A stretch of 64,000 nucleotides of DNA from an uncultured Candidatus Saccharibacteria bacterium (lineage in GTDB: Bacteria; Patescibacteriota; Minisyncoccia; Phycocordibacterales; UBA6899): assembly GCA_964469335.1 (NCBI GenBank), contig CAYXYK010000001.1, positions 235,976-299,975 on the forward strand, given 5' to 3'. Below are positions 1 to 64,000 of the stretch, in pieces (within the stretch, counting starts at the first letter, position 1; the number at the start of each line of letters is the position of its first letter). A program made the translations under genes and the position numbers. The notes under the pieces are model-generated. The model saw only the letters and a program-made list of their open reading frames with translations, had not been told where the DNA came from and did no database searches.

Positions 1-179
1 GCGGGGTACTTGGTCTCGTTGCGTTTGCCGCTGCTGCACCTGCGCATGCAGGTGGTCATGATGCGATCAAGGAATTCGGCAATAATCTTGGTCGTGAGAT
101 CCGAGTACAGATTGGCGAGGCAGGAAGAGACTCTGGGGCAGTCATCGGTGGAGCAGCTCGTGTCGGAATTGACCGTGCA

Positions 180-608
180 GTGAATGCTACGACCGCAGAA
201 GTCTTGCGACGCATGGGAGTCCCAGTCGCACAGACACCCGAAGAGGTAGTTGTCGTCCCGCGCAGTATTCCGGGTGGTGGTTATGGGGTCTACGGTCCTG
301 GGCAGCTCCCTCCGCCCCCAGGAGTGTATGGTGGCTATCCACGTGGGAATGAGGGGAGCGACATCCGTTATGTACGAAGCCAGGAGGTCGGCAATCTTCA
401 GCAGCAACTCGAAGCTCAGAAGGGAATCGCTGCGCAGGCGTATGGCGAAATGATGATGCATAAGGCGAACTATGAGCGAACCGGCAGCAAGGGAGAGTCT
501 GACATGTATTACCTCAAAATGAATGAATACAACCGTGAAATGATCAATATTAACAATACACAGCGTGCACTCAATGTTGCGATCCAAAACATGAGACAAG
601 GGAGATAG
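180..608 (+). CDS. hypothetical protein with Gly/Pro/Tyr-rich low-complexity segment (GTG start; reading frame may extend upstream)
   Basis: ORF track; translation MNATTAEV begins at GTG; segment GGGYGVYGPGQLPPPPGVYGGYPRG; terminator hairpin follows at 631-660. Confidence 0.4.
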   Translation: MNATTAEVLRRMGVPVAQTPEEVVVVPRSIPGGGYGVYGPGQLPPPPGVYGGYPRGNEGSDIRYVRSQEVGNLQQQLEAQKGIAAQAYGEMMMHKANYERTGSKGESDMYYLKMNEYNREMININNTQRALNVAIQNMRQGR

Positions 609-630
609 TTCACGTTTCACGAGATATCAA

Positions 631-660
631 AACATTCCCGGACGGGAATGTTTTGTTTTT
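631..660 (+). terminator. rho-independent terminator (AACATTCCCG-GAC-GGGAATGTT + TTGTTTTT)
   Basis: perfect 9-10 bp stem followed by T-run read directly from sequence. Confidence 0.6.
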
Positions 661-698
661 GGCGAATGTGTGCTTGAATGGCTGAGCAGTCGGGAAAC

Positions 699-769
699 CG
701 GGGTGTAGTATAATGGTAGTATATATGCTTTGGGAGCATAAGGTCAGAGTTCGATTCTCTGCACCCCGA
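699..769 (+). tRNA. tRNA-Pro (anticodon UGG)
   Basis: manual cloverleaf: acceptor CGGGGTG/CACCCCG, T-arm CAGAG-TTCGATT-CTCTG, anticodon stem TATGC/GCATA with loop TTTGGGA (U33, anticodon TGG, G37); 71 nt, no encoded CCA. Confidence 0.85.
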
Positions 770-782
770 CAAATAACAACAA

Positions 783-804
783 AACCCCGAAAGGGGTTTT
801 GTTG
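783..804 (+). terminator. rho-independent terminator after tRNA-Pro (CCCC-GAAA-GGGG + TTTTGTTG)
   Basis: GC stem plus T-run seen in sequence. Confidence 0.6.
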
Positions 805-1004
805 TATGTCGTCGGGGGGAGAAAGTGCCTTGCGGCACTTTCGTCAGAGAATCGAAACCCTTCTCCGCTATTTGTGAAGAATTATTATTCTGAACAAATC
901 GGAAAGGGGTACTGCGGCTGTAGGCCGAGATTCTCTGCTTTTTTAAAAAATTATTGCTTCTCCGCATTTCCTCTTCTCCATTTCCCATATACTATATATA
1001 GAGT

Positions 1005-1616
1005 ATGGAATCCGACCCCACTATCGATACACCATCACCTGATGTACACGATCTGTTCGCTCAGGAACAAAAAGAGGATGCGCATGAGTTATTTCTCTTC
1101 GAGATAGATAATGAGCTTTATGCTGTATCAGTAGAAGATGTCGATCAGGTCATGAAGATCCCTCCGGTGACAAGTGTGCCAAATGCCCCGGATTCTATCC
1201 TCGGAATATTCCATCTTCGCGGGAAAGTGATCGTCGCCATCGACCTTCTGCGTCGCATGCATATCAAGCGGCAATCTTCGTTCGTGCCGCTCTACCTCTT
1301 CGTTTCCCATAAGCAGAAGAACTATTTCGCTGTTCTTGTTGACCGGGTATTCAGTGTGATCAAAGTTCCCAAAAGCATGATCACTCCGCTTTCCCCAGTC
1401 ATCGCGTCAAAGATCAGCGCAGAATATGTTCGCGGCATGTTCATGTACAAGGAACCCATAAAGACACAAAAACGTCCTGACAATTTCATGATTGAGCCAA
1501 AGAAGGAAGGAGAAGTAGTTTCCGTCGAGGAGCCGCCTCGCCCTGCGCTTTGGCTCAATATCCCACTCCTGCTTGACCAACAGGAGATCCTGAAGACCGA
1601 GGGTGTACCCGATTGA
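1005..1616 (+). CDS. cheW: CheW-like chemotaxis coupling protein
   Basis: ELFLFEIDNELYAVSVEDVDQVMKIPPVTSVPNAPDSILGIFHLRGKVIVAIDL matches the CheW-like domain pattern; first gene of che cluster. Confidence 0.85.
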   Translation: MESDPTIDTPSPDVHDLFAQEQKEDAHELFLFEIDNELYAVSVEDVDQVMKIPPVTSVPNAPDSILGIFHLRGKVIVAIDLLRRMHIKRQSSFVPLYLFVSHKQKNYFAVLVDRVFSVIKVPKSMITPLSPVIASKISAEYVRGMFMYKEPIKTQKRPDNFMIEPKKEGEVVSVEEPPRPALWLNIPLLLDQQEILKTEGVPD

Positions 1617-1651
1617 GTGCATTCGACAAATTTTCGGATATGGTACAATAA

Positions 1652-2032
1652 TTGAATCAAATTTCGTATAAGCATATGGACAAAAAAATTCTCATTGTTG
1701 ATGATTCCGCATTCATGCGCAAGGTACTAAGGGACATCTTTGAAAGTGCGGGGTATACCCACTTCATCGAAGCGGCGAACGGGCGCGAGGCGATCGAGAA
1801 ATGGCGCGGAGAGCAACCGGACTTCATTTTTCTTGATGTGATCATGCCGGAGATGAACGGAATCGATGTGCTCCGTGAGATAGGGAAAGAAGCAAAGATC
1901 ATCGTTGTCTCAGCTGTCGGGCAGGACGAAATGATCCAAGAAGCAAAATCACTTGGGGCACTCGACTATGTGGTCAAGCCGTTCGATCGCGATCTCGTTC
2001 TTGAGAAAGCGCAAAAGTATATTCCGAAGTAA
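1652..2032 (+). CDS. cheY: CheY-like single-domain response regulator (alternative start at 1676, MDKKILIVDD)
   Basis: KILIVDDSAFMRK ... FIFLDVIMPEMNGIDVL ... DYVVKPF: receiver-domain acidic pocket, phospho-Asp and K motifs. Confidence 0.85.
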   Translation: MNQISYKHMDKKILIVDDSAFMRKVLRDIFESAGYTHFIEAANGREAIEKWRGEQPDFIFLDVIMPEMNGIDVLREIGKEAKIIVVSAVGQDEMIQEAKSLGALDYVVKPFDRDLVLEKAQKYIPK

Positions 2033-2049
2033 TCCCGCTGAGGAGACGT

Positions 2050-3129
2050 ATGAATACCAGTAGTGATGCAAAGATCCGCGTGCTTGTTGCGGACGATTCT
2101 TTTTTCATTCGTCGATACCTCAGTGAATTATTTGAGCGCTCTTCGGATATAGAGGTAGTCGGCATGGCAAGTGATGGCGAGGAAGTTGTCACACTCGCAC
2201 GAACCCTGAAACCTGATGTGATCACGATGGACTTCCACATGCCGAAGAAGAACGGGATCGAAGCCACCGCGGAGATCATGCTCGGGGAGCGTCCGCTTCC
2301 AGCCATCGTCATGCTCTCAGCGTTCGACGGTAAAGACGGCGAGAAGGTGAAGCGGTCCCTTCTTGCTTCTGGGGCAGAAGTGCTCATGAAACCGTCTGGT
2401 GAGATATCCCTAGATATCGAACGGGCAGCTCAGGACATACTGACCCGTGTCAGGCAGGTCGGAACAGTCGAGCTGCGAATGAAAGAACTCTATCATCGGA
2501 TGCATGGTGCGCACATGAGAATACCGGACACATTTGGTGTCCACCGAGGGAGAGAGCCGATCGTACTCGTGCTCGGTGCCTCGACTGGCGGACCTCCGCT
2601 CATCGAACATCTTTTGTCGCTGATCGATCCATACTCGGGAGTCGCGGTCATTATCGTGCAGCATATGTCGCATTATTTCACCGAACTGTTCGCCGAACGA
2701 CTTGATCGCGTCACAAATTTCAACGTGCGCGAGGCAGTCGATGGAGACATCCCTTCGGCAGGTGTGGCGCTTGTTGTTCCTGGGGGGATGTATCTTGAAC
2801 AGGGAGTAGGTGATGAGGGGGAGATACTTCCGGGTTTTCTGGTGAAAAAAAGCGATGGTCCTCATGAAACGGAGATAGACAAGACCATGGAGGCAGTTGC
2901 TTCGATGGCAGGTAATCGTGTTTGCGGAGTACTCCTGTCGGGAATGGGTGCCGACGGTGCAAATGGGATGAGAAGCATTAAAGAGCATGGTGGAAGTACC
3001 GTGGTGCAAGATCCAGAAGATGCGGCAGTCTCATCCATGCCGAAAAGCGCGGTGAATGCCGCGGTCGCCGATGTCGTTCTGACTGCGGACATGATACCCG
3101 AATATATCAAGACGCTCATCGGCAAGTAG
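2050..3129 (+). CDS. cheB: CheB protein-glutamate methylesterase (REC + methylesterase)
   Basis: N-terminal receiver (VLVADDSFFIRR...ITMDFHMPKKNG) then methylesterase motifs IVLVLGASTGGPPLI and SMP. Confidence 0.9.
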   Translation: MNTSSDAKIRVLVADDSFFIRRYLSELFERSSDIEVVGMASDGEEVVTLARTLKPDVITMDFHMPKKNGIEATAEIMLGERPLPAIVMLSAFDGKDGEKVKRSLLASGAEVLMKPSGEISLDIERAAQDILTRVRQVGTVELRMKELYHRMHGAHMRIPDTFGVHRGREPIVLVLGASTGGPPLIEHLLSLIDPYSGVAVIIVQHMSHYFTELFAERLDRVTNFNVREAVDGDIPSAGVALVVPGGMYLEQGVGDEGEILPGFLVKKSDGPHETEIDKTMEAVASMAGNRVCGVLLSGMGADGANGMRSIKEHGGSTVVQDPEDAAVSSMPKSAVNAAVADVVLTADMIPEYIKTLIGK

Positions 3130-3159
3130 TCACCCTCTGCATCGTGATACAATGAATTC

Positions 3160-4848
3160 GTGGTACTCGGTAATAATAAATTCAAGGACCTTTTTTGTGA
3201 GGAAGCAACGGACCAACTCACCACTCTCTCCGGTGAACTTTTGAATATTGAAAAAGACCCAACAAATATCGAGCGATATGCGACGCTCATGCGTGCAGCA
3301 CACACAGTGAAAGGCGCAGCGGCGACGATGGGATATACCGGAATGGCGAAACTCGCACATGCACTCGAAGACGTCTTCCATCTTGGAGAACGAAAGGCAA
3401 TAGTACTCGATGCTGAAGCGGTGAGCGTCTCACTGTCTGCGATCGACACGATGCGCGCCTCGCTTGCAGAGATCAAAGAACATGACAAGGAGATCGACGT
3501 TGAGCAAGTCATTCAGAATTTACTCGCACTTACTTCAAGGGAGCAATCGGCATCTTCTGCTATCGCAGAGAATGCTCCTGTTCATCCCACTCCGGTGCCA
3601 GCGCAGGCTTTTGCGTCCGCACTTCCATCAAGTGTGCGTGTGGATGTCGAACGACTGGACGCACTGATGGGACTTTTTGAAGAAATGCTCATGCTACGAC
3701 TCAAGCTCGATTCTCTGCTTGAGCCGGCGATCGGGATCACCAAAACTATCACCGATCACCAAGTAAAGGATCGACTCTATTTTCTAAAAGAGTTCGAGAC
3801 CATCTTTGCGCAACTCGCACGGCTGCTCTCAGAGACGCAGGGTCAATTGCTCACGATACGACTGGTGCAAGTCGAGATGATTTTTTCTCAGTTCCCACGT
3901 ATGGTACGTGATCTTTCATTGCGTGAAGGTAAACAGGTCGAGTTTCGCATGGAGGGAGGAGATGTAGAGCTTGATCGCACAGTGCTCAGTGGACTTGGAG
4001 GAGCACTCGCGCATCTCCTCCGGAATGCAGTCGACCATGGGATAGATAAGTCGGGCACGATAGTTCTTTCCGCAAAACACATGAACGATCGTGTCCATGT
4101 GTCAGTAGTCGATAATGGAGTCGGGATCGACTATGATCGCGTCAAGCAAGTCGCCATCGAGCGGGGCATCATCGCTGAAGATGCGGCAACACACCTGCGT
4201 AAGCAGGAGATCACTGAATTACTCTTTCACCCGAATATGTCCACCAATACCGAAGTGACAGATATTTCCGGGAGAGGGGTCGGGCTTTCAGCGGTGCATT
4301 CATTCGTCAAAGAAGTCGGAGGACACATTTCAGTCATTTCACCTGTATCGGACGGAAGGGGGACGAAGTTTCTGCTCGATCTTCCCATCTCACTTGCAAC
4401 GGTCCAAGTCCTTCTGGTCGAATCAAGTCGCTTTACCTTCGCGCTTCCATTCAGCGCTGTCGTTCGTACCCTGACATTCTCCCGAAGTGACATAAGGGAG
4501 TCCGCGCATCAGGAGATGGTCACCGTGGACGGTAAACTCGTACCAATACTCTATCTTAACAAGCTTCTCGACATCACGTTCGGTGACATGTTCTTCGCAG
4601 GAAAGAAAGTCGGTGATGAGGTACTGGCGGTCTTGCTTGAGATCGAAGGAGAGCGTATCTTGGTCGCGATAGATAGCTGCCTCGGAGAGCAGGAACTCTT
4701 GATCAAATCACTCCCCCCTGTTCTTCGCAACATACGTGGATTCTCAGGGTCAGCGCTTCTCCCTGACGGTCGTACCATCTTATTACTCGACGCGCACGGT
4801 TTACTCCTCGAAGCACTTGGCGATATACTGGGTACTCATAACACTTGA
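3160..4848 (+). CDS. cheA: CheA histidine kinase (HPt-dimerisation-HATPase-CheW-like; appears to lack a P2 domain)
   Basis: HPt motif RAAHTVKGAAATMGY; P3 VRVDVERLDALMGLFEE; N-box HLLRNAVDHG; G-boxes VVDNGVGID and GRGVGLSAV; C-terminal CheW-like region. Confidence 0.9.
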   Translation: MVLGNNKFKDLFCEEATDQLTTLSGELLNIEKDPTNIERYATLMRAAHTVKGAAATMGYTGMAKLAHALEDVFHLGERKAIVLDAEAVSVSLSAIDTMRASLAEIKEHDKEIDVEQVIQNLLALTSREQSASSAIAENAPVHPTPVPAQAFASALPSSVRVDVERLDALMGLFEEMLMLRLKLDSLLEPAIGITKTITDHQVKDRLYFLKEFETIFAQLARLLSETQGQLLTIRLVQVEMIFSQFPRMVRDLSLREGKQVEFRMEGGDVELDRTVLSGLGGALAHLLRNAVDHGIDKSGTIVLSAKHMNDRVHVSVVDNGVGIDYDRVKQVAIERGIIAEDAATHLRKQEITELLFHPNMSTNTEVTDISGRGVGLSAVHSFVKEVGGHISVISPVSDGRGTKFLLDLPISLATVQVLLVESSRFTFALPFSAVVRTLTFSRSDIRESAHQEMVTVDGKLVPILYLNKLLDITFGDMFFAGKKVGDEVLAVLLEIEGERILVAIDSCLGEQELLIKSLPPVLRNIRGFSGSALLPDGRTILLLDAHGLLLEALGDILGTHNT

Positions 4849-4849
4849 T

Positions 4850-5512
4850 ATGTCACACGCATTTCATCTCACACGCGAAGACGAAGACCAACTGAAAGAA
4901 CTTTTGAACATCGAGGTATCCCATGCTTCAACTACACTTTCAAAAATGGTAGGAAAGTCAGTCACAATCAGTGTTCCCAATCTTGACGTAAAGAATGCCC
5001 GCTCTCTCACTGTGAAGGTGAAGGATCCAAACGCCATTACGGTTGCTGTGCTCCTGCGTCTTTCAGGAATACTCGAGGGATATGTACTGCTCTATTTCCC
5101 ATACTCCGCATCGCTCCGTCTCTTGCAGACGCTTTCCGGGAAAAAAGTGACCGATCTCCGGGCGCTCGACAAGTACGACCGCTCGATCTTTCAGGAGGTC
5201 GGCAACGTACTGACCGGCGGAATGCTCAAAGGACTTTCTCAGTTTCTTCATATCGAACTGATGCAGTCAGTACCTGACGTCGTCATCGATATGGGCGGGG
5301 CGATGTTCAATTCCATCTCGGCGGCGATGATCCATCAGCACAATGAATTCCTCGCACTCGATGTCGCCATCTGTGTCGATGCCGAACCAGGATCGTTCTC
5401 TTGCAAAGACGGGCAGGAGGCGGTCGGCAATATGTATCTTTTTCTCGGACCGGAGGCGGCGGATACGATCCTTAAGCTTACTAACGCGATGATCAGTCCG
5501 AGCCATGAGTAA
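4850..5512 (+). CDS. cheC: CheC-family CheY-P phosphatase
   Basis: both CheC signature sites D/S-x3-E-x2-N-x22-P present exactly (DQLKELLN...22 aa...P and SIFQEVGN...22 aa...P); start ATG 4850 immediately after cheA stop. Confidence 0.85.
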   Translation: MSHAFHLTREDEDQLKELLNIEVSHASTTLSKMVGKSVTISVPNLDVKNARSLTVKVKDPNAITVAVLLRLSGILEGYVLLYFPYSASLRLLQTLSGKKVTDLRALDKYDRSIFQEVGNVLTGGMLKGLSQFLHIELMQSVPDVVIDMGGAMFNSISAAMIHQHNEFLALDVAICVDAEPGSFSCKDGQEAVGNMYLFLGPEAADTILKLTNAMISPSHE

Positions 5513-5996
5513 GCAAGTCGATATCCATATCGCTGAATTGTTCGCTGCGAACGAGGAGTTCGTGATCACTACCAGTGGTGTCGGTTCTTGTGTCGTCATC
5601 GTGCTTTACGATCGACTAATGCGTATCGGAGGGATGGCACATGCGATACTCCCAAGAAGGCGAACGACAGAAGATGTGAATCTCTTTCATCGGGACGAAA
5701 GCGGGAAGGTGTTCGTGAAGTATGTCGATCAGGCGATCGAGACACTCGTTGACGAGATTAAGGCACTCGGCGGGAATCCCGAACATTTGGTCGCAAAACT
5801 TGTCGGCGGTGCGCATATGTTCGTGCTTCTTGAGGGCGACCAGCATGGCATCGGTTTTGAGAACACCGTCAGCGCCCGCGAGACACTCGCGCGTTTCAAT
5901 ATTCCTGTCGAAACTGAGGTCGTCGGTGGAACGGTCGGGCGGAATGTCCGTTTTGACATATCGACCGGAATCGTCGAGATCACCACGAAAGTGTAA
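5505..5996 (+). CDS. cheD: CheD chemoreceptor glutamine deamidase
   Basis: VGSCVVIVLYD ... GGMAHAILP matches conserved CheD Cys/His region; overlaps cheC by 8 bp. Confidence 0.85.
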   Translation: MSKQVDIHIAELFAANEEFVITTSGVGSCVVIVLYDRLMRIGGMAHAILPRRRTTEDVNLFHRDESGKVFVKYVDQAIETLVDEIKALGGNPEHLVAKLVGGAHMFVLLEGDQHGIGFENTVSARETLARFNIPVETEVVGGTVGRNVRFDISTGIVEITTKV

Positions 5997-6036
5997 GTGA
6001 CTTGTGGAATATCCAAGTTCAAAATAGACTGGTGAC

Positions 6037-6540
6037 ATGAGATCACCGGTCTTTTCATTCATCGCACTCGCGCTCCTTGTCGTAGTTTTGGTAATGAAAA
6101 GTGATCTGCTTTCACGGGAAACATTTGCACGTGAGTATCGAGAGAAGTTTCACGTAGAACCACACGTTTCGCCCGATGGTATATTCCATCTGACATTATG
6201 CGAGTTCAAACCAGCAATGAACGTGAATGCATGGGCACCGAATCATACCCGTACGTTCCGCGCACTGCTCGCAAAAGATGAAGCGACGAACGAACAGTCG
6301 ATCTTTATTGAGCAGGCACGACCGAGAATGTGCTATAAGCTCGAAGGCAAGACGGTTCTGCAAAACATCGATCGAGTATACTGGCTTTCAGCGACCACGC
6401 TCGGGTTCGTCGTAGGTAATTCAACGGGAAGCGGAACAGAGTACTTCATCGACATAAGGACACTCTCATCGACCCATCATCCGGAACATGAAGGAAGTGA
6501 GATGAGAAAATTCGGGATCGAGAATAAGTTGATCGATTGA
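6037..6540 (+). CDS. hypothetical protein with N-terminal signal/TM segment
   Basis: ORF track; hydrophobic N-terminus SFIALALLVVVLV; no recognisable family. Confidence 0.5.
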   Translation: MRSPVFSFIALALLVVVLVMKSDLLSRETFAREYREKFHVEPHVSPDGIFHLTLCEFKPAMNVNAWAPNHTRTFRALLAKDEATNEQSIFIEQARPRMCYKLEGKTVLQNIDRVYWLSATTLGFVVGNSTGSGTEYFIDIRTLSSTHHPEHEGSEMRKFGIENKLID

Positions 6541-7208
6541 AAATGAAACGGAATGAGACAATAACTGAGAAACGCGAACGAGTACGTCGCGCAACGAGAA
6601 TACTCCATGAACTCAAGCGACTCTTTCCGTCTGCGGGGATGATGCTCGCATGCACGAATGATTGGGAATTGATGGTAGCAGTGCAACTCTCCGCGCAGTG
6701 TACCGACAAAAAGGTGAATCAAGTAACGCCGGCGTTATTCGCACGTTACCCATCGCTCGATGACTATGCTTCGGCAGACCCTCAAGAGTTTGAACAACTA
6801 ATCTACCAGACTGGATTCTTTCGCGCTAAAACTAAGAACATCCTTGCTGCGGCAAAGATGGTGAAACGTGAGTTCCACGGGATCCTTCCGAGGACCATGA
6901 AGGAGATGCTCACTATCCCAGGAGTCGGCCGCAAGACCGCGAGTGTCGTGCTCGGAAATGCCTACGGAGTCGCAGAAGGCATCGCGGTAGACACCCATGT
7001 GAAACGCTTGTCACAAGTATTCGGGCTCACGGATGAGACAGACGTCGCGAAGATCGAGCGTGACCTGATGGAGCTCATTCCGAAGAACGAATGGTTTCAC
7101 GCTACCTACTTGTTCATTGAGTATGGTAGAAAGTTTTGTCCGGCACGGAAACATGATACGAAAACATGCCCTTTAGGACATGTTTCGATGTTACACACTG
7201 CCGAATAA
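6537..7208 (+). CDS. nth: endonuclease III (HhH-GPD base-excision DNA glycosylase)
   Basis: HhH motif LTIPGVGRKTASVVL, catalytic region, C-terminal Cys residues; overlaps previous ORF by 4 bp. Confidence 0.85.
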   Translation: MKMKRNETITEKRERVRRATRILHELKRLFPSAGMMLACTNDWELMVAVQLSAQCTDKKVNQVTPALFARYPSLDDYASADPQEFEQLIYQTGFFRAKTKNILAAAKMVKREFHGILPRTMKEMLTIPGVGRKTASVVLGNAYGVAEGIAVDTHVKRLSQVFGLTDETDVAKIERDLMELIPKNEWFHATYLFIEYGRKFCPARKHDTKTCPLGHVSMLHTAE

Positions 7209-7312
7209 CATCACAGATCGCTGAGAAACCTATATTTCTCCGTTCCACACGCCAAAGTATGTCCTCGCTGCGTTCCGGTGTTATTCGTGGTCTGTGTTAC
7301 ACGAGTCAATAA

Positions 7313-8026
7313 TCATTTCTTGGAAAGAATGCTCTTGATGACCTCCTCAGTCTCTTTCGGGTTGGCGACAGATCTGGTCGGTACCACACCGATCACCGTT
7401 TCGTCATTCCCGTTCGGGAACAGTGCGTCGCCGACATAAAGACAATCACTCTTCTTCCACTTCATCTTCTTGTAGAGTGCTTCAACGTTCCTACCCTTGT
7501 TGTATCCTTTGATGAAGAAATCAAGGCAGGTCGTACCACCTATCTTCACTTCGACGTTCTTGCTCTTGAATGGGAATTTCTTAAGTATCGTGAGACGCTT
7601 CTTCTGATCGGGGTCGCACTTTTCTTTTTTGCTGATATCTTCCGAGTGACCGATCAGAGAGTACGAGATCTGGCAGCCGCGATCCTGCACCAGATCAAGT
7701 TTGTCCTTGTATCGAAACAAGCCCTTCTTGATGATCATGTTTGCGTACGCGAGTACCTCGAGTTTCTGGGTCCAGTCCATGGTGTTCTCCCAAAGTGTCT
7801 CACCTTCGCGATTCACACACATATTTCCGTTCTGCCCCATCACCCAATATTTACCAGCCATACTTTCGCCGAGTTGGACCCCGATCTGTTTGGTGTTGGC
7901 CCCAGAAACGACGAGTACTTCATGCTTCCTGGAAAGTTCTTTGAGGAGTTTCGACATCTCAGGGGTCACTCTCGAGCGGCTGCGGGTGAGGGTATTGTCG
8001 AGGTCGAAGAAAATATATTTAGGCAT
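7313..8026 (-). CDS. HAD-superfamily hydrolase (PMM/Cof-like)
   Basis: N-terminal FFDLDNTLT HAD motif I, later VGDA motif. Confidence 0.7.
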   Translation of the reverse strand: MPKYIFFDLDNTLTRSRSRVTPEMSKLLKELSRKHEVLVVSGANTKQIGVQLGESMAGKYWVMGQNGNMCVNREGETLWENTMDWTQKLEVLAYANMIIKKGLFRYKDKLDLVQDRGCQISYSLIGHSEDISKKEKCDPDQKKRLTILKKFPFKSKNVEVKIGGTTCLDFFIKGYNKGRNVEALYKKMKWKKSDCLYVGDALFPNGNDETVIGVVPTRSVANPKETEEVIKSILSKK

Positions 8027-8150
8027 CGAGGTCTATGGTGAGTGGTTAACGTATGCACATAGTATACCGCCCCGCATGTGTGCCGCAAAACTCAAGCAAG
8101 TTTGCTTCATGTCGGTCTATTTGCTAGGATACGAATCACGTGCGAAATAT

Positions 8151-8221
8151 GCGGGTATGGTTTAGTGGTAGAATGTCTGCCTTCCAAGCAGAAGACGGGA
8201 GTTCGATTCTCCCTACCCGCA
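8151..8221 (+). tRNA. tRNA-Gly (anticodon UCC)
   Basis: acceptor GCGGGTA/TACCCGC, T-arm GGGAG-TTCGATT-CTCCC, anticodon loop CTTCCAA (TCC); 71 nt. Confidence 0.9.
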
Positions 8222-8292
8222 CAGATTCAGAAATCAAAAGTCCTTACTGAGAAGTAAGGACTTTTGATTTCGTGCGGGTAGGGAGAATCGAA
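8202..8292. repeat. composite palindrome: 21-bp inverted duplicate of the tRNA-Gly 3' end flanking a 19-bp-stem terminator hairpin
   Basis: 8272-8292 GTGCGGGTAGGGAGAATCGAA is the exact reverse complement of 8202-8222; inner IR 8230-8248/8253-8271. Confidence 0.75.
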
Positions 8293-8404
8293 AGACGGAG
8301 CGGATGCCGAGCCAGCAGGCGAGGCCGCGAGTCGGGGTCGCAAGAATTTGTGAGTGGCGACGAACAAATTACTTGTGACCGATTCTCTGTGATACGATTA
8401 AATT

Positions 8405-8932
8405 ATGATATTTCTGGAAATGATAAACCCACGCTGGTCCAACCCCGAAAACGGAGGAGTAGAAGATCAATGTGTTCACGGCGAAATATTATTTCAAATC
8501 AACAATACAACTTTTGCTAACTTACAAGATGGTGAGCTGTCGCCTGTAACTGCTGCCTTGTATCTGATGCGTTCAATAGAACGCGAACACACACTAACCG
8601 ATTCAATAACTTCAGGTTCAAAAGTAAATATATTTCCGCACTGTGGCTTCACAGTCTGGGTTCAAGATAATAAACTTCTGATTATGGGGTGCGATAATGG
8701 AGTGAATTTTGAGATAAAACATCTCAACGGAGTAGTTGTTGTTGTTGATAAAAACGGAACAATAAAAACTATTTCTGAAAGTGAATGGAAGTACGCAGTG
8801 AGAAAATTTGCTGAACAAATTTCAAAGTTCTATGAAACAGAAAGTCCGAAAGAATATATTGAGGACACGACTGACCGTGAAGGCTGGGAAATGTTCTGGA
8901 AAGAATTTCATGAGCGCTTGAGTAGGATATAA
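8405..8932 (+). CDS. hypothetical protein encoded in a block that looks markedly AT-rich by eye
   Basis: ORF track; local base composition appears much more AT-rich than flanks (not computed); no family recognised. Confidence 0.45.
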   Translation: MIFLEMINPRWSNPENGGVEDQCVHGEILFQINNTTFANLQDGELSPVTAALYLMRSIEREHTLTDSITSGSKVNIFPHCGFTVWVQDNKLLIMGCDNGVNFEIKHLNGVVVVVDKNGTIKTISESEWKYAVRKFAEQISKFYETESPKEYIEDTTDREGWEMFWKEFHERLSRI

Positions 8933-8969
8933 CATATGTAAACCCTACTTTACATGCTATAATGCAGAT

Positions 8970-9497
8970 ATGACCCACTCCCACACCCTCCGCATTCTTC
9001 TTTCTGTACTGGTCGTCGCATTCGTCGTCTATCACTACTACCCACAGTTGCTTCAGAAGCCCGAACCGAACGCCGTCATGTTTTCCGTTACCGCTTCTTC
9101 CAGTCTTTCCGCAAGATCCAAACTCTCACCCGAAGCATATCGGGTCATGTATCAGTCCGGCACCGAGCGACCCTACACCAGTCTTTTACTAGAAGAGCAT
9201 CGCGGGGGGACGTATGTCAGTGCAGACACTGGACGACCACTTTTCCGTTCAGAAGATAAATTCGACTCCGGCACCGGTTGGCCATCGTTCGTGAAGCCGA
9301 TCACTCCAGATGCAGTCGTATACAATGTCGATGACACGCTGGGCGAAACTCGAACCGAGGTGCTCACTGGTGACACCCATGCGCACCTCGGACATGTGTT
9401 CGATGACGGCCCAAAAGATAGGGGAGGCAAGCGTTACTGCATGAACGGAGTTGCTCTCCGCTTCATCCCAGATTCTGCAACTACTACGACTCCATAA
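8970..9497 (+). CDS. msrB: peptide methionine sulfoxide reductase MsrB with N-terminal TM segment
   Basis: GTGWPSF ... RTEV ... HLGHVFDDGP ... RYCMN SelR/MsrB motifs; TATAAT box ends 6 nt before the ATG. Confidence 0.85.
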   Translation: MTHSHTLRILLSVLVVAFVVYHYYPQLLQKPEPNAVMFSVTASSSLSARSKLSPEAYRVMYQSGTERPYTSLLLEEHRGGTYVSADTGRPLFRSEDKFDSGTGWPSFVKPITPDAVVYNVDDTLGETRTEVLTGDTHAHLGHVFDDGPKDRGGKRYCMNGVALRFIPDSATTTTP

Positions 9498-9534
9498 GGC
9501 GAAGATAATACTCGCAGATGCACGGCGCGGGAAT

Positions 9535-9575
9535 GCGACTCGGTCAACGTACTCGAAGTACGTTGACCGAGTCGC
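9535..9575. repeat. perfect 18-bp inverted repeat with 5-nt loop (GCGACTCGGTCAACGTAC-TCGAA-GTACGTTGACCGAGTCGC)
   Basis: read directly; no T-run follows. Confidence 0.7.
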
Positions 9576-9620
9576 AAGGGTCCCGCAACAAAGCAGATGT
9601 GAGTATTTTGTTTGCCGAGA

Positions 9621-9654
9621 ACACAAAAACCACCCGAGGGTGGCTTTTGTGTTG
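9621..9654. terminator. bidirectional terminator between msrB (+) and hup (-)
   Basis: ACACAAAAACCACCC-GAG-GGTGGCTTTTGTGT hairpin flanked by A/T runs. Confidence 0.6.
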
Positions 9655-9673
9655 TATGTTTGTGAACCTCTGA

Positions 9674-9946
9674 CTATTTGACCGCGTCCTTGAGCGCTTT
9701 TGCAGCTCTGAACTTCGGAACGCGCATCGCTGCGACTTTGATGCTTTCGCCCGTGCGCGGATTGCGTGCGGTGCGTGCAGCGCGAGTCTTCACTGAGAAG
9801 ATGCCGAGACCTGCGATCGATACCTCGTCGCCCTTCTTGAGGCCGCCGGTGATAGATTCGATCATTGTCTCAACAGCCTGCTCTGCTGCGACTTTCGTGC
9901 CGCCGAGCTTCTCGTGGACTGCTTCTACAATTGACTGCTTGTTCAT
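9674..9946 (-). CDS. hup: HU-family DNA-binding protein
   Basis: 90 aa; MNKQSIVEAV...RNPRTGESIKV...KFRAAKALKDAV is a classical HU pattern. Confidence 0.9.
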   Translation of the reverse strand: MNKQSIVEAVHEKLGGTKVAAEQAVETMIESITGGLKKGDEVSIAGLGIFSVKTRAARTARNPRTGESIKVAAMRVPKFRAAKALKDAVK

Positions 9947-10144
9947 CGTATTAAGCAGATAGCTAATAAACTAGCCTGGTTAATCGCGAGCTACCGCGAA
10001 TAACTCTGCATGCAGAGGATTTAACCTCTCAAATCATTATATAGGATGGTCTTTTTCGCGCAACAGAGCCATATTTTCAGATTAGGAATCGCATCGCTTG
10101 TCAAAATAGACTTACACGATGCGTAGAGTCGGTGAACGAGAAGC

Positions 10145-10178
10145 AACAAAATACCGCTCTATTGAGCGGTATTTTGTT
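10145..10178 (-). terminator. terminator downstream of rny
   Basis: AATACCGCTC-TATT-GAGCGGTATT flanked by T/A runs. Confidence 0.6.
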
Positions 10179-10197
10179 GCAATTGGCAAAATATCCT

Positions 10198-11775
10198 TTA
10201 TCTTGCGTATTCGATGCAGCGAGTTTCGCGAATGACTGTGATCTTGATCTCGCCTGGGTATTTCAGCTCTTGTTCCACTTGGATGGCAATATCACGTGCG
10301 AGTGCCTGAGCCTCGATGTCGTTCATCGCTTGTGGAGTGACGAATACACGCACTTCACGTCCGGCTGCAAGCGCGTACGCTTTCTCGACCCCTGGTTTAT
10401 TTGTCGCGATCTTCTCAAGATCCTCGAGCTTCTTGATGTAGTTCTCGACCGATTCACGACGTGCACCCGGGCGTCCTCCTGAGATGGCATCTGCAGTCTG
10501 CACGATGATCGACTCGATCGTTTCGTACGGGTATTCCTCGTGGTGTGATTGCATCGCCTTTACGATGCGCTCGTCCGCACCGAATTTCTGCAGGATCTTG
10601 CGACCGATCTCAACATGGGTACCTTGCACCTCGTGGTCGAGTGCTTTGCCGATGTCATGGAGCAGTGCACCGGCTTTCGCGATCTGCACGTCCGCGCCGA
10701 GCTCTTCGGCAAGCATTCCTGCGATGTGACCCATCTCGATCGAGTGTTGGAGCACATTCTGTCCATAGCTGGTGCGGAAGTAGAGGCGTCCGAGGATGGA
10801 GATGATCTTCGGGTCGAGATTGAACACCCCACATTCGTACACTGCTTGCTCGCCCTTCTCCTTGATGATCTTGTTGATGTCACCCTTTGCCTTGTCGACC
10901 ATCTCCTCGATCTTCGAGGGCTGGATGCGTCCGTCGAGGATAAGGTTCTCGAGTGCGACCCTTGCGATCTGTCTGCGAACCGGGTCAAATGCCGAAATGA
11001 CGATCGTTCCCGGGGTGTCATCGACGATGAGTTCAACCCCTGCAATGCGCTCGAAAGTCCTTATATTCCGGCCTTCTTTACCGATGATCTTTCCTTTGAT
11101 CTCGTCATTCGGAATTACGACCGAGGTGGTCATGATGTCTCCTGCGGTCGACGCAGCGAGTCGCTGGATCGAAGTGGAGAGAATGTCTTTTGCCCGTCGA
11201 TCGAGCCGCTCGATGCCTTCGCGCTCGAGTTTTTGGAGTCTCACGCGGAAATCATCCTCGAAGCGCTCCTCGATCTTCTTTATCAGTGAGTTCTTCGCTT
11301 CTTCTTCGGTAAGGTGAGCGACGCGTTCGAGTTCAGATTCGACGGCTTTCTTTCGTTCCTCGATCTCGCTTTTGATGGCTTTCACTTCCTCTGCCTTGTT
11401 CTTGAACGACTGGAGTTCAGCTTCGATATCGAGCTGTTTCTTGTCGAGCATTTCTTCCTTACGAACAAGCCGTTCTTCGCTTTTTTTCCATTCGCGTTCC
11501 TTCTCTTTCTCGGCGGCACGGACCTGCTCCATCTGTCGCTCTACCTTCTTCTCTGATTCCTGGAGTATTTTCTGCGCGTCTTCCTTCGCAGTGAGCAGCA
11601 TCTGCTTCACTTCGATCTCTACTGAACCTTTCTTTCCTGCGCTCATTCCCCAGCGGAGTACATATCCGAGGATGATGCCGAAGATACCGCTCGCGGCTCC
11701 ATAGTAGACCATCTTGATGATGGAAATACCGCCGACAACTTCTGTATCGAGCATATGAATGTGATGATAGAACAC
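10198..11775 (-). CDS. rny: ribonuclease Y (TM-coiled coil-KH-HD)
   Basis: N-terminal TM, long EK-rich coiled coil, KH motif IIGKEGRNIR, HD domain HSIEMGHIAGMLAEELG...LLHDIGK. Confidence 0.9.
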   Translation of the reverse strand: MFYHHIHMLDTEVVGGISIIKMVYYGAASGIFGIILGYVLRWGMSAGKKGSVEIEVKQMLLTAKEDAQKILQESEKKVERQMEQVRAAEKEKEREWKKSEERLVRKEEMLDKKQLDIEAELQSFKNKAEEVKAIKSEIEERKKAVESELERVAHLTEEEAKNSLIKKIEERFEDDFRVRLQKLEREGIERLDRRAKDILSTSIQRLAASTAGDIMTTSVVIPNDEIKGKIIGKEGRNIRTFERIAGVELIVDDTPGTIVISAFDPVRRQIARVALENLILDGRIQPSKIEEMVDKAKGDINKIIKEKGEQAVYECGVFNLDPKIISILGRLYFRTSYGQNVLQHSIEMGHIAGMLAEELGADVQIAKAGALLHDIGKALDHEVQGTHVEIGRKILQKFGADERIVKAMQSHHEEYPYETIESIIVQTADAISGGRPGARRESVENYIKKLEDLEKIATNKPGVEKAYALAAGREVRVFVTPQAMNDIEAQALARDIAIQVEQELKYPGEIKITVIRETRCIEYAR

Positions 11776-12005
11776 ACAACCCTTTTGCGTTCTTGTTTGC
11801 GACCGAAGGTGGAGTAGTTACGACAGAAGAAGCACAGATACAGTCATCGCATATTGCCCAGGGAGTTCTTGTCGCATACCAAAAGAAAAAGAGGTGTGTT
11901 CGTGTTGTGAATAATGTCGAAAATCAAGCAATCGGCAAGGTCGTTTCTGGATAATGCCGATATTCACAATGTAGCAGATGGTGTTCGGGGTGTCTAATAA
12001 GAAAC

Positions 12006-12031
12006 AAAAAACCGGGGTACCCCGGTTTTTT
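12006..12031 (-). terminator. terminator downstream of clpP (AAAAAACCGGGGTACCCCGGTTTTTT)
   Basis: perfect palindrome with flanking A/T runs. Confidence 0.65.
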
Positions 12032-12043
12032 GTGGTTTTTCGC

Positions 12044-12643
12044 TCAGCGGTTCTTCGGCTTCATGACCTCGTCGATCAAGCCGTATTTCTTGGCCTCATC
12101 GGCGGTCATGTAATTGTCACGGTCAGAGTCTTTTTCGACCTGTTCTACGGGTTTGCCGCTATTCTTTGACAATATCTTGTTTAAGTTTTCTTTTGTGCGG
12201 AGGATGTGCTTTGCAGAGATCGCGATGTCCGAGGCTTGGCCTTCTGCGCCTCCCATCACCTGGTGGATCATGACCTCTGCATTGGGGAGAGCGAAGCGTT
12301 TTCCTTTTGCGCCCGAAGAGAGCAGGACCGCTGCCATGCTTGCCGCCATACCGACGCAGATAGTGACCACATCCGGTTTGATGTGGTTCATCGTGTCGTA
12401 GATCGCAAGACCCGCAGAAACTGAACCCCCCGGTGAGTGGATATAGAGCTTGATATCTTTTTTCGGATCTTCAGATTCGAGGAAAAGGAGTTGAGCGATG
12501 ACAATATTGGCGGTGTCATCATCGATCGCTCCGGAGAGGAAAACGATGCGCTCTTTGAGAAGCCGCGAGTAAATATCATAGGCGCGCTCGCCCATTGAGG
12601 TTTTTTCGATGACGGTGGGAATGAGAAAGCTCATAGATAGCAT
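12044..12643 (-). CDS. clpP: ATP-dependent Clp protease proteolytic subunit
   Basis: [12 protein letters not shown]...IHSPGGSV...[14 protein letters not shown]...MIHQ: ClpP Ser/His/Asp catalytic context. Confidence 0.95.
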
Positions 12644-12702
12644 TGATCTTACTCTGTTAATGTTCGGAGTGTAGCAAGGTGAGGGGTTTTTGACAACAAA
12701 AC

Positions 12703-12731
12703 AAAAAAACCTCCATCATGGAGGTTTTTTT
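12703..12731 (-). terminator. terminator downstream of tig
   Basis: AAAAAAACCTCCATCATGGAGGTTTTTTT. Confidence 0.65.
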
Positions 12732-12741
12732 GGTTTTGCCG

Positions 12742-13791
12742 CTACTCTGCCGACTCAAGGAATTTGAACACCTTTTCATTGGTAAGCAGCATCTCGATAT
12801 AACTGTTGATGCGGTCTTCGCTTGCATCAGGATATTGTTCTCGAAGTACCTTTCCTTCTTTTTCGATCTCCTCTTTTGCGGGGTGCAGCTTCTCTACTTC
12901 TGCGATCTTCGATGCGATAAGTTGGACCTTAGCCCGTTTTTCGGCGTCAGGCTTCCATTCTGCATGCATCTCTTCTTTCGTTTTGCCGGTCGCTTTGATG
13001 TAGGCATCCAGAGTGAGCCCCATGCGTTCGACTTCATGGCTGAATTCATCCTCCATGCGGTGGATCTCCTGCTCAATGATGATCTCTGGAAGTTCGATCG
13101 TGCTCTCTTTGACCAACTCCTCCATGATGCTGATGCGAACCTTGTCGCGCGCATCGCGTTCCTTCTGTGATCTGATGTCTGATTCGAGTTTCGCTTCGAA
13201 GTCAGTGACATTCGAATAGTCCCCGAGCGTTTTGACGAACTCGTCATCCAAAGGGGGAAGCTCCGCTTTCTCGTCGAATTCCTTACCGTCTCGGGTCGCC
13301 TCGTTCTGCGCGCGCATCCGTTTCACTTGCGCGACGGTCTTCTCAACATCTTCTTTCGATACGGTGACCTCCTCTTTGTTCTTTGCCAGTTTTGCCGAGA
13401 TCTTCTTGTAGTCTCCGAGTTTCACCTCGGGAAATACGGCGGTCGTCAGCGTGAATTCAAGCGGGTTGCCGAGTGCGATCTTCGTGATCTTCACTTCGGG
13501 CCTGCCGAGCGCGTCGATCTTCTCGCCGATGATGATGTCGGCGTACGCTCGGCTGATTGCAAGTTCAGCCATCTCTTCGAGAATGTTCGCTTCACCGACA
13601 CGAGCCGCAAGCATTTTTTCGGGGACATGTCCCTTGCGAAAACCTGGGAGTTCTATGTCTTTGCCGATACGTTTGAGTGCCTCGCCCCTGTTTCCCTCGA
13701 ATATTTCCGCAGGTATCGAAGCGGTAATTTCCATTTTCGATCCTGGGAGTTTTTTTGTTGTTACCCCGTAGTTTGTGGTTGTTTTTTCCAT
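12742..13791 (-). CDS. tig: trigger factor (short form, 349 aa)
   Basis: N-terminal ribosome-binding domain signature GFRKGHVP; overall trigger-factor layout; shorter than the usual ~430 aa. Confidence 0.85.
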   Translation of the reverse strand: MEKTTTNYGVTTKKLPGSKMEITASIPAEIFEGNRGEALKRIGKDIELPGFRKGHVPEKMLAARVGEANILEEMAELAISRAYADIIIGEKIDALGRPEVKITKIALGNPLEFTLTTAVFPEVKLGDYKKISAKLAKNKEEVTVSKEDVEKTVAQVKRMRAQNEATRDGKEFDEKAELPPLDDEFVKTLGDYSNVTDFEAKLESDIRSQKERDARDKVRISIMEELVKESTIELPEIIIEQEIHRMEDEFSHEVERMGLTLDAYIKATGKTKEEMHAEWKPDAEKRAKVQLIASKIAEVEKLHPAKEEIEKEGKVLREQYPDASEDRINSYIEMLLTNEKVFKFLESAE

Positions 13792-13952
13792 AGTGAACCC
13801 AGCACCACTTTCTTACTTTTACCAAAACGTGAAAGTGGTGCTGGGTGAATACGGGCATAGTAGCGTGGAACAAACACCAAAGCAAGTCCTTACGAAATCC
13901 GTTCGCAAAAAAACAGCGACCCGTCTTCGGTCACTGTTTTTTGTGAGCGGGT

Positions 13953-14294
13953 CTATATTTGATCGATCGCGTCGAGCGAATCAAGGTTGGTTGCCTTCAA
14001 GTCGGCTTCGATGTCCGCGACTGAGTCCGACGTTCCTTGTGTCGAGAGTGCCGCCGCCGCAGCATCCTCGCTGCTCGTCGCCACCGGTATGTTCTTCTGC
14101 TGTGTCATGTCAGGGGTTTCCGATTTGCTCGGCAGCAGCTCTCCGGTCATCGTTCCTCCCTGTATGACATACCACCCAAGTCCCGCAAGGATGATGATGA
14201 AGGCCCCGACCCCAACGAACATGGAAAGATTGCTTTTTTCAGGGCTTGCGGCAGGGAAGCCGTCATGTTGAGGAGCACTCTGTTCTTGGTCCAT
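13953..14294 (-). CDS. hypothetical small membrane protein
   Basis: ORF track (start trimmed to MDQEQSAP); one TM helix; terminator hairpin 13893-13940 downstream. Confidence 0.45.
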   Translation of the reverse strand: MDQEQSAPQHDGFPAASPEKSNLSMFVGVGAFIIILAGLGWYVIQGGTMTGELLPSKSETPDMTQQKNIPVATSSEDAAAAALSTQGTSDSVADIEADLKATNLDSLDAIDQI

Positions 14295-14324
14295 AGATAT
14301 GTTGTGAATTAGTATCAATAATGA

Positions 14325-15308
14325 TTAGCGTTCGTCATTTGGTCGACCGGTAGTGGTTGTTGGCATCCTTCCTTCCTTTGCACGTAACACTTCCGGTATT
14401 TTCAGTGTGCCGGTGGCCATGGTCGAAGTCGCGCGGTCGTCATTGTCGTTATGTTTCCCCGAGAGGAGTGGTATCACGTCATTCAGCGATTTGGTTGCTA
14501 CGAGGATGGCCTGTCGTGCTTTCTCAAGCGCATCCTTTGCCGGCTTTTTCTCTTCTTCAGATGGGGAAGTCGAAGTGCCGTTGCTGAGGTTCGCTGCTGT
14601 GAGTTTGACCGCCGCTTCGGCATCAGCGACTGATTTTGTTGCTAATGCTATTTTCGATCGAGCGGTCATGAGCGATGCTTCTGCCGCACTAGTGTCCAAT
14701 CCGCTTGACCGCAACTTTGAGATACGCGAGTCGATCCTGTCTGCGAGTTTCGTAAAACGCTCAATTGCCGCATGCATGCGCTTCAAGATCATTTCTCCCG
14801 CATGTTTGAACACCTCTCCGCGATGTTCGCCCATGCGTTCGCGGATCTCTCCGAGCTTGCTCTCACGCACCCTCATGCAATCGGTGGTGCTCCCGACACT
14901 TACACAATCTCTCGGTGTCCCTGTGCCCATGATTCGCCCGCGCTGGCGAGTATCATCAGTCGTAGAGCCATCCGTCATCCGTCTCTCTTCACCGTTCCTT
15001 TTTTCGATCAGCTTATCCAGTTCGGGCGGAAGCGGCCGCGTGTCGCTTGCCATCATTCTGCCACCTTTCATTCCTTCGCCCCCGAGCTCTTTTCCTGTCG
15101 TCGTTCCGAAGCTGCCACGAAGTATTCCAGAACGCTGAGCAGGTTGACCCCCTTTTCCGATTGGGGGCTTCGGAGCGGTCACTGTTGTCACTTGAGGAGG
15201 CGGTTCATTGCCAGTCACCGTAGTTGATTCTTCGGCAAATACCGAAAACGGGAAAAGCAGAAAAAGCGTCGCGAGAACAAGTAAATAAGGCTGTCGTAAT
15301 TGATTCAT
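14325..15308 (-). CDS. hypothetical secreted protein (signal peptide, Gly/Thr-rich then helical region)
   Basis: start trimmed to MNQLRQPYLLVLATLFLLFPFSVFA signal peptide; no family recognised. Confidence 0.5.
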   Translation of the reverse strand: MNQLRQPYLLVLATLFLLFPFSVFAEESTTVTGNEPPPQVTTVTAPKPPIGKGGQPAQRSGILRGSFGTTTGKELGGEGMKGGRMMASDTRPLPPELDKLIEKRNGEERRMTDGSTTDDTRQRGRIMGTGTPRDCVSVGSTTDCMRVRESKLGEIRERMGEHRGEVFKHAGEMILKRMHAAIERFTKLADRIDSRISKLRSSGLDTSAAEASLMTARSKIALATKSVADAEAAVKLTAANLSNGTSTSPSEEEKKPAKDALEKARQAILVATKSLNDVIPLLSGKHNDNDDRATSTMATGTLKIPEVLRAKEGRMPTTTTGRPNDER

Positions 15309-15410
15309 AGATACATGCATGTGGTTATTGTGTAACACTTCAATCAGTATAGCAAAACCCGCACATAGTGTGCGGGTGAATTGCTTGTCGTATTGTGAGG
15401 ATCGAAAAAA

Positions 15411-15938
15411 TTATTTCTTCGGGTACGCCTTTTGGTACTGATCAATCGATTTCTCGACATCTTTGTTGGCCTCGTTGCGATCCCTCCATGCACCCACCTC
15501 GACTTTTTTCTTCTGAAGATCTTTGTAGACGGTGAAAAAGTGTTTAATCTCTTCAAGGAAGTGCGGCTCAAGGTCGCTGATGTCCTTGGTATTCTTCCAG
15601 CGCGGGTCGGCGGTCGGCACCGCAAGGACCTTTGCGTCACCTTCGCCTCCGTCGACCATGTCGAGTACTCCGATGGGACGGGCTTCTACCAAGCACCCCG
15701 GTACGAGCGGTTCTGCTCCGAGGACGAGGACATCAAGCGGATCTCCGTCATCCCAAAGTGTTTGTGGGACGAAGCCGTAGTTCGCAGGGTAGTGCATCGG
15801 CGAGTAGAGCACTCGGTCGTATTTTATCAGCCCGGTGTCTTTGTCGAGTTCGTATTTCACGCGTGAGAGCATCGGTATCTCGATGATCACATTAAGTCCG
15901 TCTTTGTCCCCATAGGGGATGTCATGCCATAAATTCAT
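15411..15938 (-). CDS. ppa: inorganic pyrophosphatase (family I)
   Basis: DGDPLDVLVL and other PPase family I motifs. Confidence 0.9.
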   Translation of the reverse strand: MNLWHDIPYGDKDGLNVIIEIPMLSRVKYELDKDTGLIKYDRVLYSPMHYPANYGFVPQTLWDDGDPLDVLVLGAEPLVPGCLVEARPIGVLDMVDGGEGDAKVLAVPTADPRWKNTKDISDLEPHFLEEIKHFFTVYKDLQKKKVEVGAWRDRNEANKDVEKSIDQYQKAYPKK

Positions 15939-15974
15939 AGTGATATTGATGAATTATTATGATGATAATCGTTC

Positions 15975-17318
15975 CTACTTCTCTTCACTGTTGGTGTTCT
16001 CAGCGACGACTTCTTTGTCCTCACTGATCTCCTCCTCAGGAGTGACAGTCTCCTCGTTCGGTTCTCCGATTGACTCTGAGGCGATGAACTCCTCGACTTC
16101 TTCCTCCGGGGTGCCCTCAAGTTCGACTTTCTTGGTCGGCTCCGCGGTGAATTCTTCACCTTCACCGGACTTGATGTCGATACGGTAGCCTGAGAGTTTC
16201 GCGGCAAGGCGGACATTTTGCCCCCCTCGACCGATCGCAAGCGAAAGCTGATCAGGCATGACTTCGATGGTCGCCTGCCGCTCTTCGGCGTTGAGGATGA
16301 CACTCTTCACCTTTGCCGGGGAGAGTGCATCGGCGATGAACTTTTCTGCATCAGGAGACCACTCAATGACGTCGATCTTCTCACCCCCGAGTTCTGAGAT
16401 GACAGTCGCAACACGAACTCCTCGCTGTCCGACACATGAGCCGACCGGGTCGACATGTTCATCGTTCGAATGTACCGCGATCTTAGTACGTGAGCCAGCT
16501 TCGCGCGCGATCTCCTTGAGTTCGACGATGCCGCTTGCTACCTCCGGTGCCTCAAGGGCGAACAGTGCGCGAACGAAGTTCGGATGAGCACGGGAGAGGC
16601 GTAGATTGATGCCACGAGGGGATTCCTCGACCGAATAGAGATAACTACGGATACGCTCGCCGGTGCGGTAACGCTCCCCCGGAATCTGATCCTCATAACC
16701 GAGCAGTCCGGTAGCGCGACCGAGGTCGACGAAGATATTCCCGCGTTCAATGCGCTGAATGACTCCGGTGACGATCTCCTCTCCACGCTCCGCGAACTCG
16801 TCCAAGACAGAAGACTTCTCTGCTTCTCGGATCTTCTGGATAATCACTTGCTTTGCGGTCTGTGCTGCAATGCGACCGTAATCATCTTTTGCATCGAGTG
16901 CGAACACGAGTTCCTCCCCGAGTTCTGCTCCACCCTTGATGAGACGAGCGTCTTCGATCATGATGTGATGCTCAGAATTGTAGCGAACACGTGTATCTAT
17001 ATCACCTTCACCCTCTGCTCCGACGATTGCCTCAGGCACAGCTACGAACGGTTTCACTGGTGCATCATCTTCTTCCTCCTCTCCTTCGATCGGCTGGCGT
17101 ACCATCGTGTCGTCCACGACGATCTTCACCTGCACGAAGTCAGTTTTGCCACTGTCCATGTCCAATTTTGCTCGGACGATCTGGCCTTTCTTCCCATAAT
17201 CTTTCTTGTATGCCGCAGCAAGCGCCGCCTCGATTGCATCGATGATCTTTTCCTTCGAGATCCCGCGTTCTGCCTCGAGCTGCTCTAAGGCAGACTTCAT
17301 TGTTTTTAAATCTAACAT
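15975..17318 (-). CDS. nusA: transcription termination/antitermination factor NusA with acidic C-terminal tail
   Basis: S1 and KH domains (GIVELKEIAREAGSRTKIAV, GSCVGQRGVRV, AIGRGGQNVRLA). Confidence 0.9.
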   Translation of the reverse strand: MLDLKTMKSALEQLEAERGISKEKIIDAIEAALAAAYKKDYGKKGQIVRAKLDMDSGKTDFVQVKIVVDDTMVRQPIEGEEEEDDAPVKPFVAVPEAIVGAEGEGDIDTRVRYNSEHHIMIEDARLIKGGAELGEELVFALDAKDDYGRIAAQTAKQVIIQKIREAEKSSVLDEFAERGEEIVTGVIQRIERGNIFVDLGRATGLLGYEDQIPGERYRTGERIRSYLYSVEESPRGINLRLSRAHPNFVRALFALEAPEVASGIVELKEIAREAGSRTKIAVHSNDEHVDPVGSCVGQRGVRVATVISELGGEKIDVIEWSPDAEKFIADALSPAKVKSVILNAEERQATIEVMPDQLSLAIGRGGQNVRLAAKLSGYRIDIKSGEGEEFTAEPTKKVELEGTPEEEVEEFIASESIGEPNEETVTPEEEISEDKEVVAENTNSEEK

Positions 17319-17545
17319 GGTGTTGGGAGCCGTCTTGCGGCTTACTAGTGATTAAGTTCCTCCAAATAAAATGATAACCAAGAAAAAACGAAACAGGGTA
17401 CCATCGAAGGTAACCTGTTTGTATGTGTAAATGGTAGCAAGGAACACCGGAGGAGTCAATGTGTGCGATCTCCGCACAAGAGGTAGGTGCCGCCACTCTT
17501 TTATATAGTCGAGAAAACACATATAATAGAGCGAGTTCACCCAAT

Positions 17546-19297
17546 ATGCTCATACAGGAAAGCAAACTCAAGAAATTCATACTTGATTCGGGGCTCGCCT
17601 CTCGTGCTGAGGTCGCAGCAGCTGAAAAAGATGCCGAAAAAGAAGGCGGAGATCTTGGGAGTATCCTCGTGAAACAGGGAAAGGTATCTGCAGACGATTT
17701 CCGTCGCGTGCAGGCATATATCCTCGGCATCCCCTTCGTGGACCTGAAGGGACAAAAAATCGATTTCAGCGTCCTTTCGCTCATCCCGGAGCCGATTGCC
17801 CGTAAGCATAATATCGTTGCGTTCCGCAAGACCGACTCGGGTCTTGAGGTGGCGATGCTCGACGTCGATGACCTCGAGGCAATCGACTTCGTTCGCAAGA
17901 AGGTGGGTCTTCGTATTCTCACGCGTTTGACCGACCAGGAGTCGGTCAAAGGTGCACTGCTCCAGTATCAGAAGTCACTGAAGGCGGAATTCGGTGACAT
18001 CATCCAAGAGGAAGCGAAGACGATCCAGATGCTCAAGGATGATGATGACAATCCTGCTTCCGAGAAAGACCTGAAGAAACTTGCCGAGGATCTCCCTGTG
18101 GTTCGCATTGTCGATACTCTTCTCAACCATGCGATCATACAGAACGCGTCCGATATCCATGTGGAGCCGATGGAAAATCAGCTGCTCGTCCGCTATCGTA
18201 TCGACGGTATCCTTCACGACGCTATGGTGTTGCCGAAGGACTCCGCTCCCGGCATCACCGCACGTATCAAAGTGCTTTCGAACCTGAAGCTCGACGAAAA
18301 ACGTTTGCCACAGGATGGTCGTTTCAAGATCCAGCTCAATAACGAAAAGGTCTCCTTCCGTGTCTCGACTCTTCCGACCCATCATGGCGAGAAGACGGTC
18401 ATGCGTCTCCTCCGTGAATCATCCGGCGGTTTCTCGCTCGAGTCACTCGGATTCCACGGACAGGGACTCGAGGCACTCCACAAGTCGATGCAGCAACATG
18501 TCGGTATGATACTCGTCACCGGACCGACTGGGTCTGGTAAGACCACAACGCTCTATACGCTACTCGATATTTTAAACACTCCCGACGTGAACATTTCGAC
18601 GATCGAAGACCCAGTCGAATATCAGATGCCACGTATCAACCAGACTCAAGTGAAGCCGGAAATAGGACTGACGTTCGCTATGGGGCTCCGTGCACTTCTG
18701 CGTCAGGATCCCGATGTCATCATGGTGGGAGAGATCCGCGATGGTGAAACAGCTTCGCTCGGTATCAATGCCGCCCTCACTGGGCACCTCGTGCTTTCAA
18801 CACTACATACGAATTCCGCATCTGGAACTCTTCCTCGCTTCGTCGACATGGGTGCGGAGCCATTCCTAATTATCTCAACGGTGAATGTCATCATCGCACA
18901 ACGCCTCGTGCGCAAGCTTTGTGCAACGAAAGAAAAATACAATCTGACAAAACCTGAGATTGAGGCCCTTGGCGAAAAAGCGAACCTCGACCGCATCCTC
19001 GCCGCACTCAAGGAAGAGGGAATAGTCGGGAAAGAAGCGACTTGGGAAACATTACCTTTCTATAAACCAAAGTCGTCTCCTGAATGCGAGGAAGGATACA
19101 AGGGACGTGTCAGTATCCACGAGGTACTCCGCATGTCACCCGCGATCCGCGAGCTTGCGGTCATCAATGCATCTGCTGAGAAAATCGAAGCACAGGCACG
19201 CAAAGAGGGAATGCTCACCATGCTCGAAGACGGAATCTTCCAGGCCGCACAAGGCCTCACTTCCATCGAAGAAGTCTTCCGTGTGGTGAGCGAATAA
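17546..19297 (+). CDS. pilB: type IV pilus assembly ATPase PilB/GspE family
   Basis: Walker A GPTGSGKTTTLY, Asp/His boxes; start trimmed to MLIQESKLKKF (ORF track begins upstream at 17459). Confidence 0.9.
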   Translation: MLIQESKLKKFILDSGLASRAEVAAAEKDAEKEGGDLGSILVKQGKVSADDFRRVQAYILGIPFVDLKGQKIDFSVLSLIPEPIARKHNIVAFRKTDSGLEVAMLDVDDLEAIDFVRKKVGLRILTRLTDQESVKGALLQYQKSLKAEFGDIIQEEAKTIQMLKDDDDNPASEKDLKKLAEDLPVVRIVDTLLNHAIIQNASDIHVEPMENQLLVRYRIDGILHDAMVLPKDSAPGITARIKVLSNLKLDEKRLPQDGRFKIQLNNEKVSFRVSTLPTHHGEKTVMRLLRESSGGFSLESLGFHGQGLEALHKSMQQHVGMILVTGPTGSGKTTTLYTLLDILNTPDVNISTIEDPVEYQMPRINQTQVKPEIGLTFAMGLRALLRQDPDVIMVGEIRDGETASLGINAALTGHLVLSTLHTNSASGTLPRFVDMGAEPFLIISTVNVIIAQRLVRKLCATKEKYNLTKPEIEALGEKANLDRILAALKEEGIVGKEATWETLPFYKPKSSPECEEGYKGRVSIHEVLRMSPAIRELAVINASAEKIEAQARKEGMLTMLEDGIFQAAQGLTSIEEVFRVVSE

Positions 19298-19342
19298 TAA
19301 GGATTACATTAATTCCACTTTCTCTATATAATAGAGTGAGTT

Positions 19343-20560
19343 ATGCCGAAGTACACATATAAGGCGCAATTGATGGCGACCGGAGCTGAAGTGGAAGGAA
19401 CAGCTGAAGCTGCGGATAAGTTCGAGCTCGCCAAGAATATGAAAGCGGAAGGGAAGCTTCTTCTTACCGCGATGGAACTTTCCGAGAAGTCTTTCAATAT
19501 GGATAAGATCAATGCGTTCCTTTCACGCATCGATCTTCGCGAAAAAATAGTGTTTGCAAGGAACCTCGCAACAATGATCCAGGCGGGACTCCCGCTCTCT
19601 CGAGCATTGGCGATCTTTCTCAAGCAGACGCAGAACCCGAAGTTCCGTGAAGTGTTGCGATCATTGATCGACGATATCAATAAAGGGACCGCACTTTCCG
19701 ATGCGATGGATAAGTATCCGAAAGTATTCGAGCCGGTATTCGTTTCAATGGTCCGTGCAGGAGAAGAGTCCGGCGGTTTGGTCGAAGCACTCAACGTGGT
19801 CGGAGGCCAGATGGAGAAGACGTACACCATCAAGAAAAAAGTGAAAGGCGCGATGATGTACCCTGCGATGGTGCTCTTGGTGATGGCTGTCGTCGGTGTA
19901 CTAATGATGATCTACGTCGTCCCTGGTCTCGCTGCTTCATTTAAGGAGGCAGGGGCAGAATTGCCGCCGCTTACCAAAGTTGTCATCGGTATCAGTGATT
20001 TTCTCCAGAATGATAGTCTACTCTCACTCCTTGTCGTTGGCGTTCTCGGAGGCTCATTCTGGTGGTTCAAGAGCACTCCGGTCGGAGAGCGGTCGACCAC
20101 TTGGGTGATGATGCGCTCTCCCATATTCGGCAAACTAATGAAGGAATTCAATTCAGCACTCGTCACCCGCACGCTTTCCTCACTTATCTCCGCGGGTGTC
20201 GATATCGTTCACGCGCTCGATATCACTCAAGATGTGGTCGGGAATCTTTTCTACAAACTCACTCTTGAACAGGCGAAAGAGAATGTGCAAAAAGGTGTTC
20301 CGCTCTCGAAGGTATTCACGGAAAACCCGGATATCTACCCTGTGATGGTAGGAGACATGATGGAAGTCGGCGAAGAGACTGGACAACTTTCGACCATGCT
20401 GCTCAAGATCGCGACTTTCTATGAGCAGGAGGTTGATCAGGCGACCGAAGATATGTCGAAGTTGATCGAGCCGCTCCTGATGGCGGTGATCGCGGTGTTC
20501 GTGGGTATATTTGCTGTTGCGATGATCACGCCGATGTATTCCCTCATGCAGAGTATCTGA
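19343..20560 (+). CDS. pilC: type IV pilus inner-membrane platform protein PilC (GspF family)
   Basis: two T2SS-F repeats, polytopic membrane protein immediately after pilB. Confidence 0.9.
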   Translation: MPKYTYKAQLMATGAEVEGTAEAADKFELAKNMKAEGKLLLTAMELSEKSFNMDKINAFLSRIDLREKIVFARNLATMIQAGLPLSRALAIFLKQTQNPKFREVLRSLIDDINKGTALSDAMDKYPKVFEPVFVSMVRAGEESGGLVEALNVVGGQMEKTYTIKKKVKGAMMYPAMVLLVMAVVGVLMMIYVVPGLAASFKEAGAELPPLTKVVIGISDFLQNDSLLSLLVVGVLGGSFWWFKSTPVGERSTTWVMMRSPIFGKLMKEFNSALVTRTLSSLISAGVDIVHALDITQDVVGNLFYKLTLEQAKENVQKGVPLSKVFTENPDIYPVMVGDMMEVGEETGQLSTMLLKIATFYEQEVDQATEDMSKLIEPLLMAVIAVFVGIFAVAMITPMYSLMQSI

Positions 20561-20591
20561 TCCATTTTTGACGCGCTACACGTCTTTCCTT

Positions 20592-20660
20592 CGGCGGATC
20601 GAGTCACCGTAGCAGACTACGCATCCTCGATATCACCTTAGTTCAAGACTTCGTACCCCA
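20592..20660. repeat. intergenic element, copy A of a repeated ~60-nt motif in the pilus locus (core CGTAGCAGAC-ACG-ATC-TCGA)
   Basis: TCACCGTAGCAGACTACGCATCCTCGATAT...TTCAAGACTTCG aligns with copy at 24716-24795. Confidence 0.45.
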
Positions 20661-20690
20661 TGCAAAAATGAACCAGAAGAAAAGATAACA

Positions 20691-22490
20691 ATGGAAATAT
20701 TTTTTGATAAAAATAGGAAACGAGGACTCTCATACATCGAGACGGTGATCTCGATAGCCATCTTTGCCGCCGTTGCAACGATGCTCTACTCGACTTATGA
20801 ACGAGTGTTTGTCACCGCCCGCGCGGCACAAGCTCGTGTCAATGCCATTGCGCTCGCAGATGAGCAGTTTGAAGTCGCACGAAACCTTCCATTCGGAAAA
20901 GTAGGGACGGTCGGGGGAATTCCGGCAGGAGTGATGAAACAAGTGCAGACACTTACTCGTGCAGGGATGACCTACATCGCAACCACGACTGTACGCAATA
21001 TCGATCAGCCTTTCGATGGCACTGCTGGCGGCGCTCCGAACGATCTTTCTCCTGCCGACAATAAGTTGATCGAGATCGATATCACCTGTATCACTTGTGT
21101 AAATTTTCGCCCCCTTGTCCTAACGAGTTGGATCGGGCCAAAAGATCTTGAGGGATCTTCAACGAACGGCTCGCTCTTTGTGCAAGCGATCGACTCGAAC
21201 GGACTCGCAATCTCCGGCGTCAATGTCAATATCGTTGCGACCAGCACGATTCCTCCGGTAAGTATCAGTGACGTGACGGCAACCTCGGGACTTCTCCAAC
21301 TCGTTGACGCTCCGCCGGCGAATGAGGGTTATCAGATCAGTGTTTCAAAGCCCGGATATTCGAGTGAGCAGACCTATGCCAAGACCTCGACGACGACGAA
21401 CCCAGTCAAGCCGAACGCGACGATCGTTGCACAGACCGTGACGCAGCTTACATTCGCCATCGATCGTACGTCGACATTGAATTTCTCAAGTGTTTCCCCG
21501 TCATGCGGAATCGTTCCCAATGTAAATCTCCATATGAACGGAACGAAGATCATCTCTACTTCACCTGACGTACTAAAATATGACCAGTGGATGAAAACGA
21601 ACGGCGGAGGGCAACTCACGCTGAATGATATTGAATGGGATTCATATACGCTCGCCGCAACAAGCTCCACATATGAGCTCGCTGGTGTAATGCCACTGCA
21701 GCCATTCACTATTGCGCCAGGCTCAACACAGAACATCCAGCTTGTGATGATGCCGAAAGATCCGCCGAGTGTACTCGTTACCGTGAAGGATGCCGGCACT
21801 GGACTACCTGTTACAGGGGCGACGGTAACACTCGACCTCAGTGGGGCATCAACGACCATGACGACAGGTCGAGGGTTCATGAGCCAAACCGATTGGTCCG
21901 GTGGAGGAGGACAAAGTGATTTTGCTGTTTCGAATCAGTATTCGACCGATGATGGAAATATTGATGCGATCACAGTGCCCGGACAGGTCACTCTCCTCAA
22001 TGCGCTAGGCGTATATCAACCAAGCGGAGTGCTTTATTCATCGACATTCGATACCGGTTCGGCAAGTAATTTCTACCAATTCCTCTTTCAGCCGACGAAT
22101 CAACCAACCGCTGTAGGTGATAGCCCCGTCGAGTTCCAACTTGCGAGCGGCAATAGTACAAGCTCTTGGACCTATCTTGGTCCTGACGGGACCGCAGCAA
22201 CGTACTACAACGCGACAACGACTGATATTTCGGCAACGAACAATGGGAATCGTTATCTTCGTTACAAGCTGTTTCTCTCGACTGCCTCTTCGTCATACTC
22301 ACCAAGTGTCTCGGATATCCAATTTACCTTCACCTCATCTTGTGTTCCTCCTGGACAAGTGCTCTTCCAGAACCTTTCTGTTGGGACTTATGATATTTCA
22401 GTGTCGAAAGCTGGTTATACAACAGCAAACGATACTGTCACTGTCACTGCAGGCTCATGGCAGGAGAAGCAGATAAGTATCGGACCGTAA
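20691..22490 (+). CDS. large pilin-like protein (prepilin-type N-terminus, 599 aa)
   Basis: N-terminus KRGLSYIETVISIAIFAAVA resembles class III (prepilin) signal; long Thr/Ser-rich beta-type body. Confidence 0.6.
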   Translation: MEIFFDKNRKRGLSYIETVISIAIFAAVATMLYSTYERVFVTARAAQARVNAIALADEQFEVARNLPFGKVGTVGGIPAGVMKQVQTLTRAGMTYIATTTVRNIDQPFDGTAGGAPNDLSPADNKLIEIDITCITCVNFRPLVLTSWIGPKDLEGSSTNGSLFVQAIDSNGLAISGVNVNIVATSTIPPVSISDVTATSGLLQLVDAPPANEGYQISVSKPGYSSEQTYAKTSTTTNPVKPNATIVAQTVTQLTFAIDRTSTLNFSSVSPSCGIVPNVNLHMNGTKIISTSPDVLKYDQWMKTNGGGQLTLNDIEWDSYTLAATSSTYELAGVMPLQPFTIAPGSTQNIQLVMMPKDPPSVLVTVKDAGTGLPVTGATVTLDLSGASTTMTTGRGFMSQTDWSGGGGQSDFAVSNQYSTDDGNIDAITVPGQVTLLNALGVYQPSGVLYSSTFDTGSASNFYQFLFQPTNQPTAVGDSPVEFQLASGNSTSSWTYLGPDGTAATYYNATTTDISATNNGNRYLRYKLFLSTASSSYSPSVSDIQFTFTSSCVPPGQVLFQNLSVGTYDISVSKAGYTTANDTVTVTAGSWQEKQISIGP

Positions 22491-22525
22491 TGCGAAAGCG
22501 ACGAGAATAGCGTAAAATAAGGAAG

Positions 22526-23155
22526 ATGTCGTTTACACATGCGAATGTTCGTTCACGAGGCTTCACAATCATTGAGGCAGTGGTGTCCATGGCGATCCTC
22601 TTGATGATCGGTATAGGAATTATTGCCTTTGAGCGCAGTGTGCTTACGAATACCAAAGTGATGCAAGCGCAATTGACTGCGCAGCAACAGATCAGAAAGA
22701 CACTCGCAGGATTTGTCGCCGATGTGCGCTCGGCAACACAGTCTTCCGGCGGTGCATATGCGATCGATACTGCAGCGACCTCGACACTCATCTTCTATGC
22801 GAATATCGACAGTGATGCGTCAATTGAGCGCATACGATACTTCATTGCGACAGGGACACTCCGTCGTGCAACATTAAAGCCAACGGGAACTGTTTACAAC
22901 TCGGCAAACGAAAAAATCTCGACGATCGTGAAGGATTTTGCAAATCCCACTTCTACCCCTGTTTTCACATATTATGACACCGGTTATGACGGGTTCACTT
23001 CTTCGTCGACCGACCCTCTTCCTGTGCCAATCAACATACCTTCGATCAGGATGATCAAGATGTCACTTGTGGTGAACCCGAATGGGGTACGCGCACCCGT
23101 GATGCAGACATATGTCACTCAGGTGTCCCTTCGTAACTTGAAAGACAATCTATAG
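22526..23155 (+). CDS. minor pilin / pseudopilin (prepilin-type N-terminal cleavage/methylation domain)
   Basis: RGFTIIEAVVSMAILLMIGIG N-terminus. Confidence 0.65.
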   Translation: MSFTHANVRSRGFTIIEAVVSMAILLMIGIGIIAFERSVLTNTKVMQAQLTAQQQIRKTLAGFVADVRSATQSSGGAYAIDTAATSTLIFYANIDSDASIERIRYFIATGTLRRATLKPTGTVYNSANEKISTIVKDFANPTSTPVFTYYDTGYDGFTSSSTDPLPVPINIPSIRMIKMSLVVNPNGVRAPVMQTYVTQVSLRNLKDNL

Positions 23156-23210
23156 AAATACCTCCCTTCAATAATGTTCGGAGACGGAGTACAATTAAAC
23201 TGCGTTCGCA

Positions 23211-24689
23211 ATGAAAAATTTCATTCATAAAAGTGCAAGTAAGGGGAGCATCCTCATTCAGGTCATCGCATTCATGACCATCGGCATCATCATCCTCTCT
23301 GGGTTCATCGGTTGGGGGGTCATGTCTGTTCGCACCGCCCGTCACACAGAATATCGTGACCAGGCCATCCAGATCGCAGAAGCGGGCATCGACTATTATC
23401 GATGGCATCTTGCGCATGTTCCGACCGATTTTCAAGATGGCACTGCAACATCCGGTCCGTATGTGCATCAATACTATGACAAACAAGGCAACCCACTCGG
23501 TTCTTTCACTCTTTCGATCACACCTCCACCGGTAGGGTCGACACTAGTTACCGTTAGATCAACGGGAAGAGTGTTAAGTGACCCATCGATAGTCCGCACC
23601 ATCCAAAGCAGATTTGCAAAACCATCACTTGCAAAATACGCGGTTGTCGCGAATTCATTCATGAATTTCGGTCCAGGCACAGAAATATTCGGACCGATAC
23701 ATTCGAATGGCGGGATCCGTTTCGACGGGTTGGCGCACAATATCGTCACGAGTGCGCTGACGAGTTTTAATGATCCTACTCACGGAGGAGGAAACGAGCA
23801 TGGAGTCCATACCCATGATGCGCCGACGGACCCGCTACCCCCCGCTGCGGTTCCTTCGCGCATCGACGTTTTTCAGGTAGGGCGTACATTCCCGGTCCCC
23901 GCGGTTGATTTCGCCGGACTCACCGCTAACCTCGCGCAAATCAAAGCGGACGCACAGGCGAGTGGTGTCTATTATGCTGCATCCGGCGGCCAGGGATACC
24001 ATATCACTCTCAAAACTACTGGGAAGTTCGACATAAAACGAGTGAATTCCTTGTTTCCTGCCCCTGGGGGGTGCACCAATGCCCAAGCTGAGGCGAACTG
24101 GGGAACATGGAGCATCAACACCGCTGGTGGAAGTGAAACGGTGATTGCGAGCAATGTCGATTTTCCAACGAATGGTCTTCTCTTCGTGGAAGATAACCTG
24201 TGGATCGACGGACAGATAAACGGTGCTCGCCTCACTGTGGCAGCGGCGACATTTCCCGATGCAGCGGCGACAAGAAAGAACATCATCGTAAACAGTAATC
24301 TGCTGTATACCAATTATGATGGAACCGATGTGCTTTCGCTCATGGCGCAGAATGACATCATCGTCGGGCTTAAGAGCGCGGATACGCTTGAGATAGACGG
24401 AGCGCTCATCGCTCAAAATGGTCGTACAGGAAGAAACTATTATGCGTCTGCGTGTAGTGCAACGGAGTATAGACGAAGCCAGATCACGCTCTACGGAATG
24501 GTAGGCACCTACCAACAATATGGGTTTGCCTGGTCAGGTGCGAGCTTTGGTTGTCCCGACGGTTCGACTCGTTCGAGTGGGTACTGTACCCGTAACATCA
24601 CCTATGATGCCAATATGCTCTACGGTCCTCCGCCCTCTTTCCCGCTGACTACTTCTCAGTATCAGATCGTCTCTTGGGACGAAATATAG
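23211..24689 (+). CDS. pilus-associated protein (PilX-like N-terminal hydrophobic segment)
   Basis: KGSILIQVIAFMTIGIIILSGF N-terminus; position in pilus operon. Confidence 0.5.
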   Translation: MKNFIHKSASKGSILIQVIAFMTIGIIILSGFIGWGVMSVRTARHTEYRDQAIQIAEAGIDYYRWHLAHVPTDFQDGTATSGPYVHQYYDKQGNPLGSFTLSITPPPVGSTLVTVRSTGRVLSDPSIVRTIQSRFAKPSLAKYAVVANSFMNFGPGTEIFGPIHSNGGIRFDGLAHNIVTSALTSFNDPTHGGGNEHGVHTHDAPTDPLPPAAVPSRIDVFQVGRTFPVPAVDFAGLTANLAQIKADAQASGVYYAASGGQGYHITLKTTGKFDIKRVNSLFPAPGGCTNAQAEANWGTWSINTAGGSETVIASNVDFPTNGLLFVEDNLWIDGQINGARLTVAAATFPDAAATRKNIIVNSNLLYTNYDGTDVLSLMAQNDIIVGLKSADTLEIDGALIAQNGRTGRNYYASACSATEYRRSQITLYGMVGTYQQYGFAWSGASFGCPDGSTRSSGYCTRNITYDANMLYGPPPSFPLTTSQYQIVSWDEI

Positions 24690-24715
24690 TCGTTTCGCAA
24701 ATTTTGTCCGCTCGG

Positions 24716-24795
24716 CTCGACTTTCTTTCGACAAGTTCGGTCAACGTAGCAGACAACGTATCTCGAACATTGTCTCAGTCCAACACTTCGCATCG
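24716..24795. repeat. intergenic element, copy B of repeated motif in pilus locus
   Basis: TCAACGTAGCAGACAACGTATCTCGAACAT...TCCAACACTTCG; ~75% identical to copy A. Confidence 0.45.
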
Positions 24796-24867
24796 TGCTA
24801 AAACTTGCGAAACTCGATAAAACTGTGACTAGCGGGTAGTGTCGAGCGACTGATATACTATTCAGAT

Positions 24868-25632
24868 ATGAAACTTATCGTAGGGAATTGGAAGATGTAT
24901 CCGAAGACGCTCATCGAAGCGAAAGAGATATTCGCAGGAGAAAAGAAAGTAGCGCGGACGATGAACAAGGCAAAGACGGTCATCTGCCCGCCCCATTTGT
25001 TTGTTGCGACCCTTGCGCAATCGACTCTCGGTACGAAGGGTCTCTCGATTGGAGCTCAGAATATCTTCCATGAAGACGAAGGAGCACGTACAGGAGAGAC
25101 GTCACCAGTGCAAGTTGCTTCGGTCGGGGCGACTTATGTCATCCTTGGGCATTCGGAGCGGCGTGCGCTCGGCGAAACCGATCAGCTAATTGCTCAAAAA
25201 GCAGTTGCAGCGAACAAGGCGAAGCTCACTGTTATCCTTTGTGTCGGTGAGCGGTCTCGTGATGATGCAGGCTCCTATTTTAATGAAGTGCGGCAGCAAC
25301 TTCGTGAGTCACTTTCGGGATTTCCCAAAGACGGATCGAAGCGCCTCGTGATCGCGTACGAGCCGATCTGGGCGATCGGTGCCAAAGCTGTACGCCCTGC
25401 TACACCGGATGATTTTCATGAGATGAGTATCCTCATCAAGCGGCATCTTGTTGATCAGTTCGGAAAGATCGCTGGATTTCGCGTTCCCATCCTTTATGGC
25501 GGCTCTGTTGATGAGAAAAATGCCGAAGGTTTCTTGAAGCAAGGTGGTGCAGACGGACTTCTGGTCGGACGAGTGAGTCTCGACCCGGTACGTTTTGGTG
25601 AGATCATGAAGTTAGCAGATAAGATCAAATAA
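24868..25632 (+). CDS. tpiA: triosephosphate isomerase
   Basis: IVGNWKM, AYEPIWAIG, ILYGGSV motifs. Confidence 0.9.
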   Translation: MKLIVGNWKMYPKTLIEAKEIFAGEKKVARTMNKAKTVICPPHLFVATLAQSTLGTKGLSIGAQNIFHEDEGARTGETSPVQVASVGATYVILGHSERRALGETDQLIAQKAVAANKAKLTVILCVGERSRDDAGSYFNEVRQQLRESLSGFPKDGSKRLVIAYEPIWAIGAKAVRPATPDDFHEMSILIKRHLVDQFGKIAGFRVPILYGGSVDEKNAEGFLKQGGADGLLVGRVSLDPVRFGEIMKLADKIK

Positions 25633-25633
25633 T

Positions 25634-26773
25634 ATGTTCAATCTTCCGCTCATTACCGATCATCGCGAGACGTTCGCGGGGAAACGTGTTTTACTCCGCC
25701 TTGATCTGAATGTCCCGATGGAGGGAGGTGAGATCCGTGATGATTATCGTCTCAAGGAGTCGCTTCCGACCATCAATTTCTTGCGCGAAGCCGGAGCACG
25801 GATCGTGATCATCGCGCACATCGGCAAAGGGAAACCAGAGGACACGTTGCTCCCGCTCTCGAAGTATCTTGAAAAACTCTACCCCACTGTTACGTTCCTT
25901 CCTCGCCTACAGAGCATCGAGAATGTCGGTATCACCGAAGCGATGGTACAAGGAGACATCATCCTCCTCGAGAATCTTCGTCATGATAAAGGTGAAGAGG
26001 AGAACGACCCGGAGTTCTCTCGGTACCTCGCATCTCTCGGTGATGTGTACGTGAATGATGCTTTCTCGGTTTCCCATCGAGCGCATGCATCAGTCGTCGG
26101 TGTCGTTTCGCTACTCCCACACTATGCCGGCATCCGCCTCGCACAGGAGGTCGATCGGCTTGCCCTCGCGTTCAATCCCGAACACCCGTTCCTGTTCATC
26201 CTCGGAGGGTCAAAGATCTCGACCAAGATGCCGCTCCTTAAGAAGTTTCTCGATATCGCCGACAACATTTTCGTCGGAGGTGCGATCGTGAACAACTTTT
26301 TCAAAGTAGCGGGTCACGAGATTGGCACTTCGATTTACGACAAAGATGAACTTGGAGGTCTTACGGAGTACATGAATCATCCCAAACTCATCATTCCGAA
26401 AGATGTTGTGGTGAAGAATGCATCCGGATCGGAGACTCGTGCGATTGAGAACGTCAATGCGAACGATATGATCGTCGATGTCGGCGCCGAAACCATCAAA
26501 CATCTCGAAGGGGTGATCGGAGGGGCACAGCTTATCGTCTGGAACGGTCCGCTCGGATTCTATGAAGAGGGATTCACTGAGGGAACGAGAGAGCTTCTTG
26601 ATCTGATTGCGGGAAGCCGAGCGACATCAATCATCGGAGGCGGGGACACGGTCGCCTTGATCAACGAGATGGGTGCGATCGGGAAATTCTCATTCGTTTC
26701 CACGGGTGGCGGGGCGATGCTCGACTTCTTGGCCAATGAAACTCTCCCCGGTATCGAAGCGCTCCAGAAATAA
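25634..26773 (+). CDS. pgk: phosphoglycerate kinase
   Basis: RVLLRLDLNVP N-terminal motif and C-terminal GGGA region; starts 2 bp after tpiA stop. Confidence 0.95.
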   Translation: MFNLPLITDHRETFAGKRVLLRLDLNVPMEGGEIRDDYRLKESLPTINFLREAGARIVIIAHIGKGKPEDTLLPLSKYLEKLYPTVTFLPRLQSIENVGITEAMVQGDIILLENLRHDKGEEENDPEFSRYLASLGDVYVNDAFSVSHRAHASVVGVVSLLPHYAGIRLAQEVDRLALAFNPEHPFLFILGGSKISTKMPLLKKFLDIADNIFVGGAIVNNFFKVAGHEIGTSIYDKDELGGLTEYMNHPKLIIPKDVVVKNASGSETRAIENVNANDMIVDVGAETIKHLEGVIGGAQLIVWNGPLGFYEEGFTEGTRELLDLIAGSRATSIIGGGDTVALINEMGAIGKFSFVSTGGGAMLDFLANETLPGIEALQK

Positions 26774-26820
26774 TGACAAATAAAAATACCCCGGTCGGGG
26801 TATTTTTATTTGTCATTATT
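26768..26820. terminator. long perfect palindrome (24-bp arms) acting as bidirectional terminator between pgk and HIT gene
   Basis: AATAATGACAAATAAAAATACCCC-GGTC-GGGGTATTTTTATTTGTCATTATT. Confidence 0.65.
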
Positions 26821-27229
26821 TGAATTCCTGTCCGATGATGTCACGGATGGTGCCTATTTCACCGTCTTGATATGGGTTGCCATGCCATTGCCCGTGCCCG
26901 TCGTCTGACCAGCGCGGGATGATGTGGACGTGGAGATGATCGACGATCTGCCCCGCAGCTGATCCATTGTTGATCCCAATATTGATACCTTCAGCGCCGA
27001 CAGCAGTCTTGATCTTTGCGGCAAGCATTTGCACCGCTCTCATGACATGCTCGAAATCCGCCGGTGGTGTGTCGTGGATGTTCGTGTAATGTTTCTTGGG
27101 AACGACCAGAGTATGCCCACGGTTGATCGGATGGATATCAAGTAGGGCAAGGGTGTTCTCGTCCTCATAGACCTTTTCGATCGGGAGCTTCCCTTGTATG
27201 AGTTTGCAGAATAGACAATCGTTTTCCAT
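26816..27229 (-). CDS. HIT-family (histidine triad) protein
   Basis: DHLHVHIIPR histidine triad; start trimmed to MENDCLFCKLIQG. Confidence 0.85.
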   Translation of the reverse strand: MENDCLFCKLIQGKLPIEKVYEDENTLALLDIHPINRGHTLVVPKKHYTNIHDTPPADFEHVMRAVQMLAAKIKTAVGAEGINIGINNGSAAGQIVDHLHVHIIPRWSDDGHGQWHGNPYQDGEIGTIRDIIGQEFK

Positions 27230-27233
27230 GTTT

Positions 27234-27608
27234 TTATAAGCTGAATGATGATTTGTGTTTATCGATCTTGAGGTATTTCTCGAGTACGGTGTGGATATGT
27301 GTGATCTGTGCCGATGTGTATTTCGTTCCCTTACCATTCGCCGCATCTTTCTCTATTTCGGCAGCTTCCGCTGCGTTCACTTGTGCCCATCCGTATTTCA
27401 TATCTTGCGCATTGTCAGCATCCATACTCATGGTGAGATCTTCAATGATCTCGTCAACCTGCCGCTCAGAAAGTTTTTCGTCTCCGTGTCCGAACGGTGC
27501 GCTCATCAGTTCACCGCGGATGAATGTGAGTTCTTCTTTGGTGATTCCCGCAGGTCGTGATGGTCCAAATAGTGACATAAAAGTAGCAATATAGGGTAAT
27601 GGATTCAT
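27234..27608 (-). CDS. hypothetical protein
   Basis: ORF track; divergent from recJ; no family recognised. Confidence 0.45.
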   Translation of the reverse strand: MNPLPYIATFMSLFGPSRPAGITKEELTFIRGELMSAPFGHGDEKLSERQVDEIIEDLTMSMDADNAQDMKYGWAQVNAAEAAEIEKDAANGKGTKYTSAQITHIHTVLEKYLKIDKHKSSFSL

Positions 27609-27613
27609 TATAA

Positions 27614-29317
27614 ATGGCAGCGCGGGAATGTGGTAGTATGTCTCCTATGTCTTCCCTCCACCCGCTTACAGAAAAACTACTGGCCCGGAGGTCCGTCACA
27701 TCCGCCAGTGATGTCGAACGTTTCCTTAACCCTGATTATGATCGGGATACCAATGACCCGTACCTCATTCTAGGTATGGGACGGGCTGTTGAGCGCATCT
27801 TCCAAGCGTTCCGAGGAGGGCAGCGAATCGTCATTTACGGTGATTATGATTGTGACGGGATCCCCGGTTCGGTCATCCTCCATGACCTGTTCGAAAAGAT
27901 CGGAGTGGCGGATTTCCAGAATTATATTCCGCACCGGCATCTTGAAGGATACGGCCTCAACGGCGAGGCGATCGCTCGATTCGCAAAAGAAGGAGTCGAC
28001 CTCATCATCACGGTCGATTGCGGTATTACTGACATCGAAGAAGTGGCGATGGCGCAGTCGCTCGGTATGGATGTGATCGTGACCGACCATCATCTTCCAG
28101 GAGCCGTGCTCCCCCCCGCACATACGATCCTGAATTCGAAACAGGAAGGCGATACGTACCCGGACAATATGCTCTGTGGTGCCGGTGTCGCATTCAAGCT
28201 CGCGCAGGCGATCCTCATCGAAGGAAGACGTACCGGAAAGATGGATGACATCCCGCTCGGTTGGGAGAAGTGGCTCCTCGATATGGCCGGACTCTCGACC
28301 ATCGCCGATATGGTACCGCTGGTGAAGGAGAATCGTGCGCTTGCATATTTCGGGCTCAAGGTACTCAAGAAATCACCGCGACCGGGACTGATCGCGCTCC
28401 TACGCGATGCCAATGTCGACCAGCGATTTCTCACGGAAGAAGATGTCGGCTTCACCATCGGCCCGCGCGTCAATGCGGCATCACGTATGGATGTGCCGAT
28501 GCGTGCATTCGAACTGCTCTCGACCCGAGACATCCCGACCGCGATGGCGCGTGCACAGCATCTCTCTACGCTCAATATGGAACGGAAAGGTGAGGTGGCG
28601 CGCATGACCAAAGAGGCGAAACGTCTGGTGGAAGGAAGGGAAATGAGAAGCGTGATCGTGGTCGGAAGTCCAAAGTGGCGTGTCGGTGTTGCTGGTATCG
28701 TTGCCAACAAACTCGCTGAAGACTATGACCGCCCGGCATTCGTGTGGGGCAAAGAAGGCGCGCATATCATCAAAGGATCGTGCCGCTCGGATGGTAGAGT
28801 GAATATCGTTGAATTGATGCGCGCGGTACGGGAGGGGGTGTTCCTTGATAAAGGAGGTCATGAATTCTCCGGGGGTTTCTCGGTTGGAGAAGATGCGGTG
28901 CATTTTCTCGAGTCGGCACTCTGTGACGCACATGCATCCTTTGAGGTCAAAGAGAAAAAACAAAAAGGATTCGAGCCTGAGGCAACCCTCTCGATCGATG
29001 ATGTCAACGAGGAAACATTCGCAGCGATCGATCGGCTCGCACCTTTCGGTGAGGGGAATCCGAAGCCGCTTTTCCGCTTCGACAGAACTACGATCGTGAA
29101 GTGCGAGCAGTTCGGAAAAAGTCGCGAACATCTCAAGCTCACCATGAAGAACTCTCGAGGTGGAGCAGTCACTGCGATCGGTTTTTTCATGAGTCCAAAT
29201 AATTTCCCGAACGCCGAGGTAACGACCGGAGGAAGGATAGATCTCATTGCCACATTCGAGAAGTCCTATTTTCGCAGTACCCCGGAGCTTCGGCTGCGTA
29301 TTATTTCCGCAGAATAG
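27614..29317 (+). CDS. recJ: single-stranded-DNA-specific exonuclease RecJ
   Basis: DHH family motifs (IYGDYDCDGIPG, VIVTDHH) and DHHA1 region. Confidence 0.85.
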   Translation: MAARECGSMSPMSSLHPLTEKLLARRSVTSASDVERFLNPDYDRDTNDPYLILGMGRAVERIFQAFRGGQRIVIYGDYDCDGIPGSVILHDLFEKIGVADFQNYIPHRHLEGYGLNGEAIARFAKEGVDLIITVDCGITDIEEVAMAQSLGMDVIVTDHHLPGAVLPPAHTILNSKQEGDTYPDNMLCGAGVAFKLAQAILIEGRRTGKMDDIPLGWEKWLLDMAGLSTIADMVPLVKENRALAYFGLKVLKKSPRPGLIALLRDANVDQRFLTEEDVGFTIGPRVNAASRMDVPMRAFELLSTRDIPTAMARAQHLSTLNMERKGEVARMTKEAKRLVEGREMRSVIVVGSPKWRVGVAGIVANKLAEDYDRPAFVWGKEGAHIIKGSCRSDGRVNIVELMRAVREGVFLDKGGHEFSGGFSVGEDAVHFLESALCDAHASFEVKEKKQKGFEPEATLSIDDVNEETFAAIDRLAPFGEGNPKPLFRFDRTTIVKCEQFGKSREHLKLTMKNSRGGAVTAIGFFMSPNNFPNAEVTTGGRIDLIATFEKSYFRSTPELRLRIISAE

Positions 29318-29335
29318 TCGTGCTATAGTTTCACT

Positions 29336-30079
29336 ATGAACCCAATCGATTTCGAAGGACACCTTTTGTTCGCCGACGGCAGTTCCCTTGGTAACCCTGG
29401 ACCCGGTGGGTGGGGTTCCGTCCTTGTCCTCGACAAGAAAAGAGTCATCGAGCTCGGGGGAGGTGCAACACATACGACAAACAACAAGATGGAGCTGACC
29501 GCAGTTCTCGAAGCACTCGATCGGATCAAAGATGAATCCGGTGACCTGATCATATTCACTGATTCGAGATATGTTGAGAACGGCGCAACGAAGTGGATCC
29601 ACGGTTGGAAGCAGAAAGGATGGATCACCGCCACGAAAACTCCCGTTGAGAATCGCGAATTGTGGGAGCGTCTCCATGCACTCCTCGAAGACAGAAAAAA
29701 GTTCGGCAATATCACTTGGCAACATGTGCCTGGGCATTCCGGGGTAGCGGGCAATGAACGTTGCGATGAGATCGCGACCGGTTATGCCCGCGAAGATGAA
29801 CCCGGGCTCTTTGAGGGGGAAATGGGTGACTACGCTATCGATATCCTCAATATCTCCATCGATGAAGAAAAAGAACAGGCGCGGAGTGACTCGAAGTCCC
29901 GCTCCAAGGCCAGGGCGTACTCATATCTCTCCCTTGTGGGCGGTGTGGCAAAACGGCACATGACTTGGGCCGACTGCGAAAAACGCGTGAAAGGTAAATC
30001 CGGCGTGAAATACAAGAAAGCACTGTCGCCGGAGGATGAACGACATATCCTTGCACTGTGGGGAGTAACTATCTCCTAG
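29336..30079 (+). CDS. rnhA: ribonuclease HI with ~90-aa C-terminal extension
   Basis: DGSSLGNPGPGGWG ... TNNKMELTAV ... TDS ... carboxylate tetrad context; extra basic C-terminal region. Confidence 0.8.
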   Translation: MNPIDFEGHLLFADGSSLGNPGPGGWGSVLVLDKKRVIELGGGATHTTNNKMELTAVLEALDRIKDESGDLIIFTDSRYVENGATKWIHGWKQKGWITATKTPVENRELWERLHALLEDRKKFGNITWQHVPGHSGVAGNERCDEIATGYAREDEPGLFEGEMGDYAIDILNISIDEEKEQARSDSKSRSKARAYSYLSLVGGVAKRHMTWADCEKRVKGKSGVKYKKALSPEDERHILALWGVTIS

Positions 30080-30121
30080 TTAGGCTTTTCTTTTCCAATT
30101 ACTTCAGCTAGGATTGCGCGC

Positions 30122-31654
30122 ATGAAGCGCCTGCTGCGCATCTTGCCCCCGTTCCTTCTCTCGTTCCTCTCGGGAGTATTCGTCGCCTCCATCGATACCC
30201 CTCCGCTCTGGTTCCTTGTGTTTCTTTCCGCATTCTCGTTCATTTTCTTGATCATGTTCTTATACAAGAGGAACAGGATGCTCCCCGCACTGCTTTTCAT
30301 AAGTCTTGGTTTGATCATCGGTATCGAGCGTTATGCGATATGGGAACTTACTGCTGCTGACCCAGTAATTCTTGACGAGATAGGTACTGTGGTCAGTCTC
30401 GAAGGTGTTGTTGTTGCCGAGCCCGACGTGCGTGAAGATAAAACGCATCTCGCTGTTGCGATCACCGTTCTTGACCATGAGGGGAGAAAGACACCCGTTC
30501 AAGGCAAAGCACTCATTATCGTGAACAGATTCCCAGAGTATCACTACGGTGACATGCTCAAGATCGACGGCAAACTCACGGTTCCGCAAATGCTCACCGA
30601 AGATGACGGGCGCACGTTCGACTATCCGAAGTATCTCCGCTCGAAAGGGATCCGATTTCAAATGCTTTTCCCGAAGCTCTCGCTCGTTCGTGAAGGAGAA
30701 GGGAATGCACTCGTAGGAAGATTATACGGTATCAAGGAGCAATTCGAGCATGCACTCACTTCTGCGCTGCCCGCTCCAGAAAGTGCGCTTCTTTCTGGAC
30801 TTTTACTCGGCGGGAAACAGTCACTCGGCAGTGTGTGGCTCGAGCGCTTCCGTGTCGCCGGAGTCATTCATATCATCGTGCTGTCCGGCTACAATATGAC
30901 CATCGTAGCGGAGTGGTTAGTCGTGATGTTCCGCTCCCTTGGATTCTACGGAAGTCTCAGTGTCGGCTCAATTGGCATCATCCTCTTCGCACTCATGACT
31001 GGGGGAGGTGCTACTGTACTGCGTGCAGCGATCATGGCGCTCATCGTACTCCTCGCGAAGGCAACAGGGCGGAATTACGACATGTCTCGGGCGCTCTTGG
31101 TCGCTGCTGCACTCATGGTGGCGCAAAATCCAAGCATTCTCCTGCATGATCCGTCGTTCCAATTATCGTTCCTTGCTTCGATCGGACTGATCTACGTTTC
31201 TCCGATTATAGAAAAAAGAACGAAGTTGTTCCACTCCTTTCCGATGTTACGTGAAGTGTTCGTTTCCACCCTCGCGACACAGGTTGTCGTCTTGCCGCTG
31301 CTCCTCTTTCAAACCGGGATGCTCTCACTCGTCGCTCTTCCCGCGAACCTCATCGTACTACCGCTCATACCGATCACGATGTTCACCGGTTTCATTGCAG
31401 GTGTCACCGCGCTGGTTTCGCCGACTGTCGGAATATTCGTCGCACTTCCAGCAGAGGCGTTACTTGCATGGATACTGCTCGTTGCAGAGTATGCAGAGCG
31501 GATTCCGTTTGCCGCGATACGTTTCAGTAGTATTCCGGCATACATGGTATGTTTCGCCTACATCATCATGTTCATGTTCGTTCACTATGAGGATCGCATC
31601 ACCCCAAGGATCATTCGTCTTTGGCGAGCTCGGAAAGCACCGCCTTCGAATTGA
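30122..31654 (+). CDS. comEC: ComEC/Rec2 competence channel protein, N-terminal plus Competence domain only
   Basis: polytopic membrane protein; LSGLLLGGKQSLGSVWLERFRVAGVIHIIVLSGYNMTIVAEW competence-domain signature. Confidence 0.8.
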   Translation: MKRLLRILPPFLLSFLSGVFVASIDTPPLWFLVFLSAFSFIFLIMFLYKRNRMLPALLFISLGLIIGIERYAIWELTAADPVILDEIGTVVSLEGVVVAEPDVREDKTHLAVAITVLDHEGRKTPVQGKALIIVNRFPEYHYGDMLKIDGKLTVPQMLTEDDGRTFDYPKYLRSKGIRFQMLFPKLSLVREGEGNALVGRLYGIKEQFEHALTSALPAPESALLSGLLLGGKQSLGSVWLERFRVAGVIHIIVLSGYNMTIVAEWLVVMFRSLGFYGSLSVGSIGIILFALMTGGGATVLRAAIMALIVLLAKATGRNYDMSRALLVAAALMVAQNPSILLHDPSFQLSFLASIGLIYVSPIIEKRTKLFHSFPMLREVFVSTLATQVVVLPLLLFQTGMLSLVALPANLIVLPLIPITMFTGFIAGVTALVSPTVGIFVALPAEALLAWILLVAEYAERIPFAAIRFSSIPAYMVCFAYIIMFMFVHYEDRITPRIIRLWRARKAPPSN

Positions 31655-32207
31655 GCATCCGATAGAAAAGGTAGACGATCACTGCCGCGACGACGACAAG
31701 TATGGTTCCATACGATTTCCATACTTCCGTGTTCTTTCCGAAATAGTATCCGATCGCGATGAAGATAAGCGACCAGAGCCATGAGGAGATGAACATCAGT
31801 ATTGCAAAGACTCCGCGATGCGTCTTGCCCATGGCGGCGGGTATGGGGATGAAGACCTTTATCGCAGGAAGAAGTTTCCCGACGAACAAGAACCAAAGTC
31901 CTCGCTTTTTGAATACGATCTCGACTTTCCTGATATCTCGCTCTTTGAACATCTGGAAACGAGTGAGATAGTGCACCCCGTGTCTGCGTACTACTTCGTA
32001 GAGGATGATGTTGCCGATCATGTTGCCCGCCGCACCGACAAGTGATGCCGGAAAGAAATAAAGCGTGCCTGTCGATATGAAGTACCCGACGATGATGTAG
32101 AGAAACTGGCTCGAAGGGAAAGAGACGGAGCCGTTCGCGATCATCAGTGCAAAGATGCCAAGATAGCTGGTGGTGATGATGATCGCTTCGTAATCCATTA
32201 CCGCTGA
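31611..32207 (-). CDS. DedA/VTT-family membrane protein, encoded antisense between the two ComEC parts
   Basis: start trimmed to MDYEAIIITTSYLGIFAL; DedA-like G-rich TM pattern; 3' end overlaps comEC 3' end by ~44 bp. Confidence 0.7.
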   Translation of the reverse strand, partial: SAVMDYEAIIITTSYLGIFALMIANGSVSFPSSQFLYIIVGYFISTGTLYFFPASLVGAAGNMIGNIILYEVVRRHGVHYLTRFQMFKERDIRKVEIVFKKRGLWFLFVGKLLPAIKVFIPIPAAMGKTHRGVFAILMFISSWLWSLIFIAIGYYFGKNTEVWKSYGTILVVVAAVIVYLFYRMLNSKAVLSELAKDE

Positions 32208-32267
32208 GTATACCGCATTTGTGTCCAGTGTTCCCGTCTTGCAAACTTTCCTTCGAAGGAATAGTTT

Positions 32268-33149
32268 TTGGGGATGTGGCGTCACATCGTCAATTGGCTG
32301 AAACAACACCCGCTGTTCACTTTGATCTCCGCCCTTTTTCTTCTCGACGGGCTATTGTTCTATGCCTACCTCTGCCATCGCGAACATGGTCTCATCGTTG
32401 CGTTTCTTGATATCGGGCAAGGCGATGCGGTATTTGTGGAAGCGCCAAACGGGAACCAGCTACTCTATGATGCCGGACCACCTTCCGGTGCTGTGCTTTC
32501 TACACTCTCAGACGTGATGCCTTTCTATGATCGCTCGATAGATGTCGCGGTTCTCTCACATCCCGATATGGATCATATCGGCGGCTTTGCGGATGTTTTC
32601 ACGAGATATGATGTCGATGTCCTTCTCGAGTCCGGTGCGAGTTCCACCAACGGAGTCTTTGATGTAGTTGAAGAGAGAATAGTTACGCATCATATTCCTC
32701 GCTTCATTGCGAAGCGAGGAATGATCATCGACCTAGGTGATGGCGTCTTCGCTGACATCCTTTATCCAGATCGTGATACGACGGGTATGGAGACAAATAG
32801 CGCATCCATTGTCATGCGTCTTCGGTATGGAAGCACTTCGTTCCTCTTCTCTGGAGATCTTCCACAACCCGAAGAAGACCATCTCGTGTCGCTCGACGGG
32901 AGGTCACTGCGTTCAGAGATATTGAAGCTCGGACATCATGGGTCACGTACGTCGAGCTCCGGACGCTGGCTTCGGGCAGTTTCTCCGAGTGTCGCGATCG
33001 CTTCTGCGGGGAAAGACAATCGATACGGACATCCGCACAAGGAAGTCACGGATACGCTGTCGTCGCTAGGGGTACCCCTTCTTATCACGTGGCAGGAAGG
33101 AACGATCGTGTTCACGAGCGACGGACGAACCGTCACTCGGACGGATTGA
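32268..33149 (+). CDS. ComEC metallo-beta-lactamase domain as separate ORF with its own TM helix
   Basis: VAFLDIGQGDAVFVEAPNGNQLLYDAGP ... HPDMDHIGG ... LKLGHHGS MBL motifs. Confidence 0.8.
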   Translation: MGMWRHIVNWLKQHPLFTLISALFLLDGLLFYAYLCHREHGLIVAFLDIGQGDAVFVEAPNGNQLLYDAGPPSGAVLSTLSDVMPFYDRSIDVAVLSHPDMDHIGGFADVFTRYDVDVLLESGASSTNGVFDVVEERIVTHHIPRFIAKRGMIIDLGDGVFADILYPDRDTTGMETNSASIVMRLRYGSTSFLFSGDLPQPEEDHLVSLDGRSLRSEILKLGHHGSRTSSSGRWLRAVSPSVAIASAGKDNRYGHPHKEVTDTLSSLGVPLLITWQEGTIVFTSDGRTVTRTD

Positions 33150-33227
33150 AATCCTTGACTTGGGTGGAAATGAGCACAAAATGAAATAGGAGCAGTTCTC
33201 TTCCAATACGCTCAATAAGGAGTATTC

Positions 33228-33746
33228 GTGAATAATCAAAATCCCCATCACTCCATGATCGGCGAAGAAGAAGCGGCCAATCTCTGCACTCAGCGCATGC
33301 TTGCCGCGCGCTACCCGGCACATATGCCGGTCAATTTCAGCGAGATTCTCGCCGCAACACTCGCTGACGCGTTTCACATTCCGTGTCCAGTGTTCTTCCT
33401 TGAAGATGAAGCACGACAATGCGTGAAGGATGCACCACTCCGGCGCTCTCTTCTCGAGAGGATCGCTCATCGATTCCCGGATCCGCCGATCGTGTATCTT
33501 TATCTGTTGGGTCAATACGATGCACGAGGTACCCCAACCCAGAAGACCGCGTTCCTCGTCATGCTCGTCGAAAGTGTCCGCAAACGCAGCAACGTCCTTG
33601 CGCTCTGCCGTCGTTCGACCGTGCGCAGTAGCATGCTCGAACTGGAAATGATCTGCGAAGGGAAGACCCCGCTTCGCGTCCTTGGTCCGTCGGAGTGTTC
33701 CGGTCGTGTCGACCACAGAGGTCATCGGACGATCAGTGTCTATTAA
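33228..33746 (+). CDS. hypothetical protein
   Basis: ORF track; terminator 33752-33779 (AAACCCGCAGTATTGCGGGCTTCTTTTT) follows. Confidence 0.45.
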   Translation: MNNQNPHHSMIGEEEAANLCTQRMLAARYPAHMPVNFSEILAATLADAFHIPCPVFFLEDEARQCVKDAPLRRSLLERIAHRFPDPPIVYLYLLGQYDARGTPTQKTAFLVMLVESVRKRSNVLALCRRSTVRSSMLELEMICEGKTPLRVLGPSECSGRVDHRGHRTISVY

Positions 33747-33875
33747 TCAAGAAACCCGCAGTATTGCGGGCTTCTTTTTGTGCTAGCTGTAAATGAATGA
33801 GTAGAGGGTAACATGTCTGATCTATTCTCTCGGGCGAATGCAGCAAGGAAAGGTGCCACGCAAATAACTTGTTAC

Positions 33876-33911
33876 AAAACAAGCAGTACGATTTTCGTAC
33901 TGCTTGTTTTC
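33876..33911. terminator. bidirectional terminator downstream of rpmB (13-bp stem)
   Basis: AACAAGCAGTACG-ATTTT-CGTACTGCTTGTT flanked by A and T runs. Confidence 0.65.
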
Positions 33912-33927
33912 ATTTGCGCGGTGTCGA

Positions 33928-34149
33928 TTATTTCTTCACGATCTCAAGATGCTTGTTGCCCTTGATGCAGCGTGTGCAGATCTTGATGCGTCCGCCTCCC
34001 GAAGTCTTCGGGAGTGTGACCCACTGGAGATTCGGGTACTTGCGCGTATCGCCCGACGGATTGAACTTGGTCGCACGGATACGGTTCGAATAGCCGCCAG
34101 CCATGCGGGTTCCTTTTGAGCAGATGATGCAGATATTTGTAGTTGCCAT
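33928..34149 (-). CDS. rpmB: 50S ribosomal protein L28
   Basis: 73 aa MATTNICIICSKGTRMAGGYSNRIRATKFNPSGDTRKYPNLQWV...; start trimmed from the longer ORF. Confidence 0.85.
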   Translation of the reverse strand: MATTNICIICSKGTRMAGGYSNRIRATKFNPSGDTRKYPNLQWVTLPKTSGGGRIKICTRCIKGNKHLEIVKK

Positions 34150-34225
34150 ATACGTTTTTGATCTTTGAAGAGGGGATACCTCATTTGGGATTGGTGCCTC
34201 GCATGCTATCATGGGTGTCACGAGT

Positions 34226-34852
34226 ATGCAAGAAGTAGACCTTATACAAACCATCTTTGCCGTTGCCGTACTGGTATTCTCAGTTGTCGCGCATGAGGTA
34301 TCTCATGGCTATATGGCGCAGTATTTAGGTGATCCGACCGCGCGTTTTGCGGGCAGACTTACCATGAATCCTTTGAAACACATCGATCCGATCGGTTCTT
34401 TTCTGGTTCCGTTCATCACTTCACTTGCTCCCGGAGGATTCATGTTCGGTTGGGCGAAACCCGTTCCATATAATCCCTATAATTTAAGAGACCAAAAATG
34501 GGGTGAAGCGAAGGTTGCCTTGGCAGGACCCCTCACGAATCTTGCATTGGCACTTGTTTTTGCCCTTATTCTTCGATTCGGAACTGCATTTTTCACAGAC
34601 CCAATGCAAAGCCTCATGCATTTAATAGTGCTAATTAACATTATTCTGGCAGTTTTTAATCTGGTACCGATTCCTCCACTGGACGGATCGAAAGTACTCC
34701 TGACTGCCTTGCCGCTGCGATATCGCTATATTGGGGACTATCTTGAGCGGTATTCACTACTTCTTATCCTAGTTTTTGCCTTTTTCCTATGGGGGTACTT
34801 CCTCCCGCTCGTCAGTTTCCTGTACGCACTCATGGTCGGTGTGCCTCTCTAA
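34226..34852 (+). CDS. site-2 protease family (peptidase M50) membrane metalloprotease
   Basis: HEVSHG zinc motif and NLVPIPPLDG; multi-TM. Confidence 0.75.
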   Translation: MQEVDLIQTIFAVAVLVFSVVAHEVSHGYMAQYLGDPTARFAGRLTMNPLKHIDPIGSFLVPFITSLAPGGFMFGWAKPVPYNPYNLRDQKWGEAKVALAGPLTNLALALVFALILRFGTAFFTDPMQSLMHLIVLINIILAVFNLVPIPPLDGSKVLLTALPLRYRYIGDYLERYSLLLILVFAFFLWGYFLPLVSFLYALMVGVPL

Positions 34853-35010
34853 GGCGTCAGATTGCATTTTTCCGCACAGTGTATTAGAGTACTCGTACCC
34901 GTTGCTGATTTTCACTTTAAGGTGTGTACCCGCAAGGAGGGAGTGTGCATGGCTGCACTACTCCCGCCTTGAGGCGAGAAACAGCGACGGGTACAAGATT
35001 TAAAATTCTT

Positions 35011-35424
35011 ATGCCAACAATCAATCAATTAGTAAAAAATAACCGCAAGATCGTTCGCCGTAAATCAAAAGCGGTTGCGATGCTCCGCGGTTTCAATTCG
35101 ATCCAGAATCGTCCGAACTTCTACAACTCCCCGTTCAAGCGCGGTGTGTGTACGAAGGTGACGACCATGACTCCTCGCAAGCCGAACTCTGCTATTCGTA
35201 AGGTTGCACGTGTGCGCCTCACTAACGGCATGGAAATCACTGCGTATATCCCAGGAGAGACACACAAGCTCCAGGAACACTCCGTGGTCATCGTTCGCGG
35301 TGGTCGCGTGAAAGACGTCGGACTCCGCTATACCATCGTTCGTGGTCGCCTCGATGCCGCAGGTGTCGAGAAGCGCCGCCAGGGTCGTTCGCTTTACGGT
35401 GCAAAGCGCCCTGAGAAGAAATAA
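35011..35424 (+). CDS. rpsL: 30S ribosomal protein S12
   Basis: MPTINQLV ... PKKPNSALRKV pattern; start trimmed to ATG 35011. Confidence 0.95.
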
Positions 35425-35510
35425 TCTTCTTATAAGTTTTCAAGTCATTACAGAATTAAGATTGTTCCGGAGTACCGTGACTTGCGGGAAAGACCGGGCA
35501 AACAATAACT

Positions 35511-35981
35511 ATGCGCAGACCAGTAAAAAACAGAAATATCCGAAAGCCTGACCTTGTCTACAAGTCGCTCGATGTCTCGACGCTTGTGAACTACATCATG
35601 CTCTCAGGAAAGAAGTCGATCGCCGAAGCTGTCGTCTACGACGCCTTTGAAGAGATCAAGAAGACCATGAAGGTCGAAGATCCTTTAGAAGTGTACAAGA
35701 ATGCACTTCGCAACGCCGGACCTCTTATGGAGATCCGCTCCCGCCGTGTCGGTGGCGCGAACTATCAGGTTCCGCGTGAGGTTCGCCCTGAGCGCCGTGT
35801 CTTCCTCGCACTTCGTTGGATCATCGATGCTGCCCGCTCGAAGAAGGGAGCCCCGATGGCAACCAAGCTCGCTAACGAGATCATTGCCGCTTCGAAGAAC
35901 GAAGGTGAGGCGATCAAGAAGCGCGAGAACGTGCATAAGATGGCTGAAGCGAACAAGGCATTTGCCCACTTCGCCTGGTAA
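35511..35981 (+). CDS. rpsG: 30S ribosomal protein S7
   Basis: 156 aa with typical S7 sequence following rpsL. Confidence 0.95.
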   Translation: MRRPVKNRNIRKPDLVYKSLDVSTLVNYIMLSGKKSIAEAVVYDAFEEIKKTMKVEDPLEVYKNALRNAGPLMEIRSRRVGGANYQVPREVRPERRVFLALRWIIDAARSKKGAPMATKLANEIIAASKNEGEAIKKRENVHKMAEANKAFAHFAW

Positions 35982-36151
35982 TATCAAATATTCCCACCAA
36001 AGAACGGCCCCAGGCCGTTTTTTGTTGCCTTATCTTGCTATTTGAAGGCGATTTCGATATAGTATGCCTAACTCAAAGCCGTTGTAGGCTTCTTTTTTTA
36101 CTCATGGAACGAGCGAAAAAGAGGGGAGTTTAGTCACTAATTATTTTTTGT

Positions 36152-38296
36152 ATGGAGAGAGATTACCCGTTGGTAAAAGTTCGTAATTTCGGAATCATCG
36201 CGCATATCGATGCAGGTAAGACCACCACATCGGAGCGTGTGTTGTTCTATACTGGTGTGTCACACAAGATCGGTGAGGTGCACGAAGGAGACACTGTCAT
36301 GGATTGGATGGAACAGGAGCGTGAGCGTGGCATCACCATCACCTCGGCGGCAACCACCTGCTTCTGGACCCCGACCTATGCGCCAGGAGATGCTGACAAG
36401 AAAGTGCGCTTCAATCTCATCGACACCCCGGGGCACATCGACTTCACCATCGAGGTGAAGCGCTCACTCCGCGTCCTCGACGGTGCGGTCGTCGTGTTCG
36501 ACGGAGTCGCCGGTGTCGAACCGCAGTCAGAGACCAACTGGCGCTATGCCGATGAAGGTAAAGTGCCTCGTATCTGTTTCATCAACAAGCTCGATCGTAC
36601 CGGAGCTTCGTTCGAGCGCTCGTTCCAGAGTATCCTTGATCGTTTGACCAAGAATGCGGTTCGCATGCAGATCCCCGTCGGAGAGGAAGATCAGTTCGCG
36701 GGCGTGATCGATCTTCTCACCATGAAGTACGTCACCTTCGAAGGTGAGATGGGTAACAAGATCGTACAGAGCGAGATCCCAGCAGAACATCTCGAGGATG
36801 CCAAGAAATACCGCGGCATGATGATCGAAGCGATCGTCGAGAATGACGAGACCCTGATGAACGAATATCTCGAAGGCAAGGAACCTTCTATCGATGACCT
36901 CAAGAAAGTGTTGCGCAAGGCGACCATTGAGAACAAGATCGTCCCTGTGTTCACAGGTTCTGCGCTCAAGAACAAAGGTGTTCAGCTCGTTCTCGACGCA
37001 GTTGTCGACTATCTTCCGAGTCCGATGGATATTCCTCCGACCAAGGGTCATGACCCGAAGACCGGTGAGGAGATCTTCCGTAAAGCCGACGACACTGAGC
37101 CTTTCTCCGCACTCGCATTCAAGATCGCGACCGATCCGTATGTCGGACAGCTCGCATTCTTCCGTGTCTATTCAGGAACGCTCGAATCAGGCTCGTATGT
37201 GTACAATGCGACAAAGGGAAAGAAGGAACGCATCTCGCGCATCCTGCGTATGCACGCCAATGAGCGCGAAGAGGTGAAGAAAGTATTCGCAGGAGAGATC
37301 GCTGCTGCAGTCGGACTCAAGGATACACTCACGTCAGATTCGCTCTGTTCTGAAGATTCGCCGATCATCCTTGAGCGTATCGTCATTCCTGAGCCGGTCA
37401 TTTCGATGCGCATCGAACCGAAAACCAAGCAGGACCAGGAGAAGATGGGTATCGCACTTTCGCGCCTCTCCGCAGAGGATCCTACTTTCCGTGTTACCTC
37501 GGACCCTGAGACGATGGAGACCATCATCTGGGGAATGGGTGAACTCCACCTCGAGATCATCGTGGATCGTATGAAACGCGAGTTCAATGTCGAAGCAACG
37601 ACCGGTAAACCGCAGGTCGCATATCGTGAGACCATTCAAGGCGAGGCGGAGGCTGAATGCAAATACATCAAGCAGTCCGGTGGTCGTGGTCAATACGGTC
37701 ACGTCAAGATCAAGCTCAAGCCGATGGACCTCACTGTCAAGGAAGAAGATCTTCCGAAGAATGCAAAGCGCTCGCCTGGATTCGAGTTCATCAACTCGAT
37801 CAAGGGAGGTATCATTCCTCAGGAATACATCTCTCCGATCGAAAAGGGCATCAAGGAAGGAATGGAGCGCGGTGTCGTCGCTGGTTACTCACTCGTGAAC
37901 GTCTCGGTCGAACTCTATGACGGTTCGTTCCACGAAGTCGACTCTTCTGAAATCGCCTTCAAGATCGCAGGATCAATGGCACTTCAGGATGGCGCAAAGC
38001 GTGCGCGTCCGACCCTTCTCGAGCCGGTCATGCTCGTCGAGATCGTCTTCCCAGACAAGTTCATGGGTGACGTCACTGGCTCGGTCGCATCGCGCCGTGG
38101 ACAGGTCAACTCGATGGAGGACCGCGGTATGCTCAAGGTCGCAAGTGCGATGATCCCCTTGGCCGAGATGTTCGGCTACGCGACCACTCTTCGCTCGATG
38201 ACCGAAGGACGCGGTACCTTCACCATGACTCCCGCTGAATATGTCGCCGTTCCTTCGAATGTCGCACAGCAGGTGATCGAGGCAAGAGGGAAGTAA
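36152..38296 (+). CDS. fusA: elongation factor G
   Basis: [13 protein letters not shown]1 motif, DTPGHIDF, full 714-aa EF-G layout. Confidence 0.95.
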
Positions 38297-38312
38297 TTCA
38301 TCATTTCAAACA

Positions 38313-38338
38313 AAAAAGCGCCAGATGGCGCTTTTTTG
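38313..38338. terminator. bidirectional terminator after fusA (AAAAAAGCGCCAGATGGCGCTTTTTT)
   Basis: palindrome with A/T flanks; tuf does not follow directly. Confidence 0.65.
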
Positions 38339-38346
38339 TTGTTTTA

Positions 38347-39246
38347 TCAGAAGTTTAAGAATACTCCTTTTGACTTCGTATACCCGCCCGAGAGCATGCT
38401 TGGGGTAGAGTGGGCGGTGCCGATTCTACCCTCTCTATCAATGACGATTACCCCGCCGAGACCCTTCACTTTCTTCACAAAGAATTCGATGCCGTGTTTC
38501 GCTGCTTCATCAGCACCCACGCTCTTGTATCGGATGATCTCCGCAATGGTCTTCGCGAGTGAGGTGCGGATCATTTGCTCACCGAATCCGGTGGTAGAGA
38601 CCGCACAGGTCTCGTTCTCGGCATACACACCAGCACCCACGATCGGTGTGTCACCGACCCGTCCGTACTTTTTGTTCACGATACCACCGGTCGATGTTGC
38701 TGCTGCGAGATTTCCGTTTACATCGATCGCTACCGCACCGACCGTGCCGAGCTTCTTCTCGACTGAACTATGATCGAGTACGACACGTGAACTCTTTTTT
38801 GCCTCTTCGAACTGTGATTGACGTCGCGGGGTGATAAAGTATTCGTTCGGTTCCATTTTAGTGTCGACGCTCGTTGCGAACTCCATCGCACCCTCTCCGA
38901 TCAAGAGTACATGCTCGGTTTCCTCCATCACCTTTCTTGCGAGCCATATCGGGTTCCGCACTGAGGTGATCGCCGCAACTGCCCCCGCACGCATGTCTCT
39001 GCCGTCCATGATCGCCGCATCCATTTCGATGCCGCCCTTACTGTTGAGTACCGAGCCTCGTCCTGCATTGTAGTGCTCGTCGTCTTCGAGCAGCATGACG
39101 CATGCTTCGACGACGTCGAGCGCACCGCCACCTTCTTCGAGTAGTTTCCTACCATGTTCGATGACGTGGTTCATTCCCTCACGATAGACTTCGGGTGCTT
39201 CGATCGCTCCGGCACCTCCGTGGATAAGTAATGCGATAGTGTTCAT
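38347..39246 (-). CDS. isoaspartyl peptidase / L-asparaginase (Ntn hydrolase, plant-type)
   Basis: GTVGAVAID autoproteolytic Thr context, HGGAG N-terminus; start trimmed to MNTIALLIHGGAG. Confidence 0.8.
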   Translation of the reverse strand: MNTIALLIHGGAGAIEAPEVYREGMNHVIEHGRKLLEEGGGALDVVEACVMLLEDDEHYNAGRGSVLNSKGGIEMDAAIMDGRDMRAGAVAAITSVRNPIWLARKVMEETEHVLLIGEGAMEFATSVDTKMEPNEYFITPRRQSQFEEAKKSSRVVLDHSSVEKKLGTVGAVAIDVNGNLAAATSTGGIVNKKYGRVGDTPIVGAGVYAENETCAVSTTGFGEQMIRTSLAKTIAEIIRYKSVGADEAAKHGIEFFVKKVKGLGGVIVIDREGRIGTAHSTPSMLSGGYTKSKGVFLNF

Positions 39247-39311
39247 TTTTCTACTATACAAAGAAAAAGGGCGGGCGTCATGCGACGCTCGCCCTTCGAA
39301 GTCAATCAATT

Positions 39312-40338
39312 TCAGACATAGACCAGCCCATTAAGGACGTCACCCGCCCCATGGATTTTCAGCGAAGTCCGTCCGGCGACAAACCCTCCTCGCAGCTTGT
39401 ATTTGCGCTCGTCCGGGGAGTAGGTTGCGTAGAGTCTCCAGATCCAGTTGTGCCCGGCGAATCGGTCCGGTGCCGCGAAATTCTGGACGATGTACGGTTC
39501 ACCAGAGGCATGTGCAACGTTGAGTGCACGCTCCATCCGGAGTCGAGAGAGAGCTTCCTCTTTGAACAGCGGATTCGGGGTCCAGAAGCTTGTGTTGCGA
39601 GTACCCCAGCCTTCTTTCGGCTTCAGGACGAATCCGTTCGGAAAGTCGATGAAGACCTGATGGGAATTGAGGAACTCCGGATGCGCGTAGTGCGAAAGTG
39701 GTGCTGCAGCAACCTGCGTTCCCAGTTTCCGTACCAGGTAACCCTTGTGTCCCCCGCCATGCTGATGGAGGAGGAGGCATTGTGGAAGAAGGGATGTTAT
39801 GAGTTCGAGGTCCTCTTGTCCCGCACGTAGCCACAGTGGCTCATTCCCCGGTTTTTCTGTCGCAAGGTCGGCGATCTCGCGGATGGAGATACCCCCCTCT
39901 GCTCTGAGTGCCTCCATGAAGATGCGAAGGTCCTCGCGCTGTGAGCTCCGCGAAGGCGCAACGCCCCACGCGAGCCGGGTGACATCGAGCGATCGCAGTG
40001 TCCGCGCGATTTCCTTCACGATTGGCAGTCCGAAGCGGTGGGCGATACCGAACCCGGCCGGGTTCGATTCCAGTTCATAGATCCCGCGGCAGTCAGGTGC
40101 CATGTCGAGTCGGACCACTGGGGAAGGGATTCCCCACTTTGTGAGCGAGTAGTTGAGGAGGGGAGCGTAGTCAGATCGGTACAGCTTTGACGCGATCCGC
40201 TCGAGCGCTGACATCTCGTTCTCGGTCCATTCGATGGTTTTGTCGTTCAGACGGATCGAGAGCGGGATTGAATTCACGCTCCAGTCGTCTCCGAATTGAT
40301 GCGTCTCGACCGCCAGGCTCGTTCTATTGTGAGTCATT
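39312..40338 (-). CDS. hypothetical protein (possible ATP-grasp-like ligase fold, very tentative)
   Basis: start trimmed to MTHNRTSL; segments IYELESNPAGFG and VLKPKEGWGTRN loosely resemble ATP-grasp motifs; terminator 39255-39295 downstream. Confidence 0.5.
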
Positions 40339-40857
40339 GGTTGCTCTCCATATAAAGTGAAAGGACAACAAAGGGCACTTTGCCGCTTTGCCAGGGGAAA
40401 CATTTCCTGGGATTTGTCGGACATTCTCTCCGACAAATCCCAATAAACATTCACCGGAAACAAAAACACACCGGGCTGCGGTGGTTCATTTTCTTTCTTC
40501 CGTTCTATCGATCTCGATTATCTGGAAGCAACCATCCGCGCCCTTATTGAAGGGATAATAAAGATAATAAACATCGCCCAGCTCTTTATTACGCTTTTGC
40601 GTTGCATATATCCAAACTAGCAAAGATGGATATTGTCGTCAAACTGAATTCCTTGACACTATCCTCGCGGTCATTACACTGAATATATATGCAGAATATG
40701 AACGGACTTCTCCTTCAGCTCGCACTCCTTCTTAGGTCTCCTTTGAGGGCTGATGTGTGTTGAAGAAGAAATCCGTATTCTCCACCACAAACCAGTCCTC
40801 AAAGGACTGGTTTGTTCTTTCCAGGTGTTCATTGTTCAACTCACGAGGAGTAGTCCC

Positions 40858-41176
40858 CATGCTCGATACTGCTACCCAAGAAACCCCGGCATCCGTCAGC
40901 GACGATGAGGCAGCGAAGATCGCCAAACTCTTTGATCAGTGGAAAGCAGGACGCTCAAGAGCCCGTGCGAAGCGGTTCCGACCGGTCGGACTCCTGACTT
41001 CGGGAAGGTTCGTCTTCCTACATCTCGAGCGCATGAAGCGCGGCGTTGCCATTCCCAAACTCGTGGCACAGGCTGAGCTGCACATCGTCACGTTCCGTGA
41101 CCCTGCGAATAAGTCGGCGATCAGCACTGCGATCAACTCTGCACGCAGCGTTGCCTATGAAAAGTTGCGCACCTGA
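40858..41176 (+). CDS. hypothetical protein
   Basis: start trimmed to MLDTATQETP; upstream 12-bp-stem hairpin + T-run at ~40797-40830. Confidence 0.4.
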
Positions 41177-41277
41177 CCCCTCCGGACGTTCTCCACTCGG
41201 CCCCATGCACTGCATGGGGCTTTCCTTTTTCCGTTATGCACAGTTCCACTTCTCCCGATGTTTGTTATAGTCAAAAC

Positions 41278-42084
41278 ATGTGCAGATTACTCATGGCCTA
41301 TATTCCTGACAGTGATACCGATAGGGCTGAAGTGCTGCGTGCTTTTCTCCGTCTCGCGCGTGACGGGCAAGTCCCGCTCAGCGGACAGAAGAAGGGGCAC
41401 CATGACGGGTGGGGACTTTCTCTGTATGCGAGGGGCGGATTACTGCGTCATTTCCGCTCGAAGGCATGTGGAGCCGAAGACCCTCAGCGTGAGAATGAAT
41501 TCTTCCAGGTCTCAGTGCATAAGCCTGATACCATGCTTGCGCATATCCGCATACAGACGGTCGGAGAGCCATCGGAGAAGAACAGTCATCCGTTTGTTTC
41601 GGGGCGATTCAGCTTCATCCACAACGGTACACTTGGGAGTACAGATCAACTCATTTTCGATCCTGTGCGTGGGCAAGTGTTCGGCGAGACCGACTCGGAG
41701 TATTATTTCCACCTGATCATCCGCGACCTAGACGCGTCAGAAGAACACGATAAAGAAAAAGTCTCGGACGCGATCATCCGTACAGTACATGCGCTCCGGA
41801 TCGATACTGCGCATGAAGGAGGGCATTTCACCTCAGCGTCATCGATCCTCACTGACGGCAGGTATGCCTACGTACTGCGTGAGTTCGACGAACAGCATCC
41901 CTTCGTACAAAAGAACAATTCTGCCGGGTATTACACGCTCTATCTCGGACAAGGTCCCCGCGATGAACGGATCGTCTGCTCGGAAGAGCTGCATATTCCC
42001 GAAGTGAAATGGGAGCTCCTCCCGAATCATAGTTTGACCGTGGTGGACCTTGCGACCGGAGCATTCGAAACCAAGCCGGTTTGA
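41278..42084 (+). CDS. class II (Ntn, Cys-1) glutamine amidotransferase-like stand-alone protein (YafJ/EgtC-like)
   Basis: translation begins MCRLLMAYIP (Cys immediately after Met) and has a GWG motif further in; start ATG 41278 then TGC. Confidence 0.7.
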   Translation: MCRLLMAYIPDSDTDRAEVLRAFLRLARDGQVPLSGQKKGHHDGWGLSLYARGGLLRHFRSKACGAEDPQRENEFFQVSVHKPDTMLAHIRIQTVGEPSEKNSHPFVSGRFSFIHNGTLGSTDQLIFDPVRGQVFGETDSEYYFHLIIRDLDASEEHDKEKVSDAIIRTVHALRIDTAHEGGHFTSASSILTDGRYAYVLREFDEQHPFVQKNNSAGYYTLYLGQGPRDERIVCSEELHIPEVKWELLPNHSLTVVDLATGAFETKPV

Positions 42085-42115
42085 CCGATTCTCCGCTCTC
42101 GCTATACTGAACGCT

Positions 42116-42358
42116 ATGAATCCTGAACAAACACCAAAGACAGCGGATCAGCTCCTTGCCGAGCGAGATAATATCGTAAGTGCCATCGAAGAGAAAAGAA
42201 AAGGCAGACAGGCGATGCTCGACGCGAACATGGAAGTCGAACCCGAAGAAGACGATATGGATATGCAGGACCTCCTTGCGAACCTTGCTGAGATAAATGT
42301 CGCTCTTGCAGAGCTCTCAGGTAATCAGGACGATCAGCCTCGCTTGGACGGAATATAA
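42116..42358 (+). CDS. small acidic hypothetical protein (~80 aa)
   Basis: start trimmed to MNPEQTPK; very acidic (EVEPEEDDMDMQDLL). Confidence 0.4.
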   Translation: MNPEQTPKTADQLLAERDNIVSAIEEKRKGRQAMLDANMEVEPEEDDMDMQDLLANLAEINVALAELSGNQDDQPRLDGI

Positions 42359-42405
42359 ACAGTCAGCACAAGGCGCCCTCATGGCGCTTTTGTTATACTA
42401 CAAGA

Positions 42406-42888
42406 ATGTACGATGACTATGACGAAGAAGAAGGTGAGATAGGCCTCGACCAGGAAGCGGTCGCTTATGAAACAAAAGGCAAGGAAGACCGCGCCTTTGT
42501 CGACCAGCAGTCAAAAGAATATGACGAGCAAAAAAGACGCCAGCGTGACGAGATCACGAAACTGAAGAATACTCGTCTTGCTGCGCAGTCCAAGCTCTCC
42601 CACAAGGAACGTGAGCTCGCTGCGCTCGAATTGGTGCTACGTAAGGATGAGTACCTCGAGACGCGTGAGCGGGTAAAGAGTGAGCATGAGACGGCGATGC
42701 ACGAAGAAGCGTTCACTCGTGAGGAGAAAGCAGATGTCGAAGTCGAAGAGATATCGCGAGTTTCGGACAAACAAGCTCGGGAGATCGAACATGAGGCGCT
42801 AAAAAAGGAATGTGCGGTACTTAAGGCACACGTCGACGAGATCTCTCGCCAGATATCGCTTTTAGAGTACGCGCTAATACGTTCATAA
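42406..42888 (+). CDS. coiled-coil protein (charged, heptad-like)
   Basis: ORF track; long K/E/R-rich helical sequence. Confidence 0.5.
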   Translation: MYDDYDEEEGEIGLDQEAVAYETKGKEDRAFVDQQSKEYDEQKRRQRDEITKLKNTRLAAQSKLSHKERELAALELVLRKDEYLETRERVKSEHETAMHEEAFTREEKADVEVEEISRVSDKQAREIEHEALKKECAVLKAHVDEISRQISLLEYALIRS

Positions 42889-42930
42889 CGTCAGCGAAAG
42901 AGATTTCTCGATTATCATCACATCATCACC

Positions 42931-43617
42931 ATGCCACCGGAACAAACAGGAAACAGCAGAGAAGCAGCGATCCGTGCTCAGCAGCAGGCTGCTGCGGACC
43001 GCATCCATCAGCAACAACTCAAAGAGCAATTAGAAAATCGTCTACGCATCAGAAAAGGCTCGAAACTCGACAAAGAGCGACTCATCCATGATATCGATCG
43101 CGATGTCGTCTCACTCGGGAGCGAGCTGCACCATATCGATATGGAGGAAAAGCGACTCACGGAGGAGGTGCGCAAGATGACTCAAGAGATCAAACAGGAG
43201 ACAGGAGAGAAAAAAAATCTCGACATGGGACTCCGTGATACGTCCCAGTCACTCTCCCGCAAGGAGGAAGAGATGCGACGGCTTGATCGGGAGATCGAGG
43301 GTCTCAAACATCAGATCGAGGAAAAACAACGGGAGATCGCGGCGATAAAGGAAGAGACTCGTCATCTCGCTCGTGATAAAGAGGAATTCCGCCGAGGAGG
43401 TGAACTCGAACATTTCACCGTGAAGAGTGAAGAAGGAAGGCTACATGAAGTACAGGTGAAACTGCAACTTTTGACCCAGGAAAAACTGCGCAAAGAGAAC
43501 GAACTCAAGCGCAAGGAAGATCAGCAAAAAGTGATCCACCGTGAGATCAATTTCATGGACCAGGAGATCTCCCAGCTTGAGGTCGAACTCCAGCGCGTGC
43601 GCCGCCCTGGGGCTTAG
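42931..43617 (+). CDS. coiled-coil protein
   Basis: ORF track; repetitive E/K/R/Q heptads; terminator hairpin 43758-43786 downstream. Confidence 0.5.
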   Translation: MPPEQTGNSREAAIRAQQQAAADRIHQQQLKEQLENRLRIRKGSKLDKERLIHDIDRDVVSLGSELHHIDMEEKRLTEEVRKMTQEIKQETGEKKNLDMGLRDTSQSLSRKEEEMRRLDREIEGLKHQIEEKQREIAAIKEETRHLARDKEEFRRGGELEHFTVKSEEGRLHEVQVKLQLLTQEKLRKENELKRKEDQQKVIHREINFMDQEISQLEVELQRVRRPGA

Positions 43618-43816
43618 TCTTGCAAAATATTCCCGCTTTGTTAGACTCAAAATGTACATGACAACGAGAAATACATTTTTTACGTTCTATTTCTTTACAA
43701 CTCCCGCTCGGGGGCTGATCTGTGCTTAAGAATAGACCGTTCATTCTCAAGTAGATATCAACCCCCGAAAGGGGGTTGGGTGTTTTTCATGAAGTTCTTT
43801 CAACAATCGGAGGTAT

Positions 43817-44167
43817 GTGATGAAGACAGAAATCGATACGAAGCACTACACGGAGCAGCTCTCGATCGCACAGATGGCCGACACGGAAGGCCAGTGGGCA
43901 GTGCAGCGTTTCCTTGGGCACGATTTCGTTGCGATGAGGGCAGCCCCGCAGGGTCGGGGAGGCTATCTCGTCGAAGGACTCGACGGGCGTAGCTATCAGA
44001 AGTTTCGTATGACGAAACAGCTGGGCGCTTACATCGCGTCATTTGCCGTCGAACAAGAAGCAGGCGATTACATCCGCACGGTCGCACCGCTCGTGAGCGA
44101 TCGCAAGACGCTGGTGTTCGTTCCGGTCGACGGCGGCCAGATCCGCGTCTACCACTATCACGAATGA
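43817..44167 (+). CDS. hypothetical protein
   Basis: ORF track; terminator CACCCCG-CTTTGT-CGGGGTG + T-run at 44176-44205. Confidence 0.45.
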   Translation: MMKTEIDTKHYTEQLSIAQMADTEGQWAVQRFLGHDFVAMRAAPQGRGGYLVEGLDGRSYQKFRMTKQLGAYIASFAVEQEAGDYIRTVAPLVSDRKTLVFVPVDGGQIRVYHYHE

Positions 44168-44249
44168 ATGTTCACCCCGCTTTGTCGGGGTGTTCTTTTT
44201 TATAAAAAAAAGAGGCCCCGCAGGGCACTCCGTGGCTCAGTTGAGCCGT

Positions 44250-44526
44250 CTAGCGAATCGAACGACGGTATTCCGAGCCGCCGGGCATGTGGGCAACGAT
44301 CGACTGGTACGCGTCCCAGAAGGCTTTGAGCACCATTTCGGGTGCGAGCATGCAGAACGCGACCACAAGGAAAGAGAGCGGCAACGCGTAGATCACATGT
44401 TCGTGGTTGAGCACGAAGAAGCCGAGAAAGATCATCAGGCAGGTGATCACGCAGCCGGTCCACTTGGCCTCGGACATTCGCCGCCGCAACGCCTCTTCAG
44501 GGCTATCCGTCGATTGTTTTGTACGC
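44250..44526 (-). CDS. small hypothetical membrane protein
   Basis: start trimmed to MRTKQST; two hydrophobic helices. Confidence 0.35.
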
Positions 44527-44933
44527 ATCAAAGAACTCCAAAAGTGAGGAAGTTTCCATAATGCTACTATTCCCACAATTAATCAAGAAAATAGCTTAAC
44601 AAAGCCATAATAGAACAATGCAATCAATTAATGTCAAATATTTGGGAGATTATAGGGCTAATTTTGAGTAGAAAGTTCTTTGCTTCACAATATGCTGTGG
44701 AAAAGCCTGTGGATAGACTGTGAGTAAAGGACATCTGGGAATACCCTAAAACATTGACGGTTAAGCCATATCTGGTATTCTTTCATGACGTTGCATTTTG
44801 TGAGTTTTTTAACCGTTTTGGGCTCGCCCATGCGGATGGAGGAAAACAAACGATACGCACGTGGAGTAATGTAATGAGCCCTTCGCCCATTACCTCTTAT
44901 TTTTTGTCGGTTTAATAAAATAATTTAAAAACT

Positions 44934-46133
44934 ATGGCAGAAGCTCAAGTTTTTGATCGTTCAAAGCCGCATGTGAACGTCGGTACCATTGGTCACGTTG
45001 ACCACGGGAAGACCACGCTCACCGCTGCGATCTTACACGTGCTCCACATGGCTGGTAACAATGTGAAGATGAAGGGTGTCAATGAAATCGACTCCGCTCC
45101 TGAGGAGCGCGAGCGCGGTATCACCATCGCTCTCTCTCACAATGAGTACGAGACCAAGACTCGTCACTACGCGCACATCGATGCGCCTGGTCACGCAGAC
45201 TATATTAAGAACATGATCACCGGTGCCGCTCAGATGGACGGTGCGATCATCGTTGTAGCCGCAACTGACGGTGTGATGCCGCAGACTCGCGAGCACATCC
45301 TTCTTGCAAAGCAGGTCGGTGTTCCCAAGATCATCGTGTTCCTCAACAAGGTAGACATGGTCGATGACCAGGACCTCGTTGAGCTCGTTGAAGAGGAAGT
45401 TCGTGAACTCCTCACCAAGCAGGGTTTTGACGGTAAGAACTGCCCGGTCATCCGCGGTTCGGGCCTCAAGGCACTCGAGTCGACTTCGATCGAAGACCCG
45501 TATGCAAAGAAGGTCCTCGAGCTCGCAGACGCACTCGACACCTACATTCCTGTTCCTGTTCGCGATACAGACAAGCCGTTCCTTATGCCGGTCGAGGATA
45601 TCTTCTCGATTGAAGGACGCGGTACTGTCGCGACCGGACGCATCGAGCGCGGTGTATGTAAGGTTGGTCAGGAAGTCGAGATCGTCGGTTTCACAAAGAC
45701 CGCGAAGACTACCATCACCGGCATCGAAATGTTTAACAAGTCACTCCAGGAGGGTATGGCAGGAGACAACGCAGGTATTCTTCTCCGCGGTACCAAGAAG
45801 GAAGACATTACTCGCGGACAGGTGCTCGCAGCAACCGGATCGGTTACTCCGCACACTGACTTCGAGGCTGAGGTCTATATTCTCTCGAAAGAGGAAGGAG
45901 GCCGCCACACACCGTTCTTCTCAGGCTACAAACCGCAATTCTACATCCGCACTACTGACGTCACCGGTGAGGTTACGCTCAAGGAGGGTGTTGAGATGGT
46001 CATGCCGGGTGATACTGTTACCTTCAAGGTAAAGCTCATCGCTCCGGTCGCGCTTGAGGATGCAACCCGCTTCGCGATCCGCGAAGGAGGTCGCACTGTC
46101 GGTGCAGGTGTCGTTACCAAGATCGTCGCCTAG
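44934..46133 (+). CDS. tuf: elongation factor Tu
   Basis: [26 protein letters not shown] motifs; 399 aa. Confidence 0.97.
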
Positions 46134-46166
46134 TCGCGCGTCCCATTCTTAGAGAACATTGAAGTT

Positions 46167-46526
46167 ATGACCACTACTCCGGAACAGAAAAAGACAACCA
46201 AAGCAGTAAAGGCTGATGGTATCCAGAAGCTCCGCATTCGTGTACGCGCTTATGAGTACAAGATCCTCGACGCATCAGTGCGTCAGATCATGGACACTGC
46301 GCTCCGCTATGATGCGAAAGTCCTTGGACCGATTCCTCTGCCCACGCAGATCACCAAATATACAGTGAACCGCTCGACCTTCATCTACAAGGATGCACGC
46401 GAGCAGTTCGAAATGCGTATTCACAAGCGCCTTATCGATATCGTAAGCCCCACGCCGAAGATCATCGAAGCGCTCACGAACCTTACTCTACCTAGTGGAG
46501 TAAATATCGACGTGAAAATGATGTAA
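46167..46526 (+). CDS. rpsJ: 30S ribosomal protein S10 (with short N-terminal extension)
   Basis: IRIRVRAYEYKILD ... S10 core. Confidence 0.9.
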   Translation: MTTTPEQKKTTKAVKADGIQKLRIRVRAYEYKILDASVRQIMDTALRYDAKVLGPIPLPTQITKYTVNRSTFIYKDAREQFEMRIHKRLIDIVSPTPKIIEALTNLTLPSGVNIDVKMM

Positions 46527-46671
46527 TCGCACACGCGATACATCACCACAAGTTCTCTTTACGTTTTTGCACCATAGGCTACTCATTCCGCAAGATGAGT
46601 GGGCCTTATGTGCATGATGTAGACACTTCATTCCGGAGTGTGTGCGTGACTATCCCAACCCAAACCCAACC

Positions 46672-47292
46672 ATGAAATTCCTATTAGCAACCAAGCAGGA
46701 GATGACGCAGTACTTCGCCGAAGACGGCAAGTGCATCGCGGCAACTCTTCTCTCTGCAGGCCCGATCACCGTGACCGCCCTCCGAACAAAGGAGAAGGAT
46801 GGTTACGAGGCTGTTCAGGTCGGCTTCGGCACTCAACTTCCGAAGCGCGTCAACAAGGCGCAGCAGGGTGCACTCAAGGAGCTCGGTTCCTTCCGCTACA
46901 TGCGCGAATACCGCCCGAAGAGTGGCGCAGTCGACATCAAAGTCGGCGACAAAGTGACCGTCGAGGCATTCGCCCCCGGCGAAGACATCACCGTGACCGG
47001 CACCTCAAAGGGTAAAGGTTTCCAGGGTGTCGTGAAGCGTCACGGTTTCCACGGCGGACCTCGTTCACACGGTCAGAAGCATTCTGAGCGTGAACCAGGA
47101 TCCATCGGTGCGACCGGACCTCAGCGCGTCATCCCCGGTACTCGCATGGCAGGGCGCATGGGCTCCGACACCATTACGGTGAAGGGACTCAAAGTGCTCG
47201 CCGTCGATACTACAAACAATCTTCTTCTCGTGTCGGGAGCGATCCCGGGTCGTCGCGGGACATTGATCGAGATCAAGGCAACTAACGCATAA
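46672..47292 (+). CDS. rplC: 50S ribosomal protein L3
   Basis: start trimmed to MKFLLATKQEMTQ; GKGFQGVVKRHGF motif. Confidence 0.9.
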   Translation: MKFLLATKQEMTQYFAEDGKCIAATLLSAGPITVTALRTKEKDGYEAVQVGFGTQLPKRVNKAQQGALKELGSFRYMREYRPKSGAVDIKVGDKVTVEAFAPGEDITVTGTSKGKGFQGVVKRHGFHGGPRSHGQKHSEREPGSIGATGPQRVIPGTRMAGRMGSDTITVKGLKVLAVDTTNNLLLVSGAIPGRRGTLIEIKATNA

Positions 47293-47296
47293 TTGT

Positions 47297-48016
47297 ATGA
47301 CAACGAAAACTACAACCGCTAAGAAGCCTGTGAATCTTGAAGCAACTGTCTACACGACGGAAGGCAAGAAGTCAGGCTCAGTGACACTTTCAGAGAAAGT
47401 ATTCGGAGCAAAATGGAATGCAGATCTCGTTCACCAGGTGGTGGTCGCGATGCAAGCCAATGCGCGTCAGCCGATCGCGCACACCAAGGACCGTTCAGAG
47501 GTCCGCGGAGGTGGACGCAAACCTTGGGCACAGAAGGGAACCGGCCGTGCTCGTCACGGATCAAGCCGCTCGCCGATCTGGCGTCACGGTGGTATCACCC
47601 ATGGCCCTCGCAACGATCGTGATTTCTCTCAAAAACTCAACCGCAAGCAGAAGGTCGCCGCGCTCTACACCGTACTTTCCAAGAAGTGGAAGGAAGGCGA
47701 GATCCTCTTTGTCTCATCGGTCGCTCTCAAGGCTCCGAAGACCAAAGATGCGCGCACCATGCTCACGAACCTCGGTTCGATCGGTGGATTCGAGAAGCTC
47801 GCAGATCGCCGCAACAATGCAATGTACATGATCCTTCCTTCGGCAGATGCCAATGTGAAGAAGTCATTCCAGAACATGGGAAATGTACTCGTCGGAACAC
47901 TCAGCACACTCAATCCGGTCGATGTGCTGTCATACAAGTATCTCGTTCTTGCTGCTCCTGAGGAGGCCGTGAAGGCACTCGAAGCGAAGAGCGCGAAGAA
48001 AGAAGTCACCGCATAA
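47297..48016 (+). CDS. rplD: 50S ribosomal protein L4
   Basis: GGGRKPWAQKGTGRARHGS motif. Confidence 0.9.
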   Translation: MTTKTTTAKKPVNLEATVYTTEGKKSGSVTLSEKVFGAKWNADLVHQVVVAMQANARQPIAHTKDRSEVRGGGRKPWAQKGTGRARHGSSRSPIWRHGGITHGPRNDRDFSQKLNRKQKVAALYTVLSKKWKEGEILFVSSVALKAPKTKDARTMLTNLGSIGGFEKLADRRNNAMYMILPSADANVKKSFQNMGNVLVGTLSTLNPVDVLSYKYLVLAAPEEAVKALEAKSAKKEVTA

Positions 48017-48020
48017 TCCT

Positions 48021-48428
48021 ATGGCTATATTCAAGAAGACCACTGCGAAAGCAGCGTCAAAACCAAAGACAGAGAAAGTAGCGAAGGATGTCGTGGTCGC
48101 TGAGGTAGTAAAGGAAGTAAAAATCTCGAAGGCAGGCAAAGGCCTCCTCCTCGAGCAGGTGCTCCTCAATCCTCATGTCACCGAGAAGGCGTCAGACCTC
48201 TCCGAAAAGGGAGTATACGCATTCAACGTCAATCTTCGTGCCAACAAGGACCAGGTTACCCGCGCCGTGAAGCACTTTTTCAAAGTGACTCCGGTGAAGG
48301 TCGCCATGATCGTCAACAAGCCGAAGTACTCGCGCAACCCGCGTACCAACCGCGTACAGGTCAAGAAGGCCGCAATCAAGAAGGCACTTGTATACCTTAA
48401 GAAGGGCGATAAGATCGAGTTCGTGTAA
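48021..48428 (+). CDS. rplW: 50S ribosomal protein L23 with ~40-aa Lys/Ala-rich N-terminal extension
   Basis: core LLNPHVTEKASDLSEKGVYAFNV. Confidence 0.9.
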   Translation: MAIFKKTTAKAASKPKTEKVAKDVVVAEVVKEVKISKAGKGLLLEQVLLNPHVTEKASDLSEKGVYAFNVNLRANKDQVTRAVKHFFKVTPVKVAMIVNKPKYSRNPRTNRVQVKKAAIKKALVYLKKGDKIEFV

Positions 48429-48440
48429 ACGAAAAAACAT

Positions 48441-49286
48441 ATGAAATCATTCAAACCGTTAACTCCGTCACTGCGCAACACGATCCTCACACCCTACAAG
48501 CAGCTCCTCTCCGGTGACTCGAAAAAGAAGCCGAAGAATCTGATGAAGGGTCGCTCGTCGACCGGTGGCCGCAACAACCAGGGACGCATCACCATGCGTC
48601 ACATGGGAGGCGGCAACAAGAAAGCACTCCGCGTCGTCGACTTCAAGTTCGACAAGCGCGATGTGCCGGGAACTGTAGAGGCTGTCCAGTATGACCCCTT
48701 GCGCACCGCATTCGTCGCCCTCGTCGTCTACAAGGATGGAGAGCGCCGCTATATGGTCGCACAGAAGGGCATGAAGGCAGGCGACACATTTATCGTCTCT
48801 GAGAAGGCAACCCTTGATAAGTTCAACCGCACACAACTCAAGAAGATTCCGGTCGGTACATTCGTATCGAACGTCGAGGTCCAACCTGAGGGAGGTGCGA
48901 AGCTCGCTCGTGCGGCAGGAAACTTCATCGAAGTGATCGCCAACGACTTGGGTTACTCATTCCTCAAGATGCCGTCGTCAGAGGTCCGCAAGGTCTCCGA
49001 GAACTGCTGGGCAACCATCGGTGAGGTCTCGAACGATCAGCACAAGCTCCGCAACGAAGGTAAGGCAGGCCGCAACCGCTGGAAGGGCATCCGCCCGCAT
49101 GTCCGCGGTTCTGCGATGAACCCTGTAGATCACCCGCACGGAGGTGGTGAAGGTCGCATGGGACGTGGTCTACGCCGCGCCAAGACTAAGTGGGGTAAAC
49201 CTTCAGGCAAGGGCCAGAAGACCCGCTCGCCGAAGAAGTACTCGAACGTACACATTGTGTCGCGTCGCAAGGTCGGGAAGAAGTAA
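48441..49286 (+). CDS. rplB: 50S ribosomal protein L2
   Basis: GGGNKKALRVVDFKFDK, HPHGGGEG motifs; the usual rpsS-rplV-rpsC continuation is absent downstream. Confidence 0.95.
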   Translation: MKSFKPLTPSLRNTILTPYKQLLSGDSKKKPKNLMKGRSSTGGRNNQGRITMRHMGGGNKKALRVVDFKFDKRDVPGTVEAVQYDPLRTAFVALVVYKDGERRYMVAQKGMKAGDTFIVSEKATLDKFNRTQLKKIPVGTFVSNVEVQPEGGAKLARAAGNFIEVIANDLGYSFLKMPSSEVRKVSENCWATIGEVSNDQHKLRNEGKAGRNRWKGIRPHVRGSAMNPVDHPHGGGEGRMGRGLRRAKTKWGKPSGKGQKTRSPKKYSNVHIVSRRKVGKK

Positions 49287-49297
49287 ATTTTCTTACC

Positions 49298-49330
49298 AAA
49301 CAAAAACCGCTGAAAAGCGGTTTTTGTTTT
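49298..49330. terminator. bidirectional terminator directly after rplB
   Basis: AAACAAAAACCGCTGAAAAGCGGTTTTTGTTTT. Confidence 0.65.
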
Positions 49331-49345
49331 GCCGAGAAAAGAAAT

Positions 49346-49981
49346 TTACAACTGCTTCAAGATGAGTGCTTTGAGGGATTCGGGGGAGAGGTCGGAGTGG
49401 GTGATGCGGAGGAGGGGGAAGTGGGCGGAGAGTAGAATGCGTTCGACTTCCTCGTCGCGCTCTGTGCGGTCTTCGCGCTCATGAGTTGCGTCGTCGAGTT
49501 CGATCACAAGTTTCGGATTGACCCAGACTTTGTCGCAGAGGAGGAAGTCGACAGACTTCTGATTGATATGGCGCATCGCAGCATTCCAGTTTTGACCTTT
49601 GATTTTCCAGTCGATGAAGGTGCTGATGTGCACTTGCGGGAAAATGTAATATTGGTCTCCGGCCGCTTGGTTGAGCGCGTTGAATGCATCATGCTCCGCT
49701 TTCGTCATCACGAACTGCTTAGTCTCGTAGGAGTAGAGTGATTTCGCCATCTCTCCGCTGCTGTCGGCATAATTCCAGGCGCCCCAGATGAATTCGATCA
49801 GTGGAACGATAATGACGGTAAAGAAATTGCGTTTGCCGTTCCACAGAGTCTTATAATGCAGATATTTCTTGCGCAGGATCAAGAATAATACCGTTCCGAT
49901 GATCAAGAAGAACGCAAGAGCGCCGAGTAGCACCAGTCCGACGATCTCTAGCGCAGTTGTGACGGCATGTGATATGTCCAT
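49346..49981 (-). CDS. membrane-anchored protein with DUF559/DUF2726-like PD-(D/E)xK (Vsr-fold) nuclease-like domain
   Basis: N-terminal TM (LEIVGLVLLGALAFFLIIGTVLFLIL); motif SVDFLLCDKVWVNPKLVIELDDATHERED resembles the D...(I/V)E(L/V)DG..H signature of these families. Confidence 0.55.
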   Translation of the reverse strand: MDISHAVTTALEIVGLVLLGALAFFLIIGTVLFLILRKKYLHYKTLWNGKRNFFTVIIVPLIEFIWGAWNYADSSGEMAKSLYSYETKQFVMTKAEHDAFNALNQAAGDQYYIFPQVHISTFIDWKIKGQNWNAAMRHINQKSVDFLLCDKVWVNPKLVIELDDATHEREDRTERDEEVERILLSAHFPLLRITHSDLSPESLKALILKQL

Positions 49982-50075
49982 ACGTGAAGCATAGCAAAGG
50001 CGGGGGTTTGTACAAATGTTCGAACCGTTTCAAGGGAACGGTTCGAACGCCGGGTTACTATGCTATGCTTACTCC

Positions 50076-50384
50076 ATGACACACGAAGGGAATGAGGGAG
50101 TTCCGACTGGGAAAGAGGAGGTGATCGAGGCGCTCTTGCGTGACCCAGAGAACCTTGCTCCACTCCATGAGTACATGGCGGCACGAGAGGCTGCGTGCAG
50201 GAATGGGGCGGATAATCTCCGGCTCACGCTTGATCTCCTTGATATCTATATTGCAGGAGGTGAAGCGTTCCGTGATGCGGCATGGGAGACACTTGATGCG
50301 GCGTTCGATCAGGCAGAAGGCGAAGCCGATGACACAATTATGGCTGAGCTCCGCTTGCGACAGGCGAAATTGCAGGGTGAATAA
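50076..50384 (+). CDS. small acidic hypothetical protein
   Basis: ORF track (start uncertain: 50016 or 50076). Confidence 0.35.
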   Translation: MTHEGNEGVPTGKEEVIEALLRDPENLAPLHEYMAAREAACRNGADNLRLTLDLLDIYIAGGEAFRDAAWETLDAAFDQAEGEADDTIMAELRLRQAKLQGE

Positions 50385-50417
50385 AAACGCACCCCGCGAC
50401 GCGATGCGTGCGGGGTG
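50384..50417 (-). terminator. palindromic terminator, copy 1 of a repeated element (AAAACGCACCCCGCGACGCGATGCGTGCGGGGTG)
   Basis: hairpin + T-run on minus strand, follows 3' end of gene 50430-50792. Confidence 0.6.
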
Positions 50418-50429
50418 ATGTTGTGAAAG

Positions 50430-50792
50430 TCAGCCGAAGGTGACCTGAAAGCGGAACTCCACTTGCGAGTTGCGGACATCCGCCTTGATGGTGACGATGT
50501 CTGCCCATGCCTTCGCGAGTCCGTCGACCATGCTCCGCACCTTGCGACCGGAGGTGAGGCCGTACTCGCCGAGCGAGTAGGTACCGATGTGGCGTCCGTA
50601 AGTGAACAAGTTGTCAATCAAGTCGACATGTTCGAAGAACTCGTTCCAGTCCGGCGGAGCAGCTGCCCTGAGTTCAGCCTTGCGGGGAGCATCGTTCTTG
50701 GCAATTGATGCCAGTTCTTGTTGGAATCGCTCGAGCGAACCTGCGCGGCCGCAGATCGATGCGGCGATGCAGCCGCGGTAGAGGTGGGTCAT
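50430..50792 (-). CDS. hypothetical protein (120 aa)
   Basis: start trimmed to MTHLYRG preceded by AAGGAG RBS; no family recognised. Confidence 0.45.
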   Translation of the reverse strand: MTHLYRGCIAASICGRAGSLERFQQELASIAKNDAPRKAELRAAAPPDWNEFFEHVDLIDNLFTYGRHIGTYSLGEYGLTSGRKVRSMVDGLAKAWADIVTIKADVRNSQVEFRFQVTFG

Positions 50793-50814
50793 TGCTTCTC
50801 CTTGAATTTGAAGA

Positions 50815-51270
50815 TCAGGGTGAGGCCCGCTTGCGAGGACGGACGTTGGGAGCGTTCTCGCCGCAATAGACCTCCGTTGCCGATCCTTCGCGCTTTGCGA
50901 ACAGTTCGAAGAACAGGATGTCCTGACCGTTGTCGCCGATGGTGACGGTGACGCGGTAGCCGGTCCAGCCATGCTTTTCGACGCCGATGATGTCAGCAAA
51001 AAGTGCCATCAGCTGTGCGTCGTTGTTCCTCTCGTTTCGCACCCAGTCGGTGAGATGGCGGTCGCCGTCCTCGCCGGTGTGTTGCATGAGGATGCTGCGC
51101 CACTGGTCGAGGTCGTGGTCCATCGCGCGGTCGCTGTAGCGCGAGGCGCGTCCCTCATCGTCTTCGTAGTCGAGAGGGAACTGGAACTGCCGAAGCAGCA
51201 TGTGGTTGGCATCCCCACGCGAGCCGAGGCGGCTGAAGTCGTGGGGTTCTGCGGGGTACATTCGTGCCAT
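50815..51270 (-). CDS. hypothetical protein (151 aa)
   Basis: ORF track; stop lies 22 bp upstream of next gene start; no family recognised. Confidence 0.45.
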   Translation of the reverse strand: MARMYPAEPHDFSRLGSRGDANHMLLRQFQFPLDYEDDEGRASRYSDRAMDHDLDQWRSILMQHTGEDGDRHLTDWVRNERNNDAQLMALFADIIGVEKHGWTGYRVTVTIGDNGQDILFFELFAKREGSATEVYCGENAPNVRPRKRASP

Positions 51271-51361
51271 GTCGGGCCTCCGTTGTCGGTTGTTTCCGTT
51301 TTGTATTCTGCCTTAACTTTTGGTTTTGTCAATACCATATTGTGCCAGTATACGTTCACAG

Positions 51362-51398
51362 AAAAAACGCACCCCGCGACGCGTATGCGTGCGGGGTG
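51362..51398 (-). terminator. palindromic terminator, copy 2 (AAAAACGCACCCCGCGACGCGTATGCGTGCGGGGTG)
   Basis: near-identical to copy 1; follows 3' end of gene 51404-51868. Confidence 0.6.
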
Positions 51399-51403
51399 TG
51401 GGT

Positions 51404-51868
51404 CTAGTGTCTCCAGTTGAGGACACGACCGCGGAAGGTATCCCTGGTCCTTCCGGTAAAGAGTTCGATGTGGCGGGAAGCGATGGTGAAGGTGAGTCCG
51501 AGTAGCGAGAAGCAGAGGACCGTGCGGTGGGTGATCCTGCCAAAATATGAGATCGTATGCCGCTCAGTGAAACCGAGTTGGTACATCGGTGCATATTCGA
51601 TCGCGACGCTCGTGAGGTCGACACGTGAGACGTGCTGAATAGCGATGACACCCTCGTGTTGTCGCCAGAGATTGAATTGCCCGACACGCACGACGGCATC
51701 GTCGAGCCATAGGTTCTCGAGTCGCCTTGCTTTTCTTCGTTCACGACGATATTTGCTGGCGACTTTTCTCCCGGCGAATGCGGCAATGATCTGCGCTCCT
51801 GCTTCGGTGTCCGCACCTTCGCTCTCGATCATGCGGACGACGGCACTATTCATCAGCATCAGGTTCAT
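51404..51868 (-). CDS. hypothetical protein (154 aa)
   Basis: ORF track; no family recognised. Confidence 0.4.
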   Translation of the reverse strand: MNLMLMNSAVVRMIESEGADTEAGAQIIAAFAGRKVASKYRRERRKARRLENLWLDDAVVRVGQFNLWRQHEGVIAIQHVSRVDLTSVAIEYAPMYQLGFTERHTISYFGRITHRTVLCFSLLGLTFTIASRHIELFTGRTRDTFRGRVLNWRH

Positions 51869-51986
51869 GGGAACTCCCTGTAAAGTTCAGCTGTGCTCAC
51901 CTTACCACCCATAAAAAGGTCCGCAACTCAGGTGACTCGCCATGTTGTGTACGGTATGCTAGCCTCAAGTCAGAAAGGAGCTCGGC

Positions 51987-52220
51987 ATGAAAATGGGATT
52001 ACACACCGAAAAGGGAAGATTCGTCTTCAGTGCAGGCAAGAGTCAAAATGTCGACGACGGCCTGCGAAGAATATCATCACCGAGTTCGATACTCGGTCTT
52101 GCGGTACTTGCGCAGCAGCACACTACCGCGCAGGAGTTCGTACTTTCGTCGGGGGAGAAGTTCGAGTGCCCGTCAAAAGAACATGTGCTCGCACTTGCCA
52201 TCCGCATGATCTATGCTTGA
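51987..52220 (+). CDS. small hypothetical protein (77 aa)
   Basis: AAGGAG 6 nt upstream of ATG 51987. Confidence 0.4.
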   Translation: MKMGLHTEKGRFVFSAGKSQNVDDGLRRISSPSSILGLAVLAQQHTTAQEFVLSSGEKFECPSKEHVLALAIRMIYA

Positions 52221-52279
52221 CGCAACCCACTGCAAGCATAGGATAGAAATGTTCCGTTCAACCACCGAAGGAGACCGAC

Positions 52280-52459
52280 ATGCCGCACGCAGTTGCCAGT
52301 GTGAAGGAAGAACGCCAGCTCGCGTTCGAGAGGGCGAAGGAGGGAATTGACCCCGCAATCGTCGATCGCATCATGAAGGGACTCCCGGTCCCAGGCGACT
52401 CGTCCGGCCGACTGCTCGTCCTGCGCCAAGCCTGGGCCGCATATCGCGACTGCCTGTAG
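52280..52459 (+). CDS. small hypothetical protein (59 aa, below ORF-track cutoff)
   Basis: manual translation MPHAVASVKEERQLAFERAKEGIDPAIVDRIMKGLPVPGDSSGRLLVLRQAWAAYRDCL; GGAG RBS; terminator CACCCGC...GCGGGTG + T8 at 52460-52505. Confidence 0.4.
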   Translation: MPHAVASVKEERQLAFERAKEGIDPAIVDRIMKGLPVPGDSSGRLLVLRQAWAAYRDCL

Positions 52460-52565
52460 TCGCTGCAGCACCCGCCTCCTCGAGAGAGCGGGTGTGTTTT
52501 TTTTGTATAGATAACAGCATGACCCCGTGTGGGGGCATGCTGTTATCTGCTCTTCACTATATTTC

Positions 52566-52754
52566 CTACGGACGCATGCTGTCGGTGAGTGCGCGGCGTC
52601 GCTCAGAGATCTCCTTAGCACGCTTCTTGAGCCTTTCCCCGTAACCGGTCGCTCTCCCCAGCTCTTTGTCCAAAAGGAGATACCTGTGTTCTTCGCTCAC
52701 TCGTTCGAAAGCGCCACCGTCTTCTGCATTACTTGTGATGATACTCTTTGTCAT
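52566..52754 (-). CDS. small charged protein, paralog 1 of a 3-member tandem family
   Basis: MTKSIITSNAEDGGAFERVSEEHRYLLLDKELGRATGYGERLKKRAKEISERRRALTDSMRP; conserved leader TATTATCATTCATACACCCACAGT directly precedes the ATG. Confidence 0.45.
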   Translation of the reverse strand: MTKSIITSNAEDGGAFERVSEEHRYLLLDKELGRATGYGERLKKRAKEISERRRALTDSMRP

Positions 52755-53020
52755 ACTGTGGGTGTATGAATGATAATATCGAGCATACAACAGTGATGAT
52801 GAAAAAATTGTGAAACGGTTCAGGCAAGTAGGCGTTTCGCGAGTGTTCGTGCGTCGCGTCCTTGCTTCGCTGCACTTTCTGCGCGTTCGGCTCGAGCATG
52901 TTCGTCCTTCTCAGATTGCTGTCTCTTCCCGATCGCTATTTGTGCTTCACGCTCTTCATGGTCATGTGTTTCCCGGAGCAATTGCTCAGATGTTTTTGTG
53001 GCAAGCATACTTGGGAGCTA

Positions 53021-53183
53021 GGGACGCAAACTCAGCGTCAATGCCTTCCGTCGGTGTTCTATCTCTTTTGCATGCTCCTTCATCTGTATCTGATAACTCT
53101 TGGTGAACTCAAGACTACGTTCAGATAGTCTCCGCATCTGTTCTCTCTGTTCTTCTCCCCCCGAACTCTTTTTTATATACATA
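53021..53183 (-). CDS. small charged protein, paralog 2 (54 aa, below ORF-track cutoff)
   Basis: manual translation MYIKKSSGGEEQREQMRRLSERSLEFTKSYQIQMKEHAKEIEHRRKALTLSLRP; same leader sequence upstream; C-terminus HAKEIEHRRKALTLSLRP parallels paralog 1. Confidence 0.4.
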
Positions 53184-53260
53184 CCTGTGGGTGTATGAAT
53201 GAATAATATCCGGACATGATACCGAAGCTTGGTGAAAGAAAAATGAAATGCACGCTGCGT

Positions 53261-53617
53261 TCACTTGGTGTGTCCTGCCGTACGCCGGTGTTCCAATTCC
53301 TTCTCATGTTCACTCACATGCATCTGGTGGGTCAGTTCCGCCTCTTCCGCACGTTCCTTATGTATCCGAGCGCTCTCTTTCAGTAGCTCGTCATGCTCTT
53401 TTTCGAATCCCTCATCCCGCTCCTCCTTAGCTCGGCTGGTCGCGCTTCTCTGCTCGCTGTCCGCTTCCGCTGTCCGCTCTTTCTTCTCCCGACCTTCGTT
53501 CTCTTTTGCTCTGCGACTATCTCCGCGTGCAACCTCTTCTTCTCGGGCAACTCGTGCGCGACTTTTCTCGGCGAGTAGCCGTTCTTCAGTCGCTCTTACT
53601 TCGGTTTTTGTAGACAT
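53261..53617 (-). CDS. charged K/E/R-rich protein, paralog 3 (118 aa)
   Basis: C-terminus EHEKELEHRRTAGHTK related to paralogs 1/2; upstream ATTATTCATATCC resembles the shared leader. Confidence 0.45.
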   Translation of the reverse strand: MSTKTEVRATEERLLAEKSRARVAREEEVARGDSRRAKENEGREKKERTAEADSEQRSATSRAKEERDEGFEKEHDELLKESARIHKERAEEAELTHQMHVSEHEKELEHRRTAGHTK

Positions 53618-53628
53618 GGATATGAATA

Positions 53629-53976
53629 ATGGATAATGACCCCATCATAGCGAGCCTGAGTGAGGAGAAAGTGAGTGAAGCTTCTTCATACCTTGTGCTT
53701 TCTGTCGCGAGGCGTAGCATGAGTGGGTCCTTCAAGGAGAAGACCATGTTGCTCTTTTCACGACTCATCGTGCATTTGCTCCCGGCTCCGAACATCATGA
53801 CCGCCCCGAATGCTCTATACCCTCGTCTCTACGACTCTTGCATGAGCGAAGTGGTGCGCTGGCACCGGTCGTGCCTCGCCCGCCTCATCTTCGAGTATCC
53901 GCTCGAGGAAGCCGACCGTGCGATTTCCGCGCATAGATTCCCGGATATGGAAGAGCGGCACCTCTCGCTCTCGTGA
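53629..53976 (+). CDS. hypothetical protein
   Basis: ORF track; terminator GCTCTTC-TC-GAAGAGC + T-run at 53985-54020. Confidence 0.4.
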   Translation: MDNDPIIASLSEEKVSEASSYLVLSVARRSMSGSFKEKTMLLFSRLIVHLLPAPNIMTAPNALYPRLYDSCMSEVVRWHRSCLARLIFEYPLEEADRAISAHRFPDMEERHLSLS

Positions 53977-54039
53977 ACCGAAATGACAAAGAGCTCTTCT
54001 CGAAGAGCCCTTTTTGTTTCATTCGTCTTATGAAGAGAT

Positions 54040-54072
54040 AAAACGAACCCCGCACTCATGTGGTGCGGGGTG
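54040..54072 (-). terminator. palindromic terminator, copy 3 (variant: AAAACGAACCCCGCACTCATGTGGTGCGGGGTG)
   Basis: same AAAACG-ACCCCGC...GCGGGGTG architecture; follows 3' end of gene 54085-54285. Confidence 0.55.
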
Positions 54073-54084
54073 TATGGCTCCAGA

Positions 54085-54285
54085 TCAGCCGATCTTGGTG
54101 CCTTCTGGGCTGTAGACGTGGGCGATGATGCCTTGGCTGAGGAGGTCCTTCGCGAGCGTACGAGCCGCTTCTTCCGTTTCTTTGGTGGGGACACAGAGTC
54201 TCCCTTCTCCGTCCTCATCCCTGTATGCGACAGAGAATTGTCCAGGATTGGTCACTGCATCTTTCGGGGGTTCGGTCCAAGCCAT
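54085..54285 (-). CDS. small hypothetical protein (66 aa)
   Basis: ORF track. Confidence 0.4.
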   Translation of the reverse strand: MAWTEPPKDAVTNPGQFSVAYRDEDGEGRLCVPTKETEEAARTLAKDLLSQGIIAHVYSPEGTKIG

Positions 54286-54447
54286 GCCGGGTTCTCCTTG
54301 TAAAATCCTTTTTCATTTTCTTCGAATTTCACTCCGTGTCAATGTGAAACTTCCCGCCGCGGCGTTACAGGGGAATCATTCTTGAGTTATTCCCTTCGTC
54401 ATGTTTGGATGTACAAGGATTATTCATGTTCACCTGAAGGGGAAATC

Positions 54448-54657
54448 ATGGGATATGATCTCAATCAGTCGTCGGTCCTGAGTCGTCGGCTGTCTCAAAA
54501 GTCGACCGTGCAGCGAGACATCAGTCCATATGACCTTTCTGCGGTCGCCGCTGCAGCTAGAGCACTTGCGGCGCGGCCCGATCCGCCGCCTCAGCTTGAG
54601 AGTCTCTATGATCTCGACACCATCGCCCGCATCGATCGCCATTTTGGTCGCCGCTAG
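54448..54657 (+). CDS. small hypothetical protein
   Basis: start trimmed to MGYDLNQ; terminator GGGAGC-ATCC-GCTCCC + T-run at 54650-54690. Confidence 0.35.
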   Translation: MGYDLNQSSVLSRRLSQKSTVQRDISPYDLSAVAAAARALAARPDPPPQLESLYDLDTIARIDRHFGRR

Positions 54658-54767
54658 AAAAGGGAGCATCCGCTCCCTTTATTTCTTGCACGAGTATTAT
54701 TGACATAAATCAATAATACCGTATAATATACAAAGCTGTATCCCTTGGATCCCTGAAAGGAATCACC

Positions 54768-55145
54768 ATGAAAGTCGTTCTTGTTGCTGAGGATCATCCG
54801 GTCGTCCGGGTCACCCTTGTCGCCCTGCTCGAGACATTCGGCATCTTTACGGTCGTTGCTGTCGAGAACGGTAAGAAAGCGTTGGAGTACCTCGAAACAC
54901 TCCCGCCGCATGTCACGAAGACCCTCCTCATCACCGACTGGGACATGCCGGAGATGACCGGCATCGAGCTGGTGCAGGCTATCCGTGCCGATGCTCGCCT
55001 CATGAGGACGCCGATCATCATGACCAGCAGCCGGACGCCGGAAGAGATCGCCTCTGCCCTTTCGCTAGGGGTGGATGCCTTCATCGACAAGCCTGCCCCG
55101 ACCGATCAGCTCGAAGACCTCGTTCATCGCTATCTCGATTCGTGA
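54768..55145 (+). CDS. orphan single-domain response regulator (receiver only)
   Basis: VLVAEDHPVVR ... LLITDWDMPEMTGIEL ... FIDKP; terminator CACGCGCCC-TCG-GGCGCGTG + T-run at 55153-55185. Confidence 0.8.
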   Translation: MKVVLVAEDHPVVRVTLVALLETFGIFTVVAVENGKKALEYLETLPPHVTKTLLITDWDMPEMTGIELVQAIRADARLMRTPIIMTSSRTPEEIASALSLGVDAFIDKPAPTDQLEDLVHRYLDS

Positions 55146-55243
55146 ATCTCTGACACGCGCCCTCGGGCGCGTGTTCCTTTTTATATTGACAGTACCCACC
55201 GAAAAGCACACTATAAAAATGGATCAATTACTTTGGAGGCTCT

Positions 55244-55609
55244 ATGAGCAATATCAGGATACTCATCGTCGACGATGACAAAGTGTTCCGCGATGCCGCT
55301 GCGAAGTGGCTCGCAAGAGAAGGCTTCGAAGACGTCAGCGTTCTTGGGAATGCGATATCCGCCCTCGAGCGTATCGCCGTCGATGGCGACTATGACCTCC
55401 TCATCACCGACTTCAACATGCCGGAGATGACCGGAGTGCAACTGATCGAACGAGTGCGCTCGCTCGGACGGATCGAACCTCCCAAGTTCATCGTAATGAG
55501 TGCCGGGAAGAATTCCGAGGTCGCACTTCGTGGCGGTGCAGATCGGTTCTTCTCCAAGCTGACACCACTCGACGAGCTGTCTATGGCAATCGCGGAGTTG
55601 TTCCCATGA
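55244..55609 (+). CDS. orphan single-domain response regulator (receiver only)
   Basis: ILIVDDDKVFRD ... LLITDFNMPEMTGVQL ... FFSKL; terminator at 55625-55665. Confidence 0.8.
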   Translation: MSNIRILIVDDDKVFRDAAAKWLAREGFEDVSVLGNAISALERIAVDGDYDLLITDFNMPEMTGVQLIERVRSLGRIEPPKFIVMSAGKNSEVALRGGADRFFSKLTPLDELSMAIAELFP

Positions 55610-55653
55610 TACTTGTCGGAAAAGTGAAAGGCCCCCTTCTCAGGAAGGGGGCC

Positions 55654-56016
55654 TCATTGTTTCTCCTTCGTGTCGAACAGAAGGATTTGTCGTTGTGAAG
55701 GTGGAGGATCGCCGTGCTCTTCGAGCAGCGCGTAGAGGTGTGAAAGGTGAGCGATGCGCGTGAGCGGGTCCAAGATGTAGAGACTTGAGAACCGGTCGTA
55801 GGCGCGAATACGGCGGAGGACGAGGGACCGCGCATGGCCGGAGTCACCAACCCCGAGGGTCGGGTTCGCTCTTCGCCAAGCAAGTAATTCATCGAAGCTC
55901 AGACACTCCTCATTGAAAACACTGTTCTCTCGGTAGCTCCGTTCAAACAGCAATGCTACGCCAACGAGCATCGAAAGTGAGATCAGGCTCTGTATCGCGA
56001 CTGCCGGATGATCCAT
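55654..56016 (-). CDS. small hypothetical membrane protein
   Basis: ORF track; one TM helix. Confidence 0.4.
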   Translation of the reverse strand: MDHPAVAIQSLISLSMLVGVALLFERSYRENSVFNEECLSFDELLAWRRANPTLGVGDSGHARSLVLRRIRAYDRFSSLYILDPLTRIAHLSHLYALLEEHGDPPPSQRQILLFDTKEKQ

Positions 56017-56091
56017 GGGCTTCTCCAGGTTGAGGGAAGGGCGTCTGCTTATAGTTATGCCAAATTAGGGTATTTTGGCAAGGGGACGAGT

Positions 56092-56919
56092 ATGTCACGC
56101 GGGAGAAACGAGAGTGTTACAATGATCGCAATGAAGAAAACACTCAGCATCGGCGTGGGACTCCTCACTCTTATTATTATTCTCCTTATTGGCAAATGGG
56201 CGATGATTGGTCGCGATGCCGTGAGTGTAACCCCCCCGACTCCTTTGCCTGAGTCATCGCTCGCTTCATACAAAAATGATACGTTCGGTGTTTCTTTCTC
56301 ATATCCGAAAGCGATCACTCCGGAGACAGAGTTCAAGTCGTTCTACCACCTCAGTTCCGACTGGCGTGTGGGCGAGTCAGATGACGTGAGCGGAACACCT
56401 CTCGTCGCGATCCCGCTCTATCGCATCGATAATGGGGGAGTATATAAGAGCTACCCGATGTATTACTCCGCCGAGCTCCGCGTGGGAGTAAGTACGAGTA
56501 GTGTTGCCCTTGCCGAGTGTCTCACTGGAGGAAAGGAAAACAATCTCGAGTTAGGTGAAGGTCCGACCACCACGGTGATCAATGGCATCGAGTGGAAGAA
56601 AGTCCCCGTCGGCTCTGGTGGTATGATGCAGTTTCTATACGGGAACAGTTATCGCTTGATTCGAGGTGACACATGTATCACCGTCGAGACACTCAAGACG
56701 GGAAGTAACTATCGTGACACACCTTCACCCGAAGATATCTCCGATGTCGATCTCGAGTCGCACTATACTGCCCTCGATACCATCCTTGCAACTCTGCACG
56801 TCGATTTCACCGGAGTGCACTGCGGAGGCAATATCCGCACTGCACCGACATGTCCAAACGGATATCATTGCCAGCTCGGGACAATCCCAGACGTTGGCGG
56901 TAGTTGTGTCGCCGACTGA
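56092..56919 (+). CDS. hypothetical secreted/membrane-anchored protein with Cys-rich C-terminus
   Basis: start chosen at MSRGRNE after GGGGA RBS (alternatives 56119/56128); TM/signal TLSIGVGLLTLIIILLIG; C-terminal CGGNIRTAPTCPNGYHCQLGTIPDVGGSC. Confidence 0.5.
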   Translation: MSRGRNESVTMIAMKKTLSIGVGLLTLIIILLIGKWAMIGRDAVSVTPPTPLPESSLASYKNDTFGVSFSYPKAITPETEFKSFYHLSSDWRVGESDDVSGTPLVAIPLYRIDNGGVYKSYPMYYSAELRVGVSTSSVALAECLTGGKENNLELGEGPTTTVINGIEWKKVPVGSGGMMQFLYGNSYRLIRGDTCITVETLKTGSNYRDTPSPEDISDVDLESHYTALDTILATLHVDFTGVHCGGNIRTAPTCPNGYHCQLGTIPDVGGSCVAD

Positions 56920-56928
56920 ACCAAGATC

Positions 56929-57138
56929 ATGAAACATTTGAATGAACAGACAGAAGCAATAGCTCGTTCGATCAGCGATGCATCGCAGATGAAAGGGATA
57001 CAGTGGAATCGCGTCACCTGGTATTCATGGTGGCTTGCTATCATTCTTTTTTGTGTGGTCATTCCCGCACTCTCGTTCTATATCGGTGTGCAGTATGAGA
57101 TCACCAAAGAAGCTGCCCGCGAAGCACATGTAAGGTAA
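56929..57138 (+). CDS. small membrane protein (69 aa)
   Basis: ORF track; WYSWWLAIILFCVVIPALSFYIG helix. Confidence 0.4.
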   Translation: MKHLNEQTEAIARSISDASQMKGIQWNRVTWYSWWLAIILFCVVIPALSFYIGVQYEITKEAAREAHVR

Positions 57139-57211
57139 CTTGCATGAACGTATTTCCCGAGTAGAGTATTGAAGGAATAATTTTGTACGTTCTCAATGAA
57201 GAGGAGCCACC

Positions 57212-57610
57212 ATGGAGAAACATTCTCAAGTGCTTTTGGTCACAAGGAACAGACATGCCCGCCAAGCACTGGCGAGAAGGGTGTCAGCGATCGGACATGA
57301 AGTCATCGACGTGCACAGTGCCGCCACCGCATTCGACCTGCTCGTCGGAAGAGCATGCAACCCCGTGAAACCGCAGTTCGCCCTCGTCATCGTCGAGCGG
57401 GATTCTGTCGAGATTCCCGCGATCAGTCTGGTCGACGAGATGCGTAGTGGGGATCGGACCAACGCCATCCCTGTTCTGATCGTCGCACAGCGATTGACCG
57501 ACAGTGATCAAGTGGCGGCACATCGACTCGGGCACTGCCGGGTCATCAAGCACAGCTCAGACGACCGGGTGCTCCGTGCCGGGATCGGTTCCCTCACCGG
57601 AGTGAGATGA
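57212..57610 (+). CDS. degenerate receiver-like domain protein (pseudo-receiver)
   Basis: GAGGAG RBS; receiver-like layout (VLLVTRNRHA ... ALVIVERDSV ... VLIVAQ) but the N-terminal acidic pair is replaced by TRN. Confidence 0.55.
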   Translation: MEKHSQVLLVTRNRHARQALARRVSAIGHEVIDVHSAATAFDLLVGRACNPVKPQFALVIVERDSVEIPAISLVDEMRSGDRTNAIPVLIVAQRLTDSDQVAAHRLGHCRVIKHSSDDRVLRAGIGSLTGVR

Positions 57611-57701
57611 ATGAATGGCCGCGTCTTTGGATGCGGTCATGTTTTTTATAAAAAAGAACCCCGAGCACATGATCGTGTCGGGGGGGGGTGAGAATCGGTA
57701 C

Positions 57702-57977
57702 TCATGCTGCCTCAGCGGTTGCGGGCAGGTGCTTCCTGCGGAGGTGCAGGTAGGTACGTGCCGGACATTTGCCACCCTCTCCGCATGGATGGCCACCCTG
57801 AGCGGAGAGCGAGAACTCGCGGATCGCTGCACTGCAGTCGCATTTGTCGTTCGCGACCAGAGGACAATCCTTGGCGTCGCTGTAGGGAGTTCCTCTCCCG
57901 GTATCCTCCATGAAGATCGAATAGAACGTTTCCCTTGTCACCGCCATGGGAGCAATATGTGTCGCTCGACGGGGCAT
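57702..57977 (-). CDS. small Cys-containing hypothetical protein
   Basis: AAGGAG RBS before ATG 57977; CPLVANDKCDC ... HPCGEGGKCP; terminator at 57650-57695; competing overlapping ORFs rejected. Confidence 0.35.
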   Translation of the reverse strand: MPRRATHIAPMAVTRETFYSIFMEDTGRGTPYSDAKDCPLVANDKCDCSAAIREFSLSAQGGHPCGEGGKCPARTYLHLRRKHLPATAEAA

Positions 57978-58124
57978 GATCATCTCCTTGAAATGAAAGG
58001 TACAGAAAAAAAGGCGCTACCAGCGGGTAGCGCCTTTCCAGGTTGAGACATGTGTCTTCACTGGGATTCATTCTCTTCCTTTCGCTGTGTTGTGTAAAGT
58101 GAGTAGTGTGGACAAGATGGTGGC

Positions 58125-58343
58125 TCAATGAGTGAGTTTTCCGGTGATGGCGGTCTGCTCTATGAGCTGGACTTCCTGTTCGGGTTGGATGACCACTTTC
58201 GTCGGACGGGAGATGATCTTTCCAGTGCTGTCACCTCCGCGCACCTCGTCCACTCTTCCTTCGAAGGTCTTCCGGAAGAGCGGCGAACGGCCAGGTGACA
58301 ACACCGCAAAGATGTCACCGGTGCTCAGGTCTTTGTATCGCAT
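58125..58343 (-). CDS. small hypothetical protein (72 aa)
   Basis: AAGGGAG RBS 6 nt before ATG 58343; terminator GGCGCTACC-AGC-GGGTAGCGCC at 58003-58040 downstream. Confidence 0.45.
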   Translation of the reverse strand: MRYKDLSTGDIFAVLSPGRSPLFRKTFEGRVDEVRGGDSTGKIISRPTKVVIQPEQEVQLIEQTAITGKLTH

Positions 58344-58468
58344 GGCACACTCCCTTAGGTTGGACTCGGCTCATCTTATTCAGAATGACGGGCTCGTCAA
58401 ATACCTGTTTCTTTTTGCTGATGTGCGGCGTTATAATTGCATACAACTTATTCCATTCATTTTCACCA

Positions 58469-59049
58469 TGAAAAAGACATTCATCGTCATCGCTATCATC
58501 CTTGTGCTCGCCCTCCTTCCGCTTCTCGGCACATATAATAGTATCGTCGCGCTGAATCAGGACACCGCGGCAAAATGGTCGCAAGTAGAGGGACAATACC
58601 AGCGTCGCATGGACCTCATTCCGAATTTGGTCGCTACCGTAAAGGGAGCTGCGAACTTCGAGCAGACGACACTTACTGCGGTGGTCGAGGCGCGTGCAAA
58701 AGCCACCCAAGTGACGGTCGATCCGAGCAAGCTCGACGCCGAAAGCATCGCAAAGTATCAGGCGGCACAGGGCGAACTTTCGAGTGCACTCGGAAAATTG
58801 CTGATGATCACCGAGAACTACCCGACGCTTACCGCGACCGAGAACTTCAAAGACCTGCAGTCGCAGATCGAAGGAACCGAGAACCGCATCGCGGTATCAC
58901 GAAAAGATTTCGGCGACTCGGTGCAAACCTATAACACGAAGGTTTCTCAGTTTCCGGGCAATATCGTCGCGAAACTTTTTGGCTTCGCCCCCAAGGCATA
59001 CTTTAAGGCAGACCAAAGCGCGGCAGCCGCTCCTTCTGTTGCATTCTAA
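58469..59049 (+). CDS. lemA: LemA-family membrane protein
   Basis: start trimmed to MKKTFIVIAIIL; LemA-like NSIVALNQDTAAKWSQVEGQYQRRMDLIPNLV region. Confidence 0.8.
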
Positions 59050-59061
59050 ATCGATCACGAT

Positions 59062-59943
59062 ATGAAGCGCATATTTCTTCTCGTTGCGCTTGGTCTCGTC
59101 TTCGTACCGGGGACGCTGTTCGCCTATACTTCCCCGGGTGCTCCAAGCGGATATGTGAATGATTTCGCTTCAGTCCTTACACAGGAAGAACGAACGACAC
59201 TCGAAGCAACGCTCAAAGATTTCCATCAAGAGTACGGTGGGGAAGTGGGCGTCGTCACCGTCCCAACACTCGGAGGTGATGCGATCGAGGATTATGCGAA
59301 TACATTATTCCGTGAATGGGGGATCGGACAGAAAGATAAGAACAACGGCGTATTGCTGGTCGTTGCGATTGAAGACAGGAGCCTACGCATCGAAGTTGGA
59401 TATGGGTACGAAGGCTCGCTCACTGATGCCCGCTCATCTGAGATCATCAGAAATGCGATTACTCCCTATTTCAAACAGAATGCATACGGGCTCGGCATCA
59501 TGACAGGAGTGAAGGACATCATCACGACGGTGACGACCGGAGAAGTCCCCGTCGAGCATCAAGATACTTCGGTCGGATTGCCTACCCAAGATACCCTCAC
59601 GACTTGGCTCTTTGTGCTCTTCGTCATATTTCCGTGGATCGCAAGCGTGTTCGGAAGAAGTAAATCGTGGTGGGCAGGCGGTATCGCCGGTGCCGCAGTC
59701 GGAAGCCTAGTCTCCGTTCTTTTTGGATTGGCATCGTGGGTGTATCCGGTCATCGTAGCTACGATCATCGGACTCATATTCGACCTGATCGTGTCGAGGG
59801 GGTACCGTAGCAGCGTCGCTTCAGGCTCCCGCCCACCATGGTGGACCGGGGGAGGCGGTTTTGGAGGAGGGAGTTCAAGTGGAGGGTTCGGAGGGTTTGG
59901 CGGAGGGTCGTCCGGTGGAGGTGGAGCGAGTGGACGTTGGTGA
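59062..59943 (+). CDS. TPM-domain (YgcG-like) protein with Gly-rich C-terminus
   Basis: signal peptide, TPM-like NGVLLVVAIEDRSLRIEVGYG region, TM, terminal GGGFGGGSSSGGFGGFGGG; usual LemA partner. Confidence 0.8.
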   Translation: MKRIFLLVALGLVFVPGTLFAYTSPGAPSGYVNDFASVLTQEERTTLEATLKDFHQEYGGEVGVVTVPTLGGDAIEDYANTLFREWGIGQKDKNNGVLLVVAIEDRSLRIEVGYGYEGSLTDARSSEIIRNAITPYFKQNAYGLGIMTGVKDIITTVTTGEVPVEHQDTSVGLPTQDTLTTWLFVLFVIFPWIASVFGRSKSWWAGGIAGAAVGSLVSVLFGLASWVYPVIVATIIGLIFDLIVSRGYRSSVASGSRPPWWTGGGGFGGGSSSGGFGGFGGGSSGGGGASGRW

Positions 59944-59944
59944 A

Positions 59945-60898
59945 CTATCCGATCAACACCGAGCGCATCGATATACTCCCGTGCGCAATGCCTTCGACCG
60001 GAAAGCTCGGTCCTTCGTCTTCTTCCTCTAGCCCTAATATATAGAGCAGCGGCCAGTAGTGGTCCGGCGTCGGGATCGAAAGCGCAGCAGCATGTCCGAG
60101 CCCTTCGTAGTTCAAGAGTGTGGTGTGGTCATGTTTCAATATCAGGTCCTTCGCAGCATTGTCGAAATCCGCTGCCCATGCGAATTCTCTCGCACCCTCA
60201 TTGAAATCGATCATGCTGAGGTTGTGCACGATATTGCCGCTCCCAAGGATCAGCACTCCGCGTCTCCGCAGTATCGCGAGTTCTTTCGCGAGTGCATAGT
60301 GCTCTTTGTGTGAACGGGTCATGTCGATACTCATTTGAAACACCGGTATTTCGGCGGCGGGGTACATCCGATGCAGCACTATCCATGTGCCATGGTCGAT
60401 ACCCCAATCGATGTCAGGGCGGACTACGGTGCCAGTGACCGCCTCGCGGGTAGCATTCGCATAGACGGGTGATCCCGGGCATGGATAGTTGAGATCGTAG
60501 AGCTGTTTCGGGAAGCCCCAGAAATCATGGATCGTGCGTGGGTGTTCGGCTATATGCACCTCTGTCCCGCGAGTGAGCCAATGTGCGGAGATCGACAGGA
60601 TTGCTACTGGCTTCGGTAGCGATTTCCCGAGGGTTTCCCATCCTAACGAAAAGGCGTTGTCTTCGATCCCGTTCATTGGAGAGCCATGCCCAACAAATAA
60701 AGCCGGCATACGCTTTGTTTTCGGGAGGTCACTCAGTTTTGCCAATAGTCCAAGGCCAGTCATCCGTCCATTGTCTCGCCCGATCGGACCAGAGTCAATT
60801 TTCGCCCCCATCCCCAAAGGGGTGGATAACCCCATATCGATGTGAGCTGTAGCGTATATAATGATAAGTACGAGTATTTCGCACCTTGCGCGCTGCAT
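59945..60898 (-). CDS. LigB-type extradiol ring-cleavage dioxygenase class III (YgiD-like) with N-terminal signal-like extension
   Basis: MPALFVGHGSPMN start of catalytic domain, HWLTRG, LILGSGNIVHNL motifs. Confidence 0.75.
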   Translation of the reverse strand: MQRARCEILVLIIIYATAHIDMGLSTPLGMGAKIDSGPIGRDNGRMTGLGLLAKLSDLPKTKRMPALFVGHGSPMNGIEDNAFSLGWETLGKSLPKPVAILSISAHWLTRGTEVHIAEHPRTIHDFWGFPKQLYDLNYPCPGSPVYANATREAVTGTVVRPDIDWGIDHGTWIVLHRMYPAAEIPVFQMSIDMTRSHKEHYALAKELAILRRRGVLILGSGNIVHNLSMIDFNEGAREFAWAADFDNAAKDLILKHDHTTLLNYEGLGHAAALSIPTPDHYWPLLYILGLEEEDEGPSFPVEGIAHGSISMRSVLIG

Positions 60899-61330
60899 GT
60901 GTTCTCATGTTTTGAGAAACGAACAGGACGTAGTGTGTGAAAAATTCCATTCCATGTGGTTCTCTCACACTACGTCCCTACAGTTCAAATGATGAAGTGA
61001 CGGAAAAAACGGCGCCGAGTCAGATGAATTGTGCATCTTTCGTATCAACACATGTCGAGCCATCCTTGTATCTACAGCAACAAGAGAGAAGGACGGTGAA
61101 GAGAAACGAGAGGGACAAATTCTTTGTGCAAGGTGTAAAAATGTAGAGAGCCCAAGCTGCAACGCGCCACGTTGTTTTCGGACAGAGAAGGTCCTGTAGA
61201 CCTCACCGCCCGGAATGCACGCTCATCGAAAGATGGCACCAAGCAAACAAAACACCGTACCCGGCAAGGTGCGGTGTTTTGATTTGCTGAAAAGGAAAGC
61301 GCGCACCAAGAGGTGCGCGCTTTGTTGCGA

Positions 61331-61693
61331 CTAGAGGAACATCCAGATGAACGAGAAGGCGATGACCGCATACAGCAACCACGATCGATCCTTGAGTGCT
61401 GTTGCCCAGGGTCTGTCGACCCAGCTGGTGACATCTTCCCAGACGAAGTAAATGATCAGGGCTGAAACGGCGCCGGAAGCGAACTTCCCGAGTAGCGGCA
61501 GTCCGAATACGAACAGCAGCTTACTGAGGGCAACAGTCGCAATCACTGCGATGAGTTGGTCGCGGATGATCGGGGGGCGGATTCCCCACGGCGGCTCACC
61601 GAGCTTTCCGTATCCGAAGTAGCTCGGTATCCACCAAGCGAGGACGATCAACAGCCCGTATCCGAACAAGATGCCGAGGATATGCATGAACAT
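61331..61693 (-). CDS. hypothetical multi-TM membrane protein
   Basis: ORF track; hairpin terminators at 61254-61325 downstream. Confidence 0.5.
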   Translation of the reverse strand: MFMHILGILFGYGLLIVLAWWIPSYFGYGKLGEPPWGIRPPIIRDQLIAVIATVALSKLLFVFGLPLLGKFASGAVSALIIYFVWEDVTSWVDRPWATALKDRSWLLYAVIAFSFIWMFL

Positions 61694-61755
61694 GAGAGGT
61701 CTCCTGTGAAGTCCAGCATAAAAATAGCAAGCAAGACTATTCTGTCAACACAAAG

Positions 61756-62808
61756 CTATTTGATCAGCATTCCGTCACCGAACGAGTAAAAACGGAAATT
61801 GTTCGCGATCGCGATCTCATAGAGATCAAGGATGCGGCGTTTCGCCCCCTTGTGCTCGAGGAAAGCATCAACGAGAAGCATCAGCGATGATTTTGGTACA
61901 TGGAAATTGGTTATGAGCGCGTCAGCTACCTTGAATCGATACGGAGGGAATATGAAGATATCCGTTCTGTCCTCGCGCGGAGTGATGAGCGCTTCACTAC
62001 TACGCACGCTTGCCGCAGATTCAAGCGTGCGTAGCGCGGTCGTACCTACGGGGATGATCGGCGTGTGCGCACGGTGAGCCGTGTCGATGATCTTCGCCGC
62101 TGTTTTGCCGATCATGTAGTATTCGGTGAAAAGTTTCTTTGATCGGATATTCGATTCGTCGATCGGGGCGAATGTTCCCGCTCCGACATGAAGAGTGACT
62201 TCGGTGCGACGGACTCCGCTGTGGTCGAGCTTCCGTAAGAGTCTGTTGGTGAAATGTAGACTTGCGGTCGGCGCCGCTACCGATGCCGGATGTTTTGCGA
62301 GCACGCTTTGATACTTCTCTCGGAGCGTCGGCTCTGAGAGCGGTGAGCGTTTGATGTACGGAGGGATCGGTGTGACTCCTTCCTTTGCGAGCAGTTCCCA
62401 CAGCTGGACCCTCTCTACGCTCGGCTTGAAAAAGAAGAATTGTTCATCTTGCCTGACTGTTTCGAGTAAAGCTCCTGATCGAAAATACAATTTTGCACCA
62501 ACAGTAAGTTTTCTGTCGACGATGCCCTTTACGAGGGTGTCTTCTGGTCGCAGCTCGTTCATTTGTAGGAATACCTGGATCTTCCCACCGCTCTCTTTGG
62601 TGAGCCATAAGCGCGCAGGCACGACCTTTGTGTCATTGAAGACCAAGGTGCTTTTCGGGGGTACGTGCCTGTCGAGATGAAGGAAGGTATCGAATTCCAC
62701 AGTATCCGTAGTAGTGTCATAGATGAACAATCTACTGCTGTCGCGTGGCGAAGCAGGTGTGGAAGCGATCAGTCTCTGGGGAAGTTGATAATCATACTGC
62801 TCGAGCAT
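61756..62808 (-). CDS. queA: S-adenosylmethionine:tRNA ribosyltransferase-isomerase
   Basis: N-terminus DYQLPQRLIASTPASPRDSSRLFIY and overall QueA layout. Confidence 0.9.
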   Translation of the reverse strand: MLEQYDYQLPQRLIASTPASPRDSSRLFIYDTTTDTVEFDTFLHLDRHVPPKSTLVFNDTKVVPARLWLTKESGGKIQVFLQMNELRPEDTLVKGIVDRKLTVGAKLYFRSGALLETVRQDEQFFFFKPSVERVQLWELLAKEGVTPIPPYIKRSPLSEPTLREKYQSVLAKHPASVAAPTASLHFTNRLLRKLDHSGVRRTEVTLHVGAGTFAPIDESNIRSKKLFTEYYMIGKTAAKIIDTAHRAHTPIIPVGTTALRTLESAASVRSSEALITPREDRTDIFIFPPYRFKVADALITNFHVPKSSLMLLVDAFLEHKGAKRRILDLYEIAIANNFRFYSFGDGMLIK

Positions 62809-62924
62809 GGAAATAATGTAGCAATTTATTCATTCTCTGCAATAGAACCACTTCGAGAACAGCTTTTACCTGAATATGCTGTCTAGGGATGGCTCTGCGT
62901 ACTGTGGTAGAATTTTGCCATTGT

Positions 62925-63932
62925 ATGAAACCCAGTTTTCCTATATTCGTAGTTTCGGTGCTACTTGGCATGCTGATCGGCGGCTCGGGTGTCTATATGG
63001 CGATGCAGGTTCCTCCCTCCGTGACTCTTAGCGGAGCGCTTCGTGAAGACATCACCAACTACCGCTTCATCGATCCGCTGCTTGCGTGTAATCCTCCTGA
63101 GGCGACCTCAGGTAGGTACAAGGAACTTGACGATAGCCTCCTCGACCTCGTCGCCAAGATAAAGGAAGAGGGAAGGGCGACGACTGTCTCGCTGTATTTC
63201 CAGGAGTATCCCAGTGGACGCTGGGTGGGAATCGACGAGAGTCATCAATACGATCCAGCCAGCTTGCTCAAGATCGTATTGATGATCGCTTATTTCAGAG
63301 ATGAAGAACTGCACCCGGGCTCACTGCAGAAGTCGTACACTTACTCCAAGGAATATGCCGATATCCATACACTCATACCATTCGATGTGGATTCAGCACT
63401 TATAGTAGGGAAGAAATATACAGCAGACGAATTGATCCGCTCGATGATCATCGAATCTGACAACGGTGCGAAAAATGTACTGTTAGACAATGTGAATCAG
63501 TCAACGATCGAAGCTGTTTACCGGGATCTTAAGATCCCCGCACCGTCCGCAGTGGTACCATATACGATTTCACCAAGACAGTACTCGCTTTTCTTCCGAA
63601 TTCTCTATAATGCGACGTATCTTAACCGCGCTTCGTCAGAAAAGGCAATAAGTATCCTGGCACAGGCGAAATACTCGGACGGTTTGGTTGCCGGACTACC
63701 AAAAAACGTTACAGTTGCTCATAAATTCGGTGAACACGTGAACGGAGATCCCACCAAAGGTATTGATTCGGTAGAACTCCACGATTGTGGGTTGGTTTAT
63801 GGTCCCAATCTGCCCTATTTCTTGTGTGTAATGACCACAGGGAAGAGCCTTACTGGCCTACAGTCAGCAATACAGGACATATCTCGTACTGTGTATACCG
63901 CGCTCGATACGAACATTTCCCCGCAGAACTAA
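62925..63932 (+). CDS. class A beta-lactamase-like serine hydrolase (membrane-anchored)
   Basis: SxxK (ASLLK), SDN (IIESDNGAKNVLLD) motifs, HKFG in place of KTG; start trimmed to MKPSFPIFVV TM. Confidence 0.7.
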   Translation: MKPSFPIFVVSVLLGMLIGGSGVYMAMQVPPSVTLSGALREDITNYRFIDPLLACNPPEATSGRYKELDDSLLDLVAKIKEEGRATTVSLYFQEYPSGRWVGIDESHQYDPASLLKIVLMIAYFRDEELHPGSLQKSYTYSKEYADIHTLIPFDVDSALIVGKKYTADELIRSMIIESDNGAKNVLLDNVNQSTIEAVYRDLKIPAPSAVVPYTISPRQYSLFFRILYNATYLNRASSEKAISILAQAKYSDGLVAGLPKNVTVAHKFGEHVNGDPTKGIDSVELHDCGLVYGPNLPYFLCVMTTGKSLTGLQSAIQDISRTVYTALDTNISPQN

Positions 63933-64000
63933 GTTTATCAACAGGTATTCCCCAGTCTTGTCCACAGTGACCATTTAGAGCCATAATTTGACTTTCTTGG

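Follow-up and report, generated by a model that had tools for sequence, protein, structure and literature searches.

The minus strand of the window, the whole 64-kb stretch of DNA that was analyzed, contains four consecutive small ORFs arranged head to tail between positions 52509 and 53659, which are referred to here as P1 to P4 (Table 1). Our re-examination of the ORFs in the window showed that the three minus-strand ORFs reported in the initial annotation all exist, but that the array has a fourth gene, P3, which had been overlooked. The ORF of P2 had been correctly recognized, although it had been placed at 53021-53183, with a start that was off by 1 nt and with the stop codon omitted. The C-termini and leader strings quoted in that annotation match the sequence exactly. 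P2 is absent from the gene calls on every metagenome contig.

Two types of coding sequence make up the array: the Y-type, comprising P2, P4, and the C-terminal half of P1, and the E/R/K/A-rich X-type, comprising P3 and the N-terminal half of P1. P3 starts 9 nt past the stop codon of P2 and is probably co-transcribed with it. The inverted repeat that closes the array is probably a terminator; a hairpin was found 3' of every Y-type gene in the other loci as well, the exceptions being P2 of the window and P2 of the sister species L018, where P3 comes next.

Table 1. Positions of the genes, leaders, and predicted structures of the array within the window
Feature	Position	Strand	Description
P1	53261-53617	-	ORF, 118 aa, 51% charged residues
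P2	53018-53182	-	ORF, 54 aa, Y-type, P2 subfamily, N-terminus MYIKK..., pI 10
P3	52820-53008	-	ORF, 62 aa, X-type charged protein, without its own leader
P4	52566-52754	-	ORF, 62 aa counted from the conserved ATG, Y-type, P4 subfamily, N-terminus MTKSII..., pI 9.6
P1 upstream region	53618-53659	-	TATGAT at 53644-53649; ATTATTCATA at 53621-53630, then 3 nt and ATG
P2 promoter and leader	53183-53221	-	-10-like TATCAT at 53216-53221; leader TATTATTCATTCATACACCCACAGGT at 53183-53208
P2 leader predicted hairpin	CAUAC 53193-53197 / GUAUG 53180-53184	-	AUG inside the 3' arm
P4 promoter and leader	52755-52787	-	-10-like TATGCT at 52782-52787; leader ATATTATCATTCATACACCCACAGT
P4 leader predicted hairpin	UCAUAC 52764-52769 / GUAUGA 52751-52756	-	
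Inverted repeat, 18 bp	52509-52548		Closes the array; probable terminator

The sister species L018 is represented by a 16.9-kb Logan contig with the identical array. A comparison with L018 (Nei-Gojobori counts) gave dN/dS values of 0.07, 0.06, 0.21, and 0.15 for P1, P2, P3, and P4, respectively, at dS values of 0.68-1.02; the neighboring genes gave similar dN/dS values (0.12-0.19). In a third species, L021, the genes P1, P2, a longer P3, and P4 are all kept in frame. On this comparative evidence, P1 to P4 are real genes under purifying selection. Their low-complexity composition, the failure of gene callers to find P2, and the lack of matching database families would also be expected if the array were purine-rich non-coding DNA in which K/E/R-rich frames had arisen by chance. 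However, synonymous changes far outnumber non-synonymous changes in all four frames, which effectively refutes that explanation; moreover, the frames and lengths are kept in L018 and L021, and the conserved aromatic and C-terminal motifs recur in at least eight clusters. We therefore give it next to no weight.

Family relationships and distribution

Protein alignment verified the similarity between P2 and P4, which spans 36-50 residues (BLASTP with composition adjustment, E = 4e-8; Smith-Waterman z = 9.5, the score being reached by 0 of 1000 shuffles), and between residues 65-114 of P1 and nearly the whole of P2 (E = 3e-6; z = 7.5; 0 of 1000 shuffles). Shuffling and composition-adjusted BLASTP both place these similarities beyond what charged low-complexity residues produce. 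By these tests, true paralogy links P2, P4, and the C-terminal half of P1, so that the paralogy proposed earlier for P1, P2, and P4 stands for P2 and P4 and, in P1, is confined to the C-terminal half, a P2-like Y-type domain from which the ALTxSLRP tail has been lost. P3 has no significant similarity to P2, P4, or the C-terminal half of P1. When P3 was compared with the N-terminal half of P1 as a direct paralogue pair, the score was again not significant (z = 1.5-1.7).

The Y-type proteins share the C-terminal motif Y-x4-K-x-[HR]-A-K-E-[IV]-x2-RR[RK]ALTx[SG][LMI]RP, an N-terminal MTKSII or MYIKK motif, and a first helix with LLW; the positions L27, Y38, K43, R52, R53, A55, L56, T57, R61, and P62 are invariant. 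The structure prediction that had been suggested for the family was performed with AlphaFold2 on nine sequences, and P4 was predicted to form a two-helix hairpin (helices 6-31 and 38-60) with a mean pLDDT of 75, rising to about 90 in helix 2. The conserved C-terminal helix is basic, and the pI of the Y proteins is 9.6-10.0, compared with 6.0 for P1. Charged residues account for 39-51% of P1 to P4, the GRAVY values are -1.0 to -1.7, and hydrophobic runs extend over at most 2-3 residues; these proteins have no hydrophobic N-terminus, signal peptide, or transmembrane segment. The charge, the GRAVY values, and the lack of a long hydrophobic run indicate that P1 to P4 are soluble cytoplasmic proteins rather than membrane toxins or secreted effectors.

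Searches of Pfam, NCBIfam, and PHROGs with P1 to P4 and nine family members gave no match, and neither did sequence and fold searches of the PDB, in agreement with the initial annotation, which had described a family without a known function. As judged by these searches, P1 to P4 form a new orphan small-protein family. As small cytoplasmic proteins, its members would most likely serve as adaptors that bind or regulate nucleic acid or protein, and a role as enzymes, toxins, or secreted effectors is unlikely.

A HMMER profile search of 1.84 billion representative proteins returned five real relatives, and a profile search of 5.8 billion protein clusters returned eight relatives, all from one uncultured lineage. 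One new locus, L021, came from scanning metagenomes for the leader pattern described below. A genome scan of the GTDB species representatives with the family profile found no relative; the leader pattern had two matches in GTDB, both of which lay within unrelated coding sequence without an ATG and were attributed to chance. No relatives were found in viral contigs and phage genomes, where two leader-pattern matches preceding a 10-aa ORF were likewise regarded as chance. The loci L009, L010, L011, L014, and L017 each contain a single Y-type gene, and the expanded array occurs only in the window, L018, and L021. All of the loci are syntenic, the single gene or the array being placed in a variable island beside LemA and TPM genes and one or two CheY-like receiver-only response regulators; the island of the relatives falls between the end of rplB and the end of rpsS in the ribosomal-protein cluster. 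The ribosomal protein uL2 was at roughly the same distance from its counterparts in all solved ribosomes. The variable island of the window also contains a DUF2726 nuclease-like gene, and the islands of the relatives contain NADAR or Exo_endo_phos genes.

P2-type orthologues were found in L014, L018, and L021, and P4-type orthologues in L009, L010, L011, L017, L018, and L021; orthologues of P1 occur only in L018 and L021, and searching the protein database with P1 alone returned one orthologue. The identity between P2 and P4 amounts to only 35-44%. The response regulators of the lineages with P2-type or P4-type orthologues are only approximately 40% identical to those of the window, and because the two subfamilies each have orthologues in lineages this distant, the duplication must be ancient. 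The earlier description of these genes as recently duplicated is thus untenable, since P2 and P4 differ to this extent, each has its own orthologues, and dS reaches 0.7-1.0 even against the sister species. From these comparisons, we conclude that the duplication is old.

Conserved leader upstream of the Y-type genes

The 64-kb window has exactly two copies of the 17-mer CATTCATACACCCACAG, at 52756-52772 and 53185-53201, directly before P4 and P2, respectively. No further copies were found when up to three mismatches were allowed (0.07 expected), and two matches were obtained in 0 of 100 shuffles. The leader to which it belongs, ATTAT..TCATACACCCACA(G)GTATG, precedes every P2-type or P4-type gene examined, that is, 11 Y genes from seven species-level loci, with the consensus ATTAT-YAY-TCATAC-ACCCACA(G/A/T/-)-GTATG over approximately 26 nt. 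The read-through translation of P0012 (...TIIIHTPTGM...) implies that the leader also stands before a twelfth Y gene. In 124 kb, a covariance model built from nine leaders found only those nine copies and a weak match at the start of P1. The leader motif is thus shared beyond chance and, within these 124 kb and apart from this weak match, confined to Y genes.

The leader is more similar among loci than the genes that it precedes. Mean pairwise identity was 0.83 in the leader (-26 to -1), 0.68 at codon positions 1 and 2, and 0.39 at position 3, compared with 0.51 further upstream and 0.41 in the 3' flank. By this measure, the leader is the best-conserved part of the locus, above the coding sequence. 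It contains 1-nt indels (G/GG, an extra T, and a missing A), indicating that it is not coding. The cross-species conservation bears out the regulatory or translational leader proposed in the initial annotation, in that the sequence common to these genes immediately before the start codon is a functional cis element under selection.

The P2-type and P4-type leaders retain subfamily-specific signatures across species, so that concerted evolution is unnecessary to explain their identity. Likewise, because synonymous sites are near saturation (dS 0.7-1.0) and the subfamilies have separate orthologues, the identity of the leaders reflects purifying selection rather than youth. These observations bear on the possibility that the genes are recent duplicates whose leaders are identical through youth or gene conversion and that they form a diversifying effector or immunity set. 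The tandem arrangement and the variable island with its nuclease-like gene (NADAR or Exo_endo_phos in the relatives) would accord with such a set; however, the 35-44% identity of P2 and P4, the leader signatures carried by the orthologues of other lineages, the dN/dS of 0.06-0.21, and the lack of a signal peptide, transmembrane segment, toxin domain, or phage or viral relative all contradict it, and we regard it as very improbable. The suggestion of a diversified effector or immunity set had been made from the outset; with no signal peptide, no toxin or immunity domain, and dN/dS values typical of conserved rather than diversifying genes, we found no support for it, and it survives only as a formal alternative.

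Searches of Rfam, which covers ROSE, fourU, preQ1, and other small cis-regulatory elements, detected at the gathering thresholds only two tRNAs in the window, neither on the leader, and at E <= 10 no match between 52450 and 53760 overlapped either leader core; the best match lay on the terminator hairpin. Inspection also disposed of a CsrA-type GGA site, since P4 and L009 lack the GG, and of complementarity to the anti-SD or to 16S rRNA, for which there was no convincing match. No sequence complementary to the leader loop, as might be expected of a trans actor, was found in the window. Taken together with its conservation, the leader is probably a new candidate cis-regulatory element that is absent from Rfam.

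The region upstream of P1 had been considered a third, related leader. It does share the TATGAT box and ATTATTCATA, but it lacks the ACACCCACAGGT core. It scored 15.4 bits with the covariance model, corresponding to E = 3.9 over 124 kb and E = 0.006 over the 201 nt around the P1 start. The region is approximately 93% identical to that of L018, and no fold was predicted for it, so that no hairpin is apparent. The TATGAT...ATTATTCATA pair also precedes the long P3 of L021. On the basis of the shared elements, the P1 upstream region is a degenerate relative of the Y leader.

This shared pair and the X-type genes suggest how the array may have formed. P3 is clearly related to its homologues in L018, L021, and L010 (z = 9.5-12) and corresponds to the C-terminal part of a longer gene that is intact in L021. 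The P3 of L021 (approximately 93 aa) matches with its N-terminal part a separate 81-aa ORF of L010 (z = 4.3), to which the N-terminal half of P1 is also similar (z = 3.2; 1 of 500 shuffles). The simplest model, which draws on the arrangements in L021 and L010 and on the shuffle tests, starts from an ancestral two-gene module consisting of an X gene with a TATGAT/ATTATTCATA promoter followed by a leader and a Y gene. This module would have been present in at least three tandem copies and would then have suffered deletions: P1 would be an X-Y fusion that retained the X promoter, and in the window and in L018, P3 would be an X gene whose N-terminal part and promoter were deleted together with the terminator before it, leaving it coupled to P2. 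A simple triplicated unit was also considered, as hinted by the 427/429-nt spacing of the three leaders, but the spacing is 435/650 nt in L021; the near-equal spacing in the window is thus partly coincidental.

Possible functions of the leader and comparison with known systems

The initial annotation had proposed that the leader begins with a -10-like TATTAT. This hexamer degrades in the P2 orthologues, to TATTAA in L018 and CATTAA in L021, and a box of the form TAT[ACG][CA]T further upstream is better kept, being present in 10 of 11 leaders; the pattern TAnnnT is also found in 10 of 11. The box lies 33 nt before the ATG in eight of the 11 leaders and 27 nt before it in two (P4 of the window and L014). 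Its form and position make it likely that the -10 box of the Y genes is TATRMT, as marked for P2 and P4 in Table 1, and the ATTAT... block would more likely be the first bases of a 5' UTR of approximately 26 nt. No recognizable -35 element accompanies the -10-like box of the Y leaders. The other genes in the window are mixed: some are of the leaderless type, their -10 hexamer lying 6-8 nt ahead of the start, some are SD-led (GGAGG), and some are neither. The Y genes are unusual in that their leader is conserved and yet lacks an SD. On the opposite strand, a sigma-70-like, consensus promoter-like site (52748-52777) overlaps the P4 leader.

A hairpin formed by (U)CAUAC and GUAUG(A) was both the minimum-free-energy and the centroid structure in all 11 leaders (-3.3 to -5.2 kcal/mol). 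Length variation is confined to the loop (6-8 nt), and the sole change in the arms yields a U-G pair. There was no covariation in the hairpin, five of its six pairs never varying, and its stability was barely beyond that of shuffled controls (z = -0.45 to -2.3). Half of the stem would be conserved regardless, since the start codon is fixed for other reasons. The predicted probability that the AUG is unpaired was 0.00-0.11 in six of the seven P4-type leaders, the median over 45 other start sites of the window being 0.48; in the P2-type leaders, and in L009 at a 63-nt context, the AUG was partly open. The invariant ACCCACA loop argues for sequence-specific recognition by a protein or RNA.

We propose that the leader is a transcribed translational control element common to the paralogues, a reading to which we assign a probability of approximately one half. 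Each Y gene would have its own cassette, consisting of a TATRMT -10 box, approximately 7 variable nt, and the leader, which would be transcribed as an SD-less 5' UTR in a genome in which genes are otherwise mostly leaderless or SD-led. The leader would then set or gate translation initiation for all of the Y paralogues together, possibly through the marginally stable hairpin that holds the AUG in its 3' arm, or alternatively through a trans-acting factor that reads the invariant loop. In reaching this estimate, we counted against the translational reading the lack of covariation, a transcription start site deduced only from a -10-like box without a -35, the promoter-like site on the opposite strand, and the fact that a DNA operator fits the invariant loop equally well.

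The main rival explanation, which we consider possible but distinctly less probable, is that the conserved block acts as DNA, as an operator or promoter for a dedicated transcription factor or an alternative sigma factor by which the paralogues would be co-regulated, with CATAC...GTATG as a protein-binding palindrome. An invariant, asymmetric core between inverted arms of 5-6 bp suits such a role, as do the absence of both covariation for an RNA structure and an obvious housekeeping -35; furthermore, the TATGAT...ATTATTCATA module before P1 and the long P3 of L021 shows that part of the cassette is promoter-like. However, the spacing of the arms ranges from 6 to 8 nt, which is unusual for a dimeric operator, and the conservation continues up to and through the start codon. 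In addition, the neighboring response regulators are receiver-only proteins without a DNA-binding domain, and no regulator gene is consistently adjacent.

Ranked third, and rather unlikely in our estimation, is the explanation that the leader is only an efficient SD-independent initiation region kept for high expression, an AU-rich tract in a fixed context with no switch and no trans factor. The genome does have many SD-less genes and several of the leaderless type, the 5' part of the leader is AU-rich, and the hairpin is marginal. Nevertheless, no such sequence is found at the other genes of the window, the invariant part of the leader is C-rich (ACCCACA) rather than AU-rich, and a generic context would not require near-identity at a divergence that has reached saturation.

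A more specific and quite speculative form of the translational control proposed above is that the leader represents a new class of sequence-specific translational operator, in a bacterium whose initiation is otherwise leaderless or SD-led, and that it is read by the Y-type proteins themselves, as RNA-binding (Rop-like) or ribosome-associated factors, making the locus an autoregulated module within the ribosomal-protein cluster; we consider this improbable.

For an uncultured lineage whose translation-initiation signals are unusual, these results establish a set of very small genes, including one (P2) that every gene caller missed, and provide a candidate leader absent from Rfam. The leader is conserved more strongly than its proteins, which makes it a compact and easily mutated test case for the control of SD-less genes and also offers a way into the binding partners of these orphan helical-hairpin proteins. 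With only a few metagenomic genomes carrying the family, its broader importance is limited at present.

RNA thermometers (for example, Synechocystis hsp17, fourU, and ROSE) are short hairpins in the 5' UTR of small stress-protein genes, where they block access to the start region. They resemble the Y leader in being very short elements before a small-protein gene that are common to paralogues, and the one marginal hairpin predicted in the Y leader would, like theirs, include the initiation codon. In contrast, neither an SD nor a UUUU or ROSE signature is present in the Y leader, Rfam gave no match even at E <= 10, and the invariant loop suggests sequence-specific recognition rather than pure melting.

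The toxins of type I toxin-antitoxin loci (ldr, ibs, hok, and zor) are hydrophobic membrane peptides. These loci are similar to the array in that they contain tandemly duplicated ORFs of approximately 60 codons or fewer, each copy with a conserved leader that can pair with its start region, and in that annotation tends to overlook the loci of either kind. However, the charge, GRAVY values, and short hydrophobic runs of P1 to P4 given above do not fit such toxins, and no antisense RNA gene is evident at the array, except for the promoter-like site on the opposite strand.

Hydrophilins and small general-stress proteins (the YciG/GsiB KGG-repeat, CsbD/YjbJ, and LEA-like families) are also small, extremely hydrophilic, rich in K/E/R, and often paralogous, but P1 to P4 matched none of these families in Pfam or NCBIfam, and the Y-type proteins are predicted to form a defined helical hairpin. 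Hydrophilins are defined by a glycine content above 6% and a hydrophilicity index above 1. The index exceeds this value in all four proteins, whereas glycine accounts for 3.2-3.7% of P1 to P3 and for 8.1% only in P4, so that P1 to P4 as a set fall outside the definition. The Y-type proteins are also comparable to regulators of approximately 60 aa that form two-helix hairpins, such as Rop/Rom, the Spo0E-like phosphatases, and the NepR-type anti-sigma factors, with which they share their size and predicted helix-loop-helix structure; the array also lies near CheY-like response regulators.

Small genes beside the array

The conserved 59-aa ORF that converges on the array of small charged-protein genes (P1-P4) had no family match; its identity was 88% to the counterpart in L018, the sister species with an identical array, and 68% and 54% to those in L017 and L009, two related loci with a single Y gene (the P2/P4 type, preceded by a conserved leader). 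Two back-to-back hairpins separate this ORF from P4.

On the opposite strand, the Y gene or array is bordered by members of a second orphan family of small proteins (MLLFSRLIVHLLPAP...VVRWHRSCLARLIFEYPLEEADRA). L017 and L018 have paralogues at either flank, and the downstream copy has been lost from the window. Three single-copy lineages have a very basic 19-codon ORF (MGRGDNKIK.E.KKPKK.K) immediately 5' of their leader-Y gene; it is not present in the window. The L009 and L011 versions come with their own promoter-like box and a 3' terminator hairpin. The beginning of this ORF (RGD-x-[KR]...) faintly resembles the ARGDSRRAKENE motif of P1.

Features in the window and at related loci
Feature	Location	Strand	Remark
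59-aa ORF	window 52280-52459	+	converges on array
Back-to-back hairpins	window 52464-52548
19-codon basic ORF	L009 8286-8345; L011 285-344; L014 9795-9851
Second orphan family	window 53746-53976	+	downstream copy lost
Second orphan family	L018 9161-9391, 10640-10951
Second orphan family	L017 4645-4857, 5261-5542
Gene start regions	window 14325-15338, 49346-49981, 61756-62808, 62889-63932		examples
Sigma-70-like promoter match	window 52748-52777	+	TTGTCA-18-GATAAT, 10/12 positions
P3-like gene	L010 3943-4134
Ribosomal-protein run and variable island	window 44934-49286 and 49346-63932		compared: L014, L018, L009

Promoters and start-region signals

In many genes of the window, a TAnnnT hexamer precedes the start codon by only 6-8 nt, an arrangement that suggests leaderless mRNAs; GGAGG is found in a minority. 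The RR1 promoter is canonical, with TTGACA (54700) and TATAAT (54722) separated by 16 nt. The sigma-70-like match is antisense to the leader and start codon of P4 and could direct antisense or divergent transcription.

Variation at the array and the ribosomal-protein cluster

All array-bearing metagenome contigs of the window's species (L001-L008) are shorter than 2 kb, and most end at or near two common flanks (window about 52100 and about 53800), a pattern suggesting that strains differ in the sequence around the array. The first 55 nt of L004 are a copy of a segment inside P1. The P3-like gene of L010, another single-Y locus, aligns to the conserved C-terminus (...AKAKRDARTIGGRALG) of P3, an X-type charged protein, only with a frameshift in an A-run; the shift could stem from misassembly, mark a pseudogene or indicate programmed slippage.

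The tuf-rpsJ-rplC-rplD-rplW-rplB run ends after rplB and is followed by a variable island of 7-13 kb. The island contains DUF2726, many small ORFs, two CheY-like regulators, LemA, TPM, LigB and QueA. In L014, the spc block likewise stops after rplE, adjoining a Peptidase_M50 gene. In relatives, rpsS-rplV-rpsC... resumes only beyond the island; this lineage therefore has a split S10 operon.

Follow-up and report, generated by a model that had tools for sequence, protein, structure and literature searches.

Orphan single-domain response regulators are common, and CheY exemplifies the stand-alone receiver class. The CheY proteins of Escherichia coli and Helicobacter pylori consist of a single (beta-alpha)5 receiver domain, some 120 to 125 residues long, with no output domain, and they have five catalytic residues, an aromatic switch residue, and an acceptor segment of the form DW(D/N)MPxM(T/D)G. 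Receiver domains, those of CheY and other regulators alike, catalyze their own phosphorylation from small donors, and regulators without an output domain are less typical of classical kinase-regulator pairs. Some CheY paralogs act as phosphate sinks, among them CheY1 of Sinorhizobium meliloti and members of the multiple CheY set of Rhodobacter sphaeroides; such proteins are usually encoded within che clusters. Receivers that have lost the phosphoacceptor aspartate are also known: the plant PRR proteins, which have glutamate at the acceptor position, the N-terminal domain of KaiA, FrzS, and HP1043. EpsW of Myxococcus xanthus is an orphan single-domain regulator that receives its phosphate from the CheA-type kinase DifE (PMC4671073) and works by binding its target enzyme (PMC12802240).

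The window considered here is a 64-kb stretch, its contig measuring 409 kb or more, and it encodes three stand-alone receiver-fold proteins, RR1, RR2, and RR3, which appear to belong to an old, vertically inherited chromosomal cluster of a Parcubacteria-like lineage of the candidate phyla radiation (CPR), whose members have small genomes. Their open reading frames are exactly those of the original prediction. RR1 and RR2 have the complete catalytic site of a canonical receiver, RR3 does not, and no histidine kinase is encoded near any of them. The features discussed below are as follows; promoters and terminators are predicted.

1005-5996, + strand: che operon, containing the only kinase of the window, a candidate phosphodonor
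1005-1616, + strand: CheW (che operon)
1652-2032, + strand: CheY (che operon); REC domain E=2.5e-29, best NCBIfam model CheY_Halo, 97 bits
2050-3129, + strand: CheB (che operon)
3160-4848, + strand: CheA (che operon)
4736-5512, + strand: CheC/X (che operon)
5505-5996, + strand: CheD (che operon)
50016-50384, + strand: p110, homolog (34 to 41% identity, full length) of the gene that lineages L004 and L008 have directly 5' of RR1
50385-54730, no strand: ORFan stretch separating p110 from RR1; gene content varies among strains and lineages
54700-54727, + strand: sigma-70-like promoter 5' of RR1, TTGACA-16-TATAAT, 12/12 consensus matches
54731-55363, no strand: mosaic (recombination) tract, 82% identical to near-clonal strain L094 against a background of 99.4 to 99.6%
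54768-55145, + strand: RR1, stand-alone canonical receiver, 125 aa; Pfam REC E=1.1e-21
55152-55175, + strand: intrinsic-terminator-like hairpin 3' of RR1; 10 pairs, 7 of them GC, T-rich tail
55244-55609, + strand: RR2, stand-alone canonical receiver, 121 aa; Pfam REC E=4.4e-18
55629-55654, both strands: bidirectional terminator-like hairpin common to RR2 (+) and p120 (-); 11 to 12 pairs, 8 of them GC, scored on both strands
55654-56016, - strand: p120, 120 aa, predicted N-terminal membrane helix, convergent with RR2
56092-56919, + strand: p275, signal-anchored; extracytoplasmic domain, Cys-rich C terminus; 68 to 84% identity in L008 and L012
56929-57138, + strand: p69, small membrane protein, a conserved member of the cluster; 83 to 88% identity in L004 and L012, dN/dS 0.04 to 0.05
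57212-57610, + strand: RR3, stand-alone aspartate-less pseudo-receiver, 132 aa (degenerate site, AlphaFold/Foldseek, profile search)
57615-57640, + strand: terminator-like hairpin 3' of RR3
57702-57983, - strand: p93, small Cys/His-rich protein, convergent with RR3
58125-58343, - strand: p72, conserved small cluster protein; 67 to 76% identity in other lineages

RR1 and RR2 are matched over their full lengths by the Pfam Response_reg family, with 77.5 and 65.9 bits, respectively, against a gathering cutoff of 30.2 for PF00072, and the Pfam scan found no second domain in either protein. Their acceptor motifs read D57-WDMPEMTG and D56-FNMPEMTG. Each has the whole catalytic quintet of acidic pair, aspartate, threonine or serine, and lysine (E8/D9, D57, S87, and K108 in RR1; D10/D11, D56, S86, and K105 in RR2), as well as phenylalanine at the aromatic switch position (F105 and F102). 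The reference quintet, to which both were aligned, is that of E. coli CheY, D12/D13/D57/T87/K109; the acidic pair follows strand beta1, and the aspartate, the threonine or serine, and the lysine close beta3, beta4, and beta5, respectively. These residues are invariant in five RR1 orthologs and are kept in the RR2 orthologs with a single exception, the S/T position, which is T in L008. All three receiver genes are under purifying selection, with dN/dS values of 0.10 to 0.29 for RR1, 0.16 to 0.37 for RR2, and 0.12 to 0.19 for RR3. The original description of RR1 and RR2 as canonical single-domain receivers with a DxxMPxMTG acceptor region thus stands, and by sequence both are genuine orphan response regulators that are predicted to be phosphorylatable.

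The top PDB matches of RR1 and of RR2 are CheY proteins, the best for RR1 being H. pylori CheY1 (61 bits), and all of the structural traits given above for CheY are shared. Unlike CheY, however, RR1 and RR2 are encoded outside the che operon, 50 kb from cheA, with no flagellar switch genes in view; the operon has a different CheY, and identity to E. coli CheY is only about 30%. With the curated NCBIfam model for CheY (NF007901), whose cutoff is 189 bits, RR1 scores 53.7 and RR2 41.9. The receiver models for RssB, EpsW, CheY, and PhoB score the two proteins about equally (42 to 56 bits) and far below their cutoffs, some of the non-CheY models doing as well as the CheY model or better, and the comparison does not place RR1 or RR2 within the CheY family proper. 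Three observations speak against taking them as extra sinks or outputs of the Che system: its operon already has a CheY, RR1 and RR2 are only 28 to 31% identical to that protein and far below the NCBIfam CheY cutoff, and CheA of this type is found in far more lineages than RR1.

The likeness to EpsW lies in organization. EpsW too is an orphan single-domain regulator encoded apart from a CheA-type donor, as we propose for RR1 and RR2, and it too acts through protein-protein contact. The EpsW model (NF041866) is the second-best NCBIfam match of RR1, over its full length, but the scores of 56 bits for RR1 and 32.7 for RR2 are far from the cutoff of 200, so RR1 is not an EpsW ortholog; there are also no phosphoglycosyl transferase or exopolysaccharide synthesis genes beside RR1 and RR2. 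The phosphate-sink CheYs offer a different parallel, several single-domain receivers beside one CheA, of which the extra ones could drain its phosphate, although RR1 and RR2 are unlinked to the che operon, form transcription units of their own, and occur in a sub-lineage only. A scan of reference genomes with highly degenerate alignment patterns returned RR1-like receivers at 28 to 40% identity among the best 80 listed. Four or five of these 80 lie in che clusters and about 35 near orthodox kinases, with no kinase detected at the rest; such mixed contexts carry no che-specific signal, and the lineage of RR1 itself is absent among the matches listed.

RR3 is a receiver of another kind. It was originally described as receiver-like, which is right for the fold but missed that the phosphoacceptor chemistry is gone: the acidic pair is replaced by T11/R12, the acceptor aspartate by E62, and the threonine by A92. 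E62-R63-D64 and A92 are invariant in seven orthologs, whereas K113 is present in close relatives only. The window protein has no Pfam match and does not reach the gathering score of PF00072, and its orthologs, at 25.9 and 18.1 bits, likewise stay below the REC cutoff of 30.2. An RR3 profile nonetheless matches ordinary REC proteins (E=4e-9 to 1e-3). The AlphaFold2 model (pLDDT, 68.8; beta3 not resolved) has the (beta-alpha)5 fold, and every one of the 50 PDB matches listed by Foldseek is a receiver domain (probability, 1.0; TM score, 0.6 to 0.7). Sequence and model together indicate a receiver fold that is probably no longer phosphorylatable at the canonical site. RR3 resembles the known pseudo-receivers in keeping the fold while losing the acidic pocket and the aspartate, with glutamate in its place as in the plant PRR proteins; it differs in being a stand-alone protein with no Pfam match and with invariant motifs of its own, E62-R63-D64 and H104-R105...C109-R110. 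These aspartate-less, stand-alone receivers make up a small, lineage-restricted family that had not been classified before, with only two clusters at 50% identity among 1.84 billion representative proteins and no match in an alignment scan of metagenome contigs. RR3 has no DNA-binding domain, and its automatic IMG name, "OmpR family DNA-binding regulator," is therefore inappropriate.

The cluster runs in the order p110, RR1, RR2, p120, p275, p69, RR3, p93, p72, LemA, TPM, and it sits in a block that parts rplB from rpsS. Individual terminators for RR1 and RR2, part of the original prediction, are both present as hairpins (55152-55175 and 55629-55654), and each of the two genes has a promoter-like site of its own; together with the other predicted signals they suggest that RR1, RR2, and RR3 are transcribed separately. 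From RR1 to LigB, gene order is kept across lineages down to 33 to 53% protein identity, and the synteny recurs in independently assembled contigs of four lineages, so the cluster is not a chance arrangement. Since homologs of p110 lie directly 5' of RR1 in two of these lineages, we take p110 to be the older left edge of the cluster.

Several of the small neighbors are themselves conserved. p120 is 54 to 87% identical in three other lineages and 100% identical in strain variant L094, with H90 and H101 invariant; it has no match in Pfam, NCBIfam, or PADLOC, and its single-sequence AlphaFold model is unusable (pLDDT, 47.8). p275 has no family match in Pfam or NCBIfam, and an alignment scan of metagenome contigs found no match for it. 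p93 has six invariant residues (C40, C48, C50, H65, C67, and C73), and its ATG is preceded by an AAGGAG ribosome-binding site. We considered p120 and p110 as a hidden Hpt or kinase and found no support: neither has a Pfam match, and p110 lacks an invariant histidine.

Kinases were surveyed with Pfam across the 64 kb of the window, in about 70 open reading frames that included the large ones throughout and every one of at least 200 residues in the block from rplB to queA. CheA alone matched HATPase_c or Hpt, which upholds the earlier statement that it is the only kinase of the window, about 50 kb away. The rplB-queA block has no HisKA, HATPase_c, or Hpt match and no unassigned frame of 200 residues or more except the extracytoplasmic p275, and no kinase was found in the related contigs L001, L004, L005, L008, L009, L012, and L094. 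The receivers are thus without a cognate kinase nearby, as had been claimed, and there is no histidine kinase adjacent to them, as in a classical linked two-component pair, here or in the relatives. CheA has Hpt (residues 10 to 100), dimerization (157 to 230), HATPase (281 to 410), and CheW (416 to 549) domains. It has no match to the P2 domain (PF07194), which more distant archaeal CheAs do match.

The same che operon occurs in relatives, and the metagenome-assembled genome GCA_964367955.1 has both this operon (contig 52, CheA 83% identical) and, on contig 36, the RR cluster. There are more than 70 sequence clusters of this type of CheA (50 to 100% identity), with NCBI assemblies as the source of at least 10. 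For RR1 there are seven, of which only one (P0003) is listed with an NCBI source; the RR1 of the window, itself on the NCBI source contig, is a member of the JGI-represented cluster. CheA of this type thus occurs in far more lineages than RR1, so the Che system has no obligate need of the RR cluster as a component. The window has type IV pilus genes at 17459-24689 and no flagellar genes, and a literature search on chemotaxis genes in Parcubacteria or Patescibacteria found nothing directly relevant.

With no kinase in the cluster, the phosphodonor of RR1 and RR2 would be encoded elsewhere, and the likeliest single donor would be the P2-less CheA, 50 kb away, through its P1 (Hpt) domain. The account that we tentatively prefer, at somewhat short of even chances, is that RR1 and RR2 are phosphorylatable orphans of a vertically inherited cluster with CheA as their likeliest donor and RR3 as a non-phosphorylatable partner. 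Lacking output domains, RR1 and RR2 would have to act by phosphorylation-dependent protein-protein contacts; if CheA is the donor, they would serve the Che pathway as accessory branches or as phosphate sinks, much as EpsW does for DifE, and RR3 would most likely be a non-phosphorylatable binding partner or scaffold. The original suggestion that RR1 and RR2 are additional CheY-like phosphate sinks or Che-pathway outputs is plausible, because CheA is the sole kinase of the window and has no recognizable P2 domain, kinases are few in the CPR, the two loci co-occur in one metagenome-assembled genome, and EpsW and DifE set a precedent. The sequences show the domains, the intact or lost catalytic residues, the lack of a local kinase, the synteny, and the purifying selection, while CheA as donor, the way in which RR1 and RR2 act, and the part played by RR3 are inferred.

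RR1 and RR2 are ordinary as such, orphan single-domain response regulators being common, and the lack of an adjacent kinase is usual for the class. The modest value of the finding lies in the host, a member of the CPR/Patescibacteria, which have very few sensory kinases. Five receiver-fold proteins (CheY, CheB, RR1, RR2, and RR3) are encoded beside one CheA in 64 kb, which suggests that one CheA may serve several outputs in reduced, pilus-bearing, probably episymbiotic cells. The current understanding of two-component signaling is unchanged by RR1 to RR3.

It is possible, though we think it doubtful, that RR1 and RR2 instead have as partners one or two orthodox histidine kinases from other parts of the genome, as unlinked pairs that have nothing to do with chemotaxis. 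Their generic receivers, which RssB, EpsW, CheY, and PhoB models score alike, the orthodox kinases near about 35 of the best 80 RR1-like loci, the CheY that the che operon has of its own, and the distribution of the RR cluster, much narrower than that of the operon, all agree with such pairs, and CPR genomes average a few kinases (PMC10805038). These kinases are nevertheless scarce, at about 3 per 1,000 genes (mean, 0.289 per 100 genes in CPR metagenome-assembled genomes [PMC10805038]). No orthodox kinase lies within the 64 kb or on any related contig, and the lack of output domains in RR1 and RR2 is less typical of classical pairs.

RR1 and RR2 might also need no dedicated kinase, either taking phosphate from small molecules such as acetyl phosphate and thereby reporting metabolic state or acting unphosphorylated. 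Receiver domains can phosphorylate themselves from small donors, no kinase is linked to the cluster in any lineage, and 19% of CPR metagenome-assembled genomes have none at all (PMC10805038); yet a CheA is present in this very genome, and pta-ackA genes were not seen in the 64-kb window. The full catalytic set under purifying selection does not discriminate, because it fits kinase-free and kinase-dependent readings equally. On balance we regard this explanation as unlikely.

A more elaborate form of the CheA account is improbable to a like degree. Here p110, RR1, RR2, p120, p275, p69, RR3, and p93 would together form a lineage-specific, kinase-less CPR signaling branch fed by the P2-less CheA, in which the targets of RR1, RR2, and the Glu-for-Asp RR3 would be membrane or surface proteins, or else the type IV pili with which the cells attach to a host, with RR3 mimicking a permanently "on" partner. 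If so, the allelic exchange at the N terminus of RR2 and across RR1 between near-clonal strains would reflect selection on this interface.

Very unlikely is the original proposal of an island-encoded signaling module, that is, receivers as cargo of a mobile or defense island inserted in the ribosomal protein operon: the block does interrupt rplB-rpsS, adjoins a DUF2726 nuclease-like gene and many ORFans, has slightly raised G+C (0.55 to 0.57 at 49 to 52 kb), and includes a recombination tract over RR1 and the start of RR2, but neither an integrase, a transposase, nor a tRNA turned up there, repeats flanking it were likewise not found, the RR1-to-LigB order is syntenic at low protein identity, and the neighbors LemA, TPM, LigB, and QueA are of housekeeping type. 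The two tRNAs found with Rfam and ARAGORN are both distant from the cluster. PADLOC and PHROGs, applied to the receivers, their neighbors, and the ORFans, gave one match, of DUF2726 to a PHROG without an assigned function, and thus no defense or phage family. The ORFan stretch itself has no Pfam, PHROG, or PADLOC family, and in two related lineages p110 abuts RR1 with no such stretch between them. Given the purifying selection and cross-lineage synteny, the RR genes belong to a conserved chromosomal cluster, with the variable ORFans (about 50.4 to 54.7 kb) beside it.

The mosaic tract takes in the RR1 leader, RR1, the spacer, and codons 1 to 40 of RR2. A diversity-generating mechanism was considered for 54731-55363 and rejected: the differences fall in coding and noncoding DNA alike, and the L094 allele has many substitutions in common with the L004 lineage, a pattern that fits homologous recombination.

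The three proteins originally predicted as stand-alone receivers or receiver-like were recovered at the same coordinates, and the claim that RR1 and RR2 each have their own terminator agrees with hairpins, terminator-like by consensus match, 3' of both genes. The features of the cluster are as follows.

Upstream of RR1: perfect promoter-like TTGACA-16-TATAAT (consensus match)
54768-55145: RR1, receiver, 125 aa, full-length Pfam Response_reg (E=1.1e-21)
55152-55175: terminator-like hairpin 3' of RR1 (consensus match)
55244-55609: RR2, receiver, 121 aa, full-length Pfam Response_reg (E=4.4e-18)
55629-55654: terminator-like hairpin 3' of RR2, scoring on both strands and common to the convergent gene of the small protein p120
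57212-57610: RR3, receiver-like protein, 132 aa
57615-57640: terminator-like hairpin 3' of RR3 (consensus match)

RR1 and RR2 add two members to a well-known class, the orphan single-domain response regulators, and Pfam detects no second domain in either. In alignments with E. coli CheY and with the proteins' own orthologues, the catalytic set is E8/D9, D57, S87, and K108 in RR1 and D10/D11, D56, S86, and K105 in RR2, with F105 and F102, respectively, as the aromatic switch. The predicted DxxMPxMTG acceptor region reads DWDMPEMTG in RR1 and DFNMPEMTG in RR2. Nei-Gojobori dN/dS values against orthologues (0.10-0.29 for RR1, 0.16-0.37 for RR2, and 0.12-0.19 for RR3) indicate purifying selection on all three.

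RR3 has no Pfam match, even at E≤5, and phmmer pairs it only weakly with receivers in the PDB (E=0.01). Its AlphaFold2 model (mean pLDDT, 68.8) has the order b1-a1-b2-a2-...-a3-b4-a4-b5-a5, with b3 unresolved, and resembles no PDB structures other than receiver domains (Foldseek probability, 1.0; TM, 0.6-0.7), which bears out the description "receiver-like." Orthologues from two more distant lineages score 25.9 and 18.1 bits with the receiver (REC) model, under its cut-off of 30.2. The acidic pair is replaced by T11/R12 (A/H and A/P in the most distant orthologues), the acceptor Asp by E62, and the Thr by A92, and the Lys (K113) is retained in close relatives only; E62-R63-D64, A92, and H104-R105...C109-R110 are invariant in seven orthologues, down to 33% identity. 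A profile of RR3 plus four homologues, searched against 1.84 billion representative proteins, found true relatives in only two clusters (E=1e-71 and 7e-20), the next matches (E=4e-9 to 1e-3) being ordinary proteins with Response_reg in all nine checked. The fold matches, the replaced active site, and the conservation among orthologues together mark RR3 as a conserved stand-alone aspartate-less pseudo-receiver, a new and narrow family inside that known class. Convergent with RR3 is p93 (57702-57983, minus strand), a conserved 93-aa Cys/His-rich protein with invariant C40, C48, C50, H65, C67, and C73; it has no family match and may be a small zinc-binding protein.

About 70 ORFs, among them the large ones across the window, were scanned with Pfam, and HATPase_c and Hpt domains turned up in CheA (3160-4848) alone, so CheA stands as the sole kinase of the window. 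Its operon (1005-5996) has the order CheW-CheY-CheB-CheA-CheC/X-CheD; it includes CheC/X and CheD but, as far as the window shows, neither MCP nor CheR. The predicted lack of a kinase near the receivers likewise holds for the block from rplB to queA and for the related contigs with the same gene order. Every ORF of at least 200 aa in the block is assigned (DUF2726, LemA, TPM, LigB, and QueA) except p275, a signal-anchored, mostly extracytoplasmic protein, which leaves no room there for a canonical kinase. The kinase-free contigs, all assembled independently from other samples, are L001 and L002 (99.5% and 100% identical to the window at the DNA level), the strain variant L094, and more distant ones in which RR1 is 90% (L012), 76% (L004/L005), and 53% (L008/L009) identical. 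Because this order recurs in independent assemblies, an adjacent kinase hidden by an assembly artefact, the refuting case named with the original prediction, is ruled out.

The receivers belong to a conserved chromosomal cluster that adjoins a variable region and are not island cargo. The gene immediately upstream of RR1 is not conserved between lineages, and the content of the ORFan stretch (50.4-54.7 kb) differs even between strains. Synteny from RR1 to LigB is kept in all four lineages, and searches at the receiver cluster and the ORFan stretch gave no integrase, tRNA, long repeat, defence family, or informative phage family; an island-encoded signalling module, as once proposed, is therefore very improbable. 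The product of p110 (50016-50384) is 34-41% identical to that of the gene abutting RR1 in L004 and L008, which makes the 4.3-kb ORFan stretch a later insertion or rearrangement in an older cluster. The same protein has a weak Pfam match to CATRA-N (CASPASE and TPR repeat-associated N-terminal domain; E=0.0017, 18.7 bits, cut-off 27). About 1.5 kb (52180-53693) is missing from L094 and holds tandem small, highly charged minus-strand ORFs (52566-52790, 53018-53182, and 53261-53617) with a common C-terminal motif, …AKEIxxRRxALTxSxRP, and no family match; identity reaches 40% in the best pair, and 52820-53008, lying among them, is at best a doubtful relative.

In L012, DUF2726...RR1-RR2...LemA-TPM-LigB-QueA lies between rplB (L2) and rpsS (S19); in the window, the block lies past the end of L2 at 49286 and extends beyond QueA (61756-62808). 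A block of ~13.5 kb (window 49286-62808; L012 2057-15701) thereby splits the S10 operon of ribosomal proteins, a highly conserved one, between rplB and rpsS; its genes lie on both strands and comprise DUF2726, ORFans, the receiver cluster, LemA, TPM, LigB, and QueA. QueA is followed by S19, L22, and a truncated next gene in L012 and by an additional beta-lactamase-family gene (62889-63932) in the window.

RR1 and RR2 share 35% identity with each other, and their identity with CheY is 28-31% for the operon protein and 30-32% for that of E. coli. In the PDB, they match CheY proteins best (H. pylori CheY1, ~61 bits; E. coli CheY, 41-52 bits), and the NCBIfam receiver models of RssB, EpsW, CheY, and PhoB score near-equally (42-56 bits), far under cut-offs; the operon CheY is distinct (CheY_Halo, 97 bits). 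These near-equal scores and low identities indicate a generic stand-alone receiver rather than a CheY family member, and the automatic IMG names (CheY for RR1 and RR2, OmpR-family for RR3) should be read accordingly. Four or five of the best 80 RR1-like receivers listed from reference genomes (28-40% identity) lie within che clusters.

The suggestion that RR1 and RR2 are extra CheY-like sinks or outputs of the Che pathway is plausible: CheA is the sole kinase in view and one MAG (GCA_964367955.1) carries both the receiver cluster and the che operon, but the operon already has its own CheY and the receivers lack a CheY-family signal. We tentatively favor CheA as their phosphodonor. Only 56 residues separate its Hpt and dimerisation domains, and it has no match to the CheY-docking domain P2 (PF07194), which more distant archaeal CheAs have, so partner choice would rest on P1 alone. 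The short architecture (556-590 aa without recognisable P2) is common to >70 related clusters. M. xanthus offers a precedent: its orphan single-domain regulator EpsW receives phosphate from DifE, a CheA-type kinase (PMC4671073), and works by binding its target enzyme (PMC12802240). Kinases are also scarce in CPR MAGs, with 0.289 per 100 genes on average and none at all in 19% of these MAGs (PMC10805038), which likewise favors CheA. On the other side, CheA of this type forms >70 clusters (50-100% identity), of which at least 10 come from NCBI assemblies, and RR1 only seven, a single one listed with an NCBI source; the receiver cluster would thus be no more than an accessory branch of a sub-lineage.

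Supply by an unlinked orthodox kinase is somewhat less likely than supply by CheA; such kinases lie within 10 kb of about 35 of the best 80 RR1-like receivers listed (none was detected for the remainder with limited queries). That RR1 and RR2 work independently of any kinase is improbable. The findings stay within known two-component biology; their modest interest comes from the CPR setting and from a possible wiring of one CheA to several outputs.

The closest named relatives of CheA are from Candidatus Lloydbacteria (53% identity), Candidatus Uhrbacteria, and "Patescibacteria group bacterium." The window has type IV pilus genes (17459-24689; PilB 17459-19297, PilC 19343-20560, and pilin 22526-23155), no flagellar genes within its 64 kb, and genes for ComEC, RNase Y, and a short trigger factor (12742-13791, minus strand; 349 aa) with N- and C-terminal domains and no PPIase domain detected between them. 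The CheA relatives and this gene content suggest a Parcubacteria-like CPR bacterium, in which the three receivers are on an NCBI contig of 409,444 bp.

From 53.8 to 60.4 kb, the window shares 99.4-99.6% identity with L094, except for one sharply bounded tract of ~630 bp (54731-55363; L094 13340-13975) with 82% identity and ~135 differences, spanning the RR1 leader, RR1, the spacer, and RR2 codons 1-40. The L094 allele has many substitutions in common with the L004 lineage, and the tract looks like an import of an RR1/RR2-N allele by homologous recombination, which disfavors hypermutation as its origin; all catalytic residues are intact in the L094 allele.
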